A stretch of DNA of 64,000 nucleotides from Eutreptiella sp. 'Long Island Sound 2002' (Eukaryota > Protista > Euglenida): positions 196,664,001-196,728,000 of the forward strand of contig OZ038378.1 of the NCBI GenBank assembly GCA_964036045.1, written 5' to 3'. Numbering within the stretch: position 1 is the stretch's first letter; every line of letters starts with the position of its first letter. The notes under the pieces were generated by a model that had not been told where the DNA came from, made no database searches, and saw only the letters and a list, made by a program, of their open reading frames with translations. The translations under genes were made by a program, and so were the position numbers. Below are positions 1 to 64,000 of this stretch, piece after piece.

Positions 1-897
1 TAGTGCATCAAAAAGTTTGCACAAGTCCTCGTAATGTGCCTCGAAGTACTTCCGGAGCGTTTTTGGTTCCTGCTTTTGCTCAATTGTGAGCTTGCCCGGG
101 TCTATAACTTTCGAACCCGTTGATGACAAGATGTCATCAATATATGGGCGTGACTGCGGACAATTTCTTGTCACATACTGGACCATTTGTTGATAGGCAG
201 CGGGCCCCACCTTGACACCCATGGGAAGAACATTCCATTCGAAAATTCCGAACGGAGTGCAAAAAGCAGTGAGATGTTTGCTTTCTTCCTCGAGGTGCAT
301 CTGATGGAAGCCGTCTTCCAAATCAATGATAGTAAAAATGAAATTGCCTTGTTGGTTGGCAATTTGGTCCTCGATGACAGGCAAGGGGAAACTGTTGCCT
401 TTCAAGCAGGAATTTAGGTGGCGGTAATCAATAACCAAACGCCACTCGTTTTTCCCTGGTTTAGGGACCAGAAACGCTCTAGCCACCCACTGTGGCTGCC
501 CTTTGGCATCTCGAAGCATGCCTCGGTCTTTGAACTTCACAATCTTCTCCCATAACGCCTTTTCGCGTTCACCCACTGCCCGTATAGGCTTATCAGCCCT
601 TGGGCCTGCATGCTCAGGCAAAAGCTCCAATTTGAGCGTAGAATGTGGGCCTCTGGCCTTCTTTGCCTTTTCAGTAACATCCTGGGTGCGTATGGGTCTA
701 AAGACCGTGGCTTCATATCGGTTCATGAACTTCTCCTTCAGTTCTTCACAACCAGCCCAGTCTTCATCAGATTGGATTGCTGAACGGACGTATCGTCTAT
801 AACCTTGCGGCGGACTGTGTCTGGTGGTCTCTGCGGGCCCTAGAGTATTCCTATCCTGCCTAGTAGGGTTAATTACCGGGGGGTGAGTTACCGTGTG
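1..897 (-). CDS. pol: Pol segment 2: reverse transcriptase, 3'-partial (not in the ORF track because it runs off the window)
   Basis: Manual translation gives 299 stop-free codons in frame with segment 1 after the TGA: ...RSAIQSD...QWVARAFLVPKPGKNEWRLVIDYRHLN...DLEDGFHQM...EWNVLPMG...PYIDDIL (YIDD at 144-133). Confidence 0.93.
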
Positions 898-3800
898 TCA
901 CTTCTGCTGGACTGTGGACTCGTCTGATGATGAAAAAATCGGTCCCGGAGATAGTTCCGACTCTGACTGACTGGTATCTCCTTGTTGGGACTTCTTTTGA
1001 GCCTTATGAGCCTGTCTGACTGCCCTACGCCGTGCTTGGCGACTTATCTGCCTGTCTGGCTCATCCGAACTGTCACTGTCGTTGTGACAGTCGTGCAGAA
1101 GCGACTCTACCGATGGCTTGGGGTGTGGGTGTGATGTTGTGGTTTCGCCTTGGTTCGCGACCGCTCCTTCTGTATCGGAAGAGGACGTGAACGGCGACTC
1201 GGACTGTGACTCCTCTGGAGTCCACCCTAACGCATCTACTAATACCACCCGATAATCCCTATCTGCTGAGCATACTTTACCATACTTATCGACGAATAGT
1301 GGCTCACCTCTAGGCACCTCTATCCAATCTACCACTACCTCGCTCAGGGACCACCACCAATCCCTATCCTTACACGTAGGTACTATGGCTATGCCTTGGC
1401 CTTGTTCGAATTTCAATTTTTGGACCGTTTGCTCCCACAACTCATCCGGCGGATGTAGCCAGAGGTTTTCCCCTGACCAAGGCTGTGAGAGCCCGTCCTT
1501 GGTCTTATCCCAAAATTTGGGAAACCTGGCCAGGCGTTTACTACTAAACACGTCCGTGAAATCCTTGAAATGACCATCTGCCACCAGTGACTTGGCCCAC
1601 CGCTCGATGCGGTAAACTACGTCCTGTCGTACAGCCAAATCATCCCTATCCTCACGCCACTTTTGGCGGGCTTTACGTCTGGCTGACGCTCTGATTTGTA
1701 TCACGGTGCCTCGGCCCTTTTGGACCATAGTTGAGGACTTTGGGACGCCTCGGCTCTTTGATAGCGCATTTGTCTTCAAAACTTCGCTGGTGGAGACATC
1801 CAAACTGGGCCATGGTCCCGTTTCGGACTCAGATTGCTCCGAATCCGCCCACAGATCCAAGTCTGTAAACACCAGACCATCACACGCTACCGCCCTCAAC
1901 TCGGTATGCTCCTGAGCTGATTTTATACGAGCCTCACCCCAACCCGAAAGGGCTGGCCGAGGGATGGGCTCCGTGGCTAGGCTGGATGGCGCATCCAGTC
2001 CGGTAAGCGTGCCACCTGTGGTTTCAACCTCTACCAACTCCGGTCCAGTACCGGTAAACTCCGCATGTACGTCTGCGAGTAACGTGGAGGACCCAATATC
2101 CATATCATCACCCTTAACCGCTTCCGGCCGCCTTACCGGAATCAGGGCCTGGGTCTCCTGTACAGGTACCGGAGGATAACTATCCGTACCCACTAGACTG
2201 CCTCCGTCGGCTGAATCTACCCTACTGGGGATTCCTGGTCTATGAGGGAAGGCTGATACTAAGCATTTCGTCAAGCTACATACCAACCCCAACGCCTGGT
2301 GCACTGCAGAACCAATCTCTGGAGATTCCGGAGATCCCTGACTAGAGGGAACGTTGTATGCGGCCAATAAGCTGGAAATATAAGCGCATAACAGGAGGCA
2401 TTTCTCCCGCGCGCAAGTGAATGATTGCTTAGTTTGCGTAACGCCTGAAATATGTGCTCCTTCGGGTTGGGAGGGGGGGTGTGGCTTACCCGGGGAGGGG
2501 ATTACCTGATTACCTGGTATGTCTGTGGAACCGAAACCTCGCGAACCGCGTTCTGTGACTTGAAGTTCGGTTACCTCTTGAATCTCTGGAGTTAGATGAA
2601 GTTCGAGGGTTAATTGAGCGATCTTGTCTCCGATCCTTACCGTATGACCCTCGGAGTTCATATTAGTGAGTAATACGTCTACCTCGCCGGTGTAATCCGT
2701 GTCTATGACCCCGGCTCCGGTTCTGAGGAAGAGCTTAGCCGCGTTCCCTGACCTGTCTTGGACTTTGCCGTAAGTAAGTATGGGTGTTGTGAAGGCTAGT
2801 CCTGTGGGTACTCGTTTTTGACCCCGTGGCGGAATCTCGACTTCGACTGCGGCGTATAAGTCGTAACCCGCCGAGCCGAGAGTACCTTTGGTAGGTAAAA
2901 CGGACTCAGGCCTGAGCCGTTTCACCTGAAAGGGATGAGAAGAGATGTGTGTGGAGACTAACTCCATGAGGGAAGGAAACATACATGAAGAAGAGAAAGG
3001 TACGGAGGGGGAAAGGGAAGAAGTAATAGGTATAATATCTTGACTGGGTATGGTAGGGGTTTCTGGACGATATGGTTGTATGGGTAGAGAAGCGCGCCGC
3101 TTAGAGCGTGTGTAGTTGGCTTTTAGACTGTTGACGCCTAATGCTGCGCGTACTAAGCGTGCTTGCTCCTCCCCGTCGATGTCCGCGGGGAATACTGGGT
3201 TGACGGCCCGTCGTACCCCCTTCCTATGCTGTTGAATACCCCTACGTGCCCAATCAGGCACTGACTCGCCTGTGGCACTCTCGTGACAAAATATACAAAG
3301 ACCTGTAGTGCTAAGCTGAGAATCCCCTTGGAACACTAAGTGTGTTGGACGCCAGCACCTGGGCTGCATACACTCGGTCTGAACATAGCTAAGCGTCTCA
3401 CTGTTGAAGCTAACCGACGGAGTATCCCCAGATTCTGACGTCTTACCGGCTCTAGTGCGACCATCCTCATACTTAGAAGCCACCAAGCATGGATGCAACG
3501 GGACGTTCGAAGGGACCCATTTAAATACCCTTCTGGCTGCTTGGCCATAATGGGCCTCAATTTGGGCTCCGTCTACTCCCACTTCATCGGACAAGCCATG
3601 CTGGCCTTGCTTGCCATGCTGATATGCTGGCTTCCTATGCTTCAGAAAAATACCTACACTGACTAGGGTCTCCTTTCCGGGCACTACCGCTAACCCGTAC
3701 CTCAAAAGGAATGGAAACCCAATTATCAGCCTAGGTCCTATAGCGGCTACATGTATGAAGACTTGAACACACTTGTATACCTGCAACCCGTCAGGAGTCT

Positions 3801-4269
3801 CGGCCAATACCCGTACGGTGGCGATGACACCCTTACGGCCTCCTGACAGGGGTTTCCTGCCAACAGTAATGAGCTGCACAGGATTTGGTGCATCCAAAAG
3901 AGCCTCTTGTGGAAAAAGCTCTTCTCCAGCTAGGACCTCAATCTGGGCCCCAGTGTCAACCAAGGCCGGATGTTGTTTTTCGGGCAGATTGAGCTTGTCA
4001 CTGAGCTGGATACCTGCCGGGATCACCAACTCGATGATTTTGTTGGTGGACTTATTTTTAGACTTCACAGGATACCGGAGGACCTCGGTATCAGCCTCGT
4101 CCAATCCCACCGGCGAGATATGGACATTGTGCTTGGAAAGCACCGCACACATCTGGACAGCCCGCACTGTAGGCTTGTGACGACCCCGTTTGGTGGCCGT
4201 TGACGTGGGGCGTGGCTCCCGGGCGCTCCTGCCACAGCTGGGCTGTGACTTTGGTAGCGTGCCAGGCCC
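898..4269 (-). CDS. pol: Pol segment 1: aspartic protease, dUTPase and Dam-like adenine methyltransferase domain; same frame as gag
   Basis: My translation is stop-free from 4269 to TGA 900-898. LVDTGA has D at 3957-3955. dUTPase at ~2521-2930 has all five motifs (GSAGYDL, DRSG, GVIDTDYTGEV, IAQL, RGSRGFGST). MTase-like domain at ~1200-1620 (DVFSS...PWSGENLWLHPPD...IAIVP..W). Confidence 0.88.
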   Translation of the reverse strand, partial: GPGTLPKSQPSCGRSAREPRPTSTATKRGRHKPTVRAVQMCAVLSKHNVHISPVGLDEADTEVLRYPVKSKNKSTNKIIELVIPAGIQLSDKLNLPEKQHPALVDTGAQIEVLAGEELFPQEALLDAPNPVQLITVGRKPLSGGRKGVIATVRVLAETPDGLQVYKCVQVFIHVAAIGPRLIIGFPFLLRYGLAVVPGKETLVSVGIFLKHRKPAYQHGKQGQHGLSDEVGVDGAQIEAHYGQAARRVFKWVPSNVPLHPCLVASKYEDGRTRAGKTSESGDTPSVSFNSETLSYVQTECMQPRCWRPTHLVFQGDSQLSTTGLCIFCHESATGESVPDWARRGIQQHRKGVRRAVNPVFPADIDGEEQARLVRAALGVNSLKANYTRSKRRASLPIQPYRPETPTIPSQDIIPITSSLSPSVPFSSSCMFPSLMELVSTHISSHPFQVKRLRPESVLPTKGTLGSAGYDLYAAVEVEIPPRGQKRVPTGLAFTTPILTYGKVQDRSGNAAKLFLRTGAGVIDTDYTGEVDVLLTNMNSEGHTVRIGDKIAQLTLELHLTPEIQEVTELQVTERGSRGFGSTDIPGNQVIPSPGKPHPPSQPEGAHISGVTQTKQSFTCAREKCLLLCAYISSLLAAYNVPSSQGSPESPEIGSAVHQALGLVCSLTKCLVSAFPHRPGIPSRVDSADGGSLVGTDSYPPVPVQETQALIPVRRPEAVKGDDMDIGSSTLLADVHAEFTGTGPELVEVETTGGTLTGLDAPSSLATEPIPRPALSGWGEARIKSAQEHTELRAVACDGLVFTDLDLWADSEQSESETGPWPSLDVSTSEVLKTNALSKSRGVPKSSTMVQKGRGTVIQIRASARRKARQKWREDRDDLAVRQDVVYRIERWAKSLVADGHFKDFTDVFSSKRLARFPKFWDKTKDGLSQPWSGENLWLHPPDELWEQTVQKLKFEQGQGIAIVPTCKDRDWWWSLSEVVVDWIEVPRGEPLFVDKYGKVCSADRDYRVVLVDALGWTPEESQSESPFTSSSDTEGAVANQGETTTSHPHPKPSVESLLHDCHNDSDSSDEPDRQISRQARRRAVRQAHKAQKKSQQGDTSQSESELSPGPIFSSSDESTVQQK

Positions 4270-7200
4270 CTACTGCGTTTTGCTTGTGCGTCGGTGTTGG
4301 TCACCTCGGCCGGGTGACCGTGACTTGGACCGGTCCTTGTGGGGTTCGTAAGACCGCCGTTGGGATCCATTAGATCCAGGACGCCCGTTCCCGGACCCTT
4401 CTCTGGACCTCGGACGGTCATTTCCGTCCCTAGGCCTCCCCTTGGAATTGGACCTTTGGTCCCCGCCAGGATGTTTACCTTGTGAAAGGCTCCTGCTGCG
4501 GGGTTGCTCCTTTGACCGGCTCCGCTCCCGACACTCTGAAGCCCAATGGCCTTTCTTACCACATTTGCGGCAAATGTCATCGGGTTTGGCTTTCGACCCG
4601 GATCTGGAGCGGTGCTCCTGCTTCTGGTCCTTGCCTTTCTTCCTCTCGGGGCAATCCCTATGGTAGTGGCCCCTTTGACCACAAATTCGGCAGTTTTCTC
4701 TTTCGTGGCGGGATTTCTGCATGTGCTCACTCCTGCCGCTCTGTCTGCTCACTGTAGTGGCAAACGAGGATGTACTGGTCACGCTGTCTCGTCCGCCAGC
4801 AGGACTTTTATGACCTCCGGAGGAGGATCCATGACTCTTTCCGCCACCGCTACGACGGTAATCGTCCCGGCTGCGGCTGTGGTGTCTATCTCCGCCAGAT
4901 CCGCCTTTGTGGTCCCCAAAGGCCCGAACCTTTTTAGTTTCTGCCCCTTGGCAAGAGAGGATATGCTCCTCTTTTCGCTCCTTGTATTCCCTGGTCTGGA
5001 TAAAGGGCAATACCAACAAGAATATCTCGAGATAATTGAGCTCAACTCCACCATAATCAGCTTGGACAGAATATATCTTGTGATATGCTCTTTGGGCATC
5101 CTTATCTTGGGGAACTTGTTTGCAATGCTCCTTGAGAAGCGTCATCATTACTGTGGTTGCCTCAGGGATGGTAACCCCATAAGGAATGCCAGCGCCTTCC
5201 TCGATCCAATCTGCCATCCAGTCAGTCCATATCCTGGAGGTCAAAACAACGTCTGGAATGGTGCGCTTACGCCACACCGTCTCAGGACGATTAATGTCAC
5301 CCATGACACGTCCGGCAACGTAGCGCCAGAGCTCATCTGTTGACATATCTTCGCGATGGTATGCCTTATAGATTCTGTCCTGCTCGCCCTTGTTGTTGAC
5401 CGCGGCAATGAGGATATTGGCCTGTTGCTTGTCATCAAACCGGAAGGCATGGTCCTTCCTCCAACGGAGCATTTTCTGCGACCAATCCTCAAGGGTTTTT
5501 TGATCCCCGTCCCAAAGGGGAACCTTGGCGGTCTTCTCGAGAGCTTCTCTGATCGTTGGGTCTAGCCAAGAGTTTTTATGCTCCCCAAAGCATCTCTCAC
5601 TTGCGGCCGCCACCGCGTCCAGTGGGACCCTTTTGAAGTCCTTGAACTTCAGGGGAGGTCTGGCTTCCCGGAAAGCCATGTCACCTGCTATGCCGGTGGG
5701 CTGAATCTTGTTCTTTCCAGGCAAGATCTCGTCTTGTTCCGCCCCGAGCCCATCCGCCATTTTGTTGGCTCTGTAGGCCTTACCTGGCGCAAAGTATGCC
5801 CCATTCATGTAAGGGGCTATCTGGAACCACCTAACATCACCTCGGACCCCGTGGCATCCCGGCAGTGGACCCCACGGGCCTTTCTTCCACCAAGCTGGTG
5901 GTGATGGAAGATCCCCGAGATCATCATGCAGGTGTTCAGAATCCCTACGCCTAAGAAGCCTAGACCGGCCGCTTCGGTCACTCTCAAGGCTTTCCCTACG
6001 CCTAGTCCGCCAATGCGGTACATCATGCCTAGGCCTATCCCTAGAGCGTGACCTACGAGACCCGTCAGACCTCTCTGACCGTCGGTCGTCGTACCAGGGA
6101 CCTGTTTCCCCGCCTGTTCGGCGACTTGTGGGCTGCGGGTTGGCCCGAGAGTCACGAGGACCCTCCGAACGACTATTTTGCTGTCGTTCTGGCTCATTTT
6201 GAGCCCCTTTTTTCTCCATGTCTCGCAATGTTTCAAGGTATAAATCCAGGTCATGATTTTGCATCTCAAGCTGCTCCCAGATGCGAGTGAGCTGATCGCT
6301 ATGAGCTCGGATGTCTAGGTCCAGGTCACCCAGTCTCGGACCTCCATTTTCGGGTGACCCCAATTTCCCAAGCAATGACACTTCAAAGTCCTGAACTCTC
6401 GCGCTCACAGACGCAAACTTGTCTGTGGCCATGTCAGCAACATTGTTGATTGCCAGTTGCAGGGCATTATTCATCTCCTTCATTTGGGGGTTCAAGAGTT
6501 CAATTTGAACCTGCAGCTCCGGAGTGAATTGTGCCGTACATGTGTGTGATGACGGACCTGCAACTTGAGTGTCTACCCTAGACATTCCGGCGGCGGCTTG
6601 GGCTGCAGCCACAGCATTTTCATGTGCCGCAGTTTGGCTTCCGAGTGCCTCCTGGGTACTCCGCATGGCATTTCCGGCATGCAAACGACATGCCTCAGCC
6701 ATATCCTGGACTTTGCGAATTTCTGCCTCCAAGTGAGGCACCGAGCCACCACTCCCTGGCGGAGGAGGGGCCGATGGGCCACTACTTTGGCTGGTTTTCA
6801 GCTTGTCCAAAGCGGCATAAGTTTCCTTGGTGCATTTTGCTGCCAATTCTTCGAAAAATTTGATTCTCTGGTCAACTAGACCAGAGGTGCCCTGGATTGT
6901 CAGGACTGCCGCCTCGGACCGACCCACCGCGTCCTCAATTTCGGGACGAGCTCTATCCAGCATGGTCTCGGTTGCCAGCTGGATTCTTTGTGCCCCTTGG
7001 GCCTCAACTTGAGCCCTGTTAGCCTCGCTTTTGGCCCCGTTGGCCTCATTTTGGGCCTCGAGGATGCACTGTTGTGCAGATTGCAGAATTTCTGCAAATT
7101 GTGAGTTTTGACCCGCATTTTCCGACGTTTTCGCCACAATCGGTGGAAAAGACTTCTCGGAGTCCGATGCTAGCGCCTCTACTCGTACCCTAGTGACTGA

Positions 7201-8856
7201 AGACTCGTGACATATCTCCTCGACGCGACGTTTTACCTCTAAAACCTCACGCCTGACATCACCCTGGACTTTTTGGACTGCCCTTTCGACCTCACCCACC
7301 TGGTTCTGGGCACTCGCGCGCGCTTCGTTTGCTTGGTCGGCGGCGGCTCGTGCCGCCAACGCCTCAGTTCGCGCGGCTTGCGCCTCGCGGATGGCGTCGT
7401 TGACGAGCTGCTCGAGTTCGTCGTTGCGCCGCCTTGCCCGCGCCGCGTCCTCCTTGGCTTGCTGCGCCGCCGCCGCGGTTTGCTGCAGCTCCTGCTGGAG
7501 CCGCGTCACCGCGGTGTCGTTGGTCTCGGTGGCGCGGGCGGCGGTCGCCTCGGCGCGTCGGGCTGCGGCTGCGGCCTCCTCGATGTTTTCGTTCGCGCGG
7601 GCGGCGGTCGCCTCGGCGCGTCGTGCTGCCGCTGCAGCCTCCTCGGCGTTGGTGGCGGCGGCTTGGGCGCTTGCGGCGGCTCGGTTGGCCGCTTGCGTCG
7701 CCCCCGCGGCCTCGGCGGCGGCGGCGGACGCCTTCGCCCGGGCACCCTCGGCGGTTGCCGTCGCGGCGTCGGCCTTTTGGGCGCCTCCGTCGGCGGCTCG
7801 TCGTACTGACTCAATCTCCACCTGGAGAGAGTCCAGCACGGCCCGCGTTCCACGCAGGACTTCGCCCGCCTGCACGGCGGAGCGCACGTCGTTGGCGATG
7901 GACTTCACCTCGTGCTGCAACGCGGTCACGGCGACGGAGCTGGCTGCGAGGTGTTGCGGGGCCGGACGTTCGTCAAAGGTGATCTCGAGGGCCTCCACGC
8001 GGTTTTGCAGCCCACCGATGGCTGCACTGTGGGCCGCGGTGTCCTGTTGGCGCGCCCGGGCCTGGGCGTCGGCGCTTTTGTGCGCCGCCGTTGCCCTTGC
8101 GCTCGCGCCCGCGGCCTTGGCTGCCGCTTGCTCGGCCGCCGTGGCAGCCCGGGTCGCCTCGTCGTGCGCCCCGGCTGCTGTTTTCTCTGTTTCGGTCACC
8201 CGGTTTACCGCGCGCTCTGTTGTTTCTTCTAACTCACGCACACGACGAGCGGACCGAGAGACTTGACCCCTAAGGCGTGTGAAGGCGACACCTAAACCAT
8301 TGACGTCCGCCCTAATACCGCCTAAGACTCCGTCCTCATTTTGAGGTTTTTCCACCGAAAATACGGCACTAGATGCCATGGGATCCTCTTGCTCACGGCC
8401 CTCAGATGGTCCCAATGGATCTGGGGAGGGGCCTTCTTGAGCCTTCCCAATGTGCCGAATGACCCTCTTCACAAGGGCTTTAAATGTCTGAGGTGGCATA
8501 AAAGAGCTCACCTCAGGGGTCCCATCCTCTGTCCTAAGGCGCTTACCGGACCTAGTGGCTATACCACTATAGACCTCTATGTCATCCTTGGTCCCCTTAC
8601 CCTTATCTTGACCGTAACTTATCCTACGGGACAAGGGAGGAGAGGAAGGAGAGGACCGAGACCTTCCCTTGTGTCTTGGGGCTGAGGCGGACTGGGGGGA
8701 GTGCTTCCCAAGCTTCCGTAAGATTGGGGGGGAAACTTTGGGGTGGCGAATTGATTCGATGCCACCAGCATCCTCCAGTCCAGCCCCAAGAAGGGAACCA
8801 GAACTGCTACCAAGTAATACGGTTGGTGGTGACCGTATTATTTCCTCGGTATCCAT
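4270..8856 (-). CDS. gag: Gag polyprotein (~1528 aa): long Ala/Glu-rich coiled coil, capsid-like region, two CCHC zinc knuckles
   Basis: ORF 4270..8874, with first ATG (MDTEE) at 8856. Capsid-like PLWDGDQKTLEDW; knuckles CRICGQRGHYHRDC and CRKCGKKGHWASEC. Ends in TAG at 4272-4270. Confidence 0.9.
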   Translation of the reverse strand: MDTEEIIRSPPTVLLGSSSGSLLGAGLEDAGGIESIRHPKVSPPILRKLGKHSPQSASAPRHKGRSRSSPSSPPLSRRISYGQDKGKGTKDDIEVYSGIATRSGKRLRTEDGTPEVSSFMPPQTFKALVKRVIRHIGKAQEGPSPDPLGPSEGREQEDPMASSAVFSVEKPQNEDGVLGGIRADVNGLGVAFTRLRGQVSRSARRVRELEETTERAVNRVTETEKTAAGAHDEATRAATAAEQAAAKAAGASARATAAHKSADAQARARQQDTAAHSAAIGGLQNRVEALEITFDERPAPQHLAASSVAVTALQHEVKSIANDVRSAVQAGEVLRGTRAVLDSLQVEIESVRRAADGGAQKADAATATAEGARAKASAAAAEAAGATQAANRAAASAQAAATNAEEAAAAARRAEATAARANENIEEAAAAARRAEATAARATETNDTAVTRLQQELQQTAAAAQQAKEDAARARRRNDELEQLVNDAIREAQAARTEALAARAAADQANEARASAQNQVGEVERAVQKVQGDVRREVLEVKRRVEEICHESSVTRVRVEALASDSEKSFPPIVAKTSENAGQNSQFAEILQSAQQCILEAQNEANGAKSEANRAQVEAQGAQRIQLATETMLDRARPEIEDAVGRSEAAVLTIQGTSGLVDQRIKFFEELAAKCTKETYAALDKLKTSQSSGPSAPPPPGSGGSVPHLEAEIRKVQDMAEACRLHAGNAMRSTQEALGSQTAAHENAVAAAQAAAGMSRVDTQVAGPSSHTCTAQFTPELQVQIELLNPQMKEMNNALQLAINNVADMATDKFASVSARVQDFEVSLLGKLGSPENGGPRLGDLDLDIRAHSDQLTRIWEQLEMQNHDLDLYLETLRDMEKKGAQNEPERQQNSRSEGPRDSRANPQPTSRRTGGETGPWYDDRRSERSDGSRRSRSRDRPRHDVPHWRTRRRESLESDRSGRSRLLRRRDSEHLHDDLGDLPSPPAWWKKGPWGPLPGCHGVRGDVRWFQIAPYMNGAYFAPGKAYRANKMADGLGAEQDEILPGKNKIQPTGIAGDMAFREARPPLKFKDFKRVPLDAVAAASERCFGEHKNSWLDPTIREALEKTAKVPLWDGDQKTLEDWSQKMLRWRKDHAFRFDDKQQANILIAAVNNKGEQDRIYKAYHREDMSTDELWRYVAGRVMGDINRPETVWRKRTIPDVVLTSRIWTDWMADWIEEGAGIPYGVTIPEATTVMMTLLKEHCKQVPQDKDAQRAYHKIYSVQADYGGVELNYLEIFLLVLPFIQTREYKERKEEHILSCQGAETKKVRAFGDHKGGSGGDRHHSRSRDDYRRSGGGKSHGSSSGGHKSPAGGRDSVTSTSSFATTVSRQSGRSEHMQKSRHERENCRICGQRGHYHRDCPERKKGKDQKQEHRSRSGSKAKPDDICRKCGKKGHWASECRERSRSKEQPRSRSLSQGKHPGGDQRSNSKGRPRDGNDRPRSREGSGNGRPGSNGSQRRSYEPHKDRSKSRSPGRGDQHRRTSKTQ

Positions 8857-8874
8857 TTCAGAAAAATAAAACAA

Positions 8875-10430
8875 TCCAAAAATATTTGACTATTTATGGA
8901 AGCACTTTTCCTTTATAGGAACCAAGGGCACAGGATCAATGTTTTACCACCAAAAAGAAAACCTCTTGCAGAGTTTTATGAAAAAAATGTGCCCTATGCT
9001 TGTGGATGGGGGTGGGGATTCCTCGAAGACCTTCAGCCCCAAGACACAAGGCAAATGCACAATGCAAATGAATGACGTGTTGGTCGTGGGTTGGGAGTCC
9101 TTGAGTGCTGAGTTACCTTGAACCTTGAACTCACAACCTCGATGAACTTGAGTAGAGTTGATCACGACCTCACGACCTCATGATGCAACGTGGACAATGG
9201 AGGTCCTATGAAGAGACATCCACAACAATAAGAGAATGAAATCAATGGGGAGAGAGTGGGGAAAGCACACGACCCATACACGGTTTACACCACCAAACCA
9301 TTGGAGCTTGACAAAGGTTGAGGGGTGTACATCACTACCATATGATGGAAAAACTGATTGGGAATGACATCATGAAAATCTCAATATCTTCATACCCGTG
9401 AGTGGGGAAGAGAGCACAACACACACACAATGCACATGCAACATGGAGCAATTGCTCCTAGAAAGGCGGCTCTCAACTCACTATAGGCTTGGAGATATCT
9501 TGAGTCCAAATACATGCTTGCAAATGCATCGTAATGAAAATGGCTCAAGTTTATGTCCAAATGACAACATTATTTGGAATTGATCACCAAGCATGAGTGG
9601 AGTTGAAATGAACTACCAACAATAAATGTTGCCCATAATCCAATGTTAATGTAGTGCAAAGCATATGTGTCAACTCCTAAAAGACTAAGAGATATGACCT
9701 TGCCATTATGGTGCACAATGGACAAAACGGGGAAAATGTCCATTTGCTTGGTAGTGTATCTCCAAGCCTAAGGGGAGTGGGGATGGTTCATGATACATGG
9801 GAGTCAAGCATAGTCCCATGTTGATGCACAATCAATTGCCTATCCCAACTCGACATGGGTTTGGAGATATAAAAATGGATTGGAAAATCGAAATCAAGGA
9901 ATGAATTCTTTGGCGTAGTTGGGGTATGCAACACCCATCCCATTCTCTTGAATCCCAATTGAGGCGTTCACAAGCCTCAATCACTTATGAGGAGAGGAGA
10001 ACCATCCTTTACCTCATCATAGTCATGTATGGCCATGTTGACCTTGGAATGAACTTTTTCATGGAGAATGGAGTCGGCATTAGTTTGGAATGATTAGGCA
10101 TGGACCAAGTCAACAACAAGACCAACATAACACATATTGTTCGAAGAAGCTTCATCAATGAATTCGACACTCAATTTGGTCCAAGGCGGTTTCGACCCAA
10201 ACCGGCCGGGACCTGTCGGAATCCCTAGCAAATCTCGATCTTTTTGATATAAAAAAATGATCGAGATCTGTCCTATTGAAAAAGCTTTTGAAATCCCCAA
10301 AACTTGAAGACGCCACCGCTGACGGCGCCCGGCGATCCCGATCGCCGCGTCCGGCATTCCAAATCTCAGATTTTAAAAAATTCTGAGATTCTTTGATCAA
10401 AATTACCCTCCGAAGCCCGATTTCATTACA
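8875..10430 (-). repeat. Putative 5' LTR plus leader of E1 (inner LTR boundary and PBS not identified)
   Basis: Non-coding and AT-rich, upstream of gag, with a TG terminus at 10430 and several hairpins at 10232-10390. The second LTR is outside the window, so this cannot be confirmed by repeat identity. Confidence 0.55.
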
Positions 10431-11119
10431 GTGTGTCCGTCCTGCACCAGGTCCGTGACCCCTTGGTCTGCAGCCCCCGTGACACTCGCCTGTGGGGACA
10501 CTACTTGTATTGTGTGCCCTTTGGCCCTCCTCCCAGCCGCCTCGTCATAGTCAACCATGGTCATAACCTTGCGCATCCGGTGCATTTCTGTGTCTGGGTC
10601 CCACTCTCCGGCCATGCCTCTGCCTCTGCTTCCACTGCCCTATGTCAGGTGCCTCTTGAGCCGCTCCCGCATGTGCTTGAGAAGGCATTGTCGCGGCCAC
10701 CCGGTCCATGTGTCCCAGGTGGGAGGGTGTCCCCACATGTGTCCATGGGTAGGGCCACATGCCCCCTCCTTTGGGCGGCAGCTCTGGGGGCTGCCCAGCC
10801 GTGTGGAGTATCTCTCACCACAACGGGTATTGCTCCCGCTAGTCTACGGTACCACCGCCTCACCCTTGTGGCTTGAGTTGCGGGGCCACTCTGCTTGGCA
10901 GGCGACCCCCTCCTGGACTGTGTACCGGCTCGCCTGTCACCGGTTGCTTCCATGGCTCCGGGTGACGTTTGCCATGGTCCCCGATGCAGCCTGGCCGGAC
11001 TCGGACCAGAGGCCTTGGAGTACCGCTCCTGCCACTGGCCCGGTGGGTCGGCTGGGTCGCCCCAGTGCGTCCGACCCATGGGGTGTTGGTTCTTTCCTGT
11101 CCCTCGGCCGCCCTACGTG

Positions 11120-11850
11120 TGTGCAGTGTCCTGGGCCGCTTGGCTCCTGTTCACCGGTGTGCCCGCGCGGTTTGTTGTGTTGCGTCTGCGGTGTCCTAGG
11201 CCACTTGGCTCCTGTTCACCGGTGTGCTCGCTCGGTGTGTTGTGTTGCGTATGCGGTGTCCTGGGCCACTTGGCTCACGTTCACCGGTGCGCCCGCTGGG
11301 TGTGTTGTGTTGCGCGTGCGGTGTCCCAGGCCACTGGGCTCCTGTACACGGGTGCGCCCGCTCGGTGTGTTGCTTTGCGTGCGCGGTGTCCTGGGTCTCT
11401 TGGCTCCTGTTCACCGGTGTGCCCGCTCGGTGTGTTGTTTTGTTTGTGCGGTGTCCTGGGCCACTTGGCTCCTGGCCACCGGTGTGCCCGCGCGGTTTGT
11501 TGTGTTGTGTCTGCGGTGTCCTGGGCCACTTCGCTCCTGTTCACCGGTGTGCCCGCTCGGTGTGTTGTGTTGCGGGTGTGGCGTCCTGGGCCCCTTGGCC
11601 CCCGCTCACCGGTGTGCCCGCCCGGTGTGTTGTGTTGCGTGTGCGGTGTCCTGGGCCACTTGGCTCCTGTTCACGGGTGCACTCGCTTGGTGTGTTGCTT
11701 TGCGTGCGCGGTGTCCCGGGCCACTTGGCTCTTGTTCACCGGTGTGCCAGGCCGTGGTGTCTCGTCCCTTTGTTGCCCTCGGTGCACGCGCGTGTGCGGT
11801 GTCCTGGCCCTCGTGGCGCTCGTTCACCGGTGTGCGCGCTGTGTGCGGTG
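11120..11850. repeat. 65-bp minisatellite, about 11 units, most containing the palindrome CACCGGTG
   Basis: The anchor ggtgtcc (or a close variant) recurs at 11125, 11190, 11255, 11320, 11385, 11450, 11515, 11580, 11645 and 11710 (period 65), with a diverged last unit near 11798. Confidence 0.93.
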
Positions 11851-12421
11851 TGCGTGTGCCATTGGTGGTTGTGTACCTCTTCCTCCCCCCCTAATTTTCG
11901 TTTTTTTTTAATGGCAGAAACAAAAAGGTAAGGAAAACAGGGGCGCGCGTGCACTGCAGACAGGCGCGGGCAGCTGGTGCGGCGGTGCAATAGTGTTGTG
12001 TCCTCTGGCGTGTGTCGTCGGTGCTGTGGCGGCGGTCGCGCCCCAGGGGTGCAGCTCGCGCGTCCTGATGTACACGGGTATGGGCCAGGGTGGGTTTGGT
12101 TAGGTGTCTCTTTGCTTCTGGAGCTGACGGGTTAGGCGGCTGTGTGGGCTGTGGGTGTGGGCTGTGGTTACGTTGTTCCCTCGGCGGGCCTGGTTAGGAG
12201 TCAAGGGTTAGCGGTTTCGGGGTGTGGCTCGGGTTTGATTTGTGTTTGGGTTTTGGCTCGGTTAGGCGGTTGCGACGGTAGCGGGCCTGGGTTCGGTGCC
12301 TTTGGGCGTAGTGGTGCCCGTTGTCGTGTGCGTTGGCGTCCTTCGGCGTCCGGTTCGTTTGGTGACTTCTGGGCGGGGCCTGGCGTGGCGCCCCGTGGTG
12401 GTGGTTTGCTGGGCAACGGGG

Positions 12422-15400
12422 TTAGGTGGCGGCGCCGCTGGCCGGGGGGTCAGGCGCATCGTGTTGTGTGGCGCGCAGGGCTCCTGGGGTGCTGTTGGTG
12501 CCGCCGGTGTCGGTGCGCCGACGCTTGTGGGGTGGTGAGGGGGTGTGCGTGTGCGGGGCTGGGCTTTGGGTGATGTCCCATAGGCGGATGCCGTCTCGAT
12601 GTGTCTCCTGGAGGGTCTCCCGCAGGCGCCTGAGGACATACGGGTGGTCCTGGGGGACAGGGAGGTTGCGGGGGCGGACTCCCAGGGGGTGGAGCGCATC
12701 GGCCAGCATGGCTTCCCATGCGGCCTGCGGCATCCACCCCCCCCGCCGGCTGGAGGCGGCAGTTCTCCACCGACCCCTTGCGGGGCCGGTGCACCAGGCC
12801 CTCGAGGGAGGGCTCTCCCCGGGTTCACTTTCGCAGCTCCCAGAGCTGCGTGTGGGTCCAGCGCTGCCACCACTGTCCCTGGGCGAGGCCGCGGTCTTGG
12901 GCGGAGGAGTGGGCGTGGGTGGTTGTGATGGGGTCGTGGGGACCGGTGGCGGTGGCGGGCCTGGGGGATTCCTCGTAGTCCTGTAACGTGGGGGTGCGCG
13001 GGGAGTGGGGGCGCGAGCGGATGTGGACCCGCGGGTGTGCGCGCACGGTCTCCGCCTCGGGGTTGGGTGGGGACTCGCGGCGGCGGCGGTAGCGGGGCAT
13101 GCGCTGTATGTGGGCTGTCATCGAGGGTTGGTAGGGGGGCGGGGACGCTGCTGGCGGACCCTGGCGTCGTTCTGGCCTGGTCGGGGGCGGTCCCTGGGCC
13201 TGGGGTGCGGGCTTTGAGAGCTGGCGGGACGAGGTGCGTTGTGCTTCGGCCGCGGGGCGCTCCGCTATGAAGGTGGTGGCGGCGGCGTCGGTGACGGTGG
13301 GGGGGCGCCGTGCTGGGCGCTGCTGCCTCCGGGCCTGGGACGGCTTGGGCCGAATGTCATAGAGGACGTCCTTGGGGGGTCGGGCTCGCGCTGCTGTCGT
13401 GGCGCCGGTTTTGGACTTGGGTTTGGGCTTGGCTGCGGGTTCCGGTCGTGGAGCGCTGACAGGTTCGGGTGGCTGTTTGGCGGCGGTCTTGGGTTTCGGC
13501 TGGGTCGCGGGTGTGGGCCTAGTCGGGGCGTGGGCCTTGGCGGCGGCGGGGTTGCTCGCGGTGGGGGCGGGTTTGGGGGCCCGTTTGGGAGGTGTGCCCC
13601 GCGGCCCGGGGGGTGGAGTGCTGGATGAGGACGTGGTGGTGGTGGTGGATGAGGTGGTCGTCGTGGTGGAGGTTGTGGAGTTGGAGGCGGAGGAGAGGGC
13701 TGTGGGAGACAGCGGAGGGCCCTGGGCTTCGGGGGCGGGCGTAGGATGCTTGGTCCTGCAAGTAGCGAGAACGAGGGTGCGGGTTCGGGCACCGGGCGTG
13801 TGCGCGCGTTTTCCCTGGTGACCCGTGCGTGCTGGTGCTGGTGTGGCGGCGTTGTCTCGGCTGCGCGGGCACCTGGGTTACCCGGGGGGTGGCCATATCT
13901 GCTCCAGGTCGTGCGGGTGTGTTTGCTGGAGGTAGTCGAGGGTGCGGAAGAGAAGTCGCTGGATGCCGGGCACGTCCTTCTCTGTGAGGTGGGGGTAGTT
14001 TTGGGGGGGGTTGTCTGGGCCCGGCCACAGCAGCGCCATGAGGCGGGCTGCCACCATGTATGGGCAGAGCTGTAGGGTGTTGGGGCGGGGGGGGTGGGTC
14101 CCCTGCGGTTTGGGGGGGCTTCCCTCTGCTGGAGGCGCAGCGTGATCACCCACAGCCACCGGTCCGTGGGGATCCCCCAGGTCCATTGGGTCCACTTGGC
14201 GAGGCAATACATCACCCTACCAAGGCCCTGGCTGCCGCTGCGGATGGAGAGCAGCGTGTCCAGGGATTTGCGTTCCCACGTCCCCCAGATGTGGGGGTCG
14301 TCCGGCTCGTCCCCCCTGGCGTACGTGTCGAGGCCTGGGTTGTGTGGGGGGGGGGCGTAGTCGGCGGGGAGGAGGGAGTCGGTGCCGTGCACCACCCAGT
14401 GGTCAGTTGATGCGTGGTAGTGGTTGGTGGAGAGGGTGTAGTGCAGATTGTACATGAGAGTCATATACGTGGAGGGGGTTGGCTGCTGGTCGTCGGGGGT
14501 GGGGATGTCCCCCGGGACGTGGTGCCGGAAGTTGCTCAGGGAGGCCATCCGGGCTACCCATGTTTCCCGCTCCCACACTTTTGTGTTGTCGGGGGTGGCG
14601 CTGGGTGGGGGGTGGGCCATGTTGGGCTCGCGGTAGCGGGTGCGGCCCTGGGTGCTGTCCCGCTCCGGCACGGGGTGTCCGACTAGGTGTCGCCCCCAGT
14701 CGATGGGGGGCACCCAGATCCGGCTCCCCGTGGGGGGCGGGCTCTCGCCGTCTGGGGTGGCGCGTGGGGGGCGGTCGTGTCGGGCGACGTGGAGGAAGGC
14801 GTCGAAGAGGAAGTCTCGGACGCCTTCCCCCAGGTTGGCCGCCTGGACGGGGGTGGTCGCCCGGATGCGCTAGGTGGTGCCGGAGGTGCGGAGGCACAGC
14901 ACGCCCTGGTCCCCGAGTCCCTGGAGGTGCTGCCGTACCGCTGCGGGGTTGTGTAGGGCGTAGGGTTCGGCCGGTGCGGCGGCTGGTGGTGCGGGGTGTG
15001 TTGGGGGGGGTGGTGTGGGTTGGGGGGGGGGGTCGTCGTTGTCGCGTGTGGGGTCCGGTGATGGGGTCTCTTGTGGCGGTCGCGGGAGGGAGGATTCGCG
15101 GTGGCGTGTGTCGGCGGGGGCATCGACGTCAATTGGCTGGTGCCGGCTGCCGCGTGTTGCGTCCGTGGCCTGGTCTCGGGGGGGGGGGGCGGAGGGGGGT
15201 GGTGTGGGGGTGGCACTGTTGGTGGTGGGGGGGGCGGGGGTGGGTATTGTGCTGGCTGGGGGTCCGGGCATCCCTGTGGGTCGTGTGGGTGTTGCGTGTG
15301 TGCGCCGTGCGGTCCTTGCGGTTCTTGACTGGTTGTGGTGCCGGGATGTGGGTGGGAGGCGGCCGCATGGGCGTCCGGGTGGGGCTGTGGTCCGTATGTA

Positions 15401-16980
15401 ATGGGTGGCTGCTGGTGGATGGTGCTCGCTGGTATGGGGGGTTGGTTTGGGGGGGCTGCTGGTGGTGGTGGGGCGCTCCTACTAAGCCCTGGTGTTGCTG
15501 GTGTGCGTGCGCAGCTCCCTGCGGGTCCATGGGGGTGTACCGTGGCTCGTGTGTCGTGGGCCCGTGTAGTGGGGGCGGCGGGTGGTGCTGGACCGCGTGG
15601 TGATGGTGTTGAGGGTGTGCTGGTTCTGTGTGGTACCCCGGCGTCGGTGGGTGTGGTGGTAGGGGCTGGTGGTGGTGGAATACGTGATGGTGTGGTGCAG
15701 TGATGTGTGCCATGTGGGGTGGGTGGTTCGTGGGGCCTGGTTGTGCTGGGGCGTGGTGGGGATGTACCTGGTGGGGGTCGCTGTAGCATGGGGGCATTAG
15801 GGGGTAGGGGTTGGGAGGGACGGGGGCGTGGTGGTGGTGTTGGTGGTGCCATGTCCCCTGGCTCTGCGCATATGGTGGTCCTGGCATGGTGTGGACGTGT
15901 GCGGGCGGTGATGGCTGACTGGGCTGCAGGGTTCGGGTGCTGCGGTACGGTGGTGGTGCTGGGCGCTGGCGGGGGCGGTGCTGTTGGTGTGCCCCGGGGG
16001 TCTGGGCGTGGGGTGGTGCGGTGTGGCTGGACCAGGGCCCTGGTCGGGGCGTCGCGCCCTGCTGGCGGGCGCGCTGGCGGGCCCCCTGACCTGTCTTGGT
16101 CTTCTTGGCCTGGTGGGTGTCGGGGGCGGGTGAACCCCCCTGTCCCCGTGGGGGCTACGGGGAGCGGGCGTGCCAGCGGTGTGCCTCTCGGAGGCTCGTC
16201 TCGAGGCCTCTGACGTAGGTGCGCTGGTCTGTGAGGCCCATCCGTGTGGCAGTGGCCTCGTCGGGGGCGGCCAGGTGGGCGTCCCGAAACGACGCCCAGC
16301 CCTCCGGGGGCTTCAGTTGTGCGGGATGGGGGTGGTGTGCCGGGTAGAGGAGTGCGCTGAGTGGGTAAGGTGTTCCTTTCCGTCGGCCGAGGGCGGTGTT
16401 GAACCGGCGCCAAGTGATTCGAAGTTAGGCTGCTATCTCCTCTGGTACCGTGTCCGCCCACGCTTCTGGCGTCAGGGGTGCTGCTTGGGGGGCCGGGAGT
16501 TGTGGGTCTGGGAGGTGTAGGTCACGGTGGTGGAGGTATAGGGCGAGGAGGATGTGGCGGTCCGCCACGTTCAAGCCGCCTCCGCTGTGGCGTAAGGATG
16601 GGCTGTGGGGGGGCAGGGGTGTGCTGCCCGTGGCCACGGCTATGGTCCATGCGTGGTCCGCCGCGTCCGCCACGTAGTACCCTCCCAGGTGGTCCCGGAC
16701 GGTGTCGGTGAGTGGCCCGAAGAAGCTGGGGTGGCTGGCGGGGGGGGGTGCGGCTGGGGCCGCGGGCCGCTCGCGGTGGTGGGAGTTGAGGTCCCCGCAG
16801 TGGGGGCAGTGGGTGAGGCGGTGCGCGGCTCCCAGGCAGATTCAGTGGTCTGGGTTGCAGGGCAGGGCCGTCTGTGGTAGCCGCTGGCGTACGCAGAGGG
16901 GACATGCGGTGGCTGGCGGTTGGTGGTACCTGTGGACGGACGGTGGCGTGGGGGGATGGGGGCTGGTGGCGCGCGCATGC
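12422..16980 (-). pseudogene. Degenerate extra ORF ('ORF3') of element X downstream of ORF2: RING-like Cys cluster, Pro/Thr-rich linkers and Trp-rich globular-looking blocks
   Basis: CPLC-x11-CNPDH*ICLGAAHRLTHCPHC at 16904-16797. Blocks such as HIWGTWERKSLDTLLSIRSGSQGLGRVMYCLAKW and WWQRWTHTQLWELRKW...AWEAMLADAL are conserved in copy Y (ORF 25332..26030 is unbroken). Confidence 0.55.
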
Positions 16981-17096
16981 TGGTGGGCATGTGTGCGGTG
17001 CCTGTGGTGCACGTGTGTGCTGTGCCAGTGTTGTGCTCCGTGGATGGTGTGTAGGCGTGGTGGGGGTTCGGTGTTGGTATGTCAGGGGGTAGGTTC

Positions 17097-20000
17097 TCAT
17101 GGTTGGTAGAACAGGAGTTTGAGGAGATGGGCTTGGTCTCTTTGGGGCAGGGTTGCTGCATGCTGCAGGTATTTGTGGGTGCGGTATGTGAGCTGCTCCG
17201 CTGTCTTGGCAACGGCCGTCCGCTGCATGTGCGCCGCCGTGGCCTGGGGGTCCTCCGCGTGGGTGCGTAGCAAGGTGTAGACGGCAGTGGGGACGAGTCC
17301 CCTGCGGACCGCCTCGAGTACCTCCGTCTGCTTGAGGACGGTGGTGAGTTGCTGGGTTGCCGGGGACTGCGTCAGCCATCCGGCGTGCTGTGGCATGGTG
17401 TGGGTTGGGTTCCAGTCTGTGAGGGTGTCCAGTCCTCTGTACAGGGGGCACACCTTGAAGTGGTCCCAGGTTTCTTCTTCCGCGTGGCCACAGATGCATT
17501 TGGTGTATCCTGCGGGGACGTGGATCGAGCGGCGCGCATACCATCGGTGGTATCGGGTGAGGAGGGGAAGCTGTTTGAGGGCGAGTTGGAGTCAGGGTTT
17601 TTGTAGGTGTGCTGGGAGGCTATCCGGGCGCAGGGCGGAGTAGTAGAGGGGGGTGTTGACGGAGTCTTCGAGGCGTCGGAGGAGTTCGGTGTTCGCTGGC
17701 TGGCCCAGTGTGGTGGCCAGTTGCTGGATGGGTGTGGGGTAGTGGTACTCCTTGTCTCGATCTGTGTACGGCGTGTCCTCAGGCATCCATAGGGGGGGCT
17801 GTGTGGCCGGGGGTATCGGGGGCAGGTGCTGCAGGTGGCTGTGGTGTGGGGTGTCGAGTCGGACGTGTTCGAGCCCTGGGGTGTGGCTGGTGTTCTGGTG
17901 TTTGGCCTGCTTGTCTGCGCGTCCATTGCCGTATGCGTAGCGGTGTGACTCCTGTTTGACGATGTGTAGGGCGTCCTTGGGGTGCATGCCCCTCAAGGCC
18001 ATCCATAGTCCCAACGCTTGTGTGGTGAGGCCGGACTCGAGTGCCTTGTGGAGGGGCAGGTCCGCAAGGTGCCTGGTGAGGTGGATGTCGACCGTGGTGT
18101 CCACGACTACCCAGATGTTGCGGGGCCGGATCGTTTTGGGTGGCGGTGTGGCGGTGACGGCGTCTGCCATGGTGCGCAGTTCGCCGTGGGAGGACGCCCC
18201 AAAGATGGTGGCCCCGGTGTGGTGTTCCACGTGGAGGCCGTCCGCGTGCCGGGTGATGCGCACGGAGGCGCAACCGACCGTGGGGGTGCGTTGCTGGGTG
18301 CTGGATGCGTCAGTGAAGTAGATGATGTCGGTGTCGCTGGGTATGGGTAGGCGGGCAACTGCTGTGGGGTGATAGACGTAGATGGGGTTCCCTTGGGCGG
18401 TTCTGGCGGTGATTTGCGTGGGTTGTAGTAGCGGCGCTGCATAGACGCCTTTCCCCTGGGTGATGATGGCCTGGGCTCGTGGGGTGAGGCGGAAGAGGCC
18501 CCTGTCTGGGCGCCCCTGGGTGATATACGCGTACATCAGGTGGAAGAGGTATCCCGTATCGGGCTGGAACTTCTGGCACGTGATGGTCTGTTGCCGCTCC
18601 TTGTCGTCTTTGTCGCCGCGGAGGGTGGGGCATTTGTGCTGTAGGGGGCGCATGGGTGCCTCCTGAGGTCCTGCGCGGTGTGGGTCGCAGCGGTCGTACT
18701 CTATGGCCACGCTGTCCGGGTCTGCCCGCTCGTTGGTGAACGTCCATGTCGCCGTGGGTGTTCGGGTCCAGGCTACGTGCGCCGGGTGGTCTGGGGGTAC
18801 CGTGTGAAACCAGGGGGAGAGCCATGCCTGCTGGTCGGCGGTGGCGGCGGCGGTGGGGGTGTGGTAGTGGGTGGAGATGAGGTGTAGCAGGGGCCACGGA
18901 GTGTCGAGGGCTGCCGGGCCGCAGTGCCAGCACGTGCGTGGTATGCCCTTGTCACTGTGTCTGACTGGTGGTACATCGGTCTCCGGTGCATTGTGTTTGG
19001 GGATGGACCAGGGCCAGGGTGTCGCTGGACAGTGCGGGTAGCATGTTTGTGGCCGTTTGGTGCTAGTAGCAGGACGGTGGGTGGTGTCCAGCCTTCAGCT
19101 GACGGGGTGGGCTCCTCCTGCGTCGTGCCGCCGTCGTTGGGGGTCTCGTGCTCGCTCGGGCGGGGCCGGGGGTGCTGGCGCTGGAAGGCTTTGTACGCCG
19201 TGTCGGTGTCCTTGGGCCCCGGCATGTCGCGCCCTGCCTTCGTAGCACATGCGCGTAGGTACGTTTGGAAGACGTGGCGTGCTGGCCATTGTGGGTCGGA
19301 AAGGAACGGGGCGTGGTGGGCGTCGCACTGGGCCATGATCCTCATCTGTGTTGGGGTGATATACACTATGGTGACGGTGGCCCCCACGAGGCGCAGGGTG
19401 TCCACCTCGCCTGCCGGGTGTCGGTGGATGTCAGTGTGGGTGGCCACGAGTGGCCCCTGTTGATCGCAGTGGTGGTTTGTCAGGATGAGGTGCGTGTGGT
19501 GCGGTAGGAGCAGTTGTAGCTGGGCCCAGATGCCAGTGCCCACGGAGGTGGAGACGCCGTGTTGCGCCAGTATCCACCGGGGGCAGGTGTTGCGGGCCAT
19601 TTGCGCTTCTTTTATGCGTATGGCTGCCGCCTCGCGAACTTCAGGTTGGTGGTTGTGTGTCACCCTGTGTAGGAGGTGCGCTGCGTTTTTGGCATAGGCT
19701 ATGTCGACCAGGGCGCCTGTATTGTCTCCGTAGTAGCGCCAGTGGGCCATCATGGCCTTCTTGGGGAAAGACGTGGGCCAGCCACCGTGTTGCGCCCATG
19801 CCTTCGTCACTTGCTGTCGAGCGTGGCGTAGGGCATCTTGGGGGCGCGGGAGGTGCAGGGCTTGGTACCCGATGGCCGCGTTGAGCACCGCTTCCATGAA
19901 GTACGCCAGGCCCTGCGTAGACAGGAGGTCCCCCCTGGCAATTGGGGGTAGCCGGGCGAGGCGCTCTTCCAGCTTGCTTGGGAGTGTGATGTGGTGGTGC

Positions 20001-22420
20001 CGCGTGGCCTGTGTGACTCCCAGGTGGACTGTGGTGTCTTCCAGGTGTAGGGGTTCGCCTTTCCGGATGTGCGGGGTGGGGGTCCTGGCGTCGGCCAGCC
20101 CGACCGATTTGCGGGGGTGCACTAGGAGCTGGTGGGCGTCCAGGTAGGCTGTGGTGAGTTGGAGAATGGCGGACGCTTGCTCGGTGGTCGTTGGTAGCCC
20201 TGCGTTCTCAGGGTCGCGTGGCGGGTGGCCGTAGTTAGGAGGTTGTCGTCCGCGAAGGTGATGAGGGGGCACCGTAGCGGGTATGGGGCGTACCCCGGGT
20301 ATACCCGTGCTAGCTCGAATGCCAGTGGTAGGGTGACGAGGAGGTAGAGGAAGGGGCCTTCGGCGCCTCCCTGGGGGACCCCGCTCTCTGTGCCGGTCCA
20401 GGGGGTGAGGCCTGCGGCTGTGATGACGGCGTAGAGTCGGGTCTGGATGTACCCGGTCATGAAGGATAGGAATGGGAGGCCCATGGCATCCCATACCTCC
20501 GTGAGGAGCCGGTGTGGGGCGTGGGGGAACGCGCCTTGGACATCGAGGGAGGCGATAATCATCTCGTAGGGGTTCATGTCCAGTGCGGTGTCCTGGAGGA
20601 AGATGGCCTCGTCGGGGGACCTGCCGGCCATGGCTCCCCACATGCTGGCGGGCACGCGGGCGAAGACCGCCGGCGCGATGCGGCCTAGGATGAGCGTCCA
20701 CACCAGCTTGACCTCGGTGGTGGCGCAGACTATGGCGCTTCCCCGGCTGCGCCCAGTCCCCCTTTTTGTAGAGGGGGTGGACCAGGTTGGCCCACTCAGG
20801 GGGGATTGGCGTGGTGCCCGTGACGATGTCCCACAGGCGGGCTGCCAGGCGGCGTTTGACGGGCAGGGTGAGGCGTTGGTACGCTTCGGCCGGCAAACCG
20901 TCGACGCCGGGCACGACCCCCTTCTTCAGGCGGTCTAGGGCGCGTTGCAGTTCTGAGATGCTGAAGGGGTCGTGTTCGATGGCGCGCCGCTGTTCCCGGT
21001 TGAAGACCCTGGGCACATGCACGCGGATGGTGTTTCTGGTGTGGGGGTCGAGCTCGGGGAGGGCGTCCCCGTGTTGTGCCTGGAGGCTGTCCAGGACTGC
21101 CTGGAGGACGGCGTCGGGGTCACTGGTGAGGCCTCCCTCGGGGGTGCGCACCGCGTGGATGGTACGGCGCCCCGTGTCCTCCAGGATGCGGCTGACGTAC
21201 CGCAGGGACTTGTACGGCGTGTCGTTTCTGCCGTATCTTTCGCGTTCCTGGGCTGCGGCCGCTATGCGGTGGGTGTGCCATTCCTGGAGTTGGTGGCAGC
21301 GGGTGTTGAGGAGCGCACGGAGGTGGGCGTCCCGGTCTCGTGCCTCCGGTGTGCTGCGGCGTAGCAGGGTGGCGAGTTCCTCTTTCGTGGTCCAGATGTC
21401 ATGGAGGAGTTGTTGGAGGGTGAGGTCCGGTGGTGCTCCCGCGTGGCTGGTGTCACGCTCCATGCCGCATGCTTGTGCCGCCCGGCGCATGGCGGTGGTG
21501 AGTGTCGGTGCATCCAGGCGGCGCAGGATGGCGTGTAGGGCCCTGTTATACCTGTGCCAGGCGCCGTGGTCGTCCTCGGTCAGGAACTGCAGTGTGGGTG
21601 GGAGGGTGTCGTCTGGCAGGATGGCCGCGGGTGGGGGTAGGTTGGGGATGATGAGGTCGATGTAGAGGGGTCGGTGGCCCGTGGCTGTGGGCGGGAGGTC
21701 CCGGTAGGCTGCTTCGTGGACGCGCACCGTGGTTGGGTCCCCGTAGCATGTGTCGATGCGGGATGGGTGGGTGCCGGCTTGGTGGGGGTAATGGGAGGGT
21801 GTGCCGGTGAGTCCTGCGGTGAGGTCGGTGAGGCCCAGTTGGTGCATGGCGTCCCGGACAGCTATGTTGGTGGCTGTGGGTGGGCCGGTGCGGTCGTCGT
21901 CGGTGGGGGCGGCGTTTAGGTCGCCTATGATGATGGTGGGTGCCAGGAGGGAGAGTCGGCGGTACGCCAGGCTCAGGGTGTCCAGGAAATCCTTGGTCTC
22001 CTCCCCGAATGGGACGTGCGTGAGTAGCACGTTAGCTGCCATCCGGGCCCCACGCACTCGTACGCTCCGAGGCGACCATCCACTCCGAGGTCGGGGTGGG
22101 CATGCACCGTGACCGACGTCTTGTGGTAGAGGCACACCCCCCGTTGCCAGTGGGCGTAATATTTGTTCCCCTCCGGGTCCAGGATGGGTGCTGGTTCGGG
22201 TTGGTCCGCTCTGCGGAGGGCTTGCTCCAGGAACCCCAGGAGGTCTGCGCCTTGGGGGTGTGGCCCGGGCATGGCTTGCAGTGTGGCGGCCTTGGTGGGG
22301 TCGTAGGTGACCGCAGGGTCGTTGAGGATGTTGATGCGGGCGTGGGCTTCTGCAGGTGCCTGTTTTTGGGGACCGGTAGTTGGGGGGGCGGGCCGTGTCC
22401 GGCCCTGGCCCCGTCAGGCG
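17097..22420 (-). pseudogene. LINE ORF2-like polyprotein (APE ~21680-22050, RT ~20150-20950, RNase H ~17830-18330, CCHC ~17430-17505), frameshifted
   Basis: The domains are spread over ORFs 21973..22272, 18773..22483, 20122..20703, 17592..18710 and 17097..17453 on the minus strand, in canonical order. The frame ends at TGA 17099-17097. Confidence 0.85.
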
Positions 22421-22451
22421 TCGAGGAGGTCGATGACGCCCTGAGCTGCGG

Positions 22452-22908
22452 GCCCGGCCAGGCTGCATCGGGGACCATGGCAAACGTCACCCAGAGCCAT
22501 GGAAGCAATCGGTGACAGGCGAGCGGGTACACAGTCCAGGAGGGGGTCGCCTGCCAAGCAGAGTGGCCCCGCAACTCAAGCCACAAGGGTGAGGCGGTCG
22601 TACCGTAGACTAGCGGGAGCAATACCCCTTGTGGTGAGAGATACTCCACACGGCTGGGCAGCCCCCAGAGCTGCCGCTCAAAGGAGGGGGCATGTGGCCC
22701 TACCCATGGACACATGTGGGGACACCCTCCCACCCGGGACACCTGGACCGGGTGGCCGCGACACTGCCTTCCCAAGCACCTGCGGGAGCGGCCTAAGAGG
22801 CACCGGAACTAGGGCAGTGGGAGGGTCAGGACGTCCCCTTGGTAAGACCTTCTTCCTGCAATGTCCAAGGAGGCATCCCGAGCTCCCGAAGATACCTACC
22901 TACCTACC
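22452..22908 (+). mobile_element. ~460-bp copy of the X/Y-family 3' terminus ending in (TACC)4, fused head-to-head to the 5' end of X
   Basis: Direct repeat of 27385-27841, including the tail gatacctacctacctacc (22891-22908). It is the inverted complement of 10632-11000. No spacer DNA lies between it and the sequence leading into APE. Confidence 0.85.
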
Positions 22909-23274
22909 TCTTCAATCTCAAAGGTGCTGCGATGTCAGTGGGTTCTTGTCTGGTGGTCTAATTGCAAACCTGCAATTTGGACACTCACCACAAAATCTGT
23001 AGAACATGGAATGAAAAGATTGCAATACTATTCTACATCCCGTCACACCTGCACCTTCTGTCCTCTCCTCAATTAGTGGTCGTCATTGACTGCGACTGTG
23101 CTCTACTCTACATCGTGTGCGCCTGTGACTGTCACTGTCACCTCGCACTCCACTGCGCACTCTACAAATTATATGCGTGCTCCAGTGTACTCTACAAGCG
23201 CTCTACCTGGCAAATTTATATTACCCGAGTGGCACATTGCCTTTAACATTTCACATATGCCCAAACCCATTGCA
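22909..23274 (-). repeat. 3' LTR of Z (last 5 nt displaced by the (TACC)n insertion)
   Basis: Matches 29136-29501 with scattered substitutions. TATAAA-like motif near 23215-23220 on the minus strand. PPT immediately upstream. Confidence 0.75.
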
Positions 23275-23925
23275 CTCCCCTCCGAAGACCGAACATGGGT
23301 GTTCAGCCATGTTTGGGATGAAAAAACTACGAATATGGGATTGGGTATGTTTAAATGTGAGCTGCCCCATGGTGCTCAGGGGGAAAAAAGGAAAAAACCC
23401 CATCAGCATATAAACTAGCCAACACGTGGCTAACAGCGCCCCTGCTGCTCCTGGGGCGTCTTACACCCTTGCAGATACCTGCAATGGGCAGGGTGATCCG
23501 CACTGCAGTGGTACAATGCAAAAACAAAACCCTGACATACTGCACAATGCACAAAAACACAGGAACAAAACTGTCAACGTGTAATTATAAATGTGCAACG
23601 CTTATATATCAGCGCACAAAAAACACGTGCTGCTCTCAGCAACTGTCTGAGCACCTCGCTGCATTCGCTTATGTTGCTTGTCCAAATAAAATTTTAATTA
23701 GTTGTCGCAAAGCCCTTTCCAGCTGTACCTTCCTGCCGCCTTGTTGACCACGCCTGGATCGCTTCTGGGCATCGTCTAGGTTTCTGCTTCAACTCCGTGG
23801 GCTCGCGGCCTCGCCAGGCGAGTCCCTACTCAAACTGTCCAATGAGGATCTTAAGTTGCGTGTGTCACGTCGCACCTCCTTGCGTGGACGCAACCTCCGT
23901 TCTCCTTCGTCTTCACTCCCACCAA

Positions 23926-24067
23926 TCCTCTGAGACCCATGGTAGTCGTCCTGGTGACGCCTTCGCTGACGTTCTCGGAACCTTTGCCATTTGTCTTCCT
24001 CTCCGGCGCTGCGACTCCTCACCTGGGGTCTCGGACTACCTGTTTCCTCCTTTGTGTTGTGCTCGGC
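23926..24067 (+). repeat. Left copy of the 142-bp target-site duplication flanking Y
   Basis: tcctctgagacccatgg...ttgtgctcggc is repeated at 27842-27983; I count 5 mismatches. Confidence 0.9.
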
Positions 24068-27000
24068 ACCAACTCCCTCCTCCCCGCCGACTACGCCCCC
24101 CCCCCCACACAACCCAGGCCTCGACACGTACGCCAGGGGGGACGACCCGGACGACCCCCACATCTGGGGCACATGGGAACGCAAATCCCTGGACACGCTG
24201 CTCTCCATCCGCAGCGGCAGCCAGGGCCTTGGTAGGGCGATGTATTGCCTCGCCAAGTGGACCCAACGGACCTGGGGGATCCCCACGGACCGGTGGCTGT
24301 GGGTGGTCACGCTGCGCCCCCAGCAGAGGGAAGGCCCCCCAAACCGCAGGGGACCCACCCCCCCACGCCCCACCACCCTACAGCTCTGCCCGTACATGGT
24401 GGCAGCCCGCCTCATGGCGCTGCTGTGGCCGGGCCCGAACACCCCCCCCCAAAACTACCCCCACCTCACAGATGAGGACATGCCCGGCATCCAGCGATGC
24501 TTCTTCCGCACCCTCGACTACCTCCAGCAAACACACCCGCACGACCTGGAGCACTTATGGCCACCCCCCGGGTAACCCACGTGCCCGCGCAGCCGAGACA
24601 ACGCCGCCACACCAGCACCAGCACGCACGGGTCACCAGGGAAAACGCGCGCACACGCCCGGTGCCCGAACCCGCACCCTCGTTCTCGCTACTTGCAGGAC
24701 CCAGCATCCTACGCCCGCCCCCGAAGCCCAGGGCCCTCCTCTGTCTCCCACAGCCCTCTCCTCCGCCTCCGACTCCACAACCTCCACCACGACGACTACC
24801 TCATCCACCACCACCACCACGTCCTCATCCAGCACTCCACCCCCCAGGCCGCGGGGCACACCTCCCAAACGGGCCCCCAAACCCGCCCCCACCGCGAGCA
24901 ACCCCGCCGCCGCCAAGGCCCACGCCCCGACGAGGCCCACACCCGCGACCCAGCCAAAACCCAAGACCGCCGCCAAACAGCCACCCGAACCCGTCAGCGC
25001 GCCACGACCGCAACCCGCAGCCAAGCCCAAACCCAAGTCCAAACCCGGCGCCACGACAGCAGCGCGAGCCCGACCCCCTGAGGACGTCCTCTATGACATT
25101 AGGCCCAAGCCGTCCCAGGCCCGGAGGCAGCAGCGCCCAGCACGGCGCCCCCCCACCGTCACCGACGCCGCCGCCACCACCTTCATAGCGGAGCGCGCCG
25201 CGGCCGAAGCACAACGCACCTCGTCCCGCCAGCTCTCAAAGCCCGCACCCCAGGCCCACGGACCGCCCCCGACCAGGCCAGAACGACGCCAGGGTCCGCC
25301 AGCAGCGTCCCCGCCCCCCTACCAACCCTCGATGACAGCCCACATACAGCGCATGCCCCGCTACCGCCGCCGCCGCGAGTCCCCACCCAACCCCGAGGCG
25401 GAGACCGTGCGCGCGCACCCGCGGGTCCACATCCGCTCGCGCCCCCACTCCCCGCGCACCCCCACGTTACAGGACTACGAGGAATCCCCCGGGCCCGCCA
25501 CCGCCACCGGTCCCCACGACCCCGTCACACCCACCCACGCCCACTCCTCCGCCCAAGACCGCGGCCCCGCCCAGGGACAGTGGTGGCAGCGCTGGACCCA
25601 CACGCAGCTCTGGGAGCTGCGAAAGTGGGCCCGGGGAGAGCCCTCCCTCGAGGGCCTGGTCCACCGGCCCCGCAAGGGGTCGGTGGAGAACTGCCGCCTC
25701 CGGCCGGCGGGGGGGTGGATGCCGCAGGCCGCATGGGAAGCCATGCTGGCCGATGCGCTCCACCCCCTGGGAGTCCACCCCCGCAACCTCCCCGCGCCCC
25801 AGGACAACCCGTATGTCCTCAGGCGCCTGCGGGAGACCCTCCAGGAGACACAGCGAGACGGCATCCGCCTGTGGGACATCACCCAAAGCCCAGCCCCGCA
25901 CACGCACACCCCCTCACCACCCCACAAGCGTCGGCGCACCGACACTGGCGGCACCCACAGCACCCCAGGAGCCCTGCGCACCACACAACACGATGCGCCT
26001 GACCCCCCGGCCAGCGGCGCCGCCACCTAACCCCGTTGCCCAGCAAACCACCACCACGGGGCGCCACGCCAGGCCCCGCCCAGAAGTCACCAAACAAACC
26101 GGACGCCGAAGGACGCCAACGCACACGACAACGGGCACCACTACGCCCAAAGGCACCGAACCCAGGCCCGCTACCGTCGCAACCGCCTAACCGAGCCCAA
26201 ACCCAAACACAAATCAAACCCGAGCCACACCCCGAAACCGCTAACCCTTGACTCCTAACCAGGCCCGCCGAGGGAACAACGTAACCACAGCCCACACCCA
26301 CAGCCCACACAGCCGCCTAACCAGCCAGCTCCAGAAGCAAAGAGACACCTAACCAAACCCACCCTAGCCCATGCCCGTGTACATCAGGACGCGCGAGCCG
26401 CACCCCTGGGGCGCGACCGCCGCCACAGCACCGACAACACACGCCAGAGGACACAACACTATTGCACCGCCGCACCAGATGCCCGTGCCTGTGCCTGCAG
26501 TGTACGCGCGCGCGCCCCTGTTTTTCTTTTTTTTCCATCAAAAAAAAAACGAAAATTAGGGGGGGAGGAAGAGGGACACAACCACCAATGGCACACGTGC
26601 ACCGCACACAGCGCGCACACCGGTGAACGGGCGCCACGAGGGCCAGGACACCGCACACGCGCGTGCACCGAGGGCAACAAAGGGACGAGACACCATGGCC
26701 TGGCACACCGGTGAACAAGAGCCAAGAGGCCCGGGACACCGCGCACGCAACACAACACACCGGGCGAACGCACCGGTGAAAAGGAGCCAAGTGGCCCTGG
26801 ACGGCGCACACGCAACACAACACACGGAGCGGACACACCGGTGAGCGGGGGCCAAGGGGCCCAGGACGCCACACACGCAACACAACACACCGAGCGGACA
26901 CACCGGTGAACAGGAGCCAAGTGGCCCAGGACACCGCACACGCAACACAAGACACCGAGCGGGCACACCGGTGAACAGGAGCCAAGTGGCCCAGGACACC

Positions 27001-27841
27001 GCAGACGCAACACAACAAACCGCGCAGGCACACCGGTGAACAGGAGCCAAGTGGCCCGGGACACCGCACACGCAACACGACACACCCAGCGGGCGCACCG
27101 GTGAACGGGAGCCAATTGGCCCAGGACACTGCACACACAACACAGCACACCGAGCGAGCACACCGGTGAACAGGAGCCAAGTGGCCCAGGACACCGCAGA
27201 CGCAACACAGCAAACCGCGCGGGCACGCCGCCGAACAGGAGCCAAGCGGCCCAGGACACTGCACACACGTAGGGCGGCCGAGGGACACGAAAGAACCAAC
27301 ACCCCATGGGTCGGACGCACTGGGGCAACCCAGCCGACCCACCGGGCCAGTGGCAGGAGTGGTACTCCAAGGCCACTGGTCCGAGCCCGGCCAGGCTGCA
27401 TCGGGGACCATGGCAAACGTCACCCGGAGCCATGGAAGCAACCGGTGACAGGAGAGCCGGTACACAGTCCAGGAGGGGGTCGCCTGCCAAGCAGAGTGGC
27501 CCCGCAACTCAAGCCACAAGGGTGAGGCGGTCGTACCGTAGACTAGTGGGAGCAATACCCCTTGTGGTGAGAGATACTCCACACGGCTGGGCAGCCCCCA
27601 GAGCTGCCGCCCAAAACAGGGGGCATGTGGCCCTACCCATGGACACATGTGGGGACACCCTCCCACCCGGGACACATGGACCGGGTGGCCGCGACAATGC
27701 CTTCCCAAGCACATGCGGGAGCGGCTCAAGAGGCACCTGACGTAGGGCAGTGGGAGGGACAGGACGTCCCCTTGGTAAGACCTTCTTCCTGCAATGTCAA
27801 AGGAGGCATCCCGAGTTCCCGAAGATACCTACCTACCTACC
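24064..27841 (+). mobile_element. 5'-truncated copy Y of the X-family LINE (3' 3.8 kb), ending in (TACC)4
   Basis: Reverse complement of 10632-14388 at high identity, plus ~90 bp of extra terminus and a tail at 27826-27841. Flanked by 142-bp direct repeats, with cggc microhomology at the 5' junction. Confidence 0.92.
26605..27270. repeat. 65-bp minisatellite in Y (inverted relative to 11120-11850)
   Basis: Unit caccggtgaacaggagccaagtggcccaggacaccgcacacgcaacac..., about 10 copies. Confidence 0.9.
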
Positions 27842-27983
27842 TCCTCTGAGACCCATGGTAGTCGTTCTGGTGACGCCTTCGCTGACGTTCTCGGAACCTT
27901 TGCCATTTGTCTTCCTCTCCGGCGCTGCGACTCCTCACCTGGTATCTCGGACTACCTGTTTCCTCCTTTGCATTGTGCTCGGC
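27842..27983 (+). repeat. Right copy of the 142-bp target-site duplication flanking Y
   Basis: Starts immediately after the (TACC)4 tail and matches 23926-24067. Confidence 0.9.
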
Positions 27984-28868
27984 GCATTTGTGAGCCCTTG
28001 GCGTCGCATCCTCCCTTGCACTGGGCCTTTGTTCGCTGATGTGTTCGGGTGCGTTGACTTAGCTGTCACTGCAAACAGGGCCAAAGGATGATGTGCGAGA
28101 CAGCCGACCTGTTCTCTGCCCCAACAGAGGCGGCTCGACCGCCTAAGATGTCGCACATAGTTGTATGTCCTCCAAACTCCTCTGCAACAAAGGTGATACC
28201 TCACATTTTCTTGAAAGCTCCTGCAGCCGGCTTTTCCCCAGATGTAGCGGTCTCCAAATCCCACGTTAATCCTTGAGCAAGCGACGCACTTCACGGCGAT
28301 GCCGTTCCCATTCGGCAGTCGCCTCGCAATACCTCTCAGTAATTTTTTTGGTTATCTCCACGAGCCCGTGCAATCTCTGATTCACGCTGTCAGTTGCGGC
28401 CCTCAGCCTCACTTTTTGATCTTCATGCTGCTGCTGCTCGGCGAGCTTTGTAGCCTTTTCAACATTTACCTGTACACGTTCGCGAACAACCTGTCATCTC
28501 AGTTGAACACCCAGCTCGATATGCGAACCCTGTAGCAGCTCCAATAAATCCTGCCCCTCCTGGCAAAGAATCACAGACCTATCTCCTATCTCACGATCCT
28601 CCAAAATCTCCAAGACACATTGAAACTGGGTCTCCAGGCGCTTTTCGGCGATTCTCCTGCTGCGCTCATTGTCGCCCTTGTCAGTGATACTCCTGTAGCG
28701 ATGATTGAGGCTCCCGTCGGCGATACTCTTGCTGAGCACACATTCGCACGCAGGTTCTTCACTGTAAAAGCGACGCCGGCTTGGTGCCCTGGACCCAGAC
28801 CTCGCGTGGCTGAGCTCTCTGTTGTTCGACCGTGAGCGGCTTGAACGCGACAAGGTTTCTCTTGGCAT
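27984..28868 (-). pseudogene. Degenerate coiled-coil ORF of Z (gag-like by position only); continues at 23925-23750 across the Y insertion
   Basis: MPRETLSRSSRSRS...IAEKRLETQFQCVLEIL...LR*QVVRERVQVNVEKATKLAEQQQHEDQKVRLRAATDSVNQRL...LLKD*, with in-frame stops and no CCHC seen. Confidence 0.45.
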
Positions 28869-29130
28869 ATTGCACTAACACTTCACTCCCCAGGGCAATT
28901 AGTAACACCCTCCGTGGACTGTACGCAACGGTAAGCAATTAGACCGAAATTGCTCTGCAATTTTGGTCTGTAAAACCTGCAATTTCACGTAATCTCACCA
29001 CTAACTTTATTATCTCCACCTGATTTCTTGACCAAATCCTTGCTGAGCACGTGAGAATCCAAATTTTACAATCCACGAAGTGACAACCCAATATCCCAGC
29101 ACGTATACTAAATCCAGTGAGTATTCTCGA

Positions 29131-29501
29131 TGTAGTCTTCAATCTCAAAGGTGCTGCGATGTCAGTGGGTTCTTGTCTGGTGGTCTAATTGCAAACCTGC
29201 AATTTGGACACTCACCACAAAATCTGTAGAACATGGAATGAAAAGATTGCAATACTATTCTACATCCCGTCACACCTGCACCTTCTGTCCTCTCCTTAAT
29301 CAGTGGTCGTCATTGACTGCAACTGTGCTCTATTCTACATCGCCTGCGCCTGTGACTGTCACTGTTACCTCGCACTCCACTGCGCACTCTACAACTTATA
29401 TGCGTGCTCCAGTGCACTCTACAAGCGCTCTGCCTGGCAAATTTATATTACCCGAGTGGCACATTGCCTTCAACATTTCACATATGCCCAAACCCATTGC
29501 A
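29131..29501 (-). repeat. 5' LTR of Z
   Basis: TGCA...TACA termini on the minus strand; direct repeat of 22909-23274. No canonical tRNA PBS was recognised. Confidence 0.7.
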
Positions 29502-32500
29502 GTGACCCCTTCTCACCGGCCGGGTTCATCAATCTGCCAGCATCATGAGTGGCTGTTACAGGTTGCCCTGGATGAGGTTGATGGACAGGGAGGGGGTGAA
29601 CTGGAGGTGCGTGCTTCTGATTTGAAAATCCTGAGGCTCTCTGAGTGGGCTGTACTTCCAACAAGGGGGACGCCTGGTGCAGCAGGACTTGATTTATCCG
29701 CTGCAGAATCGGTGGTCATAGATCCATGGAGTCGCAAATTGGTGCGTACAGACCTGGCTATTTCCACACCTCTTGCAACCTACGCCAGAGTGGCCCCTAG
29801 GTCCGGAATGAGTTTGAAGAACAGCATTGATATTGCCGCAGGTGTCATTGACCATGATTACCGTGGGAATTTGGGTATCATACTTGTAAATAATAGTTCT
29901 GTGCCTTTCTCTGTGAAGGTACATGATCATGTAGCCCAGTTGATAGTGGAGCGTGTTTGTATGAGTAATGTGGTGGAAGTGCAGTCATTGCCACCCACTG
30001 AAAGATCTGGACAGGGCTTTGGAAGCACTGGAGTGGGTGCACATCCCTGCCGGTCTGGAGACAGACAATGTTGTAGTCACCAAGGGGGGTGTTGTTGTGC
30101 GTCCGTAGCGAGGGCATTAACTACTGATAAACTAGGTCCGCTACAGGACGTATCCCTCCCTGGTGATGAAGCCGCCTTTGAGGTGTCTATGCCCACGTGT
30201 GTCAATGCTGTACTTGGGTATGACTCTGATTTTGAGTCCCAGGGTCTGTCTGACGTTGAGTCAGAAGGTTGCAATGAGCAGCCTGTTCCTGATTGTTTTG
30301 CGGGAGGCTGGGGGTAAAACCGGGATACCGATCAGGATGTTGTTGACGGCGTCCACCCTGAACACCATACCCCTGAGACATACATCCCCCCCAAAGGTTG
30401 TGAGCCGTCTGCAATGCATCAGGTTGACACTTTTCCTCACATGCGTGGGATGCGTCAGTTCTCCTCCTCACCGTTGCAGCGAAGACTGTCGAGAAAAACT
30501 GCAGGGGTGATGTGGCGAAGGGGAAAGTACAGTCTCACACCATCTGTATTCTCGTCCATTGTGGAGTGGGCTGGGGAGTTAGCAACAGTTGATGTATTTA
30601 GTACAGCACAGCCTATGCAGAAGTCTGTTCGTAAATGCTGGGGCCCCAGACCTTTCGATAGGTCCTGGGCTGATCAGTTTGTATATGTCCATCCCCCGTT
30701 CGGTAAGTACCGTCAGGTGGTTGAGAAAATACTGATTGACCAGGCCAGAGGCTTGGCTATAGTGCCTGTTGCCAAAACAGAGCCCTGGTTTTGGGCACTC
30801 GGTGAGATTGCAGTTGACTGGTGGGACCTACCCAGTGATTGGAAAATATTCCAGGACCCATCAGGTCGACAGTTTTCGCAGCGAGGAGCCTATACCACTA
30901 GTGTATTGTTATTCAATGCCCCTTCCAGCTCTGAGTATGCGTGGGGTGATACTGCGTCTGGGGTCGTTGATGATGTGTCTCCTGTTGGGGAGCGCACTGC
31001 CAAATTGCAATCTGTGTTTGTAGGTTCGCCGGGTAAGACTCCTATCAATATCCGGAACCGAACCATAAGATCTGTGATTGAGTCTGACATGGAACATCCA
31101 GACTGTGCCAGGTATCGTGAGTTATTAGAACAAGAATTTGCGGATGTTTTTCAGTTTAAAGCCATTATTCAGGAGGATCCTGATGATCTGAAGTTGCGAG
31201 GTGATTACGGTGTTTGTCATATTGAGCTCGTTGAAGGTGCCGCACCAAAGGCGGTCACGCCGTATAGGTGTGTAGGAGTTCGGGCTGCGGCTTTTAAAGC
31301 CCTAATTGAAAAGTTTCAGGGGCGTGGCATGTTGCGTACAGCCAGGGAAAAAAATCCGCAGTGGGTTTCAAGGGCATTTGTAGTTCCTAAGCCGGGGGGA
31401 AAGTGGCGGTCAATCATAGACTACCGTCACCTTAACTCCCAAATTAAGGATCTGCATTTCCCCCTGCCCAATATTGAGGATCGTCTGGTGGAGGAGGGGA
31501 AAAATGTCCTGTGGACAATTTTTGATTTCGAAGATGGCTTCCATCAAATGCCACTTTCCGAAGAGTCAAAGAGCTTTTATGACTCCTTAGGGGGTATTTG
31601 AATGGGAGGTTCTTCCCATGGGGCTTAAGACTGCTCCGGCAGTGTATCAGAGAATGGTAGACTGGTGCCTATCCCAAGATCCAGATATCAGGGCTCGTCC
31701 CTATATCGATGATATTCTGGAGGGGACCAGAGGTAATGAACAGGGTCAAATTGATGGCTCAGTTCTGCACCACCATTATGAGTTGCTCCGAAAAATTTTC
31801 ACATGCCTTCGTAAATACAAGCTCATTGTTAAACGTGACAAGTGTCATATGTTTATGACACGTGTTAAGTTTTGTGGCCATGTTTTGGAGGCCGGAACCC
31901 GAAGAGCAGCCCCCAGTAAAACGGAACCCATTGACCGATGGTCATGGGAATACATCCGAACCCCCACCCAGATGAAGGCCTTTTTGGGCCTCACTCAGTG
32001 GTATTCCATCTACATGCCCAATTATTCACATCACGCAGCCATCGTGAGTGATGCGCTTGCGGGCATGGAGAGTAACACTAGGGCAAGTAAGCGTAAAGTT
32101 CAGCACACGAAAATAAAGTGGACAGAGGAGATGAAGGAGGCTTTCAAAGCCATCAAGCTTCTCATGCGTGATTCTGCAGTATTGCAGATACCTTACCCCG
32201 CAAAAGAATTTCTGATTCGCACAGATGCATCTAAACATGCAGTTGGTGCATCCCTAGAGCAGGCGGATGGGAACGGTGACTATCGTCCAGTAGCCTTTTT
32301 CAGCCGCAAGCTCCAGGGCAGGGACAATCTTGGCCAGCGAGCGTGGTCTACCAGAGAGAAGGAGACCTACGCGCTGATAGGGGCCTTGCAGAAATTCAGG
32401 GCATGGATTTAGTCCACGGTATTGGTGCGGTGTCTCACTGACAACCAGGCACTGATTTCCTGGTTGTATGAGGATTGGGGTACAATTAGTGTCCCCGTGG

Positions 32501-35200
32501 GCACGAGAGGGCGCTGGCACGAATTTTTGTCCCAGTTTAAAAACTAGTTGAGTATACTCTTGGTAAGGGACATATAGTGCCAGACACGCTTAGCCACTGG
32601 GCTTACCCAGCGTGCGAACATGCAGGGGATTGCACAATGCAGGGTTCTGTAGAAGATGCTGCGGGAGTCGCAGCGGATGAGCAGGAATCACGTCGGTGGG
32701 AGGACCAGCAGTTAGCTGCACATGTTTTACGTCGCCTGAGGGAGGAGAGGGCAGAACTGGGACGATTGCGCTCAGTTCGTGTCTCTTTCGAGTCGTATCA
32801 GGCAGTACAGACTGAAGGTGCTGCCAGAGACCTGTCCTTCGTTGAAGAGAGATTACGGAAAATGTGTTCTGAACTTGTTCCCGATGAAGATACAGTAATG
32901 GATAAAGGGAATGTACGTGCACAGGGTATTTTGCAACACATGCAGCATCAGCACTGGGGTTTACAGGCAGCCTGTTGGCCAGCCAGAATTAGTGGTGTGT
33001 CCACCAGGTCAACGACCCGCGAGAACGGAATCAGTTCTTTGGCTGCAGGTGAAGCTCATCAGGTGTCAGGTGGACATATGCAATTGCCTCAGCAAGCTGC
33101 AGGTGATGCTGAACAAGCTGTGCATGTGTCTCAGATTCCCCGAAATTCCGGTGATACTTTTGTCCTTTTCGCAGACTGGACAGAAGCATGTAAAGCAGAC
33201 GAACATCTGAAGGAGCTGTACGAATATCTCAGTGCAGGTAATTCACGCGCAGGTTTTGGGTTGTATCGTTGAAAGATTAGGAATAATGGGAAGATCTTGG
33301 TGCCCACCAGCTTGGTGGACATGGTTGTCAAGGCGATGCACAGCTTTGCGCTTCCAAGGGTCAGCAAATTAAAGGAGCTTTGTCTCCGGAAGTTCGCATT
33401 CCCTGAAGACCTGGACGCTCACATTCAGGCGCTTATTGCTGGCTGTGCCACCTGTGCAACGTGCAAAGCACGCAATCATCCCTCTCCAGATACCATGGAA
33501 CATTACCCCATACCAGAGTACCCCTTCTCGTCATTAGCTATGGATTTCACCAAGTTACCGCTAGTCTCTGTAGGTGATGAGAAGTTTGATTATGCCTTTG
33601 TTATCGTCGACCGACTAACAGGATACACCATGGCTATTCCATGTTAGGAAAAGGGCCTAAATGCTGAAAAGGTGGCTTCACTGTTTTTGGAGAAATGTGT
33701 TTTTTTTACAGGATTGCCGCATGAAATTATGTCCGACAATGACAAAGTCATTTCAAAAGACTTTTTCGAAACCCTCTGTGCTCTGAGTGGAATTGAGCAG
33801 CACAAGGGTGTCATTTACCGCCCTCAGTCCAATGGCAGGGCTGAAGTGGCTGTTAAACTGGTGGTCAACGGTTTAAGGCGGTATCTGGCGGATCGGAAGG
33901 GTAATTGGGTGCATGCATTGCCTTTGGCATTGTGGAGCCTCAATGACCTCCCGGGGGTGGTGTTCCCCTACTCCCCCCATAGGTTAGTCTTTGGGAGGGA
34001 CCCGGTTGGGTTTGGGGATTGCCCCCCCTATGAGGTTGAGGAGGGTCACGAAGATGCACTGGAGTTCTTTGACCGGGTCAGCAAGGAACGCCAGTTGGTT
34101 CAACAGCGGCTGACCAAAATTCATGAGCGAGAGAAGCGAGCTTGGTTGAAAAAACATCCACAGTTACAGCTGCAGGTTGGTGATCGAGTGTGGGTCAGGT
34201 TCTTGCCCAATGAAGCTGGTGTTCACAAGCTTCACAGGTTGTAGTTCGGACCCTGTGAGGTGCTGCAGTGCCTCAGTGAAACACGTTTTCTGATTTCGAC
34301 GCCCAAGGGTGAGCAGATCTTGCCTGCCACGAGACTGAAGCCCTACGTGTCCCCCTTCAAAGGACAGCCCATGCCGTTTCATTATTTTGTAGATGGTGAC
34401 AGTGTGCCTCAGGATGATTCATACACTGTTGAGGCTGTGACGGGCTGTATATGGCAGGGTTCAGGGCGAAACCGGAAGCGCAAGTGGAAGGTGAAGTGGC
34501 GTGGACATGAGGAAGAAACTTGGGAGACACAGGATAAGTTTGTGGAACATGTTAATGATGTGTGGGTCAAATATAACAGGGATCATGGCATCAATATCTC
34601 TGTTAATGATTTGATTCGCACCATACAATGTGTGCCCCTGTGTTTGCTGCTGTGATGGTGTTTTCTCAATTCTCACTTCCTTGTGTTTTCAGGACCGATT
34701 TCAGTTTAAGAAGATGAACCAGAAGCAGAATTTAATTAATTTCTCACGTCCTGAGTTCTGCATGGCAGGGCCTGGCCAGATTTGTCATGGATCATTGGTG
34801 TCTGTTTTCTTTTGCCTGATTTTCTCTATGTTTGCATGATTTTAGTTGTCCCCATCCAAGGTTTCCCTTGTGGAATTTGCAGATACTGAATATGCAGATA
34901 GTGGTGGCATTTTGTTGCACGCTGTAAGATATCGTGCGGCATACTGTGATGTACTGCATTGTATTTGTATTTGTATTGAGCCCATTTCTGCTGCCTTATG
35001 TTTTCTACACACCAGACTGCCCAATTATCGTCAGTCACCCCAGATTTGATTTTCCTGAGGATTGCCTAGCCTAGGAGGGGGGTGCAGCAGGTCTGGTCAC
35101 GTGTGCAGATGGAGAGGATCCTAATCTGTTGCGATTATTTCAGTTTGCACAGACGATTGTGCCTTTTGCTATGATGCTCAATCGGGATTGTGTTGCAGTC
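29502..35200 (+). mobile_element. Decayed Ty3/Gypsy (chromovirus-like) element E2: dUTPase - MTase-like - RT - RNase H - integrase - chromodomain - PPT - LTR start; 5' half displaced by Z
   Basis: dUTPase at ~29620-30040 (GAAGLDL, RSG, GVIDHDY, GFGST). MTase-like at ~30500-30920 (DVFST...SWADQFVYVHPPF). RT (DFEDGFHQM, YIDD at 31702); RH (RTDASKHAVGA, REKETYAL); IN (H..C..C, MDF, SDN, PQSNGRAE). Chromodomain at ~34410-34580. PPT aggagggggg at 35073-35082 is followed by TG at 35083. Several stops and frameshifts; right boundary uncertain. Confidence 0.9.
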
Positions 35201-35205
35201 CATGA

Positions 35206-35859
35206 TTATTGATTTATTCTCTTGCACAGGCTCCTGTTATCACTTTCTGATGAAAATGCAGTACAATTCCAGCTTTGATGCTCTGCAGTGATACTCGTGC
35301 AGTTGTCCTCAATCTTACGAGCTGTGTCATACATTTCCTGTAACACAATGAGGTCACACTTTGGAACCTTACAACGAGTCAGCCAACTAGATTCACGGAT
35401 TGCGGCAGTGGCCACAATGTCCAACTTGGTCTTCATGGTGTGAAAAATATCGTAAAACTCCTTTTCAGCCTCATGAAACTCAGGCGGAAAGAGGGATTGT
35501 CGGGGTTGAGCAGCAACAGGAAGTGGGTCAGAATCAGGGTGAACAACGTCGTAGTACTGAGCATCTGCGAGCTTAACCAAATCTGACACCTCTGCTTGCA
35601 ATTCTACAAACCAAGCCCCTAAATCCTTACTTGCTCTATGCAAGGCATAATCCTTGTGGAAAGCCCTTTGCCTTGAGGATCCCTCCACCCAGTAATGACA
35701 AGCATCGTAAAGTTTCCAAAGCCGCTGGCTGAACAAATTGGGGTCCGAACTTGGTTCTTCACTCTTGGGCATGAGCAAATGCTTCTTAGGCCTGGGTGGA
35801 AGCTCACAACCAAGTGGGATAGGCTTGGGAGCGCTGGTGACCTTGAGGAACTTTAACAT
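35206..35859 (-). CDS. Hypothetical protein (~217 aa), probably a host gene; the C-terminus may be affected by an intron or by the adjacent LTR
   Basis: Part of ORF 35206..35961. The ATG at 35859 is preceded by ttttttttgtag|ctctaat, an acceptor-like T-tract plus AG. Globular-looking composition; no family recognised. Confidence 0.55.
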   Translation of the reverse strand: MLKFLKVTSAPKPIPLGCELPPRPKKHLLMPKSEEPSSDPNLFSQRLWKLYDACHYWVEGSSRQRAFHKDYALHRASKDLGAWFVELQAEVSDLVKLADAQYYDVVHPDSDPLPVAAQPRQSLFPPEFHEAEKEFYDIFHTMKTKLDIVATAAIRESSWLTRCKVPKCDLIVLQEMYDTARKIEDNCTSITAEHQSWNCTAFSSESDNRSLCKRINQ

Positions 35860-36509
35860 ATTAGAGCTACAAAAAAAAGTACGAAAATACGACTTTTTCC
35901 AAAACCAGTCAAAACAGGTGGGAAAAGCAAAGCAATACAACAACAATGAATGTAGCGACAAACAGAAGTGCGAATTTCATAAATGTTGCAGGGATGACCG
36001 ACAGACACTGTCGACGAGCCGATTCAATCAAAATTGTGCTGATCTATTGATTCGGCGTCTTACAAATAGGCAAATACGCAGCAGAAAAGAGCAGGGTTCC
36101 AGCCACAGAGGGTCGTTTTTGGGTTGCGGCAGTCCCGATGACGGACTTGAGAATGGGAATCGCCGGGACCCCCACCCAAAGTTCTCAGATTGTCGCTCAT
36201 TCTCCCCCCACACCAACGAACCAACAGTTGGCTGGCTCCTGGCACGCGCGCTTACGCCAAAGTATCGCTTGTGCATGCACAAGCCGCGATGTTTTGAAAC
36301 GAGAAGAAGTAGTGTAGTATTTCGTTGAAGCTTATTGGCGTATCAATGCAGAAAGATCCTGCATCAACGAAAACCGTGTGCACCTATTACACAAGTTTGA
36401 AGATTTCCAAAAGCTGTCACATGAACATATTTAGCCATAAGGGCTCCTTCCTCGACCCGTTCTTTCATTTGAGCAGAGTTCTTGCTTGAAAGTGAAATCC
36501 AGATGTGTC

Positions 36510-36524
36510 TTCCTCTTGCTGCAG
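36510..36524 (+). promoter_or_regulatory. Putative spliced-leader trans-splice acceptor upstream of chlM
   Basis: Pyrimidine tract ttcctcttgctgcag| ends 4 nt before the ATG. Similar sites precede the other two host ATGs (ctcatttccag| at 42878; ttttttttgtag| near 35867 on minus). A cis-intron in the 5'UTR is an alternative. Confidence 0.5.
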
Positions 36525-36528
36525 AAGC

Positions 36529-39026
36529 ATGTCGACCTACTGCACCATGGCGGCGGAGCCAACGCCCGCCCAGAACGGATTTTCAGCAAAGTGCTTGCTG
36601 GCTGCGACCGTCGCGTTTTTCGGTGCGGGTGTCGTGGCATTCACTGCCGGCCAACTTCATGGCTCGCTCTATGCTGTGTCCTCCACCGCCACCACCCGAC
36701 CATTCACCACGGCCCGTGTGCCCACCCGTTTGGGGGTGCAGGTATCAGCTTGTGCCGTGCTGATTGTAATTGGTTTGTGCTGGCACGGTTCTCAAGGGAG
36801 ATAGTTTCCCGAAGATTGTGTTGCACTACCGGATTTAGGCGCCCGATGCCGACAAGATCGAAGTTGAGAAATACTTCGAAGACACCTCGAAGGACGGAGG
36901 CTTCGACCGGTGGCGCCGAATCTACAGTGACTCGGAGGACGTGAACGCCGTCCAAAAGGATATTCGTGAAGGCCACCAAATCACTGTTGACAAAGTTTTG
37001 TGGTGGTTCCAATCCGACCCTGTCCCGATTGCAGGTTGCGTTTGTGGTTCTCTGGGGAAGAATGCTATGAAAGCAAAACCGCCCAACTCACTCAATACAC
37101 TTTTGCACTTTTGCTGCAAAACCAGCAATACGGGTTGCAACTCGGACGGACACGTAGCGTTGTGCTTCCGCAAAGTTCAGTTCTGGTCGGTAGCAGTTAG
37201 TGCACGTATTAGTCGTGTCAATGGTGTACTTCCTCAGACAAAGTTGTGATGCTCTGGAATATTTCCCGAATTTCTTTCCACTGCGCCTCCGTGGTTCCTA
37301 AGAATCTGACATCGTTCCTTCGTGATTCATTCCTGCTGCACCTCCGTCACGGAACTGTGTCAACGGTTGTGCAGACCGTGCATCTACGTTGTTTTGTTCA
37401 CATGTTACACATCCTCAAAACGGTCAAGCCCAGTGCCTCACAGTGGGTCCAATCCAGTGCCCCGGAGTGTACACTAACGCAGGACTCTCCAGTGCCACTC
37501 ACACGCGCAAGGAGTGACCAGCTGTCCTTTAAGTCCCGAAGACTTTCTTGATGTACCTGTTTGCCCTGTTACTCTGCAAAACTGTTTGCGCTTTCCTGAC
37601 GTTGGTGTGCTGCTCCTGCTCGGATTTGCACTACACCCAATTTACTTTCAGGGAAGACGGTTGCCGACTTGGGCTGTGGAACAGGATTGCTGGCGGTGCC
37701 ATTGGCCAAACAAGGTGCAATCGTGAGCGCATCTGACATCTCTGGGCCGATGGCAGAGGCCACCACAGCCCGTGCCGAAGCTGCAGGTTTGCATTCGCGG
37801 AAGATCCTAGTGGGGACGAGAGGCAGGGACTGCAGAAGTTGTCGGGATCGTCCAGTTCCGCCTGAAACGACAAGTGTTCTGGATTGCGTGAGGAAAGAAC
37901 AAGACCCAGAAACCTCCGTAACTAACGTCAGTCTTCCAGCGGGTTAAAATGAAAAATCAGCAAAGGGTGCAGTTACATTCACTGCCTCCAAATCCTGCCT
38001 CCAAGTGTCGCAAAGTCTCCCGTTCTGTGTGTCCCATCGTCAGGGATTGACATGTCCAAGTTCACCGCATACAAGAGCGATCTCGAGTCGGTGACCGGCA
38101 AGTATGACACTGTGACGTGCATTGATGTTCTTATCCATTACCCCGAAGAAAAAATGCAGGAGATGATCCGACACCTTGCCTCCATTTCGAACGAGAGAAT
38201 CATCGTTTCGTTTGCACCTAAGCTTTGGTATTATGAGCTGCTCAAGAAGATTGGGAGCTATTTTCCAGGTTTGTTAGAGTGTCGCCACCGCGCTTCGACT
38301 GCAACTAGTGACACGTTAGACTTCGAGGAGGAGTATCTGAACACCTGGCCGAGAGTGTGTTTCACCCTGGGTGGGTGCACTTTGGAGGCGGATGCTTTCA
38401 TTACCACTTGTGTATTGGTCTACTTCATCGTGGTGTGGTCACGAAGGGACGTGTGGCAAAACCGGTCGTTTGTGGGCACGAGTTTGTCCCAGGTTCCCAG
38501 TTGTGAGTAGTGTCAATATTAACGTGAAATTTGCAGTGTCGCGACGCCCCCACTGTGGCATGGCAACAACTTGGCCAAGCATGCAAGTTTGCAGAGGCTG
38601 TGGGAAGCTCACATTTGCAGAGGCCGCTTTGGATGAAATCGGAAGTTTTGTGGGGCAATGTCTTTTGCAACCGATGTGCAAGCGCTGAAGGGATGGGAAC
38701 CATTGCTCACGTTTGATCATGGCGTTGTATTTCTTGAGTGTGCGCAATTTCTCGGCACATGTGCACATGGCTGTTTATGTCAATTTTGTTCTCCAGGTCA
38801 TGGTGTTGGGGTATTTCTTCAGTGTGCGCAACTTCTCGGAACATGTGCACATGGCTGTTTATGTCAATTTTGCTCTCCAGGTCCTTCTAAAACCACGCGA
38901 GCTTACCTCCATGACGAAGACAAGGTGATTGCTGCACTGCAGAAATATGGGTTTAAACCGAAGCGGAAAGATCTGACGGCCACCAGCTTCTACTTTTCTC
39001 GGGTGATTGAAGCCGTCCGAGAGTAA
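36529..39026 (+). CDS. chlM: Magnesium-protoporphyrin IX methyltransferase with plastid-targeting presequence; exons 36529-36741, 36839-37034, 37652-37786, 38044-38268, 38881-39026 (304 aa)
   Basis: Spliced translation gives V.KYF....GFDRWRRIY, DLGCGTG (SAM motif), SASDIS, YDTVTCIDVLIHYP, SFAPK, TRAYLH, FYFSRVIEA. All four introns are GT-AG and keep frame (915 nt). N-terminus is a hydrophobic LLAATVAFFGAGVVAF followed by an S/T/R-rich segment. Confidence 0.95.
38717..38880 (+). repeat. Tandem duplication of the 3' end of chlM intron 4, including the acceptor
   Basis: tcatgg.gttg..tatttctt.agtgtgcgcaa.ttctcgg.acatgtgcacatggctgtttatgtcaattttg.tctccag occurs twice, with AGs at 38796 and 38880 (84 nt apart). 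Confidence 0.9.
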
Positions 39027-40629
39027 TTGTGGAATGCTATCATGATTTATAAAGAACATTTTTAAGAAGGATTCATTTGTTGTTGTGCCGTTGCTCCTAC
39101 AAACGACAATGTGGAGCTGATTCGGCCCCTGCAAAATGGGATCTGGGAATTATATATTGCAGTGTGCATTGGACAAGGATGCACAGGAGAATGCTACAGA
39201 GCAACGCATATACCTTGCGCATTGAAATGTGCATTAACACTGACCGACTCCAGGATAGGTTTCACTGGCCCCTTAATTCCATCTTAGTCATGCAGTTTGC
39301 GACTAAGTCACTGACATTGGCGACTATTGTCCAAAAGCTGGCATAATCTGCATTGCGTTGCACTCATTGCTGCAATGAGACCACGAAGGGTGTGTCCCAT
39401 TTTGTGCTGTCAGTTGATTCAGAAATTGTTCTGAATCGGGTGCAATGTCAGGGGCATGGGGGGGCTGCTTGTTCAACCCCCTTTTTGCCCTGTTTGAAGT
39501 TGCTGTGGTCTTTCAGTGGTTGCAATCAAGAGATTCTTGTAGGTGGTTGTGTCAAATTAGTTCAGTGTATTATTAAGGTTTCACCCCCTTTTTTCACCCA
39601 AAGGTCCCACTTACACCCTCTTTTAGCTCCCTATGCGATTTCAACTAATGCATGCTAGGCTGAAAGTGGCGAAGTCCTCACCCGTGGGGCCCATGTGAAG
39701 GGCCAAAAAGGGTTACCCAGAGATTTGTTTCTCCAGGTGACCACTACAAACATACATGTGCAGGGGCAAGAAAACTCAGCTATCACACAGTTAAAGGTTT
39801 TTGGTTCATTTTTGTTATTTAGGGTGTTTTTTGTGATTTGCTCGAAAATACAGCTTTAGCTATCAGAAAAATTTTGCAGAAACGCAATGATGTTTTCTAT
39901 TTTTTTGACATGTATGTTGGCCATATTTTGAAAACAACAGGTTTGTTACAATTTTCTACCTAGTTTCATGATCCAATATTTGAGCAATCTAGAATGGTCA
40001 GTTTATTTTGGTACAAGTTGAAAGTAGTGGAAATTGCTGTTCTGTGCATGGTTTGTATCTGCATATGTTGCTCACTATGAGTATCATTCTTTGCGGTGCA
40101 AGGCGTGCTATAGGTTTCATGCGCATGCATGGTGCAAAGTTGCAGCGTTGTTGATATCACCATGAATACAAATTTTGACTTTTCACCAACAAGTTGATTG
40201 GTTAAACATAAACATAAACATGTGGGCAATGTTTTGACTGACCAATTGTTGGGCCGATAATGCCAACTTTGTACAAATCGCTGTGATTTCGATTGGAAAG
40301 TGAATTTTTGCATCAAAACAATGAAAACATCAAAGTTTTAGGATTTGTATCGAGAAGTCCAAAAATTGCAATGTTGTAGATGTGCGAGATGAGAAAAGCG
40401 GCACCGCACGTAGCTGCAGATTTAGGCAACCCATTTCTGCGCCCCAAAAATTTGAAGTGGTATTGATATTGCTATGTATTTCTCCATACAAGGCTACAAA
40501 CTACAACCAGCCATACCTCTGTATTATGACCCAAATCAACAGCAAATCTACCAAACAATAATATCAATAATACGCCACAAAATGCATACAAAACATGTAC
40601 AAATTATCGTGTTTTCTCATTAACGACAA

Positions 40630-40845
40630 TTTGTAGTTTATCATTGTTGTCATTGTTTTGTAGATATGATGTAGACCCGGACAAAGGATTTGTCGATCTT
40701 GTAACCAACCATACCTCTATGTAACCTCTTCCCACAAATACATGAAGAAGATGACCGATTTTGACCCAGATCGACAAATCCTTTGTCCAGGCCTGCATCA
40801 TATCTACAAAACCATGATATCTACTTCAAATAAACTGCAAAACAT
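40630..40845. repeat. Fold-back / MITE-like inverted repeat
   Basis: Arm 40651-40699 (cattgttttgtagatatgatgtagacccggacaaaggatttgtcgatct) is the near-perfect reverse complement of 40768-40816. Partial pairing extends outward. Confidence 0.75.
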
Positions 40846-42899
40846 CTACAAAACATATGCAAATTTTCATGTTCTGTCATCAACAAAAGTCTCGGATTTA
40901 ATCTTTGTCTGCACTCGCGCGCGACCTATATTCAGCGGGATGCACAGAGGCATACATAATAGTTCACTGCAACTCATTCATGTTACATATGTTTCAGCCA
41001 TATTTTGAATTGAAAATATGACCATCTAGCTGCACACATTTTGTTCAACTGAACATTCCATATTGGCCAATCTATCCACGTGGTAATTACACTTCTTAGG
41101 GTATGGGACTGTGTTTTGTATTGGGATGGGCATCATTGGCTTTGTCAAATATGATGATTTTTTGTATTGAGATGCACATCATTGGCTTTGTCTTTTGTGT
41201 TCATTGGAGTTAAAATGTTTCGAGAAAAACATGGTAATAACCTTTTTCTCTTGCACCTCCCTGGTGCACTAGTTGATCAAGCTCGTGTGTTCAACGAAAA
41301 AAGTATTGAAAATCTTTATGCATGTCTTCACTTACTTTACCCAAACATGCGTGGTCCACATCTTCCATTGGTAACAATTTTAGAGCATAATGCACTGTGT
41401 ATAGTGTGTTGGACACCAACACATCCCTCAAATGCAAACAAAATCATTGAACCCCTTGACCAAAATTTTAGGGTTTTGAAGTTTAGAACCAACTTCACTT
41501 GCTGCCGAATTTTTTTCTCAACTAAGTACTTAGGGTATGGTGGATCGCTCTTGTGTCATCAACCATTGCTGCTACTAAGCCCACTCAGCATACAAAAAAT
41601 GGTGGCACAACCTCTAATTCATAGGCAATGCGAGAAGTTTAAAAAAAGAAACAAAAGTCTATAAACTTTTGACTTTCAGGTGCTATGACTTTTGGCACAC
41701 TATTATATATTGTTGCAACCATGTCCTTTAGGAGAAAAAATGTTGTATGTTCATGAACATGGACAAAGCATTTGCCAAAGACAAAGAGTTGTTCATAGGA
41801 AGAAACCCGTCAAAAAGTTTTGCATAAAGCGTATTTTGTCCAACTACAAGCACAATTTTGAGAGCCATTGGTACCAAGTCGTGACAGAACCTGATATCTA
41901 CATCAAATGGCATCAATCGTTGGACGGATCGTGGCAAATTCAGTCAATACAGGCTGCTTCACAGTTGCCAAAGCTGAAAGCCATTGCATCTGACACATTC
42001 CGGTAATGTCAACTTCTTCCCGTAAAAAAATGTGTTGGGGTGCCCAATTGTGCGACCCCCATTGCAAGTACAATTTCTTTCATTCGCCGGACATATTTAC
42101 GCTAGGTGCATGAAGCATGGCACACGCTATGTCTCTTCAGAAGTAAAAAACTGCAGCCGAACACAATCACTACAAAGGGATGAGAGGTTGAATCCCACTG
42201 GCCCACTTTAACTTTTTCTTATGGTTGCATGGAAGACTGACGAGTTCACCTTTGTTGCCTAATTTTCGTACAAAAGAGTTGAAACCCGATGAATAAAAGT
42301 CATTCGGCTTTGGCTGCAACCACTTTAATTTTGACCTACAATCAGAAGCTTATGATGGCATCATCTTTTCAGTCCCCACCATGATGATCCAAAGGGAGGA
42401 TTTAGGTGAGTGGCATTTCAGAGATGATGCATCACACATCAATCATCTTTGGCCTTCTGCCCCTCATGGTGCTATGGGCTTGCATTTTGCAACGCCAATC
42501 TAAGAAAACAAACTTAACTGTGCATCAAAATCTGAAATTTAACCGATATGCCAAAGAATAATGATAGTCATAATGATACAAATGTACAATAATACAAAAT
42601 GTACTGTACTTTCCTACAATTGGCTTAAATGGACCAAAATCTGGCTCCGGCAGCAGACTTCTCCGGATAAAGCCTAAATTCGCATTTCTCCGGATAACAC
42701 TTGCGTAAAAGGTGCTGAAACGGTCCGTCGCGCGCTATCACACCATCCGGATCCGCTGATGTGGCAAACTTTCCCCCAATCTAGTTTCATCTAGTTCCGC
42801 CCCCTTGGCGTACCCCTGATCGTGCCTTGGCAGACCATTATCCGATAGTACCTCACCCTCACCTTATCTCATTTCCAGGTCACGAGCGAATCGAACACT

Positions 42900-45542
42900 A
42901 TGTCTGGTATGTCTGGTGCACTGTCGCGCATCTCCGCATCATTGCAAATCTCCTGGTTCGTGTGAACGTTGTTGGCGTAGAAGCGGTGCACCCAGTGGCC
43001 TGCTTCCAAGGCCCTCAGTGGTCCATCCGCCGCAGTTTGATGTGCTTTTGTTTCTGCAGCTTACCCACCTGCTGCTTACTCACCAGCAGCGGCAGCTCTG
43101 GATGCTGCCGACGGCCGAATGGACGGGAAGTACTTTGGTGCTCAGATTCTTGACACACCAGGTCTGCCTTTATCCACCCCTCTGTTTCCATATCGTGCTG
43201 TGCCATCATTTACCGTGGTTTCCCTGTTACAGGTGTCATCCAGGGTGCAACGTTCCCGCCCGTTCCACCTGTCATGCCTGGTGCGCCAACCGTGATGACG
43301 GGCTTTGGGTCGGGCGCCCTGCTCGATTCCATGGACGGCAAGATCGACGGCAAGTTTTTTGGTGCCAACATTGTGGAGAGCGGTTTGACCGGTGGCTTGG
43401 TCGGAAGCAGTTTTGTTGGAGGTGTGCCTGGCCTCCGTCTTCGACTGCAACTTTCTGCCGTGCCAGCGAACGAAATGCGTCGTGCTCGTTGACATGGTAC
43501 GCACAGCTTGCTCTGTTTCTCTCGGCGCAGGTATGAGCTATCCGTCCACGACTGTGACTGCAGCAGGACGTGCGCTTGACGCTGCTGACGGGAAAATTGA
43601 TGGCAAATTTTTCGGCGCACCCATCGTTGAGGGGACAGGTTTGTTCGGGCTGTGTTACCGACGACCTGCAAGCGCACGCACTATGGTCCGGGTAGATAGG
43701 GTAGATAGGGTAGTCAACTGCTTGGACTTGCACGCTTGCGCGTTTAGGTGTGTCGTACTTCGGTTCTATGGTCACAGCACCCACTGTTGGAGTGGCAGCG
43801 CCACAGTACCCCACTGTGACGTCTTCTGTGGCAACCATGGCAGCACCCACTCAAGTGGAACTTGTCCCTGTGCAAGAGCAAAAACTGGTTCCCGTGATGA
43901 CCACCACCATGGTTCCTATGATGAGGCCAGCACCACCAACGTACACCTTCATGCCTCCTCCTCCTCCTATGCCCATGCCAATGCTCCCTCCGCCAGCTCC
44001 CACTTTCACCTTCAAACCCATGCCCCTTCCTATGGCGCCACCCCCGCCACCTCCTCCTCCAATGGTGCTCCCTCCACCACCTCCGCCGGCACCCATGCCA
44101 GCACCACCACCACCACCACCAGCCCCGCCTGCCCCTGATGTGTCAAAGTACACTACGAAGATCTCTGAACTCGAAGCTCAGATCACCACCCTGAAGGGGC
44201 TCGAAGGTGAACTGGCGCGCCTGAAGGGGCTCGAGGGTGAACTGGCGCTTGCCAAGGAGTCCGAGGGAGGTCTGAAGGCTCAGATCGCTGAACTGCACCT
44301 GAAGATCGAAGTGATGATGCGTGAACAGGTACGTTCTCCTACTTTCGTGGCGCGCGGTGTTCACCTTCGAGACTGCCTCAATAAGGAACGTTCCACGTCT
44401 TGGCAGACAAGGTCAGTCGCGACACCTCTCGACAGGTCTCAGCGTCAGGGTGCGAGGAGAAGTTGGCTAACGCGATTCGTCAGATCCAGATGTTGGAGCA
44501 GCAGAAGGAGGAGGCTCACAAGCACATTGCTTTCTTGGAAATGCAGCTTAGAACCGCGGATGAGCGCATCGCCGGGGTCTGTTCCGCGACAAAGCTCCGT
44601 TGTGCAAGTTGTTGTGCTGTCTGTGTTGTGGCGACCGTATCTGCCTACCGCTTCAGATGGCGGGCCATATCAAGCAGTTGGAGGCTGAGATCGCCGAGTT
44701 GAAGATGCGTTTGACCAAGGCCGAGGCGACTGCGACACGACGTGCAAGTCTTACCCAAAGCCAAAGGGTGACCGAGACATACAAAGTCAAGACTTTCGAC
44801 TTGGCAGCCAAACTGGCCAAGGCGGATGGCAGCGACGACGGCTTGTACAATGGCCTTCCGATCGAGGTTCTGCTGTGCTCAAGTGTTGTCCTCGGTACCC
44901 TCGTGGTTTCGCAGTTTCTTCGCAAGCAGCTACTCGGACCGAAAAACAGGCTGCGTTGTTGAAGTTGATTTTTTCGTTTTAGGTTGACGGTAAGGGTTTG
45001 TACCGAGACTTGGTCAAGGCCGGCTGGACAGTTTCCACTCACGGTGCCGCCGCCGCCTCCGGTGGTTCGCACACAACCAAGCAGGAGACCTACATGGTGG
45101 ATACCTTTGAAATGGCGGAGAAACTCGCGAAAATGGATGGTACCGACGACGGCATGTACAACGATTTGCCTATTGAGGTCTGTCCTGCAGGGGTGAACCT
45201 CAACTTACTGGGAAAACTATTCAGAACCAAAAATTTCCGGGAACGCTGTCTCGACGCGTCTTTCGGTTCCCCAGCTTTGCCACAGTGACTGGTGTTTCCC
45301 AACAGGTCAAGGGCGAAGGCCTGTACAGGGACCTTGTCCGTGCTGGCCGGAAATCCTCCGTGAAGCCTGCGTCAGTGACTTCTACTTCGTCAAGCAGCGG
45401 CACTTACAAGGTGTCGAGCATGGAAATGGCTGCCAAGATTTCGGCCATGGGTGGCGCAGACGACGGCACCTACAAGGGCCTGCCCATCGAGGTGACGGGC
45501 ATGGGACTCTACAACGATCTGCGCAAGAAGTATGCAGCGTGA
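42900..45542 (+). CDS. Uncharacterised repeat protein (589 aa): 3 N-terminal LDxxDG repeats, poly-Pro, coiled coil, 3 C-terminal DGxDDG repeats; exons 42900-42906, 43060-43161, 43233-43421, 43531-43638, 43748-44328, 44436-44576, 44657-44866, 44983-45177, 45306-45542
   Basis: Eight GT-AG introns give a stop-free 1770-nt frame. Repeats: ALDAADGRMDGKYFGAQI, LLDSMDGKIDGKFFGANI, ALDAADGKIDGKFFGAPI, LAKADGSDDGLYNGLPIEV, LAKMDGTDDGMYNDLPIEV, ISAMGGADDGTYKGLPIEV. The exon 6 acceptor is the least certain. Confidence 0.88.
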
Positions 45543-46019
45543 ACAGCTGAGCTTTAAACTAGCGTGTTTTTCCGCGTTTCGGCGTTCTATTACTCGTCCG
45601 CTTTACCTTTGTTTGTTTCCCTCTCTCACCCAGATAAGTGGAGAAGAAAGGCCGTGACGATGAAGCGCGATTTTTGTGTTATACGAAGGCCCTGTGGGCT
45701 GCAAAGAGCACTGACCACTCCACGTTACGTTACCGTAGCCTATTGGCAAGATTTTCTTCATTCGCTGCTGCTGGTGTTGGGTTATAGGCGGGTGCAGTCG
45801 TAGTGATGTTGTTACACCTGCAGCGAATCAAACGGAGATGAAGCCAGGCGCGAGCCAATGTTTCCTTACTCTTTCTGTTTTCCTTCAGTTCATCTCAATC
45901 TGTTGACGGCTTGCCCACCCAGTGGCATCCCACACTACTAGAAAGGATAGAGCCCTTGTAAAATCACATTTGGGTATCTAGAGGTCCAAAATTTTTGACC
46001 CCTACCTATTTCAAGCTAA

Positions 46020-48480
46020 ATCACCTCGCAGAGGTTGTTAGATCAATATATGTGTATGTATACAAGGGGAAAACGCCACCTCCCCCGCATTTTGGGCCTT
46101 TTTGGGCCTATTCACGTACCCTACCCCAAGGGGTTGAATTGTTAGTTTAACCCTTTATGAAATCATTATATTGTCCAATAAGCGCCTCCCCCCAATCAAT
46201 TTTTGGGCCAGACCCCCTCCTGACATCATGTTCTGTTGTCAGACAGGATGTTCTGTTCTGTTCTCAGACACAGTGTGTGTTTTGAGGGTTAGCCAGTTTT
46301 GGCACAGAGAGTAAACCCCCCCACCAAGGTGACGTGCCAACCTGTCCCCCCCATTTTCTGGGCCCGTTTTTTTAATATTGGACAAAACTATGATTTTACA
46401 ACGGGTTCAACTAACAAACCCCTTGGGGTAGGGTGAGTGAATAGGCCCAAGAATTGTGGGTATGTGATGTTTTCCCGTGTGTTTTTGAGCTACCCAATAA
46501 GCGGGTTGTGCACCGGCCCATTATTGGTGAAAACAGTCATTTTGCATCTTTGGCAGGGGGTTTTGACCAGCCATACACAGGGCTACAGACTGCAAAAAAA
46601 ATTGTCATTTCTTACCCTACTACACATTTCCCGTCACACCCCTCAGAGCGGGTACCACAGGGTCGCCAAAACCGCCAACATAGCAAAAATGGCCCCATCA
46701 TTCGCCTCAAACAACCCCATGGAGCCAGGACTTGGAAACACTTTATTGGCTCAAAATTGAAAAAAATCAAAAGATTCGTGTTTTTCAACCCCAATAAATG
46801 GCAGGATCAGTCTTCAACCCCCCCCCCCCCCCCCCAACTCCTTCAAAATCTCCAAAAAGTGGGTTAAACTCATCCCCGAATCAGCTGTTGGGTCCAAACC
46901 CCCCCCCCCCCACTAAAAAACTCTTTTTTTTGAGGTTTTGAATGAGGTCGGGGGTGGGGGGTCAAAAAGCGACGGCCTCAGTGTACTGTTGCCACACTGT
47001 GTAGAATTCGTCACTGCATGACCATAGCTCACAACTATGGACATGATACACTGACGTGCTTTCGTTTGTGCTGTCACACGCTGACGTGCTCCCTGTTGCC
47101 TTCACCTCACCGTGCAGCAACAACCCCAAGGGGTCAAAAAAATGACCCTTTTGGGGGGTTCGAGAATCAAGAGTCTTTTGTTTTTTTCGATTATGAGCTG
47201 AAAAAGTGTTTCCGGGTCCCGACTCCATGGGGCTTGTATGGGGTATAATGGGACGAATGCATGTGCAGTTCATGTATCTTTTAGTTGGTGGTTTTGGCGA
47301 CGGTACCCATTCTCAATGGTGCGAGTGGGGATGTTGTGACAGTGTATGCGTACTAGGATACAAAAGGAGATTTTTTGCAGTCTGTAGCTTTGCTGACGGG
47401 CGGTCAATGCCGGTGCCAAAGACGTGAAATGATTATTCACCGATAATGGCTTAGTGAATGGGCCGGTACACAACCTGCTTACTTTTTGGACATCGTGATC
47501 ACTTAAAATGACCGTCCAAGGTTTCCAAAAGCATGTTTTAGGCCGTATTTATGTGTTTTTTGCCCTATTTGGGTATTAGGTACGGGGGGCGGGGGGGGCA
47601 CTAAGGCATGGGTACAACCTGCTTACATGCAAGTTGGCGGCTTGGCAGCTGTAAAATTCAAGTTTTCCAAATTTGTTTTTATGATACCGTGATCACGTAG
47701 AATGACCATCCAAGGTATGTAAAGCATGTTTTAGGCCGTATTTACGTGTCTTTCGCCCTATTAGGGTGTTACGTCCGGGGGGGGGGGGGGTGCTCCCAAG
47801 GGATTAGTACACAACCTGCTTATGGAGTTTTTCACCCTGGGCAGCTCAATAATTAAAGTTTTTGAAATCACTTCGCAGAGGTTGTTAGATCAAAGCCGCG
47901 CGGGTGTATATAGCGGAAAACGCCACATATGTCCCCATTTTGGGCCTTTTTGGGCCCATTCGGGTACCCTACCCCAAGGGGTTGAATTGTTAGCTTAGCG
48001 TTTTGTGAAATCATTATTTTGTCGAATAAACGCATCCTCCAATGAGTCACTGGTCCGGACCCCCCCTAGCCCCCCCCCCTCCCTGACTTTTTTTTGGATC
48101 GAAAAACATGAATCTTTTGGTTTCTTTTTGATCTTCAGCCGAAAAAAGTGTTTCCGGATCCCGACTCCATGGGGTTTGTATGGGGCGGAGTGGGACTAGA
48201 GCTGATGCAATTTATGCATTTTGCAGCCATTTTTGCCAAGTTGACGGTTTTGGCGACCTCGGTGACCCCGTGGTACCCACTCTGAGGGGCGTGAGTGGGG
48301 ATGTTGTGACAGCATATGCCTATTAGGATATGGAAGGACTTTTTTTGCAGTTTGTAGCCTTGCCAAGGGCAGGTCACAACCCGTGCCAAAGATGCGAAAC
48401 GGCCGTCTCCACCAATAATGGCTGAATGAACGGGCCGGTTGACAAACTGCGTATGCAACTTTTCACCCTAGGCAGCCCGA
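46020..48480. repeat. Cluster of diverged non-coding interspersed repeats (probably non-autonomous DNA-transposon relics)
   Basis: ~200-bp direct repeats at 46021-46215 and 47868-48065. A ~330-bp unit at 46480-46800 is inverted relative to 47150-47485 and 48095-48480. A ~140-bp tandem pair lies at 47490-47630 and 47685-47825. Confidence 0.7.
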
Positions 48481-48739
48481 AAAGCGCAGTTTCCGACTCT
48501 TTTTTTTTTTTCTTGATACTGTGATAAAAGGAGAAAAAATAAAAAAGAAAAAGTTGCCGGACATACGGGAAACACAAAATAGGGACAACAGCCCAAGAAA
48601 TATACCCTCCGAACAAAATAGTAAGCTACTAATCACCATACCCTTTGGCCTGAAGACATGCAAAAATGAGGGTAATTAGGTAAAAAACCCCAATATTCCA
48701 TTTTTCCGCCTTCAAAGACTGCAATAATTGACAAGGATT

Positions 48740-50709
48740 TTTTTTTGAATGTTCTTAACCGCATCAACTTGTTCTGGGGTTGATGTCCCCCAAAGGAAGA
48801 CCTCATGAGAGTATGTACACTACATAGAGCATAGAATACATCACGGAGGCGGCTCGCCTAGGAAAGGGAAAGTGTTGGCTCTGATGGTGTGGTTAGACGA
48901 ATGCTGAGTTACCCTAGAGGGGGGGGGGGGGGGGCTCGGGAAGGGGCAGAGGGCTAAAGGGGTCAAGTGGAGGGGACAGAAAGTCACTGGATGGGCGGAA
49001 AAAATTTCCGATGTCCCGGGAGGCGCTATAACGGGGTGGGGCAGATGGTGCGATGCACCTAGTAGTGGTGGGCTTAGAGGTGAGGGGTAAGCGTGTTTGA
49101 CGGTAGCGTGCCCTGGAGTGTGGTGGTGAGAGAGGGCTGGTGGCCTTTGTGCGTTTGGGAGGCGCCCAAGTGATGGTGGTCTGATTGCGCTGTGGCGACC
49201 GCAGGCGTTTTTGTGGTTGCCGTGGGCGTGAGTGTCGAGTAGGATGCGGAATTGCTGAGGAAGGAGGGGCCCGAGGAGGTGCCGATGTGTGCCTGGATGG
49301 ACATTTGGAGTTTCTAGGCGTGCGACGGATGGCTGGTTGTGGTTTGACCGGTCCTGGCTTGGACGGTTTCTTCAAGGCGTGTTTGGGGAGAGGTTGGGGG
49401 TGTTGGTATGTGGGGCGGGTCCGAGGGGGCATCTGGACTGAGGTACTGAATGCACCGTGTGAAACCGAGAAAGGATTGAGAGGGTCGGGAGGGTGCGCCC
49501 ACAGTATAAGATCCCACGGAAGGGGATTGGAACAAAGCCAGTCATGTGCTTGATGGACAGCCCCTTCCATGCGCTTCACTCGCTCCGCGAGGGCTTGGCC
49601 AAGTGTGGCCTTGTGCTCAGCATGAGTGGAGCCACGAATGGGCTGAGATAGGCAGGACCAGAGGGACTTTGGTACCAGGGTTCTCATGAAGTTCCTGCGC
49701 TCAGCCTTTGAGGGCCCAGAGAGCCACCACTGCAGGACTTTGGGGCTGAAAAGCGGGCTTCAGGAAGAGATGTATGCCTGGACTTGTTGGTCTAGTGCTG
49801 TGCAGAATGCTAGGCAGGACACAGGGTCGAAAGGATGATGCTGTCTGCACCTGGGGCAATGGTAGTCTTGAACCATGTTGCTCCATTGATAGCCGTGCAC
49901 ATTGTAGCACCCGGCCGCCAGTTTGAAAAACAGCGATGAAAACCAGGAAGCCTTATTGTAAAGGCTGAAGCTAGGGCCAACTGCTATGTTGGTATGGGAA
50001 TACTGCGGCAGTAGGTGGCGAAATTGCTGCGTTTTAAATTTATGAAGGACAGGCAAGTGGTGTACCGCCACTGAACCCAAGGGGGGGGGTGGGAGGAGGT
50101 CGGGAGTGAAAATCAAACTGTGAGCTGCCCATTTTGAGAAATGGTCGCTGATTTCGTTGCCAATAAAATTGGCATGCCCTTTAATCTACAGAACTTGGAG
50201 TGGGTTGATGATGAGACGTAGGGCGCTGTGCACTGCGACGGTCCAGGTGTCGTCTTTGAACGGGTTGGGCTCAGAGTCCTGGCATTTCTGGAGGGTGGAC
50301 ACCACCTGATCGTTGTCGATCAAGAGAGACACTTCATGCTGGGAGAACTCCCTGTGAATCCAGCGAATGGCTGCAATCACCTTCCAGAACTCCGAACCCA
50401 GGGAAGAAGGATGTGGTGAGGACATGCATAGAACTCTGGTTGTGCCGTCTGGTAGGAAGGCCGTGATGGCGGCCGCATGCCCGGATTCACCGGATGATCC
50501 ATCAGCATAAAGCCACACACGTTGCAAGCCGGGTGCCGGCGGTCTGGTTAGTGCTTGTGAGGCATCGTGGCAGCCCCATTCGATGAGAGATTTCTCTTCT
50601 AGGTAGTGCTGTACCTGCAGAGCAAAGAGATGGCCGTGTTGACTGACCCCTAATGCATGTGCGTTGTGCGGTGGTGTTGGGGGTTCGGGGATGGTCGCTT
50701 GAGGGCGCT
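48740..50709 (-). mobile_element. 5'-truncated LINE (RNase H plus C-terminal zinc finger) with poly(A) tail and 17-bp TSD
   Basis: RVWLYADGSSGESG...LGSEF...LIDN...VL*IKGHANFIGNEISD (RNase H) and HCPRCRQHHPFDPVSCLAFC. T-run at 48738-48746. aataattgacaaggatt occurs at 48723-48739 and 50710-50726. Confidence 0.87.
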
Positions 50710-51499
50710 AATAATTGACAAGGATTACGTTGCACAAAGTGGCCGCCATCTCCGAAAAAGAAACTGTACCAATTTCGGCCGCCTAAGTGTCTCTTTTGGT
50801 TGTCCTTCATGCCTGGTCTCTTAGTTTGTTGGGTCTTCATTCTTTCTTTGATTAGCCATCATTCCGTTTAATTGAAAGAAACGCAAAAACATGCCGTTGG
50901 AAACATAATCAATGTGATGATTCACAAATCTCAGGCTGAAGCAAGTTGAAAAAAAGAGCATTGCAAACAACCAAAACTATCAAATAAAATGTAAAATATC
51001 TGAAAAGGTAGCGGCTTTTGCAATAATTTTGATACTTCTCCACGAAAATGCAAATGCGTGTTTCAACATCGCGCACATAGCTTTGAAGATCTTAACAGGA
51101 CTAAAAGCTATCCACTCCATGTACACGGTCGCACACACACAACAATCCCCATAAGTTGCACACCACTTGTTTGTAACGGTTCAAAGTGCGGCCAACATCG
51201 AAAACACCACGTATGGAGACGGCAACTAGAACCTACATGCATGGTCAACGATTGTGGTGACACAAATGAAACGATCCAATTTCAGGCAAAAAAGGTGTTT
51301 GAAAAATCATACAATTTTCTCCTGCAACAGGCACACAAAAACAAACGTGAAACAAAACACCTCGTGTGCAATCACATGAGGTTGCGTGACCTTCTATCAC
51401 CTTTCGTACGGCCATGTCTGCAATATGTCCGGAATGACCACAAAAATACACTACGAGTAGACATGGGTGTGCCTGTAGGGGAGGAGGGCAGTAAATGTT

Positions 51500-52900
51500 C
51501 TCAAGATGCACCCACTGTGCTTAAGAGCCTCCTTGGGTTCACCCACCCACCCACTCCCGGCCACGGCAGGAAAGACTCGCAGGGTAGGAACCTGTGAGAC
51601 GGGCGTCCCAGCGAAGGGAAGGGCAGAAAGAAAAAGCACAAGCCGGACAGACAAGGCGGAAGAGGGGAGCAGCCGAGAAGACAGAGAAGACCACGAAGAT
51701 GGAAAGCACACCATCCAACGAGAAGAGACAGAGGGCCAGGGGGACTAACGCCAGGGAAAGAAAACGAGGGCCGAAAAGACGGACGTCCCTAGGCCCAAGT
51801 ATGAAAAAACCGAAAACGCGTTTGGGACGGACGTCCCGGCGCAAGGGTGGACAGCCCAGGGCAAAAGAGCAAACGGTGAGAAAGGAACAAAAGCAACAAA
51901 AGAAAGCATGTGGGATGGACATCCCAACACAAAAGGACAGGGGGATGGACGCCCGACTCCATGGCACAGAGGGGAGGACGGGTGCAAAGGTGTGGGACAG
52001 ACGTCCCAGCAAAGGAGAGGCGGGATGAGGCGAGTAGGGGCAGAAGGATGAAACATAAATAGAGAAGAGCCCCACGGGGCTAGAAGCGCAACCGAAACAC
52101 CGCCATGAATGCTGCAGAGCAAACTCCAGAAAACGGTGCCCGTGGCTAACTCAGAAACACCCCAGCCGCATACCCCAAAACGGGTAACCCTGCCCCTGGT
52201 GCCCGTGAAGGTGCGGGGGGAGGAGGGAGGCAGCTGATGACAAAAAGACGCCCACACCGTGGCACCGGTGAAGGGGCGCGGAAAGGATGGCCACAAACGA
52301 AAGCCGACACGAGCGCCGACACTGCAACACCACATACCTCTGGGAGCAATTGCCGGGAGTAAGTGCCCGAGGCTAACCTCGTAACACTCATGCCTAGGAC
52401 CCAGAGTCGGGTAGCTCTGCCCCTGGGGCCCGTGAGGGTGCCGGGAGAAGACGATGGCAGCCGATGGCCTATGGGCCCATGGACTGAGACGCCCGTGAAT
52501 GGGAATCGGGATGTGGGTGCCGAGCCTGGTACGGGTGGTCGCGGGTGGACGATACCCACCTGCGAAAACCGAGTGGGTACTCTACCCGTGAAGGTGGGGA
52601 GTGGGCCCTGTGGCGGTGGGACTGTCTTGCCGGTGCACCGACACAGGGCTCCGCCTGCAGGGAACCTATCAGACCGCACGGCCAGGTGATGGGGGGGTGG
52701 ACTAGGCGTCGGTCAGACCCCAGGAGAACCCAGGTGGTCGCCTGTGAGGGGGACAGTTGCCCGCGACGGGGGCCTTTCACCTGGGGAAACCTATGGCGGA
52801 GCTGGAACCCCCCACCGTCGAGTAGCCGCCAAACAAAAAAGGTGACGTCATGAGGCCACATACCCGTGGCCGACAAGAAGTCAAGTCAAGTCAAGTCAAG
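51500..52900 (+). mobile_element. Probable 3' remnant (W) of another non-LTR element ending in a (TCAAG)4 tail
   Basis: Internal degenerate repeats (gggac.gacgtccc.gc about x4; gggta...ctgcccctgg.gcccgtga.ggtgc x2) and a pentamer tail at 52881-52900. No TSD or coding domain found; left boundary approximate. Confidence 0.45.
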
Positions 52901-55900
52901 TTCCGGGGGATACTTAAAAATCTCTCCAGAAAACGTGCTACAAAAGCCCGACAACAAAAATATAAAAACAAACTCAAAAAATACCATAAACCCCGCCTAA
53001 TTGCACAAAGCCCCCCCCCCCCCCCATGCTAAAAACACCTCCAAACTGTACCAAAAAAAACTTCCTAAAATGTACCAACCCCCCCCCCCCCCACACACAC
53101 CTAGAAACACCTCCAAAGTGTATCAACCCCCCTAAGGGGGGGTTTTGACACTTTTTGGGTGGTTTTCTGGCCCTTTTACACCGGGGGTTTTTGTGGTACA
53201 TTTTGCGACTTTTCGGAGGGTTTCGTGGTACAAAGCAGGGGGGGGGGGGCATTCAGCAGGAACCCACCCTGCCCCCATCGCGGCTGCCCCGTGGTGGCCG
53301 ATTGGGAGTGGGGCCCGAAATCTCGCAGCCAAGCCGCTCCCTAGGTTGTGTGTTTGCTCAGACCACGCCGTGGTTGCACCCCCACACCATGCTGAGGTCA
53401 CACACCCCTGGGCCAAAGTGCGGGCTAGCAACAAAATAAAACCCCTCAATAGTATCCATAATACTGGAGGCCTGTAGGATAAGACAGTTAGCGCCATTCA
53501 ACATGTTATTGGACCAAAATGGTCGCCCTCTGCAGTGCAATCCAATATTCCCATTACTTCTACCTCATACAAACAAATCTGCCACCAAACACACAGCCCC
53601 ACTGTTCATTTTGTTTTCTCTTAGTGCCATTGAGCAAATGCCCACAAAATTGGATTGTGTACGGCTCATCGCTCAGGGCATAGCACAGGGATTCCGCGGC
53701 CAGGGAAATAAGATGGCTACTCATGAAATTCGTGCACAGAGTCAATCATGGGACAGGACCAGGTTAAATGTGCGCCAGTGCACTGGTACTGCAATCCATG
53801 ATGCCAGCACTTGTACATAAGGCTGTCACTTTGTGCAACACCACGCAGTGCCGTGCCTACAACGGCTGTGGCTTGGTCCTGGGGTTTGGCTACAACAAGT
53901 ATCGGTGGACTGGTGATTAGACGTAGCGTTTCACACATTGTGTGGGTCAGACATTTTGTAGCACAGTCACCCTCAAGAAGGGCGTGCCAGGAGTTTGGAA
54001 AAATGATTTCCAGGAAAAAAGCACCTGCACCCTCAGACCTTCTCCATACCGTTCCCGTTAATCTGGGCAAAGTGTTCATGCCACCAGGTGGTAATCACAG
54101 ATGTAATAAGATTTACTCAGTACCGGCGGTCAGCGGACTGGAGATAGCTCTTGGCTGGTTTGGCTTGCCAGACGGCAGCAGTTGTACGAAAACCATGCAT
54201 TGAGACTGTGGGGCATCATCACAAATGAAACTTGACAAAAGATTTCGGAAATTGGGAATTGAAAAATATTCATACACAAGACATATCTCTTTCGTGCCAT
54301 AAAAGAAAATGAAGCGGGAGTGATATGGTTCTCACTGGCGCTCCTTTCAAACGGAAATGACAAATGGGTAGGCAAATGAGGTGTCAAGTGACATCACCAA
54401 ATGCCAAAAACCCCAAGGGATGTCGCAGATCTTGGTGTGTGACCCTAAAGCCATGGTTTGGGAGCTTGCACAACACACCTTGCACTCGGTTGCTGACGTT
54501 TCCGTATTCCCTTGTGATGGGTGCGTGGGGAAAATACTGTGGTTCTGCAACAGGGGGGGCGGTGTTGGCCAGCCGACATCCGTGTCACATGGGTGGGCGT
54601 CGGAAGCACGCAGATGTGGGATTGCAAGTTCTATCTGCACCTCTGCAGCGGTCCTAGTGGCTATGCACACTGCCAAACTGAATTCCCGAAGTTTGTTGGT
54701 ACCTTGCCATTTGCGAGGGTCCGCCAAACGTCTTACTTCTGATGAAAGTGCGAGGCAATGACGGAGGCGGAGTGCCCGTCGCACCCGTTCCTGCGCCCAT
54801 GCGCAGCCTGTTTTCGCGGAAACACAAAGCGGCATCCGAAGAAGCCGCACAAAGTGCCACAGAGCAGCAACACACTGACTGCCTTGAGCCGCTCCAGATG
54901 GCTGCACCACGCACGAACACAAGGGTGCACGGGAGGGGGGGCACCAGTCCCCGCTGAACATCCCCCCCTCTGCACATTTCTGCCTGACAGCCCCAACCCG
55001 TCATGGGTTCGGCTGCACCTGTTGGCGGTACCCAATGCTACTGTTTGCGGTCAGTTCCATGCGCCAACCTGTGGACCGGTACTGATGACCAGCAACGGGG
55101 CAACGGCCAACAGTCCCACAGCGGCCCTTCAACCGCCTGCGCAACCTCTGCCTGGCATACCTTCAGCATCGGATCCTTGACCAGGGCCCCTTGCACCAGT
55201 TGTACCCAACCTAATGGCAATGGAAAGGCTAGCAATTGCCAGGATAGGCCTGTCATACAGCGCTGTTCTTGGCAGTTGAAACAAAAACACGTCGGGCTGG
55301 TGACAGGGTCGTCAGGACGGAGCCATTTCAAGTTTGTTTGATCACTGATCAGGACAGCCAGCAAAGCCGACAGCAACTGTTGGGTAACTGACGGGGGTTG
55401 GGTGCAGGCCTTTGCTTAGTGATACTCTGGGGGGGGGGAGGGGGGCTGCGTTAAATTGGCCTCCACGGGATTTTGGCTGACCCACCCACCCACCCCATAT
55501 ACCTAGAGGGGGGGGGGGGTCACAGAACTTGGTCTACTGCCAACGTTGCCCATAGACATAAAGACACTTGCAAAGAATGCTGGCCCCTGAGCTGTAGTAC
55601 GGAGGAGGGATGCCACACCACTCGGGACAAAATGCTGTCCGCCTTACCCCAAGTTGATCAAGGTGAGCGTTGGGATGATCCCTGATGATCATGCCACATT
55701 CACATTCTTTTGTGGCCATGGCAAAAGTGTAAAGCAAAACAAGTCTGCACAATGTGGCAGCCCCCGCATGTGTCATCATGTGCCTCAGTAACTGCCACAG
55801 CCCGTGGGCAACCTCCAGCCACCCACCCAAAAGAGCTGAGCCCCCCCCCCCCACCCACCCCGCCCAGGGGGGCTAGCTGCACTTTTCCCAGAATCAGGGG

Positions 55901-58900
55901 ACAGCCAGACAAACCGACCCACCCACCGTCAGACCCCCCCCCTCCCCCCGGTCCAGTATAAACCAGCCACTAAGCAAAGGCCTGGCTGGGTGCTGAAGGA
56001 TAATCGACGGTGCTTTCAGGCTAGTTTCGGGGTTCAATGCTGGCTGATGGCCGTACTGTCCGCAGTTGCCATTATCAAATAGTGCAATCCCCAGGGGTTG
56101 ACATGAAGTGCAGTTTCAGCCAGTCCGGAGCACAATAGCGACGGGCCAGGCAACAAAAAAAAAATGCTGCCGTGCGTCATATCTGTTACTCGGAGGGTAA
56201 CCGCCGGTGGTTGGAAGGCAAAACACAACGGTTGGAAGGAAATGCGGGCTATTTTTCGGGGCAGTATGTCATTACAAAACCCGATAACAATCATGTTCAG
56301 AACACCGCCTGGCTGGTGTATGTACTTCCAATCATCGGTTCGAGAGGCTTCCTACTCTCGGTCCAAGTCTGAGCAGGACCATGCAGTGTGCCCCTTGTTG
56401 TGGGCGGGCAAAGGGGCAAGTGACGCCTTCCAAGGGCTGAAGAAGACATCCGGCTGGGAAGCGCGCGGGCGTCAGTCTCCCGAGGAGGAGGCGGACGAGT
56501 CTCCCGTTGAGGAGGCAGACGCAGGCCTTGCGCTTGGCTGCATGGAGGCCAAGGCCAGAAGCATCGTTCTGAGCTCATGGGACCCACTGGGCCGCCGGTC
56601 CAGACTGGACTGCATGGCCCGGAGCTGCCCCATGATGTCCTCCATAATGCGATTCAGGTCGGCCACCCCTGCGTTGCGGAACAGCCACCGTCCCACAAGC
56701 GCGTTCACGATGTGGTTGGTCACGTACCCCTCATCGGTGACGGCCGTGCACTCCTCGCACTTGTGACAGTCCCCATCCACCTTCATGTCCTCCAAACAGC
56801 TCCTGCAGGGGGACGGGGGGAGTCTGCCAAGCCCATGGGTTGGCCACACCCCCGTTTGGTGCTTCTGGCCTTGGGTCACTTCTGGGACGCCCCACAGCAA
56901 ATGGCAGTGCCGAACTGAAGGATCATGGGTTGCACGGTCAATGTTGGTGCTGGGCACATTGCCCAAGGTTTTCCAGTTTTGTCCGCGAGCGACTGAAGTG
57001 ACTGCGTGTGATGCGTGCACACAACGATTTTGGAGCTTTCCACTGGCCACAGTCGGCCAAGGTGGGGCTGCATGCCATGTGATGGGTTGGCGTCTCCAGG
57101 AAATCGTGAGTTGGGCCCCCTTTCTTTTTCTGGACTGGCACCAATTTGCATTTCCGGGGGGCTGGCCCTCCCAAGGCAAAACGCCCCTCTCCATATCAAT
57201 AAGGTGGCATGCTGAGGTAGTGCCACCTCAAACATGTACATAAAACCGGAAGTACCAAGCGGCTTACTCATTCAGTCATCCCCCCCCCCCCCGCGTAGCC
57301 CCCCGGCTGGAGTACCCCCCAGACGGAAGACGGAGTAGCCTGTCTCCCCCAACGAGCATCTGGCCCACTTCTACTTGGGGGGCATGTGTACGCAAGGAGT
57401 TGGCACAATTACCATTGATGCATTTTGGGGTTGGGTGAAGCTTCCCATGCCATGCTCCTTAAAGGGGGAGGGGGCGAGGGGGCAATCTAACATTACTTGA
57501 CGACCTGTGGTAGTGCAGTGGGTATGCACTTGGACCTTAAGGTGCTTCTTTTGAGAGGTCCTGGGTTCAAACCCCTGAATAGCCTAGCTAGGTAAGACCA
57601 GCCCCTCATGATGGTGATGATGTCTTTTCAGCAGGGAATCCTCCACTTGGGGATAGGTAGGTGGATAATCCTAGGGAGGAGGCGCTTGGGAGGACAGGAG
57701 GGGGTTTGAGCGGGGGGGGGGGGGGGGTCCTCCTTAGGAACCCAATGAAATCAGTTTGTTTTTTCAAAAAATGTTTCAGACTCTATGGGTCCCTCCTCCT
57801 GCTTCCGATTTTTCAATTCAAGCACAACCTTGGAGGGGAGGGGAGGGGGCAACCCACCAGTGGTGGTAGCCCAAGCTAGTTGGGGTGGGAGCAGTGATGG
57901 ATATAACTGGGGTGGGTGGGTCTGGCCCGGACCTCCCCCCACCCATCTACCCCTTGGTCACAAAAAAGGTCACAATATTTGGTCACAAAAAAAGTGACCT
58001 GAAACCGGCCGTTTTGGGCAGCCCTCAGCCCGTACATATACATGGGAAAGGGGGCGGGGGGTGATGCAACAACACACATGACAGCCCTATGGATGCAACA
58101 TTGCCAGTGCCATTGAATGTCATTCAATGTCATTCACTATCATCACTAACAGTGACAGTGGTCTTGCTCGCTGCACCTACCACTACCTGACATGTCATTA
58201 TCATTGTCACTATCGCTACCACTGCCACTGGATGAATCTGTACTAATAGATGCAAGGGAGGACAAGGAGGCAACAAGGAACAAAAGGGCCCGCAATAACA
58301 TAATACACACACAGTGTACAAATACTAGCATTCACAATAAATTTGCCGTGCAAGTAGACATGGTCACAGTAAATTTGCAGCACAGGCAGGCACAAGAAAC
58401 ATTCTCCCGGAGACACCTTATTTGGTCACAATTTTTTTGGGGTTTGCAATTTCCCACTATGGCCCTTTAGTTCTTTTGTGACCATTCACAAAAAATCCCC
58501 CGCCCCCTCCGGACAAGGACCCCCCAAGTGGCGCGAAAACTATATCCATCACTGGGTGGGAGTGGCAGTGGGGGGCTTGAATGCATCAATTGCTAGATAC
58601 TTGTGGAAGACTATTACTTATTCCTGGCGGCTTTTCAATGCCTACTGCACATTTGTGCAAGCTAGTGGTTGTAATTCCTATGAGCTTCTAGGTGCCCGTT
58701 ATTAATTTTTGGAGGCTTCTACATGATTGCTGTAAATTTTGGATGGTTGTGGGTGAGTATTGTTCATTGTTGGTGGCTTGCGGATGCTTGCCATTCATTT
58801 ACACAGGCTTCTAGATGATTAATTCTTGGAGGTGTCTAGATGCATGTTTGCAGCTAGTAAATGTGGTCGGCCACCCAGGTTACCCTTCAACACCTCATCC

Positions 58901-61900
58901 ACCAATCATGGTGTCATGTTACAAAACAAAAAAGAGGCTGGCTTGACTCTTGGAGGAGGGTTGTGGACGACTACTGTTTGCGAATGCCACATTCCCTTTA
59001 AAGGGCAAACAAAGACGCTTCGAGGGGCAAAAGAAGATGGACAGCATTGCAAGCCATGGTGCATGGCTGTATCCAGGGCAATGGAGGGACACACAATCCA
59101 TTGGAATGTCCTGAGGCAATGTGAGACTCCGATCCCTACCATGATACCACGTACCAAGCAAGTGGACCCAAACCCCCTTGGTCGTACCAAGAATGTCCCT
59201 TGTGCCCTGAACCCATTCCACAAGCCACATGCAACAACCAGAACCCAATCCCTTGTGCCCAAAATCCTTTTTGAAGAATGCTCGAAAACAAAAATTTTGT
59301 AAATGACACATTGCACCCTCCCATGCCATCCCCCCCCCCCCGCGCCCAAGCTTGCCTGGCCTTGGAGGCCCCCTGTCCCACAAATGCAAATTGTTGATGC
59401 CCCTGTTTTTGTTTCAGCTCTGCGCACCATGTGTCCTGGTCCATAGATTGGGCGGTGATGTCCACTGATATCATGTTCTCCTTCCTCTATGTATTTTCTC
59501 TTCTTCTCCATTAGTTTTGTGGGGAAAGTGGTATGAACAGGTGACATGTTACTCGAGGGTTTGCTTTTTGGCCAAATCTTGCAAAGGAAAGGGACACAAC
59601 TTGTAATGTTCAGATTAGCACAGGTCACAGCATGTTGTCAAGAGCACAGGACCAGAAGAGCACTTCCAGAGGCCTGCAATGCTACAGAAGCATGTAAGCA
59701 GTGCATAAATCTCATGATTGAACATCCATAATATGGCAAATAAACTGGGAACTTTGCATGTTCATGTTTGTTTGTGTCTTGCTATTTGAGGTGTCTTGTT
59801 TTTTACTATTTTGATATCCTCCCCAATATGGCTCACTTATATTACACACATAACCCCAAACGGTCTGCAAAATGACGGTCACCCATCATTTTGTTCCCGT
59901 TGTACAGCCTTAGGAACCAGCACCCTCGGCCCCTAGGGGGAATCTTTGCACTGCGCGCTACTTTTAGCCTATGTTCCCCCCGAAGAGCCCCCAAGCAAAC
60001 CCCTTGGAAACACCCTTAGAATTAGGTGACCCAAACTGCCCTAGTTCAAGAAAGTTGCAAACTACCTTCCCTTCACATAACACACATCATGCACAATTGG
60101 AAAAGCCATGAACAGCGCATTGGTCGCCACCCTCAAGAACACACAACTGTCTTTCTGTTCCATTGTCAACTAAGTACACATGGACTCCATCTTGCATTGG
60201 CGATTTACCACCCGCAGTGCATCTTGGTAGTACTCCAAGTGGATGAGCCCATCTCCCGCCATCCCAACCACCGTGGCAGGAACTCGCACGCCGTTGGAGC
60301 GGGTGTAGAACACCCGATCACCAAGACTCAAATCCATGAAGAAAGTGTTTCTAAGAAAGGAGGAGGGGGTCCTGTAGCATATGTGCAAGCACGATAGATC
60401 AATGTGTGCACACGAGCATTGCGCCTTGCCATGCCTTAGCACAACCATGCTACGCCTTGCCATGCCTTTACCCAAACGTGCTACGCCTTGCAAAACCTCC
60501 GCTAGGGGTCACCATGATGCCCCTAGGGGCCCCTAGTATCTCAAAGTATGGGTCTCTAGTACGGCCAAACACCCAAATAGTTGCACTGCGCGCGCACTGC
60601 GCGCAAGGCTCCCCCCTAAAACCAAACACAAGGCATGGCCCAAGCGGTCCATGACTTCCTTTTGGTGGAAGTCGATGAGCAAGAAATTGACATATCCCTT
60701 CACGCTTTGTGCAACTTGTAATGTTTTTAGGGTGGGCATACACGAGGACACATTAAGGGAGGGGGCTTAAACAACCGGACAACAAATAACAAGACATACA
60801 GAACTTTGTTATCCTGGTTTACCGACCATACAATCGGTGGTCATGAGACAGTGCATTGTACGTAGGGCGGAGATAAGACACAATTTGCTCTAGGCTTTGC
60901 TTTTTGGCCAATTTCTCCGAAGAAAAAAAGGCACAAGTTGCGATTCAGAGGGATTTAACTAGCCAACAGCTGGCCCAACTGTGGGCTTCATGCAAGAAAA
61001 TGGGTCCCAAGTTTTGCTCTCAGAGCATCTGCCTTTGGATTACGAGGTCCCCAAGCCCCCCTCACTTCCCGAAGCGCTAGGGCCAAGGGGCCCAAGTCCC
61101 TCCATGCTGCTACCAAGGCCATGTGGTCCCCAATCCACAAAAAGCGAATCCGGCGGTTCTGTGTGAGGTGGCAATGAGACCAGAAAACATCTGGACACCT
61201 GTGCACCAACAACGTAAGAAGGAGGGTTTGTCAGACCTGTTAAAACTCAAATTGGGTAGATTTGAGAGAACTATGATGAAGACAATCAATAGAGCCGGTG
61301 ACCATGTACATTTGTAAATTGACACTAAGTACCCATTACCTGCCAGTTTTTGACATGTGCTTCCGGGCATTTTTTTGACATTTTTCGCCCCAACGATTTG
61401 CTTCAGGCCGATTTTGGGACCCAAGACCCAAAATGGCTGTCAAATCCCATGAAGCACACTACACTACTTCTTGCAGAGATGTTTTGCCCCTGCACTAATA
61501 CTTCTAGGGATGCTTTGCCCCATTTCACAGAACCTGAAATCTACACAGCCATGCTGCCTTCATATTTCATCCTTCAATTACTTTCACACTGCTGTGTGCC
61601 GTTCTGAGGTGCTAGGGCAAGAATGTTTGCATTGGTTCTTTGACAATGTATGGAGAGAAAGGATGAAGGTACTCAAAAAATACTTAACACAAGGCTGTAG
61701 AGTGCCAAAAAACACGAATGGGAACAAACTTGTACAAAATAGAATCACACCAGAGAAGTTAGACAGGGTAATTTGAACTAATTTGCACCCATGCTCCTTC
61801 TCACTAGATTGGCACCGGTACTCTGTGCTGAGTAGGGGGTCAGTGGCTTGTGTGCACATGCATTCTATCCCCCAAGCAACATGTGATGGACATGCATGCA

Positions 61901-62834
61901 TCATGGACGTTTTGGGGGCAAACTACCATGAAGGCAGTTTTCCCTCGAGTGGCTTTGATGCCAATGGTCCTTTCAGGCTCAGGCCAACATTGGTGACTAA
62001 CTGAAGATGACCAAAGGCCACGGAGCGGGTGGGGGGTAGCGTGCCCGAACTGATGTGGCGGCCCTGGTGGGCAATCCTTCCTTTGCAAACATCATGTTCC
62101 CACAGTCCAATTTGCATTGGATGGTGCGATCTAGGATAGGGGCTCACCGTCACAGCCAAACTCAGCCGAGGACCTGGACTCCCAATCGGCATATTTATCC
62201 GTTTGATCCCTTCGCCTTTTTGTTGGGGCACCTTCTTGGGAGGGTCAACAGAGCAAGAAGTCAACCAACGGCTACATAACCCCCGACCGCACTGGGGGTC
62301 CCCAAAGAGCGGATGGTTGTATAGCCCCTCCGCTGTTGGGGTCCCGAGAATGGAGATGGTTGCATATCTCCTGCCTTCTTGGGGAGGGGCAAGAGCGGGT
62401 GGTCGACAACTTGGCTGCATGCCCGCTGCCGTACCAGTCCCCAAAGCAGGGAGCTGACAAATGGCTGCATTACTGCTGCTGTACTGGGGGCCCCCTGAGT
62501 GGTATGGCTACATAGCCCCAAAGGCACGGAGGGGGCGGGACGGTTTGTTTTCTCACGAGAAAAAACCGAGTAAAACAGTCCGTTCCTCAGTTTCGCTCAA
62601 GATCCAAAGAAAAGTCGGCGCATCTGTTGTGATTGCCTGGCCAAAAGGGGGCGTTCCATGGCCTGCCCTGAAGAGGGTAGAGCGGCCCTACGACCCGCTT
62701 CGCCTGTGTGCCACATGTGACGAGCGGAACGCGCCCATCGTCCTCTTCATCCACATTCCCCCCCACCTTGTGAACGGGATCGGATGGCGGCACCACGTCC
62801 TGAAGACCGTGGGGGCCCGCACAAGGGTACGCAC

Positions 62835-64000
62835 CTGCAGAAGGAGTGCCCGCACGGCCACAGCGTGCGCGCGTCCCGATACAGATTCAGGCAGTGCTTG
62901 CAGGTCATGTCCACGATCAGGTTCGAGTTGAAATGGATCAGCCACGCGACGGACGCGTGGATGCGCTCCAGCTGGTGCCGGACCGCCCCCTCCCGCTGCA
63001 GGAGGCCCTCCGCGCACGCCCGCACCGCCGCCACGTCGTCCGCCTGCAGCGCGCACTGCGTGGGCCGGTCCTGCGTCGCGCGCTCCTCCATCGACGTGTA
63101 CCCGTCGATCCGCAGCGGCGCCCGCGCCGCTTCGAGGAATGCGGCCTCGAGACTGGCCTCCCGCTGGGGCCGGCCGACCCCCGCGTCCGGGGCCTGGGAG
63201 CGGCGCCGCTCGGCCTGAGCTCGGGCCCGCAGCGTCTCGTGCTGCTCCAGAAGCGTCGCCAGTTCGGTGCGGCGGATGGAGAGCAGGGCCTCGTGCTCGT
63301 GCACGTCCGCCAGCAGCGCGGCCCTCCGCCGCCGCAGCTCCGCCACCTCCGCATCGTCGGGGACGCCCCCCGACGGCCCTGGGGCCTCGGACGCCGCCGG
63401 GCCCGAGGCACTGCGCTGCCTCGGGCCCGTGGGGCTCGAGGACGCGCTGCGGTCAAGACCGACGGGGCTGCGCCCGGGGGACGGCGGCGGCGGTGGCGCC
63501 TGCGCCGCGGGCCCGGGGGCCGCCGGCGCTGGACCGCCGGCGTCCGCTGTCGTGCCCCCGTCTGCCGTGCCCCCCGAGCGTGCGGCGTACGGCCCAGTCG
63601 CGGGCCCGGGGTTGTGCCCCCGCCGGCACCGGGACGCCGGGCTGGAGTGCGGCCGCGGCGGGCCCGTGCCTCGGGCCCCGGCCTTGGGCTGCAGGAACGC
63701 GTCATGGGCCGTGAGCAGTGTGCCGGGCAGACTACCGACGCGGAGGCGGGGGCCCTGCGCGACCGGGCCCTCCGGGCTCTCGGCGCTGTACGGGCGCGGC
63801 ACGGCGCGTGCGGGGGCCGGGTCCGGCGGCCCTGGCGCGTCGCGCGCGTCTCGCGCGGCGAACGACACCGACTCGAGCTCGCCGTAGCCGCCGAACAAGT
63901 GCCGGACGACCTCGGCGCTGGGCACGCCCGCGGCCCCGTCCACGACCACCCGCAGGCACGCGGACGGCGGCCCCGGGGGGCGCTGCCGCGCGACGATGCC
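62835..64000 (-). CDS. Partial exon of a host gene: RRM-like segment, low-complexity linker, coiled coil and the start of a RING finger
   Basis: The frame is open to the window edge. Motifs are SAEVVRHLFGGYGELESVSF (RRM-like), ELRRRRAALLADVHEHE (coil) and DMTCKHCLNLYRDARTLWPCGHSFC. The donor AG|GTGCGT lies at 62835/62834 and coincides with a drop in GC. The next exon was not found. Confidence 0.7.

Follow-up and report, generated by a model that had tools for sequence, protein, structure and literature searches.

A 5′-truncated Ty3/Gypsy-like retrotransposon with a dUTPase, a chromodomain and a divergent DAM-like domain bearing histidine at the catalytic motif

Introduction

There is current interest in retrotransposons that bring chromatin or epigenetic tools of their own, and the Euglena gracilis genome is one of the showcases. 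The retrotransposon DAM family was described first from DIRS elements and, in 2026, from LTR elements, when a May preprint reported DAM-carrying, chromodomain-bearing LTR retrotransposons, including those of E. gracilis, using a DAM HMM at E<1e-5 and finding Asn-Pro-Pro to be almost universal (bioRxiv 10.64898/2026.05.21.726589). The DNA analyzed here (the window) is a stretch of 64,000 nucleotides from contig OZ038378.1 of assembly GCA_964036045.1, deposited as Eutreptiella sp. 'Long Island Sound 2002'. The Euglena spliced-leader 24-mer occurs 5458 times in this genome, compared with 0 occurrences of a control, which led the analysis to treat the host as a Euglena. Two retrotransposons in the window, E1 and E2, encode a dUTPase and a methyltransferase-like (MT-like) domain ahead of the reverse transcriptase (RT), which raises the question of what kind of element carries this pair and whether the MT-like domain could still mark DNA. 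We consider it probable (roughly 0.8) that window positions 29500-35301 represent a dead, 5′-truncated copy of a Ty3/Gypsy, chromovirus-like family with a dUTPase and a divergent DAM-like domain, the latter no longer a canonical enzyme.

Structure of E2 and its genomic copies

The first-pass annotation had read a dUTPase, an MT-like domain, RT, RNase H, a DDE integrase and a chromodomain in E2, and all of these were found at 29500-35301, in a broken frame. The features, in window coordinates, are as follows.

29136..29501, no strand given: flanking repeated segment outside E2, 97% identical to window 22909-23274
29500..35301, + strand: E2, 5′-truncated, mutated Ty3/Gypsy-like LTR retrotransposon copy, to which genomic copies align at 94-98%
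~29622..30035, + strand: dUTPase (PF00692, 118.8 bits, E=1.7e-34, cut-off 22)
29709..29984, + strand: 276 bp (92 codons, dUTPase motifs 2-4) present in the window copy; in-frame deletion in a young E2 subfamily (alignment to L009)
30315-30317, + strand: copy-specific TAA between dUTPase and MT-like domain; the intact copy reads TAC
30456..30956, + strand: MT-like domain, divergent retrotransposon DAM domain
30588-30599, + strand: VDVF of the MT-like domain (sequence)
30690..30701, + strand: HPPF of the MT-like domain, placed by alignments at the catalytic NPPF/NPPY motif IV
31383..31884, + strand: reverse transcriptase (RVT_1)
near 31571, + strand: 8-bp deletion inside RT (alignment to intact copy)
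32119..32538, + strand: RNase H (RT_RNaseH_2 and RT_RNaseH)
32410-32412, + strand: in-frame stop in RNase H (alignment to intact copy)
near 32542, + strand: 1-bp deletion at the RNase H end (alignment to intact copy)
33270-33272, + strand: in-frame stop near the integrase (alignment to intact copy)
33300..33824, + strand: integrase with an H2C2 zinc finger and a DDE core, placed in the window from the Integrase_H2C2 and rve matches of the intact copy
33645-33647, + strand: in-frame stop within the integrase (alignment to intact copy)
~34410..34592, + strand: C-terminal chromodomain (small profile against solved chromodomains)
35083..35301, + strand: 3′ LTR, TG...CA, with polypurine tract (PPT) AGGAGGGGGG just before it (genomic copies)

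Genomic E2 copies matched positions 1501-7302 of a query spanning window 28000-36000 at 94-98% identity, and the sequence upstream of 29500 had no match in any of them. The element begins at about 29500; ORF 29151-30317 opens with ~117 residues foreign to it, and the flank at 29136-29501 is joined in frame to E2 by chance. The window copy is without 5′ LTR, gag and protease, retaining only the PPT and the 3′ LTR of the LTR-element hallmarks; an E2 LTR pair was absent from the window, and the LTRs were defined from genomic copies. Relative to the intact copy L009, its lesions comprise the 8-bp deletion, the 1-bp deletion and five in-frame stops. The dUTPase, MT-like domain and RT had been described as sharing one ORF; ORF 30414-31601 does hold the MT-like domain and the first part of RT, but the dUTPase, although in the same frame, is cut off by the TAA at 30315-30317. 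The window copy sits amid a nest of LINE-related repeats.

Intact genomic E2 copies measure about 10.3 kb and are bounded by LTRs of 219 bp and a 5-bp target duplication; PBS and PPT are both present. In the full-length reference copy on C18, the LTRs are identical at 218/219 positions (99.5%) with TG..CA ends, the target duplication is GAACC, the PBS TGGTAGCAG... follows the 5′ LTR, and the PPT given above precedes the 3′ LTR. The intact layout consists of a gag (ORF1, 1103 aa) with a coiled coil and CCHC knuckles, a single in-frame stop, and an ORF2 of 1985 aa encoding protease, dUTPase, MT-like domain, RT, RNase H, integrase and chromodomain. On this ORF, Pfam returned RVT_1, RT_RNaseH_2, RT_RNaseH, Integrase_H2C2 and rve, in that order. 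The protease is predicted from a DTGA motif (DTG in E1), with no Pfam protease match, and a DNMT domain was not seen in the E2 polyprotein. The LTRs, target duplication, PBS and PPT, together with a pol order of protease, RT, RNase H and an integrase with H2C2 and DDE parts, place the family in Ty3/Gypsy (Metaviridae). Pfam found no tyrosine recombinase or phage-type integrase on the complete E1 and E2 polyproteins, and classification of E2 as a DIRS element was ruled out by H2C2 and rve, direct LTRs and the target duplication.

A chromodomain C-terminal to the integrase, as in chromoviruses, is supported by a small profile: built from E1, E2 and two relatives, it matched the solved chromodomains of ZMET2, CDY, HP1 and CBX5 at E=1e-7 to 1e-4. 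The single-sequence Pfam Chromo match of E2 was weak (E=0.26), while one relative, P0151, passed Pfam Chromo at 27.2 bits. E2 has His at the third aromatic-cage position of this domain.

That E2 could be a chimera of separate insertions, with the dUTPase or the MT-like domain foreign to the RT-integrase-chromodomain part, or an assembly artefact, was suggested by the truncation of the window copy within its repeat nest and by the possibility of nested insertions raised for Euglena (bioRxiv 10.64898/2026.05.21.726589). However, the same unbroken 5.8 kb recurs in more than 20 genomic copies, several of which have an uninterrupted 1985-aa ORF between near-identical LTRs and show a target duplication; the family is also present, at ~96% identity, in a second assembly (ENA ERZ25074135). 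We regard a chimera, named at the outset as a refuting outcome, as scarcely credible, because intact full-length LTR copies keep the whole layout.

Comparison of E1 and E2

E1 follows the same plan as E2 on the opposite strand, but with 1617-bp LTRs.

8814..10430, − strand: 5′ LTR of 1617 bp; its 3′ counterpart beyond the window shares 99.6% identity
4270..8874, − strand: gag of ~1534 aa that contains CCHC knuckles and a long coiled-coil stretch (sequence)
898..4167, − strand: first part of pol (protease, dUTPase, MT-like domain), stopping at a copy-specific TGA at 898-900
3946-3960, − strand: protease motif DTG
2518-2931, − strand: dUTPase, within pol
1150-1752, − strand: MT-like domain (PF05869, E=0.014)
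1444-1455, − strand: HPPD at the motif IV position
1..795, − strand: start of RT; E1 runs past the window into RNase H, integrase and chromodomain

E2 had been considered the element that ties the MT-like domain to an integrase; this role is not needed, as E1 itself extends beyond the window into an integrase and a chromodomain. The two elements are, as first read, clearly diverged (identity of 43% in the dUTPase, 29% in the MT-like domain and 46% in RT) yet alike in domain order and in the HPP motif, which continues as HPPD in E1 and HPPF in E2. Every comparison in the analysis used natural copies.

The dUTPase and its linkage to the MT-like domain

In the window copy of E2, all five trimeric-dUTPase motifs are readable (AGLDL, PRSG, GVIDHDYRG, VAQL and RSGQGFGSTG). 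The 92-codon in-frame dUTPase deletion is found in the youngest E2 copies (99.2-99.6% identity to the reference copy); its signature of split matches (1501-1711 and 1981-7302) was present in at least 10 genomic copies. Since these young, expanded copies are without motifs 2-4, E2 can do without the dUTPase over short periods at least. A copy on C23 has a complete dUTPase and showed no LTR pair within 17.6 kb; among the copies examined, no full-length one had an intact dUTPase.

Across the genome, dUTPase and MT-like matches share one open frame in at least nine diverged families, namely E1 and its 78%, 74%, 48% and 41% relatives, E2 and its 62% and 51% relatives, and L058, a linkage that outside E1 and E2 is read from match coordinates and open-frame lengths. 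Three decayed copies of the clade that carries His at motif IV (L056, L057 and L059) had no dUTPase within 5 kb upstream, and the dUTPase as a marker of the whole clade was left unconfirmed by these loci.

Sequence and family of the MT-like domain

Sequence comparison places the MT-like domain in the retrotransposon DAM family, as a divergent member. The E2 domain had no PF05869 match in a single-sequence Pfam search even at E<=10; that of E1 scored 15.5 bits (E=0.014), and ten relatives with His ranged from 0 to 24.2 bits, all under the gathering threshold of 28.1 bits. The connection to the family is provided by L049-type domains of the same genome, which also lie upstream of RT, pass PF05869 at 42 bits and share 37-40% identity with the E2 domain (E ~1e-27 to 1e-30). 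A profile search recovered 2960 relatives; of 79 that were aligned, 60 match PF05869 (E<=1e-3). The consensus obtained, VDAFAS...W...LW.NPPF...VP.W...WF, corresponds to the DIRS-type pattern.

Both elements depart from the (N/D)PP(Y/F/W) form of motif IV, with HPPF kept in 10/10 E2 copies and HPPD in 29 of 30 E1 copies. In the best 150 of the 2960 relatives, the motif opens with N in 95 cases, with H in 25 and with C in 12. The E1 and E2 domains fall in one clade of 15 rows (SH-aLRT 95), all with His by HMM alignment, in a midpoint-rooted tree from a quick search whose branches carry only SH-aLRT support and of whose rows many are fragments from one assembly. Where the aromatic residue would follow HPP, most members of this clade, E1 included, have D, N, H, E, P, K or I; E2 retains Pro-Pro-Phe after the His.

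Predicted structure of the MT-like domain

An initial AF2 model based on five aligned rows was discarded (pLDDT 60). The model retained has a pLDDT of 92.5 and shows a domain of ~150 aa, built around a five-strand core and bearing His at the key position, predicted to be a class I, adenine-N6 methyltransferase fold. It was closest to adenine-N6 methyltransferases, including PCIF1/CAPAM (Z=10.3 over 132 residues, rmsd 3.5; Foldseek probability 1.0), T4 Dam (8.4), E. coli Dam (8.2) and M.TaqI (7.7). Sequence searches of solved structures, either with the single domain or with the 79-row profile, returned nothing relevant.

The best match being an mRNA cap-specific adenosine methyltransferase, the domain might act on RNA, either methylating adenosine at N6 or simply binding the RNA, with the transcript of the element or the RNA:DNA hybrid as its target. 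The rRNA adenine methyltransferases Erm and KsgA, at Z ~8.5, likewise score slightly above Dam, and the domain is directly N-terminal to RT in the polyprotein. Nevertheless, Z values of 8-10 are unspecific for a Rossmann-type fold, the sequence homology is to DNA Dam (PF05869), and the motif IV problem is the same as for a DNA methyltransferase, so we find an RNA substrate improbable.

Selection on the MT-like domain

For variants shared by at least two copies, omega of the MT-like domain was 0.23 in E1 (11 nonsynonymous and 13 synonymous, p=5e-4) and 0.15 in E2 (2 nonsynonymous to 4 synonymous), these counts being small, especially the 6 events of E2; the corresponding RT values were 0.20 and 0.16. 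Singleton variants gave an omega of ~0.5-1.2 per individual segment. Purifying selection on the domain is estimated to be about as strong as on RT, because of which the domain appears to be retained as a requirement of the element. Neutral evolution, set out beforehand as a refuting result, was not seen in the variants shared between copies.

The domain could also be a neutral and dispensable passenger, or a relic of a DIRS-derived capture; the decayed catalytic motif and the deletion of the adjoining dUTPase without halting amplification would agree with this. Against it stand the RT-like omega of shared variants, the retention of eight near-invariant columns across families just 29-40% identical while the flanking linkers are unalignable, and the absence of an MT-deleted subfamily among the copies examined, and we disfavor this explanation strongly. 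The proposal of an old, selected cassette thus receives partial support: the domain order is a genuine trait of complete LTR elements, the dUTPase-MT pairing recurs and the MT-like domain is under selection, but the dUTPase is partly deleted in the youngest E2 copies.

Possible function of the MT-like domain

The first-pass annotation had called the domain a DNA-marking enzyme, and the preprint proposes a related model, in which an active DNA adenine-N6 methyltransferase places 6mA on the cDNA or the integrated copy, which then resembles active host chromatin. The DAM-family origin and adenine-N6 methyltransferase fold, the purifying selection and the intact Pro-Pro-Phe of E2 are consistent with such activity, as is the report that 6mA-methylated insertions in E. 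gracilis are more frequent among DAM-LTRs than among other LTRs (bioRxiv 10.64898/2026.05.21.726589). However, His replaces the catalytic Asn/Asp in the whole clade, and the base-stacking aromatic is lost in most members, being Asp in E1. In addition, half of the catalytic domain of prokaryotes is reported to be missing from eukaryotic DAM domains, and representatives with the canonical NPP produced no 6mA in E. coli (bioRxiv 10.64898/2026.05.21.726589). Since members of the His clade score under the Pfam cut-off, they were probably neither counted nor measured in the preprint. Active DNA methylation by E1 or E2 therefore seems unlikely to us, and the DNA-marking claim was not upheld. From its sequence, the domain is most likely no longer a canonical adenine-N6 methyltransferase, with residual or altered methyltransferase activity possible; His could conceivably still support catalysis.

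In our preferred reading, the methyltransferase-fold module would bind nucleic acid or a cofactor in the replication complex, the neighboring dUTPase would exclude uracil from the cDNA, and the chromodomain would direct integration. A bolder reading, which we rate as less likely than not, is that the large His clade comprises a pseudo-methyltransferase, or an enzyme of new chemistry, fixed with the dUTPase as a two-part module for cDNA handling. If this is true, many DAM-carrying LTR elements in this genome write no 6mA, the model of mimicking host 6mA chromatin fails for His-clade elements, and the conserved role of DAM in DIRS and LTR elements is different from DNA marking. A clade in which the defining residue of adenine-N6 methyltransferases is replaced while selection persists, and which is paired with a dUTPase, offers a concrete test of whether retrotransposon DAM domains methylate DNA or serve another role. 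Moreover, a standard Pfam screen overlooks a whole clade of DAM-like domains in this genome. For annotation, the analysis provides full-length reference copies, boundaries and a lesion list for two families.

Comparison with known systems

Among cellular and phage enzymes, PCIF1/CAPAM, T4 Dam and EcoDam resemble the predicted model of the element domain in their class I fold (Z 8-10) and in the position of motif IV, but they have NPPF or DPPY and complete SAM pockets, in contrast to the His of the element domain. The retroviral dUTPases of non-primate lentiviruses and betaretroviruses are, like those of E1 and E2, trimeric dUTPases inside pol; they differ in position and partner domains and do not belong to chromodomain elements. 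Retroviral dUTPase is presumed to limit uracil in cDNA. A closer parallel in layout is found in the fungal dUTPase chromoviruses (PosPlaTy3-5 and relatives), chromodomain Gypsy elements whose dUTPase lies between protease and RT, although they have no DAM domain and inhabit another host kingdom; separate elements were judged to have gained their dUTPase independently (Novikova et al. 2010, PMC2864245).

Regarding the MT-like domain, DIRS1-type elements carry the same 'methyltransferase' domain family as E1 and E2 (Goodwin and Poulter; Piednoel et al. 2011, PMC3266345). They possess a tyrosine recombinase, split or inverted repeats and the domain after RT and RNase H, whereas E1 and E2 encode a DDE integrase, are flanked by direct LTRs and a target duplication, and carry the domain before RT. 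The DAM-LTRs of the preprint, for which E. gracilis is a many-copy host, are Ty3/Gypsy-like LTR elements like E1 and E2, some with a chromodomain, with a DIRS-type DAM in pol and a compact methyltransferase fold. They almost universally carry Asn-Pro-Pro, in contrast to the His-Pro-Pro of the E1/E2 clade with its 0-24 bits on PF05869 (cut-off 28.1). The first-pass survey had asked whether the architecture was already described: the combination of DAM and chromodomain in LTR elements was, while dUTPase goes unmentioned in the text and supplement legends of the preprint (bioRxiv 10.64898/2026.05.21.726589). A literature search on dUTPase in Euglena retrotransposons yielded nothing relevant. The His-for-Asn variant and its pairing with a dUTPase seem to be new beyond the 2026 preprint; E1 and E2 appear to be elements of the known DAM-LTR kind, to which the His variant and the recurrent dUTPase partnership are additions.

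Structure of the E2 Family

The window copy of the Gypsy-type family E2, when the three forward frames of 28500-34700 were read, followed a single reading frame interrupted by stops and two frameshifts. It encodes, in order, a dUTPase, a methyltransferase-like domain (MT; quoted in the first-pass annotation as …TVDVFST…VYVHPPFGKYRQVVEKIL…GLAIVPVAKTEPWFWAL…), a reverse transcriptase (RT), RNase H, a stretch of about 240 residues, an integrase (IN) and a C-terminal chromodomain-like segment. All the domains claimed for E2 in that annotation were therefore present, as judged by frame reading and, for several of them, by Pfam, although the MT-like segment and the chromodomain gave no Pfam match in this first scan of the window frames.

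Pfam matches of the E2 window copy
dUTPase: PF00692, 118.8 bits
RT: RVT_1
RNase H: RT_RNaseH_2 and RT_RNaseH
Integrase: Integrase_H2C2, weak match

Lacking the 5' LTR, gag and protease, the window copy is a dead element fragment, and LINE-related insertions and rearrangements form a nest around it.

Features of the E2 region (window positions)
29500-35301, plus strand: E2 copy
30315, 32410, 33270, 33645, 34242: stops
Near 31571: 8-bp deletion
Near 32542: 1-bp deletion
29136-29501: segment just 5' of E2, outside the element, 97% identical to 22909-23274
10629-14398 and 24053-27756; 22449-23274 versus 27382-29501: large inverted and direct duplications, 92-97% identity
26572-27351: GC-rich 65-bp tandem repeats

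Because 29136-29501 lies outside E2, the first ~117 residues of the previously annotated ORF 29151-30317 are flank, fused in frame by chance. The 5' truncation abuts one duplicated repeat, with a 2-bp microhomology (CA). In the genome at large, the Euglena gracilis spliced-leader 24-mer occurred at 5458 sites, compared with 0 for the reversed control, which, taken with the genome size, indicates E. gracilis or a near relative as host. These >5000 sites are dispersed on both strands across chromosomes and not solely in tandem SL-RNA arrays, which suggests either that many trans-spliced mRNAs were retroposed or that SL genes are scattered.

With window 28000-36000 as query, the genome from which the window comes (2.28 Gb in 2317 contigs) yielded more than 20 E2 copies of 94-98% identity, all starting at window 29500 and ending at 35301; other copies extend further 5', and one, on contig C18, is complete. 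Its 219-bp LTRs agree at 218/219 positions and have TG…CA ends, and the 5-bp target site GAACC is duplicated; a PBS (TGGTAGCAG…) comes after the 5' LTR, and ahead of the 3' LTR lies a polypurine tract. Its 1103-aa ORF1 has an extended coiled coil and three knuckles of CCHC type. After a single in-frame stop comes a 1985-aa ORF2 that contains a protease motif (DTGA), what is left of a dUTPase, the MT-like domain, RT (RVT_1), RNase H, integrase (H2C2 and rve) and, at its end, a chromodomain-like segment. The complete copy, with its LTRs and target duplication, and the shared ends of the other copies refute a chimera of separate insertions, an outcome that the first-pass annotation had envisaged; E2 is a genuine, continuous LTR retrotransposon family of ~10.3 kb. 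In a second assembly (ENA ERZ25074135), an E2 copy (L055:2131-10293) is split by a ~7 kb insertion between dUTPase and MT.

Structure of the E1 Family and Shared Features

The second family, E1, occupies the minus strand at the window start, where gag is followed by a 1089-aa ORF (898-4167) containing a protease, a dUTPase and an MT-like domain carrying HPPD; its RT starts at 795 and continues past the window edge. With the adjoining 9 kb, the whole element measures 17.7 kb, with 1617-bp LTRs of 99.6% identity and a third ORF segment that encodes RT, RNase H and integrase (H2C2, rve) and has a C-terminus resembling a chromodomain. E1 by itself therefore ties MT to integrase, and E2, on which the earlier reading had placed this link, is unnecessary for it. 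The two families share PBS and PPT motifs, and the earlier description of them as diverged, with the same domain order and HPP, agrees with identities of 43% (dUTPase), 29% (MT) and 46% (RT) and with HPPD in E1 versus HPPF in E2.

Window 898-900 (minus strand) is an in-frame TGA between MT and RT found in this E1 copy only. Since this site is CGA (Arg) in 27/30 family copies, many with an uninterrupted 2434-aa pol ORF, a programmed second readthrough was rejected in favor of a CpG-type mutation. Outside the window (L017:3314-5967, minus strand), ~2.65 kb separate the pol ORF end from the 3' LTR; in this copy the stretch contained no ORF above about 115 aa, and it could be a decayed extra gene.

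In both families, a single in-frame stop marks the gag-pol boundary (E2 L015:1595-4903, L009:227-229; E1 window 4168-4272), including six young E2 copies with open frames from locus position 230/231; this is consistent with readthrough expression, the copies being too alike to prove conservation. The gag proteins are unusually large (~1534 aa in E1, window 4270-8874, minus strand; 1103 aa in E2, L015:1595-4903), and their N-terminal parts, a long Ala/Glu-rich coiled coil ahead of the CCHC knuckles, gave no Pfam match. At the other end of the polyprotein, a profile of five C-termini (E2 twice, E1, the metagenomic protein P0151 and one Pfam-positive relative) matched solved chromodomains, including ZMET2, CDY, HP1, CBX5 and MPP8 (E 1e-7 to 1e-4). 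Three aromatic-cage positions are kept in E1 (Y, Y, F), and the third is His in E2.

Identity of the MT Domain

Run as single sequences against PF05869 (Dam; cut-off 28.1 bits), the E1 MT reached 15.5 bits and the E2 MT gave no score. PF05869 itself matched the genome 93 times, and several of these loci, such as C8:59953310-59953780, were also matched by the E2 MT (38-41% identity, E about 1e-26 to 1e-27). Of these elements, L049 and L050 carry a 42-bit Dam domain ~190 residues upstream of RVT_1 in a single ORF, with motif IV region LW(M/I)NAPF, compared to VYVHPPF in E2 and LWLHPPD in E1. A profile of the three MT types (E2, E1, L049) retrieved 2960 relatives at E<=1e-3 from 1.84 billion representative proteins. 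The 79-row alignment (76 near-complete matches plus the three domains), 60 rows of which matched PF05869 individually, has the consensus VDAFAS…W…LW.NPPF…VV.KI…VP.W…WF and gave a confident AlphaFold2 model (pLDDT 92.5), whose best structural matches were adenine-N6 methyltransferases.

Structural matches to the MT model
PCIF1/CAPAM: Z 10.3
ErmC' and KsgA: Z about 8.5
T4 Dam: Z 8.4
E. coli Dam: Z 8.2
M.TaqI: Z 7.7

MT thus belongs to the retrotransposon DAM family, and "MTase-like" was a correct label, given these matches and the PF05869-positive relatives.

The His Clade

Of the 150 best among the 2960 relatives, 95 begin motif IV with Asn, 25 with His and 12 with Cys. A quick maximum-likelihood tree placed E1 and E2 together with every other strongly related His form in one 15-row clade (SH-aLRT 95), sister to Asn-type Euglena and metagenome elements; one row labelled Asn in the tree reads His in the HMM alignment. 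His is fixed inside families (HPPF in 10/10 E2 copies, HPPD in 29/30 E1 copies). At the fourth position of motif IV, where an aromatic residue usually stacks on the target adenine, members of this clade have F, D, N, H, E, P, K or I. Ten representatives scored 0-24 bits on PF05869, every one below the cut-off. All those traced lie on Mb-size ENA contigs, and the five located belong to one assembly, ERZ25074135. Since E2 is present there at about 96% identity, this assembly is from the same organism or one very closely related. Another non-canonical group carries Cys for Asn (CPPF/CPPL; P0021, P0024, P0026, P0029, P0040, P0042), and one label change suffices for its six members in the tree (weak support).

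The replacement of Asn by His, together with the frequent loss of the aromatic residue, indicates that the function of MT is probably not canonical adenine-N6 methylation. An active DNA 6mA writer is accordingly doubtful, and a role directed at RNA is less probable still. A non-catalytic or altered role is favored from the motif, with a probability of roughly 0.5.

Linkage to dUTPase

The E2 window-copy dUTPase retains all five motifs. When the genome was scanned with PF00692 and the E1 dUTPase and coordinates were compared with MT matches, a dUTPase lay 0.5-1.4 kb upstream of MT, in the same open frame, in the following elements.

Elements with dUTPase and MT in one open frame
E1: 2434 aa
E1 relatives, MT identity 78%, 74%, 48%, 41%: 2466, 2448, 2463, 2540 aa
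E2 relatives, MT identity 62%, 51%: 2114, 2132 aa
L058, HPTI-type element: same open frame

MT/dUTPase identities per pair (74/83, 78/73, 48/54, 41/49 and 29/43%) reveal similar divergence rates. No dUTPase was seen in the L049 family (Asn type) or in the metagenomic polyproteins P0151, P0036 and P0094, all of which have Dam-RT-RH-IN; P0151 additionally has Chromo. The E2 reference copy L009 and six copies 99.2-99.6% identical to it bear an in-frame 92-codon dUTPase deletion that removes motifs 2-4, and the copies retaining dUTPase are older (95-98%). dUTPase is not indispensable to E2, at least over short periods.

Selection on MT

Natural copies only were used, and variable codons were divided into shared variants (>=2 copies), taken as arisen in propagating lineages, and singletons, taken as mostly post-insertion.

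Omega and N:S of shared variants
E1 (30 copies), MT: 0.23; 11:13 (p=5e-4 vs neutrality)
E1, RT: 0.20; 17:23
E1, dUTPase: 0.38; 10:9
E2 (10 copies), MT: 0.15; 2:4
E2, RT: 0.16; 3:5
E2, IN: 0.07; 3:13
E2, MT-RT linker: 0.91; 6:2

Singleton omegas were 0.5-1.3 by segment in E1 and 0.45-1.2 in E2 (0.72 and 0.81 over the whole region). Between families, where MT is 25-40% identical, eight of its columns stay almost invariant, and the flanking linkers are unalignable. The shared-variant counts are small and agree with this between-family conservation; at codon level, they show purifying selection on MT, in line with the proposed comparison of MT against linker, and leave little room for a neutral relic. 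The idea of a selected cassette therefore held for the dUTPase-MT linkage across families and for MT constraint, but not for dUTPase as an obligatory component, given the deletion in young E2 copies.

In a working model, gag-pol would be made by passing the single in-frame stop, dUTPase would reduce dUTP around reverse transcription, the chromodomain may steer integration, and the DAM-like domain would supply a function required by the element.

Comparison with Known Elements

A bioRxiv study (May 2026, 10.64898/2026.05.21.726589) described DAM domains in LTR elements of Ty3/Gypsy-like type, some bearing a chromodomain and some not. It screened by HMM at E<1e-5, derived DAM-LTR domains from DIRS elements and included a "Euglena DAM-LTR/DIRS group" as well as DNMT-carrying Euglena elements. 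There, Asn-Pro-Pro is almost universal, eukaryotic DAM is without half of the prokaryotic catalytic domain, and representative domains gave no 6mA in E. coli. The metagenome protein P0101 (JGI/IMG, 1114 aa), a Copia-like rve-Dam-RVT_2 with DAM between integrase and RT, agrees with the "Chloro-Ochrophyta DAM-LTR" layout of that study. Its text and supplement legends do not mention dUTPase, and our literature search turned up none that reports dUTPase from elements of Euglena; fungal chromodomain-bearing Gypsy elements have dUTPase between PR and RT (PMC2864245). Because of these two reports, the core architecture, including DAM-LTR with chromodomain, is already known. What the present analysis adds is a clade with His in motif IV that Pfam hardly detects and that recurrently pairs with dUTPase.
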